From the NCBI GenBank assembly GCA_040954595.2, contig CM082597.2:6907849-6971848 (forward strand): a stretch of 64,000 nucleotides of DNA. The letters run 5' to 3'. This DNA comes from Balanoglossus misakiensis. Its lineage: Eukaryota > Animalia > Hemichordata. A program made the translations under genes and the position numbers. Positions within the stretch are counted from its first letter, which is position 1. Each line of letters starts with the position of its first letter. Below are positions 1 through 64,000 of the stretch, one piece after another. The notes under the pieces were generated by a model. That model did no database searches. It had not been told where the DNA came from and saw only the letters and a list, made by a program, of their open reading frames with translations.

Positions 1-227
1 AATGGATAGACAACTACTATTCCAGAAATTGTTTATTTGTTTGTCGCATTCTTAAATCATGTTTTTAAACAAAGCAACCACATTTGCTAAATTGTCACCA
101 CACTAAATGAGGCAGTATTATTTTGCACACTGAGAGACCTTTATGCACGCATTGGATTTATTCTTTATATCACAAACACGTCAAAAAGAGCGACTTTGTC
201 ACTTCAATTGCCGCATTTGTCTTGAAC

Positions 228-720
228 TGATAACCATGGCTTGTAAGTGGAACCCCACGCAGTTAAGCCTTTTATGGCTTCGCGTTAGTTTACACTGCTT
301 TTTAACTTAGTCGTAATTTCTTTGTGGATGGTCGTATTATGGGCATCACATGGCCACATATCTTAAGTACATGTCTCAAGTACAGAATATCCAACAAAGT
401 TAATTAACAGCAACGCATTTAACCAATTTTGCATTCAAGAGTCGCGTCACCATGAGTCATTATTTTCTGTATAGCGAACCCTATAGAATTAAGTTTTAAC
501 CTCGAAGTCAAGCATGTCCAGAAATCTCAATTATCGTCTGTCTAATGTCCCTGTAAATAAATTGTAATATTGGCATTGTTCTTTTACTGATAACCATGGA
601 TTGTAAGAGGAACCCCACGCAGTTAAGCCTTTTATGGCTTCGCGTTAGTTTACACCAATTTTTAACTTGGTCGTAATTTTTTTTTGTGGATGGTCGTATT
701 ATGGGCATCACATGACCACA
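228..720 (+). repeat. ~130-bp imperfect direct repeat pair (228..358, 587..720), also present in copy B (~14907..15404)
   Basis: ctgataaccatgg..gaaccccacgcagttaagccttttatggcttcgcgttagtttacac..gggcatcacatg occurs twice per duplicated unit. Confidence 0.9.
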
Positions 721-1088
721 TGCCTCAGGTACACGATGGCAAATATCCAACTACGAACTCAACGATTTTCGGTCGAGTGTTAGTAAGTGGTCGCATCACG
801 TATGTTAGATATAAAGAATATGTCAAATAAATGATGTTTATCTCTTTGACGTATTGTAAAACCGTACTGCAGATAAGAGTGTCTAGATAAGTGTCGTGAT
901 AAAGCCAAATAATAAATCTTAATTTACCGTTTGGATTTTTACCAGTGCTTTTCATATACCACCACATGTGAATGCTGATATTATGGCTAGAGATTTAATG
1001 AAAAATGTTAATGAAAAAAAATGTCTGAAACGTCATGCTATGTTGGAGTGAACACTGTTTTCTCTCCGTTGTCAGGAATTTAATTACC

Positions 1089-2821
1089 ATGTGTGCCTCA
1101 CGAGTGTCTCTAGAAACGTCTACAGCGAAGCCTGCATCACCAGGTTAGTACATCTAAACACTAACAAAACTGACGAGTCACCTATTATTACAACGACGAA
1201 TTTCAACCAAAGAAAGACCTACATAGCATTGTATTTTCCTTATCTACAACCATATCCGCACTGACAAACAGATGCTACAGTACATTACATGGGATATGAG
1301 GGCTTATCACAAGCTATATGAATACTAATATGGACTAAATAATTCTCTTCCAAAAAAGAAAAAAAAAGTTTGGAGACAATGTCTCCATATGCGTTTAACA
1401 ATTTTTTCAACAATGTTTAAAATGTTATGATCAATTTTCCCTCTCTATCCCCACAAGAATATTTATGTTTGAAACAATATACATATTACGTTGAACATTT
1501 AAATAGTTTACTTTTAGTTAATGTTCATAATGCTGCCATTTACATTTCTACAGAAGTTGATCGCACGTTCTTGCTGATTGGTAGGAGATGGCAACAGGAA
1601 AAGTTCGAAGATTCCACATCGTTTGTCAACAAACAGTTCGCAATTCAACTGCGAAACTCTGGATATCAAGTAATGTCAACTGTACTTGAAGCAAACGATG
1701 AGGAACTCAAAGATGCCGCAGATAACAAAGTGTCTTTGATAACGCCAACACCAAAACGCCACTCGTACAAAATTAAAAAGGAAGATTACCTGACGTATCC
1801 AGACAGATACTACAGAGTATTGAAAAAATATAAAAACGCAGTGTCATATATAGTAGGGCATGTTAATGCAACTGGTTATGACACAGTAGAGGAGGCCTGT
1901 ATTATCCGAGATAGGTACTTCAAAAGAGCGACTCTTGTTGTATTTATTCATTTCATATCAGAAATTACAGGCCAGGGAAGGGAAAACATTATAGGGGAGA
2001 AAGACATACACCAGTTTGCGAAAGAGGCGGCCTTAGTCGTCGCTGTTGGTCCCTCTTTGAAGAAGTACTATTCGAATTTGTTGAAACCTAACAAAATAGT
2101 GTGCTACTTGCCTGTCCCTGATAGACGGTACCTTGATTTACAGGTAACAGCCCCACCAAATGGCGGTACCATTGAGATCCTGACAATGGAAAATCTCTCT
2201 GATAAAAAGCAGTGTGATTCTTCTGACCGTACAGCTCGAGCAATCCAGGAAGTGATTCGACGCCATAATAAAATGGATCGTACAGAGCCAATGTGGTTCG
2301 TATGTGATACCGGTGAAAACGATACACCTACGTGTGACACCCAAGAAAGGTGTGTCCCCAAACCCAAAATCCATTCTCTTCGCAACTATTCAGATTGTCT
2401 TCCATTTATTTTTGAACGAAGTGCTCTTCTCATCGATGTCAGCGAAAAAGTGTTTTCCGTGACGGGTCTCAATGCTATTGCTGCTGGTCTACCTGTACTT
2501 TTTAAGTTCAAATCAAGTATTGCCGATTTTGTGAAGACAGAAACCTTTCTGGAAGAACATGGAGGCATTGTGGTAATGGCAACTGTAGAAGATGATGTGA
2601 ATGCTGTAAATACGTTGGCAGACAGAATTAACGAGTTTGTCTTGGAAGATAAAGTTGCGACCAGTTTCCAACGTGCAAAATATTTAAAGGAAGGTCTCAT
2701 AAAATCCATTGATGAGGGCAAAATTAAGAAGTCTTACGAAGATATACTCAAATGTTTAAACCGTAAAGCCCGATGTGACAATGGTTTTGTGAACCATTAT
2801 CACGAGCATAAAGATATCTAA
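1089..2821 (+). CDS. GT-B fold / GT4-conflict-like glycosyltransferase-domain protein, copy A; join(1089..1143,1554..2762/2783 spliced onward, or ..2821 if read to the stop)
   Basis: Small exon 1076..1143 (tgtcag|gaa ... ccag|gttagt) has accATG at 1089 (MCASRVSLETSTAKPASP) and exits in phase 1, matching the acceptor tttctacag|aa at 1554. Motifs FLLIGRRW..STSFVNKQFAIQL, IVGH, LVVFIH, VVAVGPSLKKYY and FSVTGLNAIAAGLPVL resemble GT4 domains of invertebrate NLR-associated proteins. The first ~42 aa of the track ORF are intronic. Confidence 0.78.
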
Positions 2822-4390
2822 ACGTACACTTATTTACGTGAACATTACTACAACAAATATTGAAAATATGTTGTAACAGCTTGTATTTGGACAAATATGT
2901 ACAATTAATAACAGTTTTGTCGTCAGCACACTAAACGTATGAAATGAGAATATATTTCTCCACACTTCATTTCAAGTCAAAGTCACCAGAAGTAACCTTT
3001 TCTTAAAAAAAGACACTCACAGTCTGCCTGTAGTTTGATCGCTGTGCCACCCACTAGCTAAATAGAACAATAACCAAGATACTGGCAATGTCCATTTCAA
3101 TTTAGGACTTTACAAGATGACCTCTTTATCGTAGATTTGTTTGAAATTTTTACTAACATTGTCAGCCTGAGATTAATTATATTATGCCCATTTTACTCAC
3201 GTGTGTTGTAATTTTTGGGAATTCATGCTTCACATATTGTACTGTTTTGCCTATGACAATAAAAGAAAAACGGATAATAATACTTTGAACACAGTCACAA
3301 GGTGTTTTCTTCATATAAGTGTGTGATGGTTTGTGTGAACATATATATTTGATCAAATACCAAAGACTCAATACAGGTAATAGTCTCTTACTGTCCGCTT
3401 TCTAGAACAATGTGTCTACCATTGCAGCATATAAGTAAACAAAGATTGTGCGAACGTTAAGTATTTCTGTGACAGTGGCTTTCCCAAAACGCCTAGAATT
3501 TATCTATGTAGTACGTTGCTCGTTGAAATCACGTTGGAGTATGCCGATAGCAAAGTTCCGAACATAACAACAAAATTTGAGTAATTATATAACAGAAAAA
3601 ATAGAAAATATCAAAAAATAAAGCCGGTAACCGTTTAAATTGTTCGTAATACAAAGTTTAAAAGCCTGCATTTCACAGTCTGTCAGTATTTTCCAACAAG
3701 GTTGAATTTTCTCATTGAGTTAAGCGGCAGATTTCTCCAGCTGACCCTTTACAACCGTGACGTCATTTGTTTCCATTACTCAGGATGTAGTCATTGCATG
3801 ATTCATAGCCAACACGTACAAACATAATATAGTACAGCAAATAAGGAAACATGTCCAACGTATTTTGGTCTCTACAAATTTGAACAGTGTCGTGCCAGGT
3901 TAGTTGACCACTAAAGATCGTAAGGTAATTCGAACGAGAGGTGGGGTAGGGGTGGGGGTGGGGTGGGTTTTGTGTGCATTTGATTTGAATGTGTGCTTGA
4001 TATATGCTATTGGGAAGTTCTTACAAAAATCAATCTATCCATAGTTTTCTTTGTTTGAAAACAACGAATTAACAAGTTGAAATTTAGAGAAAGTGTTGAT
4101 CTCATTTAATTTTAAAGGGACAAAGTCTCTCTCTCGCTGCACTTTTTCCATTAATTATGTTTGATGCAAGGCAATGTTAATGTTAACACATGTATGAACG
4201 TTCAATCACACACAACTTCCTTCCCACTTGTATACAACCAAAGTTTAACATGTGTGTAGCTGTCACGCAGCATGTATGTAACAGCCATGCAGAACAGCAA
4301 TGTGAGTAGAAAGTAGCCGCAGTAATGTAGCATGGCAGTTGCAACTGACACGTAGCATGTCTGTAGCAGCTATGCTACACTATTAGTCCA

Positions 4391-7300
4391 GGAGATAGGT
4401 GCCGTTAATCAGAATTTTGGGTAAGGAAGGTTTGAGAATTCCATTTTATGTAAAAATGGTGCTGATTCCAAAAAAGTCAGTCTTATTGACCCCACTCAAG
4501 ACAAAATTGCCATTTTGGCCATTGTTAACCCAAAAAAGGTCATTTTTAGAAAACACACTGTTTTCGTCACACTCTGAGATTTGATGACATATGATATGTT
4601 TATTCTATGTAAAATTTGGTGAATAATACGAAAAAAGCAGTCAGATTGACCCAAAACAACACAAAATTGTCTTTTTGACCATTTTTTGCCCAAAAAACGT
4701 CATTTTTAGAAAAAAATTAAAACACATGGTTTTCTTCATAATGATTTATCTGGTGATATATGGAAAGTCAATTCTATGTCAAAAGTGGTGACTTAAAAAG
4801 TAAAGCAGTTTTTTTGACCTCAATCAATACAAAAATGCCATTTTTGGCCACTTTTTGAGGTCAAAAAGGGTCATTTTTACAAAAAAAACTAAAAAAAATT
4901 GTTTTCTTCATATTCAGAGATCATTTGATATGAAATGTTCATTCTAGGTAAAAAATTGTGCTGATTCCAGACATAGCAGTCTTATTGACCCTACTCAAGA
5001 AAAAAATGCCATTTTTGCCACTTTTTGCCCAAAAACGTCATTTTTAGAAAAACACTCAAAACTTGTATATTTTCTTCACTTTCGGAGAACTGATAATGTA
5101 TTACATGCTCACCCTATGTGAAATTTGGTGATTATTCCCCCCCCCCCCCAAAAAAAAAATTTATTGAACAAACCTAATGCAAAAATGCCTTTTTGGAAAT
5201 TTTTTGTCCAAAAAGGCCATTTTTAGAAAAAAATTAAAAACAAACTTTTCTTCATAAAGTTCAGAGATCATGTCATATATGAAATGTTCATTCTATGTAA
5301 AAAATGGTGCTGATTCCAGAAATAGCAGTCTTATTGACCCTACTCAATAATAAAAATGCCATTTTGCCACTTTTTGCCCAAAAACGTCATTTTTAGAAAA
5401 CACTCAAAATTTATATATTTTCTTCACTTTCGGAGATATGATAATGAACACCTATTGCCTGGCCATGAGGGCCATAGCGGCCGTTTATTACACCCGAGGG
5501 GCTGTGAGTTACCAGAATCATATGCTATTTCCCGAGGCCGCAGGCCAAGGGAAATAGCATATGATTCTGGTAACTCACAGTCACGAGGGGGTAAAAACGG
5601 CTGCTATTGCCCGAATATAGGCCAGGCTATAGGTGTTTTATAATAAACCTCATGCTAACAGCTGGGAAAATCTTGCAATTCTCAAGTTGAGGCTGGCAGA
5701 CGACATCTTCAGCGGTGGCCATTGTGTCAGACGACGCGACGCTGATTGACGTGACCGAGTCTGCGCACTCACGCTGGTCACGTGACCGGTTTATATTTTT
5801 TCTGCTATTTCCCTGTAGGGTTCATAGTCGATTCTATTTTCCTATCACGTGACGGATTCTGGCGAATCACGGCACAGTATTAGCATGAGGTATATTATAA
5901 TGTATTATATGCCCACCATATGTAAAATTTGGTGAATATTCCAAAAAAGCAGATTTATTGACACAACATAATGCAAAAATTCCTTTTTTGGAAGTTTTTG
6001 CCCAAAAAGGCCATTTTTAGAAAAAAATAAAAAGTTCAGTTTTGGGCTAAATGTGCCAAATTTTGGGAACTCTGTCTTTCAACATCATCAATTCAAATTA
6101 TATTATATGGTTATGACGTTTTAAATATACATATACAACATCAGAACTCAAAAGGCAAAAACATAAATTTTCTGAAAATGACTATTGTTGACCAAAAGAT
6201 GGCTAATTGGCAATTTTGTACTGAGTGGGGTGTCTCAATAAGACCGTTGTGCTGGTATCAGCATATTTTTTGAAAAAAACAGGAAGTTCCATAATCACAA
6301 GAGCTCTGAATATGAAGAAATAAGTTTGTTTTCATTTTTTCTCACAGTTACCTTTTTGAGCAAAGAGGCCAAAATGGTACTTTTTCCCTCTGTGGGGTCA
6401 GTAAGAGTGGGGGTTTTAAATGTCACTACTTTCAAGATAGAATAGACTTTTATTTATCATTAGATCACCAATGGGAAGAAAATGGCATATTTTTAGTATT
6501 TTCTAGAAATGACACTTTTTGGGCAAAAACTTGTCAAAAAGGCGCTTTTATCTTGAGTGGCATCAATAAAACTGCTTTTTTGGAAATTTGTCACATAGAG
6601 TGGGCATATAATAGATTATCAGATCTCCGAAAGTGAAGAAAATATGTAAGCTTTGGGTGTTTTCTAGAAATGACGTTTTGGGCAAAAAGAGTCAAAATGG
6701 CAATTTTGTCTTGAGTAAGGTCAATAAGACTGCTATTTCTGGAATCAGCACCATTTTTTACATAAAATGAACATTTCATATATCACATGATCTTTGAACT
6801 TTATGAAGAAAAGTTTGTTTTTAATTTTTTTCTAAAAATGGCCTTTTTGGGCAAAACATTTCCAAAAAGGCATTTTTGCATTAGGTTGGTTCAATAAATC
6901 TTTTTGTTTGGAATAATCACCAAATTTTACATAGGGTGGACATATAATACATTATCAGATCTCCGAAAGTGAAGAAAATATATAAGTTTTGAGTGTTTTT
7001 TGGGCAAAAAGTGGCAAAAATGGCATTTTTTCTTGAGTAGGGTCAATAAGACTGCTATCAAATGATCTCTGAATATGAAGAAAACAATTTGTTTTTAGTT
7101 TTTTTGTAAAAATGACCCTTTTTGACCTCAAAAAGTGACCAAAAATGTCATTTTTGTATTGATTGAGGTAAAAAAACTGCTTTACTTTTTAAAGTCACCA
7201 CTTTTAACATAGAATTGACTTTCCATATATCACCAGATAAATCATTATGAAGAAAACCATGTGTTTTATTTTTTTCTAAAAATGACGTTTTTGGGGCAAA

Positions 7301-7589
7301 AAATTGTCAAAAAGGCAATTTTGTGTTGTTTTGGGTCAATCTGACTGCTTTTTTCGTATTATTCACTAAATTTTACATAGAATAAACATATCTCAGAGTG
7401 TAACGAAAACAGTGTGTTTTTAGTGTTTTCTAAAAATGACCTTTTGTGGGTTAAAAATGGCCAAAATGGCAATTTTGTCTTGAGTGGGGTCAATAAGACT
7501 GACTTTTTTGGAATCAGCACCATTTTTTACATAGAATGGACTTCTCAAACCTTCCTTACCAAATATTCTGATTAACGGCACCTATCTCC
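4391..7589. mobile_element. Non-coding foldback element with ~1-kb+ modular terminal inverted repeats
   Basis: Left end ggagataggtgccgttaatcagaat..ggtaaggaaggtttgag is the reverse complement of the right end ctcaaaccttccttacc..attctgattaacggcacctatctcc. The arms are built from internal subrepeats (aaatgttcattcta.gtaaaaa..gctgattcc..cagtcttattgaccc). No transposase ORF. Flanks are CA / TA. Confidence 0.88.
5447..5896. mobile_element. Double-hairpin non-autonomous element nested in the foldback arm; 6-bp direct repeat ATAATG
   Basis: ATAATG at 5441..5446 and 5897..5902; the opposite foldback arm shows the empty site. Hairpin 1 spans ~5447..5638; a second inverted pair is cctcatgctaa / ttagcatgagg. 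A truncated second copy lies at ~60216..60330. Confidence 0.8.
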
Positions 7590-7949
7590 TAGGGTAAAAC
7601 ATCTGCACGTGTTTACTTTTCATACACGATACAGTACTTCAAACTATTTTTCCCAGTTTACTTTTGAATACGGACGTTTTCGAACTCGTACTGGCCAAGC
7701 TTCCTTTTTTAAATTTCGTTGTCTCAAGCATTCACTGCTGTCGGACGGGTAGCGTAGGTCCCCCTGCGGCGATTCAATTGGCTCTGATCGCGAGTTGAAT
7801 CTCTGTTGGGTCAGCTGGACGCTGTTGATTATTTACTTCGACGGCCTCAGTTTGCATCATGATTTGCAGACTGTTGTTGTTATATGATTATAATTTCTTA
7901 TTATTAGAACGGAACTCTTGATATTATGATGACTTGCATGCGATAAATT

Positions 7950-8370
7950 TACTACCAATTATTGGCGCAAAAGTGTGAGTAGAATTGCAACATTGGTAAA
8001 TTGGATATTAAGAACGTATTCTTCTTTTAAACACGAATGTGTTACTGCACCTTATGTGTTATTGAACTGCCAGTATAAATATCGCTCAGTGACTGCGAGA
8101 TTGCGTAATGGAACATTACCTCTTAATTTGGATGTCGAAGAGAGAAAATGTTTATTTTGTAACGAGAACACTGTGGAAGACGAGCTTCACTTCATCTTTA
8201 ATTGTAGTCTTTAAGATGACATTAGAAAACAATTTCCAGACACTCCAAAAGACGTGCCGCCTCGCGAGAGATTGCTGACTTTGTTTTCTGATAATCATGT
8301 TAAGGTATTCTCTAAATTGCTTTATGATATGTTTATAAGGAGAAGAAATATTATTTCCATTGATTGAATT
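7950..8370 (+). pseudogene. Degraded 3' end of a non-LTR retrotransposon ORF2 (CR1/L2-group-like)
   Basis: RLRNGTLPL..ERKCLFCNENTVEDELHFIFNCSL is the CxxC..ED.xH...C C-terminal motif of LINE ORF2; in-frame stop present. Confidence 0.65.
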
Positions 8371-9767
8371 TTTTTTTTTGTAAACTTCTTTGTTGACACC
8401 CGCATCGTGGTGCCCAGTTGGGTATGCTATAGTGACTCATAAGCCGAAGTACTCGGCTTGAGTTTCAAGCAAGTTTGAATTGTGTAACTTTCTTTTACTT
8501 TGTAACATGAAACTGTGTCACTTTAATAAATTATTATCTATTTATGAATGTAAAAATAAAAAAAATGTATGTATGTATGTATGAACTCCCCCACTAACTT
8601 TAAGTAAACTTGGAACATGACGGGATGGAACTCCTCATTAATTATGCACATATATAATTGTAGGCTAACCGATAGGGCTAGAAGGCTGCTGTTTGTTGGA
8701 CATGAACTCCTTTGTCACAAAATTGCTCCGGCATAACATTTTGGGTGCCCTTTGGATGACCTTTAATGAGAACACTGCGCAACACAACGCAAATCGAAAT
8801 TACTGGTATGGGTTCGGCAGTTTCAAACTTCGTGCACACCTACATAAATCCTGTATTGTTTAACGAAGATATTGCGTGGGTGAGAGCTACGGTACCATAC
8901 CTGTGTTGCCAGGTACAATTTGAAATTTGACCCCTTCTTATCAGGCTACATTGTTCATGTATCTCGATGCATGATTGAGTGCGTACCAAAAACTTATGTT
9001 GACAAGAAGGTGGTGTGGGTTACGCGCAAAGCACCATGGGGGTTCCAACATGAGCCTGAGCACAGACAAAGAGTGGCCTGAGTAACCCGAAAATAGGTAT
9101 GAATCACTTCAAAAATCAGTAACTTGTTAGGAGTGGCATTGAGGTAAACACGCACACCAAACAATTAAAAACTGGCATACCTATCTGAAGGCCATGACCA
9201 CATTACTGTGAACTGGATAATTCCTCATGCCTCCTTAGTAAGCCTGAATTTTCTTTCGCGGAATTTCGGAAGATTGGTGGTGTCTAAAAGAGTTTAGCTT
9301 TTATATTACAATTTATGATACAGGATGCACCTTAGTAAGCTAAAATGCCCTCGGTGCGCGCGTAACAGAAAAACAGAGGCAGATGTAGAAAATCTGAGAT
9401 ATTTTGAAGGTTGCTACCACGTCTTGTAAAAGCTCGAAATTAGCCACAAACCTCTCAGCGCTTTTTGCCAAATTGAGTAAAACTGGATTTTTCGAGTGTC
9501 CGCGAAAATGCATGTCACTTGACCACTGTTCACATCATGTGTTCTAGGCATGATCAGGCTCCCCTAGTATGCCTGGTTCAAATCTTTAATGTAAAAATTC
9601 GGGGCTTGGGACTTAGTTTTTTTTTTTTTTTTTATTTTTTTTTTTATTTTTTTTTTTATTAATTTTTATAGGAATCAAATGACACAACAAAAACAACACA
9701 AAAACACAAAACAACAAGCGAGGTCAATAAAGATTAACGCTTACAAAGATAGAAAAAGTAAGATTTG

Positions 9768-12700
9768 TTACAACTCACAATGCAAAAGTACTGCCCATTT
9801 TGTTTCATACTGATTTACAGTTTTTCTATATTTTGCAAGTTTACCTTCAACACAGCGGACTTCTCTAACTTTATCCATAAATAAACGAAAGTTCAAAGGG
9901 TGGGAATTAAATCTGGCTGTATAGATAAAGTATTTTCCCAATAATAAAAGGTGATTAAAAAGAATAGAATCTTTTGAATTGTACAAATCTGAGCCAAGAA
10001 CTACTGTTTGGCAATTCAACTGGAGTGTATGCTTCGAATTGTGTGACCAAAATAACTCAAATTTTTTCCAAAAATTGTTAGCTTTTGTACATTCCCAGAA
10101 TAAGTGCTCCATTGTTTCGGTATTCTTGCAATGATCGCATAGATCATTAGGGCGTAGTTTTCTAATATGTAGAAACTTATTAGTCGCAATTATCCTGTGC
10201 AAAATTTTGTACTGGAAATTACGCATTTTCTCTTCTATTGTTGTGTTTTTAATCCTGCTCCAAATAATTTTCCAATCAGGGGAAATATTATACAACCTTT
10301 CAATGTAGGCTTGACTTCTGGGAGGTACAAATTTGCTTCTAACTAATTTTTCATAAATCGTTTTGACTGACCCATCACCCAGCGGGCAGTCTTGGTCATT
10401 TACAGATGCATGTCTGGTTCCATAAATTTTTTTGAAGGTTTCTGGAATAGCGTGGATGAGGCTATGATATTTGAGAAACTGACTCTTGTCAATGTCATAT
10501 TTTGTTGAAAACTTGTCCCAGGAGAGGTATTTACCTTTTTCACATAGATCAGAAATATACATAACACCCTTGTCATACCAATCTTTAAAAAATACAGAAT
10601 AATTATCAATTAAAATGTTCTTATTATTCCAGATGGTTTCGTTATGACTACTATCATCTGTTACATCTCTCAAATCTTTATAATATTTCAACATATCTCT
10701 GTAGTATTGAGGCATAGTAACAGGCAAAAAATTAATGTCAAAGTTACACTGTGATAAAAGATCTAATCCCCCAATTTTCCCAAAGTAGTACATTGGAATC
10801 TTCGTCCATTGATGATTACAGTTTTTAAACGTGCAAGCAGTGACAATTTAAGAGCTTTGTCAAGCAGTTCACAATCGACCATTCCCAGGCCGCCCTTATC
10901 AAGATTACCAATCAAAGTATTACGTTTTATCTTATGGGGCTTTCCATTCCAAATAAAGTCAAAAAGATATTTATTTGCATACGTTAAAACAATCTTTGGA
11001 ACGGAAACGGCGCTCATCATATAAGTTAACTTTGAGGCTCCGTGATATCTTGCCAACAGAATTTTCCCTCTCAAAGTGAGGTTTCGAGACTTCCAAACAT
11101 TTAAATTGTTCTTCATTTTTCGAAGCTTCTGATTGAAGTTTAAATCCTCTATGTCGTTTTTATTGTAACCTAAGTAAACCCCTAGGAGTTTGATGGGAGC
11201 GTTTGTTGGCCTGATACCACAGTCATCAAAGGACTCTGACGTATATTTTCCAAGAAGCATCATTTCTGTTTTATCACAATTCATACTCAAACCTGAACAA
11301 TATTTAAATTTTTCAATTAAATGAATGACATTTTTAAGTGATTGTCTGTTATGTAATAAAAAAGTAGTGTCATCTGCAAACAGTGAGATGCGTTCTTCAC
11401 TCCCGTCAGGGAGAAGTAAACCAGAAATATTTTTATCTTTACGTACTGCAGTAGCTAACAACTCAATTGCAATAACAAAAAGTGCGGTTGACAAGGGGCA
11501 TCCTTGTCTTACTCCTCTTGAGACCTTAAACCAGCCTGTGGAGTAACCATTATTTAATACACAGCTTGTTATATTGTTATAGAAAAGTTTAACCCATTTT
11601 TTCAAATTAGGACCAAAATTGTAAAGATCGAGAGCTTTGTCAATCAGCGCCCATTCCAAAGAATCAAAAGCTTTCTCATAATCTAGGAAAAGGAGAATTC
11701 CTTTCCTATTCTTGATATTAAAATAATGGATGATATCAGAAATAAGACGGATGTTATCTGTAATTTTACGACCTTTGATGAAAGCAGTTTGATTTTCATG
11801 AATTATTGTTGGTAAAACCTTTTCCAAACGCTTTGCTATACATTTAGCTGCTGTCTTATAGTCAGAATTCAAAAGCGAGACTGGTCTCCAGTTTTTTATA
11901 TAATTCTGATCTTTTCCGGGTTTCGGTAAAAGGGTGATAACAGCCTGTTTCTGTGTGGATGTCATTTCTCCTATACGGAATGCTTCATTTAGGACCCCAA
12001 CCAAAATATCCCCAATATCTTCCCAAAAAGCAATATAAAATTCGGCTGGTAGTCCATCACTCCCAGGAGTTTTATTCTTGGGTGCTGACTTCAGTACTTC
12101 AAGAACTTCAGAATTTGTGAAAAGGCCTTCAAGAGAGTTGCTTTTTTCATCAGACAATTTTTTGACATCTGAATCGTTAAAGAACAAATCAACCGTTTCC
12201 GCATCAAAAGCGGAGGTATACAGATGTTCATAGTAGCTCTTGATTTCTTTGAGTATCTCTTTGTCATCCGTTATGGGCACGTCATTATCAGACTTTAAAG
12301 CTGAAATTAACTTTTTGTCATGGTTCCGCTTCTCTAAATTTAAAAAATACTTGGAGCTTTTCTCACCTTCGGAATACCACTTGATTCTTGATCTTACCAT
12401 AACCCCTTTCACTTCATTTTCCCACAACTGTTCTAATTTTAATTTAACTTTTTCATATTCAAGGACAACGTCGTCATTCAAATCATTGTCTAGACTTTTT
12501 TCTAATTCACAAAGTGACTTCCATAAGTTCTCTTCAAGTATTTTGTTCTCTCTCTTTTTATGCTTTGAATAATTTATAGACCTATCTTTTATTTTGTATT
12601 TTAAATATTCCCAAGTATTTTGTACCGACCCTGCGTCAGACCGATTAACATTTTCATGTATTAGATCTTTAATCATTTCCCTGTACTTTTCATCCTGTAG

Positions 12701-13465
12701 GAGACTTAAATTCAGTTTCCAAAACCCTGGGCCCCGATCAGCATGCTGCTCATAATTGTATGTTAGGGTAACGGCACTGTGGTCAGTATTAACTGAAGGG
12801 GTGATTTTGCAGTCCTTTATGTTTCTTTCTAAATTTCTGGAAACTAGAAAATAATCCAAGCGTGACGCAGAATTGCCACGTCTCCAGGTATACCTGTACT
12901 CATAAGGATGTAATTTGCGATAAACGTCGACCACAGCTAAATTTTTCATCAAGTTGAAAATTTCTGCTCTTGCTCGACTGTGGACATCAGTGGCGCACCC
13001 TTTTCTGTCAATAGACGGGTCAATCACAACATTAAAGTCGCCACCAATAATGGTTGGTAGGAAGGGAAAATTCTGTTGTAAAAGTTGCAAGATGCGTTCA
13101 AAAAAGGCAATTTGTTCCACATCTCTGTTTGGTGCGTAAATGTTAACAAGAACTAAGCGTTGGCCATTTATATCAACTTCGGCCATTATATAACGACCTT
13201 CGCGGTCACTGAGAACTTTGTACAATTGGTAGGGTACAGATTTTTGAATAAGAATAGCTGCTCCACAGCTGTGGTGTGAGCCGTGCGAGAAGAGCACGTC
13301 GCCACCCCATTCTTGTTTCCAGGTGAACTCATCATTTGCATAACTATAGGTTTCTTGGAGAAAGGCGATATGCGCTTTCTGCCGCCTTACGTAACGATAA
13401 ATACTTTTTCTTTTCGTACGGTTTCTAATACCTCGCACATTCAAAGAGACAAATTTCAACGACAT
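9768..13465 (-). CDS. LINE ORF2 (APE endonuclease + reverse transcriptase + C-terminal zf-RVT), split by one -1 frameshift near 10825
   Basis: SLNVRG, FLQET, NIYAPN, GGDFN, RLDYFL, TDH (endonuclease); PGSDG, WRPVSLLN, DYEKAFDS, GVRQGCPLS, LFADD (RT); CDHC..ETMEHLFWEC lies in the downstream frame 9768..10793. Confidence 0.93.
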
Positions 13466-13649
13466 ACAAAAACAAACAAACACGAAAAAAAAGGACAGCA
13501 AAAATCCCTAAAACGTGGGGAAAACTGTGCCGTCAGGTGACAAAAAAAAAGAACATGGTCATCCAGAAGGTCTAAATATCCATAAACATTTTCAGAAAGT
13601 GTCTGTCAAAAGAGACATTCCAACAAGTTGTTTTTGCAATAAACAAGTA

Positions 13650-14498
13650 CTACTGATTTTTAGTATACCTTTTCCCGTCTATAAATAGACATCCGTTTTT
13701 GAACAGTACTTTTTTCTTGTCTTCGTAAGCCGCTTGCATGACTGGTTGGAGTTTCCGTTTACACTCAAGGTCGGCTTGACAGAGGTCTTGGGTGACGAAG
13801 ATCCCTGTTGTCTTCAAAGCTCTTCGGGCATTCGAAAATATTAACTGTCTTTGTGGTCGACATAATAGTTTTACAAGGATATGGCGTTGTTTTCCTGTTT
13901 TCTTCAATCCTGTACGATGAGCGTTCTCCAGTAGTGGGTTTTCAATACCGAATGATTGTTTCAGTATGGATTTGATAATCTCGACGCAGTCCTCTCCCTC
14001 TTGTTCTGTAATACCGCCAAAGCGGACACTGAGAGACCTACTGTACCGTTGCAGCTTTATATTTTCTTCTCTCAAACTTGAAAGCGTAGCCGTATTCAAT
14101 TTTAACGTTTCTTCTAGTGTTTCTATTTTCTTTTTACTGCAAGTTGCCTCTGATTTTAGGTCGTCTACCTCACCATGGAGGAATTGGCTTGATTTTTCCA
14201 GGTCTCCGCATTTTTCTTCTGCACATTTTACACGGCCAAGAAGGGAGTTTTGGTCAATGTGCATTTTATCAATTTTCTTCTCCAGTCGGGAAATTGCGTC
14301 TCGCATAAATACCTGAAAGTCAGTGGATACGCCGGTATTGTCTGTAGTTTTATCACCTTCAGTGGACTCTTCTCCGTCAGATTGACTATAGACTGGACTC
14401 GAGCGTGTTACGTAACGTGCCATGCCCTCTGCGTTCTTGTCGGTCCTGCCTCTGCCTCTTGACGAGTTTTTTGACGGCGTTTTTCTTCCTTTCGGCAT
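13650..14498 (-). CDS. LINE ORF1 (basic N-terminus, coiled coil, L1-type RNA-binding/CTD region)
   Basis: ATG at 14498 (MPKGRK..); heptad-rich coil, then RSLSVRFGGITE, ENAHRTG, RHILVKL and IFVTQDL motifs typical of L1/Tx1 ORF1. Confidence 0.88.
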   Translation of the reverse strand: MPKGRKTPSKNSSRGRGRTDKNAEGMARYVTRSSPVYSQSDGEESTEGDKTTDNTGVSTDFQVFMRDAISRLEKKIDKMHIDQNSLLGRVKCAEEKCGDLEKSSQFLHGEVDDLKSEATCSKKKIETLEETLKLNTATLSSLREENIKLQRYSRSLSVRFGGITEQEGEDCVEIIKSILKQSFGIENPLLENAHRTGLKKTGKQRHILVKLLCRPQRQLIFSNARRALKTTGIFVTQDLCQADLECKRKLQPVMQAAYEDKKKVLFKNGCLFIDGKRYTKNQ

Positions 14499-14681
14499 TG
14501 AGAATGCGAATGAGAGTTTCACAGTAGTTAGAATATCACTTATCTTTTAAGTAGCAGCCGTTTTGGTAGGTGTTGGAGGTTTCCTTTTCGACAAATTTCA
14601 TGAGCTTCTGGAGACCAAGTGAACGGCACTACAACATGGCTAACAGCAACCACGGGACTTAGTTAATTAATAGTGAATAGA

Positions 14682-17600
14682 AATGGATAGACAACTACTA
14701 TTCCAGAAATTGTTTATTTGTTTGTCGCATTCTTAAATCATGTTTTTAAACAAAGCAACCACATTTGCTAAATTGTCACCACACTAAATGAGGCAGTATT
14801 ATTTTGCACACTGAGAGACCTTTATGCACGCATTGGATTTATTCTTTATATCACAAATACGTCAAAAAGAGCGACTTTGTCACTTCAATTGCCGCATTTG
14901 TCTTGAACTGATAACCATGGCTTGTAAGTGGAACCCCACGCAGTTAAGCCTTTTATGGCTTCGCGTTAGTTTACACTGATTTTTAACTTAGTCGTAATTT
15001 CTTTGTGGATGGTCGTATTATGGGCATCACATGGCCACATATCTTAAGTACATGTCTCAAGTACAGAATATCCAACAAAGTTAATTAACAGCAACGCATT
15101 TAACCAATTTTGCATTCAAGAGTCGCGTCACCATGAGTCATTATTTTCTGTATAGCGAACCCTATAGAATTAAGTTTTAACCTCGAAGTCAAGCATGTCC
15201 AGAAATCTCAATTATCGTCTGTCTAATGTCCCTGTAAATAAATTGTAATATTGGCATTGTTCTTTTACTGATAACCATGGATTGTAAGAGGAACCCCACG
15301 CAGTTAAGCCTTTTATGGCTTCGCGTTAGTTTACACCAATTTTTAACTTGGTCGTAATTTTTTTTTTTGTGGATGGTCGTATTATGGGCATCACATGACC
15401 ACATGCCTCAGGTACACGATGGCAAATATCCAACTACGAACTCAACGATTTTCGGTCGAGTGTTAGTAAGTGGTCGCATCACGTATGTTAGATATAAAGA
15501 ATATGTCAAATAAATGCTGTTTATCTCTTTGACGTATTGTAAAACCGTACTGCAGATAAGAGTGTCTAGATAAGTGTCGTGATAAAGCCAAATAATAAAT
15601 CTTAATTTACCGTTTGGATTTTTACCAGTGCTTTTCATATACCACCACATGTGAATGCTGATATTATGGCTAGAGATTTAATGAAAAATGTTAATGAAAA
15701 AAAATGTCTGAAACGTCATGCTATGTTTTAGTGAACACTGTTTTCTCTCCGTTGTCAGGAATTTAATTACCATGTGTGCCTCACGAGTGTCTCTAGAAAC
15801 GTCTACAGCGAAGCCTGCATCACCAGGTTAGTACATCTAAACACTAACAAAACTGACGAGTCACCTATTATTACAACGACGTATTTCAACCAAAGAAAGA
15901 ACTACATAGCATTTTACTTTCCTTATCTACAACCATATCCGCACTGACAAACAGATGCTACAGTACATTACATGGGATATGAGGGCTTGTCACAAGCTAT
16001 ATGAATACTAATATGGACTAAATAATTCTCTAACTTCCAAAAAAGAAAAAAAAAGTTTGGAGACAATGTCTCCATATGCGTTTAACAATTTTTTCAACAA
16101 TGTTTAAAATGTTATGATCAATTTTCCCTCTCTATCCCCACAAGAATATTTATGTTTGAAACAATGTACATATTACGTTGAACATTTAAATAGTTTACTT
16201 TTAGTTAATGTTCATAATGCTGCTATTTACATTTCTACAGAAGTTGATCGCACGTTCTTGCTGATTGGTAGGAGGTGGCAACAGGAAAAGTTCGAAGATT
16301 GCACATCGTTTGTCAACAAACAGTTCGCAATTCAACTGCGAAACTCTGGATATCAAGTAATGTCAACTGTACTGGAAGCAAACGATGAGGAACTCAAAGA
16401 TGCCGCAGATAACAAAGTGTCTTTGATAACGCCAACACCAAAACGCCACTCGTACAAAATTAAAAAGGAAGATTACCTGACGTATCCAGACAGATACTAC
16501 AGAGTATTGAAAAAATATAAAAACGCAGTGTCATATATAGTAGGGCATGTTAATGCAACTGGTTATGACACAGTAGAGGAGGCCTGTATTATCCGAGATA
16601 GGTACTTCAAAAGAGCGACTCTTGTTGTATTTATTCATTTCATATCAGAAATTACAGGCCAGGGAAGGGAAAACATTATAGGGGAGAAAGACATACACCA
16701 GTTTGCGAAAGAGGCGGCCTTAGTCGTCGCTGTTGGTCCCTCTTTGAAGAAGTACTATTCGAATTTGTTGAAACCTAACAAAATAGTGTGCTACTTGCCT
16801 GTCCCTGATAGACGGTACCTTGATTTACAGGTAACAGCCCCACCAAATGGCGGTACCATTGAGATCCTGACAATGGAAAATCTCTCTGATAAAAAGCAGT
16901 GTGATTCTTCTGACCATACAGCTCGAGCAATCCAGGAAGTGATACGACGCCATAATAAAATGGATCGTACAGAGCCAATGTGGTTCGTATGTGATACCGG
17001 TGAAAACGATACACCTACGTGTGACACCCAAGAAAGGTGTGTCCCCAAACCCAAAATCCATTCTCTTCGCAACTATTCAGATTGTCTTCCATTTATTTTT
17101 GAACGAAGTGCTCATCTCATCGATGTCAGCGAAAAAGTGTTTTCCGTGACGGGTCTCAATGCTATTGCTGCTGGTCTACCTGTACTTTTTAAGTTCAAAT
17201 CAAGTATTGCCGATTTTGTGAAGACAGAAACCTTTCTGGAAGAACATGGAGGCATTGTGGTAATGGCAACTGTAGAAGATGATGTGAATGCTGTAAATAC
17301 GTTGGCAGACAGAATTAACGAGTTTGTCTTGGAAGATAAAGTTGCGACCAGTTTCCAACGTGCAAAAAATTTAAAAGAAGGTCTCATAAAATCCATTGAT
17401 GAGGGCAAAATTAAGAAGTCTTACGAAGATATACTCAAATGTTTAAACCGTAAAGCCCGATGTGACAATGGTTTTGTGAACCATTATCACGAGCATAAAG
17501 ATATCTAAACGTACACTTATTTACGTGAACATTACTACAACAAATATTGAAAATATGTTGTAACAGCTTGTATTTGGACAAATATGTACAATTAATAACA

Positions 17601-18972
17601 GTTTTGTCGTCAGCACACTAAACGTATGAAATGAGAATATATTTCTCCACACTTCATTTCAAGTCTAAGTCACCGGAAGTAACCTTTTCTTTAAAAAAAA
17701 GAGATTCACAGTCTGCCTGTAGTTTGATCGCTGTGCCACCCACTAGCTCAATCGAACAATAACCAAGATACTGGCAATGTCCATTTCAATTTAGGACTTT
17801 ACAAGATGACCTCTTTATCGTAGATTTGTTTGAAATTTTTACTAACATTGTCAGCCTGAGATTAATTATATTATGCCCATTTTACTCACGTGTGTTGTAA
17901 TTTTTGGGAATTCATGCTTCACATGTTGTACTGTTTTGCCTATGACAATAAAAGAAAAACGGATAATAATACTTTGAACACAGTCACAAGGTGTTTTCTT
18001 CATATAAGTGTATGATGGTTTGTGTGAACATATATATGTGATCAAATACCAAATACTCAATACAGGTAATAGTCTCTTACCGTCCGCTTTCTAGAACAAT
18101 GTGTCTACCATTGCAGCATATAAGTAAACAAAGATTGTGCGAACGTTAAGTATTTCTGTGACAGTGGCTTTCCCAAAACGCCTAGAATTTATCTATGTAG
18201 TACGTTGCTCGTTGAAATCACGTTGGAGTATGCCGATAGCAAAGTTCCGAACATAACAGCAAACTTTGAGTAATTATGTAACAGAACAAATAGAAAATAT
18301 CTAAAAATAAAGCCGGTAACCGTTTAATGGTTTGTAATACAAAGTTTAAAAGCCTGCATTTCAAAGTCCGTCAGTATTTCCCAACAAGGTTGAATTTTCC
18401 CATTGAGTTAAGCGGCAGAGTTCTCCAGCTGACCCTTTACAACCGCGACGTCATTTGTTTGCAATACCGCAGTATGTCGTCATGGGACGATTAAAAGCCA
18501 ACACGTACAACCACACTGGAGCAACAAAGGAAACATGTCCAACGTATTTTGGTGTCTACAAACTTGAACAGTGTCGTACCAGGTTAGTTGACCACTAAAG
18601 ATCGTAAGGTAATTCCAACGAGGGGTGGGGTAGGGGTGGGGGTGGGGGTGGGGTGGGTTTTGTGTGCATTTGATTTGAATGTGTGCTTGATATATGCTAT
18701 TGGGAAGTTCTTACAAAAATCAATCTATCCATAGTTTTCTTTGTTTGAAAACAACGAATTAACAAGTTGAAATTTAGAGAAAGTGTTGATCTCATTTAAT
18801 TTTAAAGGGACAAAGTCTCTCTCTCGCTGCCCCTTTTCCATTAATTATGTTTGATGCAAGACAATGTTAATGTTAACACGTGTATGAACGTTCAATCACA
18901 CACAACTTCCTTCCCGCTTGTATACAACCAAAGTTTAACATGTGTGTAGCTGCCATGCAGCATGTATGTAAC
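14682..18972 (+). repeat. Segmental duplication, copy B
   Basis: Same sequence as 1..4281 with scattered SNPs and small indels; the ORF track shows the same ORF set repeated. Confidence 0.97.
15772..17508 (+). CDS. GT-B fold / GT4-conflict-like glycosyltransferase-domain protein, copy B; join(15772..15826,16241..17449/17470 spliced onward, or ..17508)
   Basis: Same exon structure as copy A, open reading frame intact; 4 amino-acid differences in the large exon (S>C, R>H, L>H, Y>N). Confidence 0.78.
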
Positions 18973-21384
18973 CAACGTTGCCGATATCTACAAGCGTGTG
19001 TAGGTTTCAAACCTACACGCACCTTTTTGCAAAAATAGCGTCAATGACACTTGGTGCTCTCTCATTGTGTAGTGCATGATGAGCAGCATGTTTGGAGAAC
19101 AGTGGTTTGGTATATGGGTGAAAGGAACAATTTGCAAACACCAAGGTGAAATGCTGAACTGTTTTGCTCATGTAATATTGAATGAAGCTTGATAAGGTGG
19201 GTGCTTAGCAGGGGGAAACCAACTTGTCAAGGGCTCTAATAACTGTTTTAAATGGCCCGCACACACAAATGGCCTCAAACAAATATATTGTCATTTCCCT
19301 CTCAGATTTTGTATCTTATGTTATACAGATGGAATTCATTGTGTTTTGTCATATCAAATTGCACCAGTGCAAGCTATGAGAAATGTCCATGTGCTTCTGC
19401 CTATAAGACGCACATTTTCTGAAAGTTTATTGCTTCGTCTCCACTTTAATGCAAAAATTAGACGTAGGACCCTTGTACTTTTAAAGTGAGAGTGATTTTA
19501 AAATGTCTTGTTTTTTTAGCATGCTTATAAAGATCGGTTCGCCATTTGGTCAAATATGCGTCGATTTTTTCTGTTTTCACTTCTTTATTTCCGTTACATC
19601 GAGACAAAAAAATGGTGATAATTTTACAGTAATTTACCACTTCTGTGTGACTTAAACAGCAAGTTTTCGTGAGTACTGCTGAGAGTACCCGAGGGGGTGT
19701 GTCACTGTGTAAGTTGACGTCGGCAACGATCACCTGACGTCAAAGGACAGCGTAGACAATGAGAACACAAAAGGTGTGATTGGGCTTAAGCAGCAGTCCA
19801 AAGTCCTTCTCCTTTTATGTCAATGACCTAATCCATTCAAAATATGCAAATTAGGAAAAGACGCATATGCATTCTTTGCGTCCCCAGAGACACACACAAG
19901 AAATCAAGCGAGTGCGGCCACTAGCCTGAAGAGCTGAATTCAATGCATGGCCTAAGGTGGTGAGTGTCACGCGCAAAGCACCATGGGAGGTCCAACATGA
20001 GTAAGCGTTCATTTGACTTCTGGCTGGCCTTGAGTACACACGTCAGCAGTGTCTGGACGATCACTTTCTTTGAACCTTTTAAGGAGAATATTTTCGATTT
20101 TTGTGACACCGGACTTTTAGTTGTGCACAGATTGGTACCAAGTTCGTTCTCTGTGATATTTTCGGCTCGCTTGACGTTTTTAACCGTCTATTCGGATCGA
20201 TGTACTGGCCGCGGGGCTATGCGCATACGTCGACGGGGCGTAGCTGCATGATGGCCGCCGAGCGTGAAAAGCTTTACCGTAGGCCAACATACCGTTGCAG
20301 CTTTTCTATTCGTTCTATTACAACTCAGTTTTCTTCTCAAATATGTACAGTATTTTTTAAACCCCACTCCAAACCGCAAATAAACGAAAACCAGAAGACT
20401 TTTTTTATTTTACGCACAATCAGTACAAGAAACCTACATGCATGTTTGTAAATATGTGGTTAGTTACGCAAGTCAAACGGCGCGCGTCCTTAACTACCAC
20501 ATAAAAATCGTCTGTATTAAAGTGCTGGAAAGAAAATTTTACTGCCGCTGGAATGGTACCGAAGTGAGCGTAATGTCGTTGGTCTTTTTCAGGAACGTGT
20601 TGACTGTAATAGGGTTATTCTAAAATTTAGTATTACAGTAAGTTGCGATCACCATGGCCTTCACATACGGAGAGGGATGTGTTAGGCGCCTATGAGATAG
20701 TACAGTTTCTAAATACGGTGAAATCGATAAAATAAAATGGGCGCTTTGGGGCTCCCATGCAATTTCACACACATTACATATTAGTCTTTCAAAATATACA
20801 CATAATAAAGCTGTGCGCTCGCTGTTTAGTCTGCCTGCTGACTTCAAACTACGTCGTCCGAGTACGATCGTTGGCAACAGTACGCCATGATGCCAGCTGA
20901 CATACGGAGTGAAAAACGCGACTCGGAACAAAATCGATAGTACTTTCCTCACAGAACGATGCTAACATACATGAACTTATAAAAATTCGATTGGTTTTTC
21001 GTTCGAACGGAGTTTCCTTTACATAACCTACGAGAACATAAGTCGATTGCGCACAGAAAGCTACACGCGTGACACTGCTGGGTCGACCATGTTTTGCTGA
21101 CTAAGAGCCGGGTAAACCGGAAGTGACATCGTGACCTTCACCACCTTGCCTCGTGATGTTCATGGTACATGGGGGTGATGATCAATGAACAGAACAGCGG
21201 TCCACTTTCATGTGTTGCAAAACAAACGACGATGTTACATAGCAGTGCTTCACAAGTTTGACTAATTTGTATGAAAATCGTCTCGCCAAACACAACTTTT
21301 TTTCTCGCATTTGCGATTTGGCGAGCGGGTAGCGAAAACACTGCTGGCTAATCCGTTCCGATTTCTGTCACTGTTCCAATTCTT

Positions 21385-21985
21385 CCAATGTTTTCAGATA
21401 CAGTAAAAGATAATTGGCGTCAAGACTGGTGGGGGGAAATTTCTAGCACAAGCCGTTTACAAATGTTTTGTCAATTAAAGAATAGCTCATACCTTGAAAA
21501 TTATTTATTTAATGTTAAAATTAACAAACATAGAAAGGCCCTTTCACAGATACGATGTTCCGGCCACAAGCTTTCTATTGAAACTGGCCGCAGCAAAGGT
21601 CTGGACAGGTCTGAAAGGTTATGTGAAATTTGTAATACATGTATCGGTGAAGACGAATATAATTTTCTTTTTGAATGTACGCTTTATCAAAATCTTAGGG
21701 AGAAATATTTACCAAAGTGTTTTACAAGATATCATTATCAAGCAAATATGGTCAAACTTTTCACTTCAGGTGATACCAATATTATAAAACACCTGGCAAA
21801 ATATGTATATCAAGCATTCGAACTGCGGAAAAAAGCACTAAATTTGTAATAGCATGTAATACTCTGTCTAATGTATAGTTTTGTGGTGCAATCAAATCAA
21901 GTTCTTTACCTCTGTATCATTTTGATGTACTAAATGCAATGGGCCGGTGGCCTTTATGCAAATAAATATTATTATTATTATTATT
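21385..21985 (+). mobile_element. 5'-truncated LINE 3' fragment (CR1/L2-group-like) with (TTA)n tail
   Basis: ORF 21388..21849: RCSGHKLSIETGR..RLCEIC..EDEYNFLFECTLY; AATAAA followed by (TTA)n at ~21961..21985. Confidence 0.8.
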
Positions 21986-22591
21986 CTATTCACAACAGTG
22001 ACCAAATGAAACTAAACTATTGACTTGATTCGAGGAAATTAAATGAGTGTTGTTTGTGGAGCGGAAAATTTCACAATTAACCTCGTCATATCGTGCAGGT
22101 TGGCAGGATGACAACCTCTCCAAAATACAGAGGTCCAGTTTCTTCTCATCACACGTGTATAATATGAGAGTAAAAACTCGCGAAAAATGAATAAATGGTA
22201 GAGACTGATTATTCATTTTGGCGAGTGTTTTCATTCTCGTGTCTATAAGCAGGATGGACGATGTGTGTTGTTGAACATTGATTCACTATATATCCACATG
22301 TAGAATAACATAAACAGTGTCTTGTATCAAACATAATTAATGGAAAAAGGGCAGTGAGAGAGAGACTTTGTCCCTTTAATCATGCTACTTCGTTGTTATC
22401 GCCTACGTTTTCAGTAAAGACCTCAATTTTATTCCAGACTGCGAACTATGGATAACGAGTATGCCTACAGCAAACAGAAAAGTAGTAAGTAACCATGTTT
22501 GATATTGACCATAGGTTAAATGATCAAAATATTCATATCCAGGGTATACCAAGCGGCGATTCAGCATATTCAGTGATCAGAATCTGAAATA

Positions 22592-23061
22592 AGTTATACG
22601 AAGAAAGAGTAGTCTAGAGTAGAACAACCTAAGGCTACTTTGTTTAATGGTACATGTATATTGTTATGTTTAGCCAGTTCGCTCAGGATTTTCTATACAC
22701 AGGGTAAATCAGACAACCTGGGACAGCACTGGCTTGTGAAATAAACAACGATTTAATGCTCACCACTCAAAACTCTCTACAAACGATTCGGAGGGAGGCA
22801 GCGGATAACGGTGTGTTGTCCGATGACTCTAAAACGGCTGATTGGTTATGTCTTTAGACCTGTTTTTCTCTGGTTCTATTGTTCGATTGCGTACGAGGCA
22901 GCCATGTTTGTCCGGTCACAGCCAGCTTACCCATAATTCCAGAGTTTATACATGCAAGTAACTGGGTGCCCCAGCGCCATCTATGGCAAAGCCTGACTAA
23001 TCTTTCTTTTATATGGTGTTGATAAGCAATAGGTGCAATGGTCTGCACGGTCCACATCACA
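22592..23061 (-). repeat. Gypsy 3' LTR
   Basis: Direct repeat of 28370..28831. Confidence 0.92.
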
Positions 23062-23205
23062 CTGCCCCTCGTTAAAAAGAGTTATCTGTCCCCGGATAAC
23101 ATTACAACAAGCAACTACAAACAGTAGAACAAGTAATACACAACAAAACTCTGGTAGGTCCAAAAATTGTCAACAAGGCAAATACCGCCTGATCAGGCAT
23201 GTCCT

Positions 23206-26200
23206 TTACAGCTCCTCAACGAGACGTCTTGGAGGTTTCCGTGGTCTTCTACTTCGACGCATGCCTTCGGCGTACACAGCACTCCCGTCTTCTTCCAAAG
23301 CATGGGCAAGTTTTGAGTCCTCTTCAACGGACAAATCAATGCCAGAATCCTCCAAGGCGTTGTTAGCATCTGGTTGCAGATGTGCAGTCGTGGGCCCATC
23401 CAGTGCGGACTCTGAAATGCTGCCACTAATATCAGCTTCATCAGCAGGCAATTCCTCCATGCAGACATCAGGTCCTCTGCTCTCATTAGGCTGTAGCCAG
23501 TCAGCTCTCCAGACACCTGTGTACTTCAACAGTCGGTCCCTATGGACGATCTTGGGTTTGGCACGAGGCCCTCTCTGGATTCTATACACAAGATTGTTTA
23601 TGCAGTCAACAACACCATATGGGCCCTCCCATGGTTTTGAGAGCTTCGGCTAAAGGCCTTTCTTACGCTGTGGGTTATATAACCAGACACCGTCGCCTCG
23701 TTGAAGCTTTGGTTGCCCTGCCCTGGTATCATATCGCCGCTTCACTCTGTCACTGCTCCTCTTGATGTTGTCTCTGGCAAATGAGTGAACATTGTGCATT
23801 CGGTCTTGCAATACTCCGACATACACACCATGAGACTCAGTTTCCTCCTCTGGGCGACCATATACCAGATCTACTGGAAGTTTCATCTCCCTCCCCAGCA
23901 TAATCATGGACGGGGTGAAACCGGTAGTCTCATGAACTGCAGTTCTGTAGCTCATCAGGACGAGAGGCAGATGTTCATCCCAAATTTCCTGATGGTCCTC
24001 AACAAATATCGCTAACTGATTCTCAATGGTCCTGTTGTAACGTTCCACCCTTCCGTGTGACAGGGGGTGCAGTGGGGTCGTCCTCGTCTTTTGTATACCA
24101 AGAAGCCTGCACATTTGCTGGAACACAGCTGCCTCGAAGTTTCGGCCTTGGTCAGAGTGTAATTCCAGAGGAACACCAAAACGACTCACAAACTCATCAA
24201 CTACCGTCTTTGCTACTGTTACTGCATCCTGATTTGGTATAGCAAAGGCTTCCGGCCACTTGCTGAAGTAGTCCGTGGCGATGAGAATGAACCGATTCCC
24301 TCTTGGTGTCTCAGGAAGGGGACCAAGGACATCGATGGCCAACCTTTCCATGGGCACACCCACGTTGTATATGCCGAGTGGTGCGTACTTCTTATGATAT
24401 GGCTCTTTCCGTCTGGCGCACTGCTCACACTTCTTGCACCAGAGTTCCACAGACTGTCGACACCCTACCCAGTAAAATCTATTTCTCACGTGAGACAACA
24501 TCTTCTTGACAGACCAATGCCCTCCTGTACGGGTATCGTGCAACTGCTCAAGAACTTCTTGCTGTCTGGCTTTGGGCAGTATCAGTTGTCTCTGGATAAT
24601 ACCACCCTCTGGCTTCTCCCATCGGCGATAGAGTACACCATGGGATAGTTCAAGAGAATCCCATTGCGACCAGTATGCTTTGGTGGTGGGGCCATATGGA
24701 GACACTTCACTCCATTTGGGACGATCTCTTGAGTTATCCTTCCACAACAGGATCGGCCTGATATCAGGATCCTCTAACTGGGCCTCACAAAGGTCTGATT
24801 TCTTCTCCTTGTCAGCATCTACCTTCCTGGCCACAGGGCTCCCACCCCCACCTCACTGTTTCTCAGGCAGCTGTCTCAGCGACCCCTCATTCTGTTGTTC
24901 ACGTTCTTCTTGCCTATCACAATATTTGCATGAGTTTCCACATGGTCTGCGAGACAGGCCGTCAGCATTGAGATGGCTCCGTCCTGCCCTATGCTGGATA
25001 AGGAAGTAATACTCCTGGAGTTTCTGGAGCCATCTAGCTGTCTGTTCCTCTAGGCTGCGAAACTTCATAAGCCATTGTAGCGCTGAGTGGTCTGTTCTCA
25101 CAGTAAACCTCCTGCCATAGAGATAGTGGTGGAAATGGTCGACCGCCTTAACCACAGCCAGTAGTTCTTTGCAAGTAACACAGTATCGCTCTCAGGCCCA
25201 TGCAGCACACTGCTGTAGACAGCACACGTTCTTCTCCATCCTGCTGTTGTTGGGAGAGGACTGCCCCTATTGCACCCTCACTGGCATCTGTGTCGACAAT
25301 CAGGGGTCCATCCGGCTGAGGAAAACCAAGAACTGGAGCGGACGTCAACTTCTGCTTCAAGACATTAAATGCGGTCTCGCAATCCACAGTCCAAGAAAAC
25401 CTGTGACCCTTCTGTGTGAGTCGATGCAGTGGTCTAGCTATTTCAGCAAACCTGCGGTCATATGAACAAAACCCAAGGAATGCTCGGACTTCCTTAACAT
25501 TGGATGGAGTTGGCCATGTGGACACTGCCTCCGTCTTCTCCACATCAGTCGTCACACCAGCTTCGCTTACAACATGTCCTAGGAATGTCACTTGACGTCT
25601 GAACAGCTCACACTTCTTGGGACTGAGCTTCAGCCTAGCTTTCCGCAAACGGTTCATGACCTGTTTCAAGTGACTCATCTCCCCATCGAAGCTCTTCCCG
25701 TGCACGATGATGTCATCAAGATAGACCAAAACCACAGTCCATAGCAGACCTCTCAGCACCTGCTCCATCAACCTCTCAAACGTGGCAGGCGCGTTACATA
25801 ATCCGGAAGGCATCACAACGAACTGCCACAAACCACTTCCTGCGGTAAAACTGGTCTTCTCCCGATCTTCCTCAGCCACTGACCTGCCAGTACCCGCTCT
25901 TAAGATCCAGGGTGGAAAACCAGGAGGAGCCCGCTAGAGAATCAAGAGTTGCGTCAATTCTGGGCAGTGGGTATGAGTCCTTCCGGGTAACCTCGTTTAA
26001 CCTCCTATAGTCCACACAGAAACGCGTTGATCCGTCTGTCTTTCTAACCAACACGATAGGCGATGCCCACAGGCTCTTTGACAGCTCTACAACTCCCTCT
26101 GCATACATCTTGTCAATCTCTGACAAGGCTTCAGCTTGTTTCACGGGTGGCAGTCTCCTTGGCCACTGTCTGATAGGTGCTGCGTTTCCTGTGTGTATTG

Positions 26201-28267
26201 TGTGCTCAACGATATCTGTTTTACCAAGGTCCTTACTGCCCTTGGAGAACACATCCTGAAATTCTATCAGAAATTTCCTCAAAGAATCACATTGTTGTCG
26301 AGAAAGTCCATTGCAGCTTCTGTGATATAGATCCTCTAAATAGTCTGGCATCCTAGATTGGTTCCTGTCAGCAACAGGATCCTCCACCGGCACAGACCCT
26401 CCATCTGGTGTTTCCACACTGCAGACAGACTCAACAGATCCCAATGTATTGCCTTTCCTCAGTGTTCTCCTTTGCTGAGTTACATTGATCAGCCGCACTG
26501 GAATGCAATCACCACTGGTATCAACCAGAGTCTTCCCAACAACAACACCCTTACAGCTGAAACTCTTCCCAGGTTCTACCAATCCCCAGCCACTGTGCCG
26601 CTTGGGTCCGGTCATTCGGCCTTGTATGATTGCCTCGCTCATAGGTGGAATAGTGACATTCCTATCGACCACCACTCTGCAGCAAGTTGAATGGGCAGTA
26701 ATCCATGTCCCTTCACAGGTGATGTACCACCGAAGGCTGTCTTTATGTAGACCTTGTCTGTAAGTGTGATTGTTGGCGGTAACTTTCTCTGCCGCATAAG
26801 TACATCAGTCTTTATGATAGTCGCGTCAGACCCGGTGTCCAGCACAATCTTACAGGGAACGCCATCAACAAAACCGTGTACTATGGGCGTAAGGTCAGGT
26901 CCAGACACATGGCCTGCGCGAATGATAACATCAGGGGCAATGTCCTTATCAATAATGCCAGCTGAGTTCTGCCCCGCGAACCCAGCTCCTACTCGTTTCC
27001 CGAAACAGTTGTTGGCACCGCTGAATCACGCTTTTCCTTTGGGCAGTCTCTAGCAAAGTGGCCCACCTGGTCACAATTCCAGCACTTCTTGTCCTTCGAG
27101 GGCTGGTTCTTTCTACGCACTGGTCCACTGGGTCTAGCCTCCAGCTTGTCCATTACCTTTTGGAGCATCTGGCTAATGTGTCCAAATAACTGGCCGGTTT
27201 CATCACGATCTGCTGCCACATTGGAATCACTTTTGTCAGGGGTGCAGGTCCTTCGTACGAGGTCATCACTGTGGGTATTGCGTCCCCTAGCCTTACTTGC
27301 AATCAAAAAGGACTGACTCCAATGCCAACTCTAATGCTCTCCTCAGATTTTTCTGTTTGGCTTGTCTCAGGCGTAGCCGCATATCGTCGTCATTCACCGC
27401 ATCAACAAACTGGTCGCACGCCAGGTCATCCTGTAATTCGCTAGACATGGTCGGATATGCCAATCTTACCAATCGCTCAATGTCACCAGCCAATTCAGGT
27501 AGACTTTCCCCCTTGCGTTTCACCCTATTCTTAAAACGGACACGGGAGAGGTCAGTCTGGTGCGCCGTACCATATCTAGCCGACAATGCCTACTTAAAAC
27601 AGTAAGGGCAGGTCCTTTAAGATTAGATGCCAGATACAGTGCTTGCTGGTGTTCATTCCAACCATTCATCTGTGCCACCAGCTCGAACTGCGCTTGTGGT
27701 CGAACCATCGAACGCTGTTGGCCTCTGAAGTGGTTTGCTTGCATTATTAAAGGAGCTGCAAAGTGCTGATTCAGCCTGGCAAATTGGAGTACCCGCCGGC
27801 CTTGGGGCAGAAATGGCCAAAGGGTTTGACTTTGAAATGAACTGGGGACTGCCACTAGAGGGCGGCATCACTACTGGTCTTGGCATGCACTGGGGGCTAC
27901 CACTAGAGGGCGGCATCACCAATGGGGTAGATGTGTGTTGCATGGCACGTCCATATTTCCCCTGGGACTCAGGATCCATTGCAGGCTGAGGCCCTTTAAC
28001 GTCAAATGTTTCCTCCAACCGACACATTCTTTTCTCAACCCTCTCCTGATTAAAGGCGACATCCTGCCTTAGCTTTAATTGTTCATCACTCATTCTCTTC
28101 ATCTGATCTCTCATTTCTTGTACTGTAGCTGTCACTGCAACCATGTTTTTCTCCGTCTTTTCAACTCTTGCATTTGTGGCTTCATGTCGCTGTATTACTT
28201 CGCTCATACCTCTACTCATTTCATGTTGTGATGTTAACGCTTCCCACATCAGCTGGCTGTATGTCAC
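23206..28267 (-). pseudogene. Gypsy gag-pol, broken into about 9 ORF fragments
   Basis: Consecutive - strand ORFs 27653..28267, 27293..27586, 26989..27306, 26639..26908, 25872..26675, 25148..25879, 24853..25155, 23650..24834 and 23206..23589 carry successive gag/PR/RT/RH/IN motifs. Confidence 0.92.
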
Positions 28268-28369
28268 CCTCTGTCAATGTGACCTCTGGAAGCAACAACT
28301 GTGTGGCGTCACTTGTTTCTCCCATACCAGAATCCACAGCGGGTTTGTCAAAACCACCAGCCTGTCCCC

Positions 28370-28831
28370 TGTTATACGAAGAAACTAGAGTAGAACAACC
28401 TAAGGCTACTTTGTTTATGGTACATGTATATTGTTATGTTTATCCGGTTCGCTCAGGATTTTCTATACACAGGGTAAATCAGACAACCTGGGACAGCACT
28501 GGCTTGTGAAATAAACAACGATTTAATGCTCACCACTCAAAACTCTCTACAAACGATTCGGAGGGAGGCAGCGGATGACGGTGTGTTGTCCGATGACTCT
28601 AAAACGGCTGATTGGTTATGTCTTAAGACCTGTTTTTCTCTGGTTCTATTGTTCGATTGCGAACGAGGCAGCCATGTTTGTCCGGTCTCAGCCAGCCTAC
28701 CCATAATTCCAGAGTTTATACATGCAAGTAACTGGGTGCCCCAGCGCCATCTATGGCAAAGCCTGACTAATCTTTCTTTTATATGGTGTTGATAAGCAAT
28801 AGGTGCAATGGTCTGCACGGTCCGCATCACA
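28370..28831 (-). repeat. Gypsy 5' LTR
   Basis: TG..CA termini; about 9 substitutions and 2 indels relative to 22592..23061, counted by eye. Confidence 0.92.
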
Positions 28832-29121
28832 ATATATAGGCCTATATGGCGATATTTTTGGCAAAAAAGTAAGAAACAAAGTCACGCACTTGTACATCAT
28901 GTCAAAGAAATGTTACAAATAAGTAAGATTATAGATATGTGATGAATTAATTAAAAAAAAATGAAACGAACTTTCATTGCTTAAGTTAATTTTTTAAGAA
29001 TAATGGCGACAAATTTCTACATCAATATCATTCTTTGTCTACTTAATTAGCACAATCATACTAGTATATCTGAATATGAAATTAAATGTATACATGATTA
29101 TTGTGTGAATTTATTTGTTAG

Positions 29122-29499
29122 AACACGTAACTCTCCACACTGTTATCGATGGCATCAGTTATACCCAGGGATGTCAACAAGAATCGACCCGCAGTGATCA
29201 AATCGGAAAATTCACTTTTGATAATTGTGATGTGTCACTGGATGAGCGATATGGTACTCTGGTTGAAAATCGCCGAGTAGAGGATAGGCTTGAATTGGTA
29301 ATAGAATGTAAAGAATTGGAACAATTAGAAAACCTATGGAATGATGTGGAAAATGGTGACTTGACCAATGCAATGCAGAGACAAATAATCACCGAAGAAT
29401 TATTAAGAAAGATTTCAGCGAAATCGATAACACTGAACACGTTTATCAAGAAATGGGAGTATAAACGATGTTATATGGATCTGAAATATAATCTATCAG
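29122..29499 (+). CDS. Internal exon encoding a TRADD-N-like domain
   Basis: Acceptor ttatttgttag|aa and donor tcag|gtatgt; 378 bp, phase 1-1. RLELVIECKELEQLENLWNDVENGDLTNAMQRQIITEELLRKISAKSITLNTFIKKWEYKRCYMDL follows the invertebrate TRADD-N-like pattern (L.i.v.C..l..Le.LW..y.sG.L......lit.e.l......v.L...I...ey..C...l). Confidence 0.75.
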
Positions 29500-29728
29500 G
29501 TATGTAAAATGAACAACGATTACCTTATACCGAGAATAAAATATACAGTATTTATAGTTACAACGGAAAGTTATTAGGAGTGAACTACAACATAAGGCCA
29601 TTAAAGATGTCATACACAAGTTCATCTTATATTTCAATTCTTGACGCTACGAACCTTTTAAATTACATATTACAATGTACTCTAACCATGAAACTGCATT
29701 TTCCTTTTGTGATTTTTAACTAAAATAG

Positions 29729-29835
29729 ACACCAGCTCAGAATCGTCTGTGGAAGGCAATAATGCTATCAGCAAAGAGAATCCAAAGGATGACAAATTTG
29801 CTAACCCGATTGTCGATACTTGCAAGAAGAATCCG
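29729..29835 (+). CDS. Short linker exon of the same gene (phase 1 to phase 0)
   Basis: aaaatag|acacc ... aatccg|gtaatt; open frame DTSSESSVEGNNAISKENPKDDKFANPIVDTCKKNP is phase-compatible with the exons on both sides. Confidence 0.6.
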
Positions 29836-29844
29836 GTAATTCTT

Positions 29845-30065
29845 TTTTTTTTTTACTTTTTTTTATTGGGATCGAACAACGGTGAACAAATACGTTATAC
29901 ACAGAAAATTACACATTTCCAATTCCAAATATACGGTCAAGCAGTTACATAAGGTATTAGGGGTGACCATTTGCCAATGTGTGCAGCAATTTTGGCCTTA
30001 GCTCTCGCAATTTTTTTCTTCAATTTTATATACATTTTTAAGAGAGATTTTGCAAGAGGAGTCTG
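29845..30065 (-). mobile_element. Short 3' fragment of an L1/Tx1-type LINE with poly(A)
   Basis: T-run plus tttatt at ~29843..29867; the - strand peptide KKIARAKAKIAAHIGKW resembles the L1 ORF2 C-terminus; flanked by GGTAATTCTT / GGTAATCTT. Confidence 0.6.
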
Positions 30066-30576
30066 GGTAATCTTAAAAAAAAAACAGAGTGTGAAAATAA
30101 GTTGACTCGAAGAAGAGAAAAGAAAGGGGAAACACACAAACCGTCACACAGGACAAACAACGGTCTCCTCATTGCCGAGGCGTACGCGTGATGATATGAC
30201 AAGTGTTTACGTCTGTGAGGTGGTGTGTATGTGTCGGACAGAACGCGAGTCGACTAGAATCCGAGTCGACTGAAGGTTACTGTGGTGGACGCGAATATAT
30301 GGTCGCCATTGTGGGATTCCGGCGTGAAGGAAGTGAAGCCATTTTTTTTTTGCAAATTGCTCTATAAAATTGAGCTGCTGCCGCGCCAAGTGACCCATGC
30401 ATACTGTCTGTGGCAAACCATTTAATGTGGAGGTACGGAACAAGAACATCGATGTTCCTAAATTTACTGAATTTCCTCTTATATTGTTGGTTAGTAGTGC
30501 GCAAGTCCACATGTTTAAAATAAATAACTCTTTCCTTGTTATTCTCTGGTATCCACATTTGATTTATATCACTTAA

Positions 30577-31067
30577 GGTGGCATTGCATGAAAAGTTGTG
30601 ATTTTTGCCAAATTTTACTTGTTACATAAATCGGTACGTCTAATACTGATCCACATTCTGACAAATGCATCTTGGCGGAAATGGTGCATAATCACCCAAA
30701 AATAACACTTTTCTGAATGAGTCCATAGCTTAAGAAATAGGTGTCAACAATGCAAATTGCCTTTTTCTCAGTTTGCATTTTCGCTGCTTTTGACAACTTC
30801 AAAAGAATTTAGCTTCGCTTTGCGTTGGCCGAATTTGCTCAAATTTTAACAGGGGATTGTGTATGACTCATCTAACAATACGAACATCAAAAAATGGGTT
30901 TTTAACCCCAAAACGCCACCATTTCCGGGTGTCAATAAAATGTGCAACCAAAACAAAAGTTCAAAAACTCAGCTTTCAGAATATGTATGGTTTATGGGGG
31001 TTTTAACGTTGTCTTTGATGAGAAATAGGCCTCTGAAAAAGTCTTGACGGTTTCGTGCGATGCCACC
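30577..31067. mobile_element. MITE with TTAA TSD and GG..CC ends (Kolobok-type)
   Basis: TTAA|GGTGGCATTGCATGAAA ... TTTCGTGCGATGCCACC|TTAA. Confidence 0.8.
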
Positions 31068-31356
31068 TTAAAGTAAAGACTGTGTCACAAACATTGAACA
31101 TTTATTGTCTGTAAGTGAGGTTGGTGGTGGTGGTGGTCATGGTTCATCTATGAGATATTTAAAATGAAATTTAATGTGTTTCTTGTCCGAAAAATGTTAA
31201 TAGCAAATGTTGAAATGAGTATTTCCTTTTATTTTAGTTTCCTCGTAACAATTTTATTGCGATTTATAATAACAACTGCATGAGAAGAGTTGACTGGTGT
31301 AACTTGTATGACGTAATGTACCCATCACTGATTGTATATTCTTTTTTTCAATGCAG

Positions 31357-32079
31357 AATGGAAACCGATCACTTTTAAATGTGACAGACAAATGCTACAA
31401 TTGTAAAGACTTTGGACACATTGCTGCGAAGTGCCCGAAAACCGTTGAAAGCGAAAAAGCTGTCGACAAGCTTGTGGAAAGTTATTCTAAGCCTTTCAGA
31501 GAAGCAGAAAAAAATATCGACATGGCTATTGAAGACATTACGCAGTCGACAACGAATCTTGTGACGACAACTGCGGTAGTTCACGCCAATCCAGAGAAAG
31601 TGACGACGGAAAAGAATGATTGCGATGAGCGGAAAAAGAAACCAGTGAAGTCACCAACTTCGGAAGACGTTATCATGTCGCCGGACAGCTATAGGCAGCA
31701 AAGGCGGTTCTTCACAAGACAAAGTTTAAGTTTAAGCACACCCCCACCCTGCGCACGCACTGTAAATCATCATCAACGCCTTCGGATCGGCCAATTACGT
31801 TTTGTCTCTCCGGCAAAGAGACGGTATTGGAAACACCACGCGATTCGCATGTACCACAGCAAGGCAACGACGACTAGAACAGCGATGTGTCAACTCACAT
31901 CAGCGAAAGTGAAGAAGACCGTTTCGTTGACTGCGACACCTCGCGTAAAGGTATGTACGTTCTCTCGCCAGTATCACCGGCCGTACTTCCGAATGGCAAA
32001 GGCACAGATGAAAACAGTAAGAACCGTAAGCGAAAGAGGAAACAAACGCGTGACCTGTCGGTCAAAAGTGCTCTGCTGA
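31357..32079 (+). CDS. Candidate terminal exon reading into a LINE ORF1 remnant (CCHC zinc knuckle)
   Basis: Strong acceptor cttttttcaatgcag|aat in phase 0, matching the 29835 donor; NGNRSLLNVTDK then CYNCKDFGHIAAKC; endonuclease remnants of a + strand LINE follow from ~32320. Confidence 0.45.
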   Translation, partial: NGNRSLLNVTDKCYNCKDFGHIAAKCPKTVESEKAVDKLVESYSKPFREAEKNIDMAIEDITQSTTNLVTTTAVVHANPEKVTTEKNDCDERKKKPVKSPTSEDVIMSPDSYRQQRRFFTRQSLSLSTPPPCARTVNHHQRLRIGQLRFVSPAKRRYWKHHAIRMYHSKATTTRTAMCQLTSAKVKKTVSLTATPRVKVCTFSRQYHRPYFRMAKAQMKTVRTVSERGNKRVTCRSKVLC

Positions 32080-32962
32080 CTTTAACAGTGTAACCTGGGC
32101 AATGATATGAATACCCAAGGTTTTAATTCATAACAATTGTATGGGTGAGCACGTTGCTTTGTTGCAAGTGTACATACATGTACAAAGTATTGAGCATATA
32201 ATTATTGTGATTAGCTGTTTGTGAAAGTGATTATACCACATTTCAGCTCCATCGTACATTTAATTACGGAGAAGAAGATTTTTGACCAAAAATTCTATTT
32301 TTAGATCACTGTCAGAAGGAAAATATTGCATTTTGGGAAAAAGAATGGAGTGGAGAAATCATTTATTCAGAGGGAACCAGTAACAGCAGAGGCGTTGCGA
32401 TTTTAATTTCACGCAACTTCAGCTTTCATACTGATAGTATTTTCAAAGATATTTCTGGCAGAATTGTCATTGTAAACGGCACACATAATGATACTTGCCT
32501 TACTGTTTGCTGTGTATACGCACCAAATGATAGTTTACAGAGAACGTCCTTCTTTTGTCCTTGAAGAGAACTGTATGTATGACAATGTTATTATTGGTGG
32601 TGATTTCAACTGTGCAATCGACAGGAATTTAGATGGAACTTCTCATTCAAAGCATGCTGATAAGTCTGTTCATTCGTTAAATAGGTTTTTGCGTCATTTT
32701 GATTTAACTGACATCTGGAGAGTTCGTCACCCAAATCGTCTGCAATTACTTGGTGGCGTTTACAGCCAAATTCATAGTAGGCTAGATTATTTTTTCGTTT
32801 CTAAAAGTCTTGTAAAGGTCACAAAAAGAGTTGAAATTAGACCAGCAGTTAAAATGGACCATTTGTCAGTTTTCTTAGAAATTGACATTGTCAAAGATGA
32901 CAGAGGTCCTGGTACACGGAAGTTTAACAAGTAATTACTTACCAAACAAAATGTTGTTGATG

Positions 32963-35900
32963 GCATTCAAAATGCCATTAGGTCTTGCAAGGATAAATAC
33001 GCAGATATCAATGCCAAAACGAGATGGGATTTGACCAAAAAAGACATCAAAGAGTTTACAATTAATTATGCACATAATGTTACTAGGAATAACAATCAGC
33101 TCATTCCAGAATTAGAAAAACAGTTAGAACTGGCTGAACAAAACATGTACCCTCAGATGCAAATATCCAATGCTATGGGTCTATTAAACAGCATTTGGAG
33201 GAGTTATATATTCTACAGGCAGAAGGTGCTCAATTACGCTCCAATTTGAAAGCAGCATGGATTGAAAAAGGTAAAAAAAAAACTAAGTATTTTTTGAGTT
33301 TAGAAAAGTCCATTGCAATGAAAAAAGAGATAAGGGCACTTTATACACAAGAGGGTACATGTGTCTGACTCGGAGCAGATTCTGGATGGACAAAAACGTT
33401 TTTATTAGGTCCCATTGGTATGTACCATGGGACCTTATGGGATCGGTTGCGTCTGTATGTATGTATGGGTGGATGTATGGATGTATGTCTGTATGTCCGT
33501 CCACATCAAAAACTTGAAAACAGCAGCGCGTATGACCTCGATATTTGGTGTGTAGATGTAGGCAGGGCTGTAGATGGGAGTTTCTTCATATGAAGGTGTC
33601 ATTGCCAAAAATATGCAAATTAGCTGGGAAAATGTGAAATTGGTCAAAACTCAAACACTCGACAACCACTGGTCATATTGATTTGAAAATTGGTATGCAT
33701 GTACCTTATGTCAACCTCATACAGTCCTGTATGTTTTGAGCTAATATTATCGATTTCCTATTTTTATGCATTTTTTTGTATTTTTCCATGTTATTGGTAA
33801 AAAGTCTTCATTTCTGAAAGTGATGGGCTTACTTCTTTGAAATTTAGTATGAAGCTTCCTAATGGTTGTTTTGAACAGATTCTTTTCATCAGTATTCACA
33901 ACTGAAGACAGCTCAGATTTAGCGGATCCAGTGAACTTTGCAGGTGATGGAGCCAATAAGCTGAGCACTATTAGTATAACACAGGAGACTGTTGAGTCAA
34001 AAATCAAAACTCTCAAAGTAACCAAGGCACCAGGTCCTGATGGTGTAACAACAAGAGTTTTAGTAGAATGCTGTTCTCAACTTGCATATCCATTGACAGT
34101 TTTGTTTAATAGATCACTAAAGGAAACGATTGTTCCTGAGGATTGGAAACAAGCAAATGTGTGCCCGATTTTCAAAAAAGGAAAGAAGAGTACTCCAGGT
34201 AATTACAGACCAGTGAGTTTGACATCGGTGGTTTGCAAACTAATGGAATCATGCCTAAGAGACAGTATAGTGAAGCATCTAGATGAACAGCAATTGATAC
34301 TTCCATCACAACATGGTTTCACTTCTGGCAAGTCCTGTTTAACTAATTTATTGGAGTTCCTAGATGACGTAACTGAGTATCTAGATGAAGGTCATCCAGT
34401 TGATATTATTTATCTGGACTTTGCAAAGGCGTTTGACAAAGTGGCACATAAAAGGCTGATAAGGAAATTACGGGCACATGGTATAGTAGGCCACATACGT
34501 GATTGGATTGCTGAGTGGTTGGCCAATAGGAAACAGCGTGTGGTGATACATGGAAGGAGTTCATCCTGGGAACCAGTATCCAGTGGAGTGCCACAGGGAT
34601 CTGTCCTTGGGCCTGTATTGTTCCTTATCTTTATTAATGACATTGACATCAACATATCTTCCAATATTAAGAAATTCGCAGATGACACGAAAGTGTACAG
34701 GAAAGTTGAAAATGAAGACGACTACCTGGTATTGCAAGAAGATCTTAACAAACTTACTGACTGGTCAGATAATTGGCTTATGCAGTTTAATGTAGCTAAA
34801 TGCAAGGTCTTACATGCTGGTTCAAACAACCCAGGTTATGAATACTGTATGAACGAATCCATGCTTGCAGAAGTAGAAGAGGAAAAGGATGTTGGTGTCA
34901 TCATTGATAGAAGTTTTAAACCAAGTAAACAGTGTTCAGAAGCAGTACTGAAAGCGACCAGGATCATTGGAATGATTAAAAGAAGTTTTACCCTTCGAAC
35001 CAAGGACGTCATAGTACGCCTTTACAAACAATTTGTCAGACCCCATTTGGAATATGCGTCCCAAGCCTGGGCTCCATGGCTCAAAAAAGATATTGCTGCC
35101 CTGGAAAAAGTTCAGCGTCGCGTTACTAAGCTAGTAACAGAGTGCCGTGGAAAAAGTTACCCTGAGAGAATGCATATATTAGGGCTTACAACCCTTGAAA
35201 CCCGCCGTGTAAGAGGTGATATGATAGAGGTTTTTAAAATTTTGAACAACGTAGATCGCTGCTCAGTTACCTTGATGAGAAGTTTGTGCTCAACAACTAG
35301 AGGTCATGACTACAAGCTCCAAAAGCTGCCATCCAGACTAGACATTCGCAAATATTCATTTCCTGTTCGTGTTGTGAACGAGTGGAACGCTTTACCGGAC
35401 TTTGTGATTATGTCAAAGGATACAAACAATTTCAAGAACAATATTGACATTTATTTTCAAGCAACTGATAGGATTTGAGGGACCTTATTATCTTAGATAT
35501 TTGTCCCTTATGAACTGAACTGAACTGAACTGAACTGCATTCAAAATGCCATTAGGTCTTGCAAGGATAAATACGCAGATATCAATGCCAAAACGAGATG
35601 GGATTTGACCAAAAAAGACATCAAAGAGTTTACAATTAATTATGCACATAATGTTACTAGGAATAACAATCAGCTCATTCCAGAATTAGAAAAACAGTTA
35701 GAACTGGCTGAACAAAACATGTACCCTCAGATGCAAATATCCAATGCTATGGGTCTATTAAACAGCATTTGGAGGAGTTATATATTCTACAGGCAGAAGG
35801 TGCTCAATTACGCTCCAATTTGAAAGCAGCATGGATTGAAAAAGGTAAAAAAAAAACTAAGTATTTTTTGAGTTTAGAAAAGTCCATTGCAATGAAAAAA

Positions 35901-36443
35901 GAGATAAGGGCACTTTATACACAAGAGGGTACATGTGTCTGACTCGGAGCAGATTCTGGATGGACAAAAACGTTTTTATTAGGTCCCATTGGTATGTACC
36001 ATGGGACCTTATGGGATCGGTTGCGTCTGTATGTATGTATGGGTGGATGTATGGATGTATGTCTGTATGTCCGTCCACATCAAAAACTTGAAAACAGCAG
36101 CGCGTATGACCTCGATATTTGGTGTGTAGATGTAGGCAGGGCTGTAGATGGGAGTTTCTTCATATGAAGGTGTCATTGCCAAAAATATGCAAATTAGCTG
36201 GGAAAATGTGAAATTGGTCAAAACTCAAACACTCGACAACCACTGGTCATATTGATTTGAAAATTGGTATGCATGTACCTTATGTCAACCTCATACAGTC
36301 CTGTATGTTTTGAGCTAATATTATCGATTTCCTATTTTTATGCATTTTTTTGTATTTTTCCATGTTATTGGTAAAAAGTCTTCATTTCTGAAAGTGATGG
36401 GCTTACTTCTTTGAAATTTAGTATGAAGCTTCCTAATGGTTGT
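32963..36443 (+). repeat. 907-bp perfect direct repeats (32963..33869 and 35537..36443) flanking the CR1 insertion
   Basis: Constant offset of 2574; no differences seen by eye; repeat ends coincide exactly with the CR1 ends. Confidence 0.9.
33870..35536 (+). mobile_element. 5'-truncated CR1-clade LINE with an intact RT ORF and (TGAAC)n tail
   Basis: ORF to 35478 with KAPGPDG, NYRPVSLTS, YLDFAKAFDKV, GVPQGSVLGP, KFADD, VRPHLEYA, TRGH; (TGAAC)5 at 35511..35535. Confidence 0.93.
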
Positions 36444-37095
36444 CTGAGTAACCATAGTTTTGTTCAAATTGTTGCAAAATTTGCATATTTATAATTTTGA
36501 GCAATATTTGCCATTTTTGGTCAAAAGTTTTTTTCTTTGCAATTTGGTAGGCATGTTTGTAGGGGTAACCTAAGTAATATGTTGTAAAAATGTGATATTT
36601 GCATAAATGTGTTATCGGGGAAACTTATGCAATTTTTGTCAAAAATTGTTTCTCTGAAACCGCTTGTCATATTGCATTGAACTTTGGCAGCATGTTCCTT
36701 GTAGTGATTGAAGTAAGATATTGTACAATTTTGGTGATATTTGCATATTTGTGTTTTTGTCACTTTTGAACAAATATTTTCTGTGAAACTGCTTGTTGGA
36801 TTGCTTTGAAATTTGTTTTTCTCTGATTGCTCTGAAATTTAGGATATAATTTCATAACACATACATGTATATGTGCAACTTTTATTCAATTCGATATCAG
36901 AAATATTTCATATTTTGAGAGTTTTTTTGTAAGTTTCTTTGTTTTTGGTTAGCAAATCTTCTCCTAAACCATTTGTCCAGTTGTTACTATTTCCAAGGAG
37001 TTGTTACCCCGAACTAAGAAATGTTTACATAACTTTAATAGGCCAGCTGTTACAGAGACCACCAGCTATTAAATTTTTAATTACCAGTGGCAGGT

Positions 37096-37136
<41 letters not shown>

Positions 37137-38713
37137 TGTCTGTCTGTGTGTCTGTTCCAGGGCTGACTGAAAGAAGTTGCAAGGATAAATACGCAGATAT
37201 CAATGCCAAAACGAGATGGGATTTGACCAAAAAAGACATCAAAGAGTTTACAATTAATTATGCACATAATGTTACTAGGAATAACAATCAGCTCATTCCA
37301 GAATTAGAAAAACAGTTAGAACTGGCTGAACAAAACATGTACCCTCAGATGCAAATATCCAATGCTATGGGTCTATTAAACAGCATTTGGAGGAGTTATA
37401 TATTCTACAGGCAGAAGGTGCTCAATTACGCTCCAATTTGAAAGCAGCATGGATTGAAAAAGGTAAAAAAAAAACTAAGTATTTTTTGAGTTTAGAAAAG
37501 TCCATTGCAATGAAAAAAGAGATAAGGGCACTTTATACACAAGAGGGTACATGTGTCTGACTCGGAGCAGATTCTGGATGGACAAAAACGTTTTTATTAG
37601 GTCCCATTGGTATGTACCATGGGACCTTATGGGATCGGTTGCGTCTGTATGTATGTATGGGTGGATGTATGGATGTATGTCTGTATGTCCGTCCACATCA
37701 AAAACTTGAAAACAGCAGCGCGTATGACCTCGATATTTGGTGTGTAGATGTAGGCAGGGCTGTAGATGGGAGTTTCTTCATATGAAGGTGTCATTGCCAA
37801 AAATATGCAAATTAGCTGGGAAAATGTGAAATTGGTCAAAACTCAAACACTCGACAACCACTGGTCATATTGATTTGAAAATTGGTATGCATGTACCTTA
37901 TGTCAACCTCATACAGTCCTGTATGTTTTGAGCTAATATTATCGATTTCCTATTTTTATGCATTTTTTTGTATTTTTCCATGTTATTGGTAAAAAGTCTT
38001 CATTTCTGAAAGTGATGGGCTTACTTCTTTGAAATTTAGTATGAAGCTTCCTAATGGTTGTCTGAGTAACCATAGTTTTGTTCAAATTGTTGCAAAATTT
38101 GCATATTTATAATTTTGAGCAATATTTGCCATTTTTGGTCAAAAGTTTTTTTCTTTGCAATTTGGTAGGCATGTTTGTAGGGGTAACCTAAGTAATATGT
38201 TGTAAAAATGTGATATTTGCATAAATGTGTTATCGGGGAAATTTATGCAATTTTTGTCAAAAATTGTTTCTCTGAAACCGCTTGTCATATTGCATTGAAC
38301 TTTGGCAGCATGTTCCTTGTAGTGATTGAAGTAAGATATTGTACAATTTTGGTGATATTTGCATATTTGTGTTTTTGTCACTTTTGAACAAATATTTTCT
38401 GTGAAACTGCTTGTTGGATTGCTTTGAAATTTGTTTTTCTCTGATTGCTCTGAAATTTAGGATATAATTTCATAACACATACATGTATATGTGCAACTTT
38501 TATTCAATTCGATATCAGAAATATTTCATATTTTGAGAGTTTTTTTGTAAGTTTCTTTGTTTTTGGTTAGCAAATCTTCTCCTAAACCATTTGTCCAGTT
38601 GTTACTATTTCCAAGGAGTTGTTACCCCGAACTAAGAAATGTTTACATAACTTTAATAGGCCAGCTGTTACAGAGACCACCAGCTATTAAATTTTTAATT
38701 ACCAGTGGCAGGT

Positions 38714-38788
<75 letters not shown>

Positions 38789-38828
38789 TGTCTGTGTGTC
38801 TGTTCCAGGGCTGACTGAAAGAAGTTGC
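35559..38828 (+). repeat. ~1.62-kb head-to-tail tandem duplication (35559..37176 / 37177..38828)
   Basis: Offset 1618; TTGC microhomology at the junction; differences seen are one SNP and the (TG)n length (~37097..37135 vs ~38716..38786). Confidence 0.9.
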
Positions 38829-38930
38829 TTCTCATTGTGTTTGTACAGACAATTTTTGGTCTAGCACCACTGGTAAGACTGACATGACACATGACAGTTT
38901 ATTGGGCATGTTCCTTGTTAATTTTTTTAC
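37591..38930 (+). mobile_element. Helentron-associated (HINE/DINE-1-like) non-autonomous element; other copies at 33399..33869, 35973..37176 and 40275..42170
   Basis: Inserted in a T-run; 5' inverted repeat ggtcccat-tggta/tacca-tgggacc; (TATG)/(GTCT) microsatellite; internal diverged tandem units containing gattgctttgaaatttgg. Confidence 0.62.
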
Positions 38931-40355
38931 ATTCCATATTTCTATATTTGTAATTTATACAAGTCAATTGATAAAGAGATGGATTTAAACGAGTTTTTAG
39001 GGGACACACCTGTGCTGCATTTGACAGAAGACCAGCGTAACATGTGTGAAGGTGAATTGCTGGAGAAGGAATGTTTTACTGCACTTTCTAGCATTGCCAA
39101 CAATAAGTCCCCGGGTTCTGACGGCCTAACAGCCGAGTTTTATCGTTTCTTTTGGCGGGATATTTCTGATTTTGTTTTATCTTCTTTAAACGAAGCATAT
39201 AGTAGCGGAAACCTGTCGGTTTCTCAAAAACGCGGGGTGCTTACACTTTTGTTTAAGAAGGGTGCAGAGGAAGATCTTAACAATTGGCGTCCAATTTCCC
39301 TTCTTAACACTGACTACAAGATTGCTACCAAAGCACTGTCAAATCGTCTGAAACGCGTCCTTCCTTCATTAATTCATCGTGATCAAACTGGGTACATAAA
39401 AGGGCGTTACATTGGTGAAAACGTCCGTCTTATTTCTGATATTTTCCAGCTGTCTAGAAAACAAAAAGCCGACAGCGCAATTATTTTTGTCGACTATGAA
39501 AAGGCTTTTGACAGCGTCAATTGGGTGTATATCGAGGAAGTGTTACGGAGGTTTCAGTTTGGTCAGTCTTTTTGTCAGTGGGTTAAAACTCTTTATACAA
39601 ATATTCAAAGTTGTATTTTGTACAAAGGCTGGTGTTCCAGGTTTTTCAATTTACATCGTGGTGTAAGGCAAGGCTGCTCTCTTTCGGCCTTGCTGTTTGT
39701 ACTTGCCATTGAAATGCTAGCATGCAAAATTAAACATAAAGGGTGTCAAGTTACCAACTCACAACAACAGAGTTTGTGAAGCAAAAATTTTCCTGCTAGC
39801 AGATGACACGACTATTTTTGTGCGTGACAAAGCCTCGATTGAACATTTGCTAGTTATCATGGACAGTTTTAACAGTTGCAGTGGTCTAAAAATTAACAAG
39901 GATAAATAACTGCTATTGAAAACTTAGTAGTGTCATGGAAAAGACGACACCTTACTCTTTATGGTAAAATTCTCGTCACAAAATATTTAATATTGTCAAA
40001 AATTACATACTTGTCATCTGTCATTGGTATCCCTGATGATATTTGCTGTAAAATTCAGGCTCTCATCGATAATATAAGAGTAATAGGAAAATTTCAAAAA
40101 GGGTTCTCTACAGGGTATAACTATGGTGGTCTAAAGCATGTTAATGTACAGTTTCAGATAAAAGCAATGTACGCCATGTGGGTTAAAAGGCTAGTCGAAA
40201 GTAAAGATGTGACATGGTCTGTTTTACCATGGTCCTTCTTTCAGTTAGACGAGACAACGAATTACTACTTACAAACTTGAAAACCGCAGCGCGTATAACC
40301 TCAATATTTGATGTGTTGATGCAAGCCGGGTTGTAGATGGGAGTTTGTTCAAATG

Positions 40356-41465
40356 CACTCTCCCCAATCCCTATATATGGAAGTGCTCATTAATATTTAA
40401 TGATGATAGCGCCCTCGAGGTCAGACAAGTTTTAGACCAATCAGAAAGCAGCTATTACGCTCGTAGTGTACAAGTACTTTGTCTTTTCATGCTTTTGTTC
40501 CGGGTTTTATATACCCCATGTTTCTCACTCTGTAAAACGAAATTCTGTCGGCTAAAAAACTTGCCCGCTGGTATATCGATTCTTTGACCCCGAAGCAACA
40601 AGTTTACCATTGCGATTGGATTTTCACCGTTGTTTTGAGGTTTGAGGCCGTCGTGAATCACGACGTGGCCATGGGTCCAGCCAAGCACGAAGACATTTCT
40701 CCAGGAATCACATCAGGTAGTGATACCGCAAAATGGGGACTTTTGGCGTCAATTGTGTTAGTCATTGCGGTGATAGGCGTCGGACATCGGAACATGGGTG
40801 GACGATATACACACAAGTTCGCCAATCCGTACCATGAAGCATGGACAGGGCATATGCGCTTAATGCACAGATATGTTTTTGGAAGGAAGGAATGGTCATT
40901 AAGCCATGCAAACCAGGTACTGATCGATCAAGTGTCAATGATGTCGACATCACACTGAATAAACCCAATTGACGAACTATATAAACCAATGTAAAATATC
41001 GACGAGAATTTTATGAAGTACAAGCTTTTCCGTGTCTCCTCCGTTGTACATGCGTTCATCTTGTATACATCGATCGTACACAGTTTTGCTTCATGTCCAT
41101 GACGTTGATCTGGACTACTACATGTGTAACGACACAGAAGGTCGGGTGCCGCTCCGTGTGTGAAAACTTCGCTTGTTATTGACAGCTAACATTTATCTAA
41201 AATTGCCAATGAGGGCTTGATCAAAGACAATAAAATAACAATGAAAACCGCTTTCCTGAATATCAGCAATCAGATCAGAAAGACGGAGCAGAAACAGTGC
41301 GCAAACACATTAAAACGTCGCGCGGCACTTGCACTTGACTTCAGGTCATCTGACTACTCATTAATATGCGCACGCATCTGATTGGTCACTTCAGTAAATT
41401 TTCAGTACCTTTGACTCTATATGAATATTAATGAGCACTTCCATATATAGGGATCGGGGAGAGTG
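40356..41465. mobile_element. Non-autonomous DNA transposon with 42-bp CAC-starting TIRs and 5-bp TSD (Transib/RAG-like signature)
   Basis: AAATG|CACTCTCCCCAATCCCTATATATGGAAGTGCTCATTAATATT ... AATATTAATGAGCACTTCCATATATAGGGATCGGGGAGAGTG|AAATG; the empty site is visible in the sibling HINE copies. Confidence 0.82.
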
Positions 41466-42425
41466 AAATGAAGTTGTCATTGCCAAAAATATGCAAATTA
41501 GCTGGGAAAATGTGAAATTGGTCAAAACTCAAAAAAGCAACAACCACTGGTCAGATCGATTTGAAAATTGGCATGCATATGTAGTATGTCTACCTCAAAC
41601 CGTCCTATTTGTTTAGAGCTAATATTATCGATTTTCTATTTTTTTATGCATTTTTCCATATTATTGGTAAAAAAAATCATTTCTGAAAATGAATGGCCTA
41701 CTTCTTTGAAATTTTGTACGAAGCTTCCCATAGGCTGTCTGTGTAACCATAGTTTTGTTTAAATTTGCATATTTATAATTTTGAGCAATATTTGCCATTT
41801 TTGTTCAATTTTTTTTTTCTGAAACCGCATGCCAGATTGCTTTGCAATTTGGTAGGCATGTTCCTAGGGGTAAGATGTTGTTAATATTTGCATAAATGTG
41901 ATATTGGGGAAATTTTTGCAATTTTTGTCAAAAATAGTTTTTTTCTGAAACTGCGTGTCACATCATCGCATTGAACTTTGGCAGGCAAATTCCTCATAGT
42001 GATTGAAGTTAGATATTGTACCATTTTGGTGATATATGCATATTTGTATTTTTGCCACCTTTGAACAAATATTTTTTGTAAAACTGCTTTGAAATTTGTT
42101 TTTTCTCTGATTGCTTTGAAATTTAGGATACAATTTCATAACAAATACATGAGTGTATATACATGTAGTGAAAGAACATTCGACCACACACAACTTCCAT
42201 CCCGTTTTATGATATGAGAGTAAAATCTCGCCCAAAATGAATAAATGGTAGAGACCAATTATTCACTTTGGCAAGTTTTTTCACTCTCGTGTCTACAAGT
42301 GGGATGGAAGTTGTGTGTGGTCGAACTTTGATTCACTATATATCCACATGTACAATAACATAAACGGTGTCTTGTATCAAACAAAATTAATCGGAAAAGG
42401 GCGGTGAGAGAGAGACTTTGTCCCT

Positions 42426-44620
42426 TTAATGCAATCTTTGTCAAAATCTTATATTGTGATGAATATTCCAGATTATTCTTGGTATAAGTGATTGTTCTGA
42501 GCAATTGCTGGTCAGACTGGTTAAAAGGAAATGACGAAAGATGTGTAAATGCAGTCAATTTATTTATGAATATATTTACAGTTGTTTGATTGCTAATTGT
42601 CATCACAGAATTCTCTGCAAAAATTTTCTATCTAATGCTGTTGTTACAATGATTATCATACAAACTGTACCACAGTATTCACAAGATCAATTAGACATTG
42701 GCTTACTTTGTTTAGTCATAGTTTATCAAAAACATCTGTCTGTCTGGCGTACACATCATAGTCTTTTCCAGACCAGTTACCAAATTACCGATAATTCTCG
42801 CTACCTTAAGGGACCGTTCAGTTTTTACGGCTGGGGGGGGGGGGAGTTTGTGTCATAAAGGATAACACTAATTAATGTTCACTGAATTGCTTTGGCACAA
42901 TTTGACCGAAAATCACCGTAACAACAGTCTTCTCTTTTCTCTGTAAATGTTTATTCTGCTACGTATAAAATATTGTTATATTTTATTACACAAATGGTAC
43001 TTCAATGGCACAATGCATTCCTGTGTTCAAGTCTGGTCCCCTGCCCCATTCCCACCGCTGGCTGTGCTATGCTAAAGGGAAAGGGGTCAGGTACGGGCTA
43101 TTGTAAACATGGCTCTCATTGGCATACAGACATTTGGAGGCATCCATCTTGTTTATGATCACATGGTCTTTGTTTCAGGACAAATATGCTGGGCAGGTTT
43201 TTGGCCAAGATCGGGCTGTACCTGACCCCTTTCCCTTTAGCGTAGCGCAGCCAGCGGTGGGAATGGGGCAGGGAACCAGACTATCCTGTGTTCTTGACAT
43301 AATTCCCATAATTCCAAGGGTGCATATTAATGACAATATTTCTATTTGCCAAACTTATTTGATTTATCTCGCAATTCCATCATTCTAAAGAAACCATGTG
43401 TTTTCCAGATTAATACTTGTAAAGAAATATTCACATCCGATATATGTTGCTATAACAACTGTTGCTAAGTAGGTTCCAAATTTCAGAACTTTTTTTAGGA
43501 GTTTTTAGTTCAAAAATTAAAGTTTCAAGGACATGATTGTAGAGTGTGTTTTTTAGCCATTTATGATCATGAACATTTTATGAGAACATAATCGGCTAAA
43601 TCAATATTCCATGACTTTCCACACGTCAATTTTGTCGACCATGAAACTGTATTTAAAATACAGAACAAATCAGTAAAAATCCTCAGAAATTATATTTAAT
43701 ACTTCTATAATTAGCCGCAAACTTTCTGACATTATTGCATGATCTTGTTCTCCTATTGGTTGAAAATGACCATGCACTGACATGTAACCATTTTTAATAG
43801 AATGTTTCAAAACATGAACCAAGAAATATGTCCTGAAAATTCTTATTTATGTGTATTCTTCGATATTAAATGACGTCAGACGAGCTCAGGCGGCAGTTAC
43901 ATTGGCATTCAAATTTCCAGATGACGGGCAACTTCAACAACGTGGTGCAGACAAAGACAGTACAGACAAAACGCCATGAGGCTGATAAGGCATTATACAT
44001 GATACATGTTACGTGTCTGGCAGTTGTACTCAGAAAAACTTTTACTGGATGCCAAAATATTGCTTGCCCGTCACCTGGAAATGACAACGCTGTGGGTCAC
44101 ATGGCCAGATCACGTGATTGAAGTAAGGAATACTTTGTATCTTCCACAATATGTGTATAATTCTCAAAACTATTTATTAGAAGATGCAATATATATTATG
44201 AGCTAGAGGGAGTTGTTATTTCTGTTTACTGGCAAATATTAAAATTTGTTGACAAGCACACTGCAGTTCATTCTATTTCTGGATATTTTCTCGAATAAAG
44301 ATTCTATTATTTATGAAAATAAAAAAATATCAAAGCTATAATACAGTCTGATGTAATATTTGATTGACATTTAAAAAAATATGTCTCTTCTAAACCTGTG
44401 TTGCTGTAGCAGACAATGAAAAGGCTGCCCTCTACCAGACGATGTGAGTCACAACAATGTGCTATCCTCACAGAGCCTGGACATCTCCTTCCATTGACTG
44501 AAACGCAACACAATCTGAATAAAAAGAGTTTCTGTTACTTTTTCTTAAAGCTCCATTAGCTGTATTGTTTCACTATATCTTCAGTATTTTTGTTTTGTGT
44601 ATCTTCTGCAGTTTCTTGTT
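42426..44620 (+). repeat. Diverged segmental duplication, copy 1 (paralog of 50401..53187)
   Basis: Colinear, roughly 90% identical by eye, differing by MITE insertions. Confidence 0.92.
43029..43283. mobile_element. MITE with ~70-bp TIRs and 10-bp TSD TCCTGTGTTC (Mutator-like); paralogous copy at 51247..51450
   Basis: TSD at 43019..43028 / 43284..43293 and at 51237..51246 / 51451..51460; ends (t/a)agtctgg ... cagacta. Confidence 0.8.
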
Positions 44621-44771
44621 TGAATTCTAACTTCAGCTTCATTGGCAACATTATATTCAGTTTGAGAGAATCTCGTGACGCCTTGCATTGTTGTCAATTA
44701 TGTGTAAATATGCGTTCAATTTTTGTCATTGTATTTTGTTGAATTTTGGAAAAGTGTGTCTCTAAGCATAG

Positions 44772-44858
44772 ATTATATGTACTAGTCTGACATGTTTGGT
44801 TGTGTCTTAGAGCATTGCTCTCAGACACAACCAAACATGCCAGACTAGTACATATAAT
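44772..44858. repeat. 87-bp near-perfect palindrome
   Basis: 43-bp arms (attatatgtactagtctgacatgtttggttgtgtcttagagca and its reverse complement) with 2 mismatches. Confidence 0.9.
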
Positions 44859-46813
44859 GTTTACAGATAGCGAAGGCATTCGTTTATTCAAAATCGTAAA
44901 ACGTGTGGAAAGTATCAGCTAATACATTTTAGATCATTGTTGTATGAGTGCGTAGGTACTTTACGTAATATAAGAATGGACAACGTTTTTGCAGATATTT
45001 AGTATAGATAGATGCCACGGCATTTGAGTGGTTTATTAAGTATGTGCACCTGGCGAAGCCCAGCTTTACATTAATTGTAGTGAAGTATCGAATGAAGTTG
45101 AGCTTACCCCTTGATTGGAACCCATTAGAGTTTTTTTTTTATAATTTGGTGTCATGTTTACAACTTTGGAATCTAACTTTTCTTTTGATATGTTTACATT
45201 AGTCTGAAGAAGAGCTTGTGACAAGTTTCTAGTCGATAATAAAGTTGAATGCGTTTTTTTCAAAATCACAAGAAGGTACCTGCTTGCTTTTATGAGTAAA
45301 GAGGGTTTTCCATTGCATAAACTTATAATTCCTTTAACAGACACGCACTAATCATTGGTTCTGCCAAGGTCTATTTTCCGAAAAGCAACGAAGATAACTG
45401 GTGTTGACCTTTTTGTTTTCTTGAAAATCGCCACAGTTTTAACACAGGCGGCCATTTTGAATATCAATTTTGAGACAATGTGACACTATTTTGCTACGTC
45501 ATTCAAAATTTTGCGCGATGAGTTCTGATTTTTTCTCAATTCGAAAACAATATAAAGAGGGTAACGGCCTTGAATGAGTAAATCGTCATGATTTGACTTC
45601 TAAATTTCTCTTACATTTATCATTAAGCCTTTGTTTTCAATTAACAGTATCGCTTGCAAGAATGGCCCGAAGTTCATCACGGTAACTGTCGTTTATTCAG
45701 TTGTCCATGTTATCCCAGAGGACTGTTTCACGAAAATAGCCCCGGCGGGGTGGGGGGAAGAGTAACTCCTTTTAACAGCGTCCTCTGTCGTCCGTGCCAC
45801 GGAGCATCTATGTTTCACCTTCCATACTGCCATACAGTGGATGTGTGCAGATGACTGTGACGGAGAATGTGCTGTATTTGGAAAGTTTCTTGACAAGCGA
45901 GATGCGGGCATAGGTATGTATCGATATATGTATATCAACTATTGAATACGAGAATGATTTGCTCTGGTCTTTTGTATGCATATTGTGCAATCTTGAACGT
46001 GTGTGCTGCAACAACGATTGCTAGCTTTGTAGCCGACAGCTTTTTTTTGGGGGGGGGGGTTCTTGTTGTTGGTCCTTCTAATCCCCGCGTTTGCCGTGTA
46101 TCGCCCGAGGTGTCTCTAGGGGAAATCATTAACAATTAATTTCGGACGTTTCAACTTTAGACAAAAGATGCAGATACGAAATGAACTGTTTCACACAATT
46201 GATTTTACAAAGAAAAAGTGGGCAGTTTCTACACATTTGTAGTTTACTAGTAGACTTATGTCAAAAGTCGACATTGTTGGTGTTCAAGAGGTTAAAATTA
46301 TCGCAAAGCGTTTTGAATATTTCTCAGTAGAAGTGAAATCGAGATACTTTGTGTAGTGTTATCTGCAGTTTTGGTTAAGTGCGTATATATGCCACACAGC
46401 AATGCAAGTTAATGCCTGACCTTTGCTCTTCTTTACAAATGTTAAGATGCCTCTATGCGCACTAATGCATTGTGCAACTCTATCTCCAATGTAGACGTAT
46501 ATATATGTCATGGGTCATTGACAACATTTTCTCATTGAGGACAAATAGTGTCACATAATGATATATTTGACATATTGATATCTATATTTGACAATCTTTC
46601 ACTGCTTCAAAGAGATGGTCGATCTGGTGTCGGCCATACAAGACCGAACTGTGCTCTGTTTTTTTTCCAAACTCATTACCATGTTCAGAGTTTTTCCTGA
46701 AGCTTTGCATGATTAAGGGTTGATCACATCCAGAATGCATGCGCCACTCATAACATACATAATATTACAAGTAAAAAAGTTAAACATCCCGATTTGACAT
46801 TACTTATTAACAG

Positions 46814-48175
46814 ATGAAGCACACGTTGCCTGGACACATCAGGGTGATTCAGTCGAAACTCAAAAGCCCCCATCCGAGGTAATGTAATATCATTCACTTA
46901 AGATATATTGATCCCCTAATGCTGAAGTTTTTACTCATAGATGTTACTGCACAGGTAAACAAAGGACCTACTATAAACAACAATATAAACAACAACATGT
47001 ATTATCCAGCGGGGATGAGTGGGAGAATTAATGTTAATACAACACTTAACTTGGCCTAGATATTATATGACCCTTTGCTTCTTTTGGCTTCTATAATTCC
47101 CAGAATGGTGAACATTATGCGAAGGCGGGCATGTATATACATTTTCTGCGTGGTACTAGTATGTGTATGTACATACTTTGTGAAAAGTCTGCTACTGGCA
47201 GTGTGTGGTGGTTGCAACAGGCCTTGCTACATGAGTGACCAGGAGTTCCACGACCTCCGATATTTGCTGCGCAAGGTCATCGACGCATTGGAGTTTTCAA
47301 ACATAACGTATTGGCTTAACGATGGGACTTTACTGGGTGTTTTTCGAATAAATGATGTTATGAGGTAGGTACAAATGGTGCCATTTCAAACACAGTTGGG
47401 ACATAGTTACGTAAATCTGACAATCAAACAAACAAACAAACAAACAAACAGTCATGCAAGTGGTGGTACCAGGTGTGCAAATACTCTTGTATTTTTCAAT
47501 TGGGTCAGTCTTGAAAAGTGAAGTACTAGCAGGGCACGCTTACCCATTCCGGACACCTGGTACCACCAGGACGACATAGTTATAATAATGATATTATTAT
47601 CGTTTTGTCGACCTGTTCCTTAGACATATCTTGTTTACCCTGAATGATAAGGACAATTGGATCTGTTTTGATGTCACATTCCTCCATTTTATCGTCTTTT
47701 TGGGTCGAAATTTAGGCACGACTATGACGGTGACATTGCAATCTTGCGCAATGGTGATGTACACCTTTTGGAAGATATATGCACACCGAGACTGGTAGTG
47801 GATGGAATTCGACACATTCCGTGCTATATTGACGAACAAGACAGGCGTGGAACTTGCGTCTCTCGTTACCTGTACAACACCGCGGTCGTTGACCTGCAGC
47901 ATTATCAAATCTACACCGATGTATGTGAGAATCTTCCCTGTCGTAAAATAAGACGCATCACGACCGTCGACGTGGAAAAGGGAATCACTATCATCCACCG
48001 AGTCTCTTACAGTCGTCAACAATTTCCAGCGTCCTGGATATTGCCACGGCAGAATATCACCTTCCTCGGTGGTATTGCTAGAGTTCCCAGAGAGCTTGAA
48101 CTGTATGTCCGATATCTATACCCACATTATAAATACGAGATTCGTTACAAATGGAATTGCTGGCTTCCTTTTTAA
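46814..48175 (+). CDS. LicD/fukutin(FKRP)-family nucleotidyltransferase, type II membrane protein; join(46814..46878,47104..47364,47716..48175), 261 aa
   Basis: GT-AG introns keep the frame (phase 2, 2); RRR followed by a hydrophobic TM segment; YWLNDGTLLGVFR and, across the junction, RHDYDGDI (DxD); AATAAA twice at ~48236..48252. Confidence 0.85.
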
Positions 48176-50347
48176 AGATCTGTGCTGTTTTGTACTTATT
48201 TCATACATCGTTTTCTGAAAGTATACTTGTCTTAAAATAAAGTTGAAATAAAGTTGAACCAACGCAGGGTCTCCAGAACAACTGGTTTACTTACAGATTC
48301 CTCGGATTATTCCACTATCGTGTTGTCTTTCTTGGCTTCGTCTTCTGTCCATGGGAGCTCGAGTAGCGTGTTACTACAAACTGAGACACAAACCGTTCAA
48401 TATCACTATCGTAGTCGGTATCAAAAATATCAGAGAAATCGACGAGGTCCATCCTGACCACAGGTAAGCACGAAAATGGCGTGGCAGGCCATCCACCTGG
48501 TGAGAACATAATCTAAATATGCAAACACTACCACTATATCGAGCAATCCCATGCAGGTATAGATTGCATGCCTTCTTGCCGGCCAATAGCAAATACAGTA
48601 AAGCAGGGCGAATTGTACTTGACCAATCAGATTAAAACAGTTTACTTCTACACATGTGGTACATGTCTCTGTTGCTCTTATTCACATGCAGATGTGCATT
48701 GACTGAACCCCCCTACTTTCTGCGAAAGGTCAACCTTCATCAGGTTGACAAGTTCCATTCCTTATCGACAGGCACAGCGACTGCCATAGAGTCCAGGTGG
48801 GCAGATGTACGTGGACAGATGACCTAAATACAGCTGTGAACATTTGCATATATGTGATGTCATTTGCCAATGGCATGTGTGTCTTCTGGAATATGGTTCT
48901 GTATTTTTTCTGATGCAAAGAAAATTGATTTTGGAAATTACCCCTATCACCTGCTGCTTAGCAATGTTATTCCTTCGGTTAAAGCGCGTAGCTTGTCTCA
49001 CGCGCATGCGCGTAACTTCCCAGCAAATTTTCCATTCGATGCATTCAAATAGTGGACTGCCTTCGCTTCCTTCCATATTTCATGCGCACCGTATAAGTAG
49101 ATACTGGATTTGTCCCTCCTTTTCACCCAAACTAGTGTCTTTTCACGATCTCCGACACAGATTATGGTCGCCGCCATCTTCTCTGTTGTTAGGACAGAGC
49201 ACTGGCTTATGGGATTGTTCACGTCTGTAACCAGCGGCGACAGTTGGAACATGCATGTGAGACGAGCTAGGCGCTTTAAACCCTTACTTCCTCTTTTTTT
49301 TCTTATTAGGTGGCCTATGGAGTTGTCAAGAAGTGTAGCAGTAGACGGGAAGACGTATATTGCCTTTCACAAAATTCTTGATATATACTGATATTGTACA
49401 TACAACTGTTAAGTGCTGACACTACGTGTAGTTGCTGACATTGAAATTGTAGGATCAAAGAGCAATATGGGAAATGCGTTCACAAGTATTCAACACGTAA
49501 TGAAAAAAAGACATTGTAGAATTATTACAACTTGTAAAATGAATCAAAACAATCATGCGCACAAAAATGTCAACACAATAAACTTCGCCCATTCTACTGA
49601 TTAAACAAGTATTTTATTGGCAATCACTGTAGAAAATATTATTGGTATATGTAAGCAGGGGGAATAAAACATTTTAATTAATATACTGTTTGAGTCAGTA
49701 AGTAAATGTCCATTTGCCTATGTGTATTTTGAGGAGTGAAAAGTAAGATTGTAACCAACTTGATTTCAATGTTTGAGCAACTTGAGACACAAATAACACA
49801 TCTGATTTATGCCATCATGCCCCCCCCCCCCCCACAAATGTTACACCCAACCCAAACACGCCCCTAAACACGAGAAAGTTGAAACCATATTGTTACTGCA
49901 GAGCTGTATCAGGCTGTTTGTAATTGAACAAGTATAATCGTTCAAAATAGCCTAGGTCCGATAAAACCAATGTCTGGCGTCTTTTGTACTTTTAACCCTG
50001 ACAGCCCTCGTCCCAGACAGCCTCTATGTCACACATCACCCTGATGGTTGCTATGTTACCATACAAGTAACTATGGAGATCGTAAACATACAGCTAGCTC
50101 CATGGTGCAGATTGCTTGGTGCAAAGCCCTGGTCCAAACCTCCCCTTTTTGAGAAGGCAATGCAGACTAGACTATGTAGACTGAGCATGTACATACAGAT
50201 ACTTCCTTCACACTGGCATCATGGACACATAGACACATTTCTGAATTTATTTTTACAAATCACAAAATACATCATTGAATTTGAAATTGATTGGAAAGTT
50301 CCTGTAGATTTGTCTCTTCTCCATTGCTTTAATTAATATTACTTTAA

Positions 50348-50400
50348 CCCATTCACCACCACGTCTATAGACTCTATAGAGGGAACTGTGGGTGAAAGGG
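50348..50400. mobile_element. 53-bp piggyBac-type mini-MITE; 85-bp relative at 60386..60470
   Basis: TTAA|CCC(A/T)TTCACC ... GGTGAAAGGG|TTAA at both sites, with a shared internal ctctatagag/gggaactg. Confidence 0.78.
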
Positions 50401-53187
50401 TTAATGTAATCTTTGTCAAAATCTTATATTGTGATGAATATTTCCAGATTATTCTTGGTAAAAGTGATTGTTCTGAGCCAGACTGGTTAAAAGGAAATGA
50501 TGTAAGATGTGTAAATGCAGTCAATTATTTATGAATATATTTACAGTTGTTTAATTGCTAATTGTCATCACAGAATTCTCTGTATAAAATTTCTATCTAT
50601 AAATGCTGTTGTTACAATGATTATCATACAAACTGTACCACAGTATTCACAAGATCAATTAGACATCGGCTAACTTTGTTTAGTCATACTTTATCAAAAA
50701 CATCTGTCTGTCTGGCTTAAACATCATAGTCTTTTCCAGACCAGTTACCAAATAAACGAGAATTCTCGCTACCTTAAACAGGCTTTGGCTGCCTAGGTGA
50801 GTGATGAAAATCTCATATGATCGACACAATTTCAAGATGGCCGATTTTTTGCCATGTTTAAGAAATTGAAGTTCATAAGCTAAAGTTCTCCTGGTTCATT
50901 CTTAAACTTTGTAAAGGAAAAAAAATGTGAAAGGAGTTGAATGAGTTTAATATGCAAACTACAAAGACAGACATTTTGACTGAAGAAAGTTTTGAAGATT
51001 GCCTGGTGTAGTGTGTATAATGTATAACCTACATCCACCAAAGCCATTATTTCCAGTTTGTACACATGAAGGATAACACTTAATTAATGTTCACTGCATT
51101 GCTTTGGCACAATTTGACCGAAAATCACCGTAACAACAGCCTTCTCTTTTCTCTGTAAATGTTTATTCTGCTACGTATAAAATTATATTATATTTTCTTA
51201 CACAAATGGGACTTCAATGGCAATTGCACAATGCACTCCTGTGTTCTAGTATGGGGTCAGGTACGGGCCGATCTTGGCCTAAAACCTGGCCAGTATATTA
51301 TAATGAACCAAAGACCATGTGATCATAAACAAGATGGATGCCTCCTATGTCGGTACGCAAACGAGAGCCATGTTTACAAAAGCCCGTGCCTGACCCTTTC
51401 CTTTTAGCATAGCGCAGCCAGCGTTTGGAATGGGGCAGGGGATCAGACTATCCTGTGTTCTTGACATATTTCCGATAATTCCAAGGGTGCATATTGATGA
51501 CAACATTTCTATTTGCCAAACTTGTTGGATTTATCTCACAATTACATCCTTCTAAAGAAACCATGCGTTTTCCAGATTAATACTTGTAAAGAAATATTCA
51601 CATCCGATATATGTTGCTATAACCACTGTTGCTAAGTACGGTATGTTCCAAATTTCAGAACTTATTTTAGGAGTTTTTAGTTCAAAAATGAAAGTTAAAA
51701 GGACATGATTGTAGAGTATTTTTGTCAGCCTTTTATGATCATGAACATTTTATGAGAACATAATCGGCTAAATCAATATTCCATGACTTTCCACAAGTCA
51801 ATTTTGTCGACCATGAAACTGTATTTGAAATACAGAACAAATCAGTAAAAATCCTCAGAAATTATATTTAATACTTTTATGATTAGCTGCAAACCTTCTC
51901 ACATTATTACATGATCTGGTTCTCCTATTGGTTGAAAATGACCCTGCACTGAAATGGAGCCATTTTGAATAGAATGTTTCAAAACATGAACCAAGAAACT
52001 ATGTCCTGAAAATTCTTATTATGTGTATTCTTCGATATCAAGACGTCAGACGCGCTCAGGCACAGTCACGTTGTAATTCATATTTCCAGATGACGGGCAA
52101 CTTCAGCAATGTGGACTTTTGTGGTCCAGACAAAAACTGTACAGACGAAATGCAATGAGGCTGATGAGGCACCATATCTGATACATGTTACGTGTTTGGC
52201 GGTTCTAAAGTAAAAACATTCTCGGAAAAACTTTTACTGGATGCCGAAATATTTCTTGCCCGTCACCTGGAAATGACAATGCCGTGGGTCACATTGCCAG
52301 ATCACGTGATTGATAATAAAGAATACATTGTATCTTCAACAATATGTGTATAATTCTCAAAACTATTTATTAGAAGATGCAAGATATAAAATGAGCTAGA
52401 GGGAGTTGTTATTCTTGTTTACTGGCAAATTTTAAAATTTGTTGACAAGCACACAGCAGTTCATTCTATTTCTGGATATTTTCTCGAATAAAGATTCTAT
52501 TATTTATGAAAATAAAAAAATATCAAAGCTATAATACAGTCTGATGTAATATTTGATTGACATTTAAAAAAATATGTCTCTTCTAAATCTGTGTCGCTGT
52601 AGCAGACAATGAAAAGGCTGCCCTCTATCAGACGATGTGAGTCACAACAACGTGCTACTGTGGTTCCGTTAACGCAAAATCCTGCGTATTTTACGCTTTT
52701 CTGACCATACTTACGCAAAGATAATGATGGACGCGTACACCAGGGACGCGTTGACATTAGCCACTAGAGATAAGGAAATTGTATTGAGCAAAGCTTACAA
52801 GCCAAAAATAACTGGACGCACACGTAACTTTGCAACATTAACGCACAGAAATGTTGCAATTTTCACTCAGGCAACATTACAGATTAAACTTTGCAACATT
52901 GTACGGTGGTGTTCTGTTACAGGCTTTCAACTTCCTAAGCAATTTTGATACATTTTACGCAAAGTAAATTCTGAATGCGTATTGAAGTACGCATAGAAAA
53001 AAAATCTAACGGAACCTCTGGTGCTATCCTCACAGAGCCTGGACATCTCCTTCCATTGACTGACACGCAACACAATCTGAATAAAAAGAGTTCTATTTCT
53101 GTTACTTTTTCTCAAAGCTCCATTAGCTGTACAGTTTCACTATATCTTCAGTATTTTTGATTTGTGTATCTTCGGCTGTTTCTGGTT
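50401..53187 (+). repeat. Diverged segmental duplication, copy 2 (3' flank/UTR of the UBASH3-like gene)
   Basis: Matches 42426..44620, with extra segments at ~50778..51055 and 52658..53020. Confidence 0.92.
52658..53020. mobile_element. MITE with 14-bp TIRs and 6-bp TSD GTGCTA (hAT-like ends)
   Basis: GTGCTA|CTGTGGTTCCGTTA ... TAACGGAACCTCTG|GTGCTA; the paralog at ~44459 is the empty site. Confidence 0.82.
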
Positions 53188-53356
53188 CAATTTCCTGAAA
53201 CAGGATGAAATGCCCAGTATCCAGCTTATCAACAGTACATATGTGTGTATAGTCAGCATTGTTATTGTGCAAAATTTGAATTTAAGTCCAGACTAGAATT
53301 TATTTATCAGCAATAACAATGGCCATTACACACATGATATGTTGACAAGTGGAGTC

Positions 53357-53518
53357 CAGTCAAACCCCTGTTAGTGGCCACCGCTATATAGTGGTCACCT
53401 CTATATAGTGGCCACTTTGTTTCAGTCCCTGTGCAATTCACATGTGCATTATTTAACCTGTCTATAAAGGCCAGTTTAGGAAAGTCCCTTGACTGGCCAC
53501 TATAGACAGGTTGGACTG
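53357..53518. mobile_element. Tc1/mariner-type MITE in the UBASH3-like 3' UTR
   Basis: CAGTCAAACC..CTG ... CAGGTTGGACTG|TA with internal gtggccac repeats; absent from the homologous segment at ~57155. Confidence 0.7.
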
Positions 53519-53622
53519 TACTGGGTATTTTAGCATGCTGTTTAGAGTACAGAAACAAATTGCATGTGATACACAGAATAAAAATACTGGAAATAAAGCT
53601 GAAAGATTCAGCTGATGTCCCT

Positions 53623-56600
53623 TTAATTCCTCAGGATTCTCCAGTCAAATCTAGGGTTGGGTCCGTGTGTGAGTGTTGGGAAGGGTGTCTGGATGAGATC
53701 CCAAATGCCAGCATCGGGAATTTCCTCCAGAGTGACCACACCACAATACGGTATCTGAAAACCAAACAAAAAATCACTTCATTAATAAACGCATCCTTAA
53801 TTGCACCAAGAAAATCGAAACTGCTAAAAATAAAATATTCATTAAGTTTAGATTCTCTAATGATGAAACAATACGACGACAACCTTCCCAAAATACAGCC
53901 ATTTTACACAGATCTCTAGACTTGCTCCAAGTCTATGGGCTTCATTATTTTATAATAAATACATTTAAAAAACTTGTTCCGAATTTCTCTATGTACCGTG
54001 TGTGGAGTAAACGTCAGCGAGTGTGAGCGTGTATGTATGTGTAGGGAATGTGTAGGCCCATAGTCTCTTGGTCGACGCTACCCAACACCATGAGCTCAGT
54101 CCCAAATTCGAAACTCGCCTCACTACCAAAAACACGCTCAAGGCAAGCATGCACGCAAAAAGTATTGAAATTATTTATGAAGACAAAAAAACATTGAAAA
54201 CACAAAAATTATTGAGATTTAAAAATCACCAAGTGACTAGTGGTCCAGTCTAACAGATCTCCAAAAACTGACAAAATAGAGAGGTGGTCGACAGATGGCG
54301 TTTTCCCTAAACCCATTTTTATTTCACAGATGTTTTTGAATCATATTATCAGAAGTATTAATTTCAACATTACCAGGAGACCTTTGATTTCAAGGTGCCT
54401 TCTACCTTCGACTCTGCACCTTTTCTGGTTTCATACAAAGCTTGACTTGAAACTTGTATTAGTTTTTTTTTCTTTGGTAATTGACCAAGTCTCACGTGCT
54501 AAGCAAAAAATCATCTATTGACAATGATTACATGCGGCAGACGAGATTCTGTTGAAGTATAGTTTGAGATTTACCTTTTGTACGATTTTTGTGAATTCTG
54601 TTGGATTTCTGTGAGAGAGTCCGGTCAATTGTCGACTGCATCCATCCAAGGTCCCTGCATGTCCAACCAACAAGACGTTGCCACCTGAAATAATATCAAG
54701 TCATTAATATCATACCACATTATTTCATACTAGAGCTAGCGAGAGTGAATTGCAAAATCTTGTCGGGCAAATATGGTGTCAAATTTGAATTGACTTTGGG
54801 TCCAAGTGATTATTAAACTGTCAGTTTTCAGTTGCAAGGAATACAGTTGTTGTTACAACTCTGCTAACATTATCTGGGAGCGGTATTATGGGTATATTTT
54901 CAAACAGGTAGGGACGATTCACTGCTAATGGGGCCCAGAGTGTGCCTTGAGTGTGCACTGCAAATCTGTAGTGGGCCAGGTAATAGGATTGTGTTGTAGT
55001 CTGGTTTGGCCTACAGCGCGAGCCGCACGAAAGCTGCATCGCGCACGATCCAGCCACCCAACCAGCCCATCAAGGCTACAGATACATCACATCACACATA
55101 TATACTATCATTACATCACATCACATACATGTAATATCATAATCTGTCATGTCATTTTCTAAACCATATATCACAACACGCATATCAGCACCCTCTCTGA
55201 CTCATGTAATGTTGAAGACATCTTATGATTTTGATTTGTAAGTGAATGTCACGTCTCCTTTAAAACAGGAATATGAAATAAAGAAGTCATGAGCACTATT
55301 ATCAGCAGCACATTTTTCATAAGGTTCATTCAATGATTTTCCAAGTAGTCAAAAAATAAGTTGCACCTGGGTCACATTTTTCTTATTACTGGATATGTAT
55401 ACACCCTTTTCATTAGTCTAGCGCCCTCCTGCAACCATTGAGAATTTGAACTCAAAGACAGGCCAAATGAGGAAAGTAGATTAGTCAAGGAGATTTCCCA
55501 AATGGCCTAGCTTTGAGTTCTAATTCATGATGGCTGCATGAGGGCGCTAGACTTATGAAAATGATATATTGTTGTTCTAAATGGTGATCAGGAAATACAA
55601 AAATGTACAAGTACCTGTCTTTTCAAAGAGCTTCAGTACATTTTGAGTAAATATATGGCTGCGTTTATAATACTGTTCACATTTTTCTTTTGGGTCCAGT
55701 TGCTGCACAGTCACAAAAGGCTTGTAATCTGTGTCGACTCGAAGTCCAAAGGCTGCCATCTCAGCAGGTGTCATCCAGTTAGGGATACCTAATGGACTCC
55801 ATGCCAACCATTCAAAAAGTCCAGCATCGACTCGAATTTTCACAGACTCGTCAGCGCCTAGACCTAAATATACAACAAATGAAATGGGAATGAATTCAGA
55901 TATATTCAAATGTTATGTGCACTGTTTGAGAAAACAGGTCAGATTGAGTACAGACAGACAAATAGATAGATTAAAGTGACACGGTTTCATGATACATAAA
56001 AATAATTACAAATATTTCAAATAACATGAAACCCCAGCCAAGTATTTCAGCTTATGAGACACTTTGCTTAACTAAGTATCATGATGTGGGTATTAACTAT
56101 GAAGCTTGTAGAACAACAAAAATTATCCATTGAAATTATATTCCTTCTTCTTATGAACATAAAGTAATTTTGAAAAGAAAAACAAGTTCTCTAATTTCTC
56201 ATGAAGCAGCAGATCCTTTGGTGTGTCTGGAAATTAAGTTCTAAGTCTAATGTCATCATAAATACCAAAGTGAAATGAAACTCGTCTTCCACAGTACAAT
56301 GAAAAAGTGAAATGGAACACAAGCCTCGTTGCAGATTTTGTAGATAAGTGACTTCCACTATGGATGTTTCTAGACTACTCGTGATGTGGAGTATTCTGCC
56401 ATATTTTCAAAATACAGCGGCAGAATATACTGCATCACTAATGAAAATAACATCTGTACGGCACAGATCGCCTGCACAGGTCATAAAGTTCTGTCATATT
56501 CTTTGTGATTTACAGAGTAGAACAAGAAACCACAGTTGATACACAAAACATAAATACTGAGAAAAATCATCCAAAGTTGGAGTTACTGGAGCTTGTGAGT

Positions 56601-59600
56601 ATACCTTGAAGAATAGCATCAGCTGTTTGTACAGATCGCAATGCAGTTGATGAAAAGACATGTTTCACTGTAATCCCCTCCTCTCTCATTGCTTCTCCTG
56701 TTGAATCAAAACAAAGAGCGTTGTTGATACTGTGACGCTATGGCTCACATATGTTGACATTTAAAAAAAATATACTCTTACATAAAAGTTTCTAGTTACA
56801 TCCAGTATAGTAGAAACTTTATGTTTAGTAAAAAAACTCAGACATTACCTCAAGCATTGGCTAACGACACTACAAGCAGTACCCAGGTAAATGTTACCGT
56901 GGTTCCCCAGTCATTTTACTGGGGTTCCCCTTAGTATATCAATACAGTCATGTTAAAGGTAGCAGAATTGTTACCGGGATTCCCAAATCATTTACCAATG
57001 TTCCCCAAACTTAACAAAAACACTGACAAGGATTGTATGCCGCAGAAAGTTTAAACGGACATTCGTTTTATCTTTTGGCTTTATTTCCCAGTATTTTTGT
57101 TCGTTGTATAAAATGCAATTTCTTGTTCTACTCCAAACAGCATGGTAATATACCTAGCACTCAGCTTGTCAACATAGCCTGTATGTGTGTTATGGCCATT
57201 GTTAATGAATTCTAGTCCGGACTTGAATTCAACGACACAACGACAGTGCTGACGACACACATACCTTGTGTGTTGATAAGCTTAAAGCTGGGCATTTTAT
57301 CATGTTTCAGGGATTTGAACAAGAAAACATAAAAACAATGATACTTAAAACATAGCAAGAAGTTACAGCTGATGTATATGTAGTGAATGATCATTCGACC
57401 ACACACAACTTTCATCCCGTTTGTATGATATGAGAGTAAAAACTTGCCCAAAGTGAATAAAAGGTAGAAAATGATTATTCATTTTGGCGAGTTTTTCACT
57501 CTCGTGTCTACAAGGTGGACGTTGATTCTCTATATATCCACATGTAAAATAACATAAACGGTGTCTTGTATCAAACATAATTAATGGGAAAAGGGCAGCG
57601 AGAGGGAGACTTTGTCCCTTTAATGATATCAATGGCATGGACCGCAAAATATTTCATGCTCAGAGCTCTCATTACACATTGGTGAATAATCTCACAGAAT
57701 TTACCTGTCAGTCGTGCCTGGAAAAGTCCCATTTCAGTAATTGGTGAATCTTTATTGAAACTTTTTGCTCCTCCTTGTCTTTGAGGAACTGTCTTTGGCA
57801 TGTTTAGATTCTTGCGTGTATACTTGCCTAGAGATGAAAGAAAGGTAAGTTAAAACCCTTTCACTGCCATGGTTTGGTCCAAAGCCTTTGTCACATAAGC
57901 TCAACAAAGAAAACTGCACTAAGTAAGAATTTTCAAAGTGTATATAAAAGTGGTTCTATGGCTATCATGTGACTGTATTATGCTGAAATATAAAAGTTAT
58001 GCATGTTTTTATGAAACAATATTGTCCCATGGTAAAATTTCCCAAGAAAACTTTGTGTGTGCTTTTCTCAAAAACCTGAAAACCTATGCACTTGTAGACA
58101 CAAAACAAAGAATTTACTTACTTTGGCCTTTAGTAATCAAATTTATATACACTTAGAAAATTCATACTTAGGGAATAATGTACTGTTCTTTGTGATTTCA
58201 CAAAACCAAAACTGCAGAAGATTCTGGAAAACCTTCCTGCTTGAAAATGATCATCTGATGAACTTTAACCCTAATGCTACTGGGTGTCATACTGGTTTGC
58301 ACTGTATTGGTTTGAGGGTCTTGTATAGGCCCTACTGAGTATTTCACACTTGGCAGTCTAACAGGTCTGGGAGTCAGGATTCTAGACACCCTGGAAATCA
58401 AACCAGTTTCAACTGACTTGGCAGCGTTAGGGTTAATACTAACCTGATACATCAAAGCAATATTTCAGCCACTGTTGACCAAATGTGATGTCCACTCTTT
58501 CTGCATGGCGAACTATAAAAAGTTTGCGGAGCTCCTTCTTTACTGGCCCTGAAGAATTCACCACATTTGCTTTTCTCTGTTTGTTGACCTGTTTTGAAAG
58601 AAGAGACACAAAAATGTTGAGTTTCCATATTTTATACATTTCAGTACGCAACATGCACTATCAGAGAGTGCCATAAGGTACAGTAAATTCCTTTGAAAAA
58701 ATGTAACATTAAAGGGACAAAGTCTCTCTCTCGCTGCCCTTTCCCAATTAATTATGCTATACAAGACACTGTTTATGTTATTCTACATGTGGATATATAG
58801 TGAATCAACATTCGACCACACACAACTTCAACCCTGTTTGTAAGATATGAGTAAAAACCTCGCCAAAAGTAACTACAAATACAAAAGGAGAATGTTGGCT
58901 GAGTCACTGTAGTTGTGTGAATTGATTGACCCTACCACCCCTATTCCGTCGTACATGGGTCCATCATATCAGTGAAAAATTATTGGTAATTTTTCGAGAA
59001 TAGATGAGTAGTTGGAACTGCAAAATACAGCTGTGATGTTCTGAGTAATTTCAAAATTCTCAGGACAGCAAACAAAGAATTTTATGAAGTCACCTTACCT
59101 TTGCATAAAGTGGTTCTGTTAAGAGACCCTCCGGCGACATATATTTACTTCCCCGAGATTCATCAGATCCAAACAGTAACTCAGCTGCAACTGCAGGGAC
59201 TGGGTTTGTACATCGACCGCTATCGCTCTTGGTTCGTGTCAGTGGCAATACTCTGTAACCAACAAGAAAACAATTGAGGAAATCAGAACAGAGATCAAGA
59301 CTAATAGAATCTCACACTCCCAAGAAAATGACATTCTGGTTTTGCCTCGGATTTCTTTCACAGATGCATTTCTTCAGCAAGCACTGGTTTGTGGAAGATG
59401 GTGAGGGATGGTCGCCTGTATCGAACAGCTACGACAATGGAGGCAGCGGGGTTGTTACAGGTTCCAAGCAAAAGATATCAGTGCTGGGATTAGTCCTGAC
59501 ATTCATACACTCCCAAGGACCTGGGATCATATTTCTTACCGAGTTGGGGATTTTCCTAGAATATCCCCGACGAGTGTGAGAAATATTATCCCAGGTCCTT

Positions 59601-62238
59601 GGGAGTGTGAGATTATTTTTCTCACATGGTCACAAATTAGCCAAATTCGTTAAAAAACATTGAATAAATGACTCTGGAACTGTCGTCTGGCACGCTGTAG
59701 TCTCTGTCCCTATAATACACATCGCGCCATTGGATAAGATTTACCGTGCATTGGCAAAAGAACGCTTTGCCAACCAATCAGCACTTGCGTCATATACAGC
59801 TTTCGATTCAGTGAGACTGTGAGAACAATTTGTTCTCACACTCCCAGCGTGCCAGGAGTGTGAGAAACACTCTTTTGACATTATTCACATTTCTTCTGCT
59901 CTGTTCGATCATTTATGACATGGCATATACAATGGATAATTAAAGCCCATGGAAAGTACACATATTTTTTTGTCACAGAGGAAGTGGAATGGTGGTATTT
60001 CAAATTTATTGACTACAAAAATATTCATTCCATTTTTACGCATTCTGAGCCAGAAGTGCACATCGGAAATGTTGCTGATTTGAACTTTTGGCACAGAATT
60101 GGTCAGTATATATCACAACAATAAAGGAATTAACAGCTTCTTTTTACTTCATTTTGTAGGTTAGAACAAGTGTATATTGGGGATGGGAGAACTTGTATGA
60201 AAATGTTCATAGTGAACACCTATTGTCTGGCCATGAGGGCCATAGCAGCCGTTTATTGCCCCCGAGGGGCTGTGAGTTACCAGAATCACATGCACATGTC
60301 ACATGAAATAGCATATGATAATAGCATATCTGAGATTATTTAAAGCTAAAAATGTTGTATCAAGTTGCAGTTCATGGGGCTTTAACCCTTTCACCCCCAG
60401 TTCCCTCTATAGAGGTCCAACTCTACCATAGAAAACAATGGATTTGGACTGAACCATGGTGGTGAAAGGGTTAACACTTGTAAATTCCGTAGTAGAATGC
60501 AAACCTGTGAAGTGTCCATGTATCAGACTCTGCCGTCTTTTCCGTGTAATTTCCGGGAAAAAATCCAGAACATCCAGTGAGCCATGATGTCCCTTTAAAC
60601 CACCCATCAGTACTGTTCTGATACTCAGCACTTGACATAAAAATATAATCATCACTGATCAGTTCAAGCTCATCAGGAGATCTTGGGTTATGTGAATACA
60701 GCACTCGTAGAACCTGTTCAAAGATAAAAGAGATGATATCAGCTTGGAAGGGATGGCACATTGCAAACTCACTTTCCTCCAAAACTGTGAATCAGGCCAA
60801 GTTGGGATTGTTTGCATTTCTTAAATTAGAGGGACAAAGTCTCTCTCTCGCTGCCCTTTTTCCATTAATTATGTCTGATACAAGACACAATTTATGTTAA
60901 TGTACATATAGTGCATAAAAGTTCAACCACACACACCTTCCTTCCCACTTATAGACACGACAGTGAAAAAAACTCACCAAAATGAATAATCGGCCTTTAC
61001 AGTTTATTCATTTTGGCGAGATTTTTTCTCTCATATCCTCCAAACAAGATGGAAGTTGTCTGTGGTCGAACGTTGATTTACTGTATATCCACCTGTAGAA
61101 CAACATAAATGGTGTCTTATATCAAACATAATTAATGGAAAAAGGGCAGCGAGAGAGAGACTTTGTCCCTTTACCTGCTGGTTCAAGTTATGCACGCAAA
61201 ATAACATTGACTCAACACAGCAGACAGCATTGCCTTATTCAGTGCACTGAATTATACATACATGTAGGCAAACAGTATGATGGGCAATTACTGGACAATT
61301 TATTAAGTACCCGTACATGATGGATTGCCAAAATGACATCAGAGGTCAGCAATAGTCACCTGATATTTACATAAATGACCAGAGAATGGCTGATACAAGC
61401 TTACCTCAGCTTTTGCTATGCGTGGATCCCTGGAATACAACCTGAATTCCCATCGTGCAGGACTTTTCAAATCTGTTTCTTTAGACAGCTTACGCAAGAC
61501 ATCAATGTGGCTGGCATGAAACTGATAAGCTAATGTAAGATGGAGCTGCTTCTTGTGAGGGTCTATCTTTGTACCTAGAATCGTCCAATAATGAAGGCAG
61601 AGTCTTAGTCTATTATAATATGGATTGATTTCAGATCAATGTTACTTCTATCAGAGTTGAGTATGTATTCTAAAAGGCTAATGATTGTCTTATGCGCATG
61701 TGTCCAACCAGAGACTCTGCCACTGTAACAGAAATTGTATGCAGTCAAACCAGAGACTCTGCTTACAAAAATTGTATACAGTCAAAGCCATAAGACAGTG
61801 CTGCTGTCCTAACAACAGAGAAGATGGCGGCGACCATAGTCTGTGTCGGAGATCGGGAAAAGACAGCCAATTGAGTGAAAAGAAGGGACAAAACTAAAGT
61901 CTACTTTTACGGTGCGCATGAAAGATGGAAGGAAGCGAACCTCTATAAAACTAGACACCTCTGCAAACCGAACAATTTCTTCAGTCCCTTTGATGTTTGG
62001 TTTACACAGGTTCAACTGTACATGTATATGTAAACATACCTGATATTCTTTCAGCTTCCACTGCAAACTCTTGACAAACTTGTCTCATAAAGTCCGCACT
62101 TCTGTCATCCAAAAAGAGTCCAATGTAATTTGCAGAATCAAAATATTCAAGATTAACCACTTCTGGACTATTCAACTGAAGTTTGTCAACTGTTTTTTGC
62201 AGAGCATGTTCCAAATGAGCTACACTGCTGTCTTCACA
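53623..62238 (-). CDS. UBASH3: UBASH3/Sts-family protein (2H phosphoesterase, SH3, histidine phosphatase), 5'-partial; exons 62040..62238, 61405..61574, 60505..60713, 59099..59252, 58444..58588, 57705..57827, 56605..56697, 55615..55863, 54575..54684, 53623..53754
   Basis: All ten exons have GT-AG ends and chain in frame to a TAA. Motifs: [11 protein letters not shown] (2H), [27 protein letters not shown] (SH3), [51 protein letters not shown] (PGM/HP domain). The UBA exon(s) were not found in the window. Confidence 0.93.
55415..55553. mobile_element. Small palindromic MITE in a UBASH3 intron
   Basis: agtctagcgccctc..tgaactcaaag / ctttgagttc..gagggcgctagact inverted arms. Confidence 0.7.
59305..59870. 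mobile_element. Multi-hairpin non-autonomous element
   Basis: acactcccaaggacctgggat..atcccaggtccttgggagtgt hairpin (~59506..59610), a second ttctcacactcc..ggagtgtgagaa hairpin (~59833..59866), and tctcacactccc at ~59310. Confidence 0.6.
60830..61170. mobile_element. Kolobok-type palindromic MITE family; full copies at 60830..61170 and 62964..63261, partial copies at ~4115, ~18805, ~22140-22375, ~42170-42425, ~57385-57619, ~58712, ~63944
   Basis: TTAA|AGGGACAAAGTCTCTCTCTCGCTGCCCTTTT ... AAAAGGGCAGCGAGAGAGAGACTTTGTCCCT|TTAA consensus, seen at least nine times. Confidence 0.85.
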
Positions 62239-64000
62239 CTGTAAAACAAAAATATTCACAATCAAAATAAACAATCTTGTCTTGATCAAACTTGAACATT
62301 TCAGGTATATTAGTATAGGATTGAACTATATATTTCTTTTAATACTAATAAACTTTTTGGTCATAAAGATTATTTCGCACTTTTTGAAACATACACATTG
62401 TACTGCATTGAAATTTAGTATAGGTAAGAGATCGGACCAAATTCAGATTTATTTATTTTGTCCAACATGTGGAATATAGAAATTACTCACATTTAAATTT
62501 GAGCCACAGAAGAAATGACATAGAGTGTTTGACTGGTTGAGGTTATTCTGATTCACACTTTCATTTCTAGTTTTATAAGTGATGGCACCTCAGAAATGAA
62601 TTTGTAGGGTGTAGTCAAGTAGAACTGACCCCAAAATTGGCATAACCGTGAAGTACGGTACAAATGCGATTTTTTTGCAGAAAATGATAGTTGAGGGGGT
62701 ACTGACTCGGAATCAGGTTGATGCCACCTTGGCACCCTTGAGCATTTTTTTTAATAAACGTTTTAAGCCACGCCCACATTTTAAATCTTATAATTACAAA
62801 GCCAAAAATGCAATTCATATAAATAATGTCTTGTTTGGTATCAAACTAAAGCTAATGACATGTGAAAAGTAAATATGAACATTATAAGGTTATACGGTCA
62901 ATGTCAAGGTCATATAAGGGCATATTAACATTAAACTGGCCACGTGGGGGGGGGGGGGGTTAAATGGACAAAGTCTCTCTCTCTCGCTGCCCTTTTTCCA
63001 TTAATTATGTTTGATACAAGACACCATTTATGTTAATGTACATGAAAAACTCGCCAAAATGAATAATCGGTGTTAACCATTTATTCATTTTGGCGAGATT
63101 TTTACTTTCATATCCTACAAACGGGATGGAAGTTGTGTGTGGTTGAACGTTGATTCACTATATATCCACATGTACATGTAGAATAACAGAAACGATATCT
63201 AGTATCAAACATAATAATTTAATTAATCGAAAAAACGCAGCGAGAGAGAGACTATGTCCCTTTAAACTTCAGCATAAACAAATACCAAAGAATCCACCCA
63301 CATTTTGCCGCTCACTCAGATAGTTCCCTGTTAATTACTTGATTTAATCGATTTACTAACTGTGCATATTCAGAGGCAAATATTCCTCAAATATCCTAGC
63401 CAAATTTCAACATTGTAGTTTATTCAGATATCAACATTTAATTTTTCACACTTTTCAACTTTCATTTTAGGGGGTTTGGACGCAAAGAAATACATTTTGT
63501 TAGTTGAACTAATGTGACAATCTGAAATGGTTCCTAATTTGATGGCCATAATTTTTTGCCTTTAATTCACATGCATCTACTTCCCAATATTGGACTGACT
63601 TTGCATGGTGTTATTCATATTTCTGTAACCTAATCCGTTTTAGCAAACCCCAGGGACTTATGTCATACCACTGGTCTGTGTGCTGTGTGTCTATCTGTGC
63701 CATTGATATCACAAGAGTTATGACTTGAACTCAACTTTGATTGTCAAAACTTTGAGAAAGAAAGTTGAAATACCAGATTAGGAAGTCAAGTTGAAAATAT
63801 CTGGCTGAAGTTTGGCTTGGATTACACACCATAAAAATAGTTGTTTTACAAACAGCAATATGAACTATGTAACCACTGTTCTACATGACAATTAATTTTG
63901 GATTATAGATACTATGACTGATTACTTCATGGATGTGTACTGAAAGGGAAAAAGTCTCTCTCACTCATTGCCCTTTTTACATTAACTATGTTTGATGCAA

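What the first reader, a model, noticed from the sequence alone, without database searches (positions are those of the whole stretch)
15772..29835. Candidate exon-shuffled immune gene: GT4-conflict-like domain joined to a TRADD-N-like domain
Seen: a start exon, a ~1.2-kb GT-B-like exon that can exit in phase 1 (donor after 17449 or 17470), and 11.7 kb downstream a clean 378-bp phase 1-1 exon with a TRADD-N-like pattern, then a phase-compatible linker exon. The intervening DNA is mostly transposon-derived. Known: GT4-like and TRADD-N-like domains occur as swappable effector/adaptor modules in expanded NLR/TPR/death-domain families of corals, lancelets and other invertebrates, and have bacterial conflict-system relatives; symmetric phase-1 exons are the classic unit of exon shuffling. 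Inference: this locus encodes a GT4-TRADD-N signalling protein of an uncharacterised innate-immune or cell-death system. Both candidate GT donors are weak, so the link is a hypothesis.
Basis: partly seen in the sequence, partly recalled or inferred. Interest (0 to 1): 0.85.

Follow-up and report, generated by a model that had tools for sequence, protein, structure and literature searches.

The report
Split GT4 and TRADD-N immune pair
Two immune-type domains that are usually joined in one protein likely sit here as two neighbouring genes of a probable acorn worm: a duplicated sugar-transferase-like gene that lacks the usual active-site motifs, and an adaptor gene with a likely start exon of its own, whose products are predicted to bind each other.

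Summary
Both domains are real: a GT4-conflict exon (Pfam E 2e-30) and a DEDD2-type TRADD-N exon. The proposed direct splice between them is poorly supported. Its donors are weak. This exon matches the N-terminus of the closest TRADD-N relative and lies about 400 nt from the TRADD-N exon once a Gypsy insertion is discounted. The GT4 gene is duplicated without TRADD-N (second copy at 1076-2821). Its closest relatives are two GT4-only Ptychodera flava proteins, apparently on the same scaffold as the separately annotated TRADD-N orthologue. The GT4 lacks the donor-binding motifs, and the TRADD-N lacks its signature serine. A structure model supports binding between the two (0.67, best control 0.00) but does not show it. 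Fused GT4-TRADD-N proteins of hemichordates are already published (Kaur 2021), and this scan noted motif-less GT4/TRADD-N arrays elsewhere in this genome. What may be new is a conserved split form. No RNA tested the splicing.

The parts
15759..15826 (+). GT4 gene copy 2: start-codon exon (ATG 15772, 13-nt leader, phase-1 donor); needs an unseen non-coding exon upstream
   Evidence: sequence; acceptor 100th and donor 99.4th percentile
16241..17508 (+). GT4 gene copy 2: GT4-conflict exon ending at its own stop (predicted 440-aa protein); donor-binding motifs absent
   Evidence: Pfam PF20706 E 2.3e-30; 49% identical to GT4-only P0001 and P0002; motif counts
1076..1143 (+). GT4 gene copy 1: start-codon exon (ATG 1089), identical to copy 2
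1554..2821 (+). GT4 gene copy 1: GT4-conflict exon with the same stop; 4 synonymous and 4 non-synonymous differences from copy 2
14682..18972 (+). Duplicated block (97.8% identical to 1-4282); ends 1.46 kb past the GT4 stop and includes AATAAA at 17947 and 18306
22438..22484 (+). Likely start-codon exon of the TRADD-N gene (10-nt leader, ATG 22448 in a good context, phase-1 GTAAGT donor)
   Evidence: acceptor 89th, donor 96th percentile; best of 520 GT sites for likeness to P0004 residues 1-14
22592..28831 (-). Gypsy LTR retrotransposon inside the intron before the TRADD-N exon; LTRs 453 of 462 aligned bases identical; coding region in several pieces; intron is 397 nt without it
29122..29499 (+). 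TRADD-N (DEDD2-type) exon, phase 1-1; signature uS turn reads D-R
   Evidence: 45% to P0004 over 125 aa, E 1e-27; 98 of 111 alignment members match PF20694; AlphaFold pLDDT 92.7
29729..29835 (+). Low-complexity linker exon, phase 1-0, same length as the matching P0004 segment
31357..31950 (+). Candidate next exon (phase 0-0, strong splice sites) with a zinc knuckle, likely from a LINE ORF1 relic; its use is unproven
9622..14654 (-). L1/Tx1-like LINE with an 11-bp target-site duplication, 1.1 kb upstream of the copy-2 start exon

Best explanation
The locus likely holds two neighbouring genes rather than one fused gene: a tandemly duplicated GT4-only gene that lacks the usual donor-binding motifs, and a TRADD-N adaptor gene with a likely start exon of its own, whose products are predicted to bind each other. 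SHOWN: both domains, the duplication, the GT4 stop, the extra ATG exon and its likeness to the orthologue's N-terminus, and the loss of the GT4 motifs and of the TRADD-N serine. INFERRED (about 0.7): the two are translated as separate proteins. INFERRED (about 0.5): they arose by fission of the fused hemichordate GT4-TRADD-N type. PREDICTED (about 0.5): an acidic patch on the N-terminal Rossmann lobe of GT4 holds the basic last helix of TRADD-N. Mechanism (inferred, about 0.35): the GT4 fold would act as a non-catalytic ligand sensor or cap that holds the TRADD-N protein off, and a microbial glycan or nucleotide-sugar, or a pathogen enzyme aimed at it, would release or reshape the adaptor and its C-terminal effector (a RING/B-box E3 ligase in the Ptychodera model; not found in this window).
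For: Separate genes: no good donor near the GT4 end in phase 1 (15th-81st percentile) or phase 2 (15th). Exon 22438-22484 ranks 1 of 520, score 22 against next 15, with Met at the same place as in P0004 and a 397-nt intron without the Gypsy element. All 4 members of this GT4 clade (2 window, 2 P. flava; support 100/100) end shortly after the last conserved helix, and GT4 was duplicated without TRADD-N separately in each species (99% here, 85% in P. flava). Conserved linkage: P0001, P0002 and P0004 share contig length 3,118,140 and near accessions XP_070549247, 258, 310/311. Fission: the GT4-only clade falls among hemichordate GT4s that carry a TRADD-N-like region, and the gene order matches the fused form. 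Loss of motifs: GG-x-ST, GRG and E/D-GFG-x4-E are in 19 of 19 coral-type proteins and 0 of 10 hemichordate ones; EX7E and the Arg/Lys pair bind the donor in GT4 enzymes (PMC8760489, passages). Binding: model score 0.67, best of 3 controls 0.00; runs share at least 78% of contacts; partner pLDDT at least 77. The mark was reached by 51 of 78 solved and 2 of 108 mismatched microbial pairs, 39 of 65 and 2 of 126 eukaryote pairs, and 7 of 44 blind neighbours. 11 of 13 predicted GT4 interface residues are identical in P. flava against about 50% overall (p 0.012).
Against: Nothing here tests splicing directly. Gene models in this family can be cut short (P0008 starts inside its TRADD-N), so P0004 being separate is soft evidence. 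The 10-nt leader of exon 22438 has no stop in frame, so an unseen phase-2 exon could still join it to GT4. Same-scaffold status in P. flava is read from contig length and accessions only; order and distance are unknown. The fused GT4s in the tree were mostly found through their TRADD-N (biased sample), deeper nodes are weak (87/81) and long branches meet. The predicted contact would also hold inside one fused chain, and it is untested for predicted chains; on the TRADD-N side only 6 of 11 interface residues match P0004. The 3' part of P0004 (residues 176-532) has no match in the window, so this TRADD-N gene may be truncated. Some active GT4s lack the first Glu (WsaF, PMC3898925 passages), so motif loss does not prove inactivity.
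Confidence: 0.55

Rival explanations
1. One fused GT4-TRADD-N gene, either by the first reader's direct splice or through exon 22438-22484 and an unseen phase-2 exon; the GT4 stop would be intron read-through and copy 1 an orphan 5' half.
For: The fused order is the published norm in hemichordates (PMC8195603 section 11 and Figure 4 data); 5 of the 26 longer TRADD-N hits scanned carry GT4-conflict; phases are compatible; GT4 tails after the last helix are unconserved; the predicted interface could be intramolecular.
Against: Weak donors; Met at the same place in two species; linker much shorter than in 4 of 4 measured fused proteins; both P. flava orthologues are annotated GT4-only.
Confidence: 0.17
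2. Two neighbouring remnants of an immune gene cluster that no longer work together; the TRADD-N gene here is decaying after transposon insertions.
For: Gypsy in its intron, LINE relics where the downstream exons should be, no RING/B-box exon; signature Ser lost; copy-2 GT4 has Leu to His at a strand position that is hydrophobic in the other 9 hemichordate rows; 7 of 44 blind neighbours pass the binding mark.
Against: TRADD-N exon, start exon and linker exon are open with good splice sites and 45% identity to the orthologue; the Ser is also replaced in P0004 (Gln), so its loss is old; predicted interface is enriched in conserved GT4 residues; copy differences lean to synonymous (4 of 8, p 0.07).
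Confidence: 0.18
3. One transcription unit makes both proteins: a shared non-coding first exon, or the GT4 start exon, is spliced either to the GT4 terminal exon or past it to the TRADD-N exons.
For: Both ATG exons have upstream acceptors; the GT4 start exon ends in phase 1 and fits the TRADD-N exon; no promoter could be placed for either.
Against: CpG-rich stretches at 20001-21500 could hold a separate promoter (weak; may be transposon DNA); no direct evidence.
Confidence: 0.1

Closest known systems
GT4 + TRADD-N (DEDD2 clade) proteins of cnidarians, cephalochordates and hemichordates (Kaur et al. 2021, PMC8195603; e.g. Saccoglossus XP_006814349, XP_006811676)
   Same: Same two domains in the same order; transposon-rich surroundings; predicted counter-invader role.
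   Different: Here likely two polypeptides; TRADD-N at the N-terminus of its protein; uS motif lost; only 23-27% identity to the fused GT4s. The paper proposes GT4 as a glycosylating effector, whereas the donor motifs are absent here.
Ptychodera flava XP_070549258.1 and XP_070549310/311.1 (GT4-only) with XP_070549247.1 (TRADD-N + RING/B-box)
   Same: Likely orthologues (49% and 45%; clades 100/100 and 98/99); same N-terminal and linker segments around TRADD-N; apparently one scaffold.
   Different: No RING/B-box exon found in the window; GT4 duplications are independent. These are uncharacterised gene models.
Coral GT4-conflict (PF20706) domains, e.g. Pocillopora verrucosa XP_066023497 cluster
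   Same: Same Pfam family and GT-B-type strand and helix pattern by alignment.
   Different: Coral-type proteins keep all three donor motifs (19 of 19); the window protein keeps none, only two conserved His positions.
Vertebrate TRADD N-terminal domain (PDB 1F3V, 1F2H)
   Same: RRM/ferredoxin-like alpha+beta fold; 1F3V has the highest query TM-score (0.46) of the Foldseek rows shown; 1F2H Z 5.1, rmsd 4.5, 101 aligned.
   Different: Matches are not significant and tie with unrelated ferredoxin-like folds; the Ser67-equivalent is Arg; no death domain found.

Membership tests
GT4-conflict (PF20706) | Profile score above the curated cut-off | tested here: met
   106.3 bits against 26, E 2.3e-30, profile positions 15-372 of 385
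GT4-conflict (PF20706) | GT-B fold with two Rossmann lobes | tested here: inconclusive
   AlphaFold with 4 sequences failed (pLDDT 38.9); profile hits to solved GT4 enzymes WbaZ-1 E 0.0026 and RfaG E 0.023; chain pLDDT 70-75 in the complex run, not searched against structures
Active retaining GT4 enzyme | EX7E donor-binding motif | tested here: not met
   K298-x7-N306, numbering from the codon at 16243; E/D-GFG-x4-E in 0 of 10 hemichordate and 19 of 19 coral-type rows; definition from PMC8760489
Active retaining GT4 enzyme | Arg/Lys pair and Gly-rich loop for the pyrophosphate | tested here: not met
   GRG and GG-x-ST absent in 10 of 10 hemichordate rows; Arg/Lys role; role of the Gly loop is recalled
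Active retaining GT4 enzyme | Measured sugar transfer | not testable with these tools
   needs purified protein
TRADD-N superfamily, DEDD2 clade (PF20694) | Profile score above cut-off | tested here: inconclusive
   14.2 bits against 23.7, E 0.038; but 98 of 111 alignment members match at E <= 0.001 and Atlas clusters score 0.93-0.94
TRADD-N superfamily, DEDD2 clade (PF20694) | RRM-like alpha+beta sandwich with a four-stranded sheet | tested here: met
   pLDDT 92.7, four strands with helices between; hits are RRM/ferredoxin-like and include TRADD, without singling TRADD out
TRADD-N superfamily, DEDD2 clade (PF20694) | uS motif (Ser, sometimes Cys) in the beta2-beta3 turn | tested here: not met
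   Arg here, Gln in P0004; Ser 92 and Cys 10 of 108 other rows with a residue; definition PMC8195603 section 8 passage. Filed as a divergent homologue on sequence and fold, not as a canonical member
Fused GT4-TRADD-N proteins (Kaur 2021) | Both domains in one polypeptide | tested here: inconclusive
   Sequence evidence favours two proteins; no transcripts available
Fused GT4-TRADD-N proteins (Kaur 2021) | C-terminal variable effector or repeat domain after TRADD-N | tested here: inconclusive
   None found in 29836-45800 except a zinc-knuckle candidate exon

The most novel reading that the evidence does not exclude
An ancestral GT4-TRADD-N immune protein split long ago in this acorn-worm lineage into two linked genes that still assemble in trans: a catalytically dead GT-B fold serves as a freely duplicating sensor subunit that docks on the last helix of a TRADD-N adaptor and gates its effector, an animal counterpart of paired sensor/executor immune genes.
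Probability: 0.3. Interest if true: 0.62.

Novelty: new variant of a known kind. Interest (0 to 1): 0.42.

Why it matters
GT4-TRADD-N proteins are widespread in marine invertebrates and, in the parts of the defining paper that I read, known from prediction only. A natural split pair gives two small soluble proteins and a predicted interface, which makes the proposed 'TRADD-N holds its neighbour domain' switch directly testable. Loss of donor motifs across the hemichordate GT4s sampled would also shift the model from 'enzyme that glycosylates invaders' to 'dead enzyme that senses'. If the gene is simply fused, it is one more member of a published family.

Tried and rejected
No whole genome is held for this window, so no paralogue count or synteny beyond the window. 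RNA search on 16200-17520: no RNA holder listed; no reads were laid. Metagenome scan with the GT4 protein: 92 pattern matches, none confirmed. Search for longer GT4 relatives (738-2105 aa) gave only P0003 at 28%; this is weak as evidence of absence. A profile search added no further orthologue of this GT4 clade; it scored only the 7996 best candidates. AlphaFold of GT4 failed. Foldseek gave no match at E <= 0.001 for the TRADD-N model, and VIA had no Z >= 8. No match to P0004 residues 176-265 or 262-450 in six frames. GC donors near the GT4 end: 4 sites, none consensus-like by eye. Rfam: 0 matches. Atlas on 31357-31950: leads under 0.9 only. Five GAF-repeat proteins among the TRADD-N hits were rejected as false positives. 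Haplotype false duplication considered: the sequence after 4282 and after 18972 does not reconverge, so a tandem duplication is preferred, not proven. Literature searches for a split or inactive form listed nothing on it; the library lacks most subscription papers.
Full report
SETTING. The window is animal DNA rich in transposons. All closest named relatives are from enteropneust hemichordates (Ptychodera flava, Saccoglossus kowalevskii, Glandiceps talaboti), so an acorn worm is inferred. No whole genome is held.

THE GT EXON. An ATG exon (15759-15826) splices in phase 1 to a 1268-nt exon (16241-17508) that runs to its own stop, giving a predicted 440-aa protein. It matches Pfam GT4-conflict at E 2.3e-30. 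A search at near length found 2 proteins among 4407 candidates, both GT4-only P. flava models of 424 and 422 aa at 49% identity over 96% of the query. The search of longer proteins found 1 among 4132, P0003, at 28%. The whole unit is present twice in the window: 1-4282 matches 14682-18972 at 97.8%, with identical ATG exons, the same stop, and no copy of the TRADD-N region behind copy 1. The copies differ by 4 synonymous and 4 non-synonymous changes (p 0.07 for purifying selection). The two P. flava proteins are 85% identical and form their own clade, so the GT4-only unit was duplicated separately in both species.

THE TRADD-N EXON. Exon 29122-29499 scores below the Pfam cut-off for TRADD-like_N (E 0.038). 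Its relatives settle the homology: 153 hits at E <= 0.001, 150 listed. I aligned the query with 110 of the 150, leaving out mostly the long proteins; 98 of these 111 rows match PF20694. AlphaFold gave pLDDT 92.7 with an RRM/ferredoxin-like fold. Structure searches list TRADD among non-significant, tied hits. The best hit by far is P. flava P0004 (45% over all 125 residues, E 1e-27), which carries the domain at residues 15-139, then a linker, then RING and B-box-like zinc fingers (RING by Pfam; B-box by eye). The next exon in the window (29729-29835, phase 1-0) aligns with P0004 140-175 without gaps (p 0.0023). Nothing in the window matches the rest of P0004.

THE PROPOSED LINK. A scan for phase-1 exons found 22438-22484: an acceptor, a 10-nt leader, an ATG with A at -3 and G at +4, and a GTAAGT donor. 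A 6240-nt Gypsy element lies in the following intron, which is 397 nt without it, like the 414- and 229-nt introns nearby. To read this exon as internal, an upstream exon must end in phase 2. The only phase-2 GT near the GT4 end is at the 15th percentile and cuts the last helix. In fused hemichordate proteins the distance from GT4 end to the conserved TRADD-N cysteine is 118, 120, 148 and 215 residues (4 of 6 measured; the anchor pattern failed in 2), against 65-72 for the proposed join. P0001, P0002 and P0004 share the contig length 3,118,140 and have close accessions, from which I infer one scaffold; they are annotated as separate genes. Against this reading: models in this family can be truncated (P0008), no RNA was available, and an unseen phase-2 exon cannot be excluded.

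ERODED MOTIFS. GT4 enzymes bind the donor with an EX7E motif and an Arg/Lys pair (PMC8760489, passages), though single positions can vary (PMC3898925, passages). In my alignment three donor-site motifs are present in 19 of 19 unnamed ENA proteins and in 0 of 10 hemichordate GT4s, including both window copies. One ENA cluster holds Pocillopora proteins, so I call this set coral-type. The window has K-x7-N at the EX7E position. The TRADD-N uS turn (PMC8195603 section 8 passage) reads D-R here and D-Q in P0004, against Ser or Cys in 102 of 108 other rows. I reached the motif result before reading two earlier notes on other pieces of this genome that report the same loss in fused arrays; they are AI notes, not independent proof.

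BINDING MODEL. GT4 residues 1-410 (numbering from 16243) folded with the TRADD-N exon scored 0.67, best of 3 controls 0.00; runs agree in at least 78% of contacts and partner pLDDT is at least 77. The mark was reached by 51 of 78 solved and 2 of 108 mismatched microbial pairs, by 39 of 65 and 2 of 126 eukaryote pairs, and by 7 of 44 blind neighbours. This supports binding and does not show it. My alignments were not used by the job, and I know of no solved GT4-TRADD-N complex (recalled, not searched). The interface joins GT4 residues 81-83, 112-119 and 142-153 (several acidic) to the basic last helix of TRADD-N (110-124). 11 of 13 GT4 interface residues are identical in each P. flava protein against about 50% overall (p 0.012); 6 of 11 TRADD-N residues match P0004, not above background. 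The same contact could exist within a fused chain, so it does not decide the gene structure.

MECHANISM. Kaur et al. propose that TRADD-N binds its flanking domains and holds them inactive until a signal reshapes the interface (section 12). The simplest extension, inferred and untested, is that the split GT4 keeps this contact in trans as a non-catalytic sensor or cap, and that ligand binding or attack by a pathogen frees the adaptor's effector. In a tree, the GT4-only clade (100/100) sits among hemichordate GT4s that carry TRADD-N-like regions, which fits fission, but sampling was biased and deep nodes are weak (5 of the 19 ENA rows were kept as outgroup).

WHAT IS KNOWN. PMC8195603 (abstract, sections 11, 12 and 13 whole, passages of 8 and 15; supplement 4 part 66; searches in supplements 4 and 6; supplement 13 not searched and 4 cut when stored) describes GT4 before TRADD-N in cnidarians, cephalochordates and hemichordates. 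It lists five Saccoglossus GT4+TRADD-N proteins in the part read and a 433-aa GT4-only one. In the passages shown for 'inactive' (12 of 31 places) GT4 was not called inactive. PMC12314368 (passages) reports GT1-domain gene expansion in Acropora. Searches (listings only, apart from the papers named) showed nothing on a split pair or dead GT4; that is a limited library.

VERDICT. The domains are confirmed, the direct fusion is unlikely (about 0.17 for any fused form), and the fused architecture would in any case be known. The most likely reading is a linked two-gene version with eroded motifs and a predicted interface: a new variant of a known kind, of moderate interest, and cheap to test.

Noticed in passing
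window 9622-14654 (-): Apparently full-length L1/Tx1-like LINE with poly-A tail and an 11-bp target-site duplication; ORF1 open, ORF2 in two overlapping frames near 10800.
   Followed up: partly
window 30080-32079 (+): LINE ORF1-like relic that seems split by a GT..AG stretch (30433-31356) holding a TTAA-flanked MITE near 30573-31072; looks like an intron inside a LINE ORF1, and its strong acceptor could capture the TRADD-N linker exon.
   Followed up: partly
window 32963-38828: Blocks repeated at 98-100% identity (32963-33869, 35537-36443, 37177-38061); very recent duplication or assembly artefact.
   Followed up: no
window 18312-18620 vs the matching stretch of copy 1: Island of 10% divergence inside a duplication that differs by 0-2.6% elsewhere; starts right after the AATAAA at 18306. 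Possible gene-conversion border.
   Followed up: partly
window 47060-48175 (+): Small gene with a weak LicD match (E 0.045); its flanks 42426-44620 and 50401-53187 are about 90% identical direct repeats.
   Followed up: no
window 55577-62325 (-): Multi-exon gene with an SH3 exon at 60474-60791 (E 3e-13); resembles UBASH3/Sts (name recalled, not tested).
   Followed up: partly
window 4390-7590: Element with long imperfect inverted arms built of roughly 160-bp repeats; probably a foldback DNA transposon.
   Followed up: no
window 40536-40958: CpG-rich 140-codon open frame without a Pfam match.
   Followed up: partly
proteins P0007 and P0028 (Saccoglossus); P0012 and P0155 (Glandiceps): Near-identical linker plus TRADD-N behind different N-termini (DED or GT4; none or GT4): signs of real domain swapping, or of split gene models, in this family.
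   Followed up: partly
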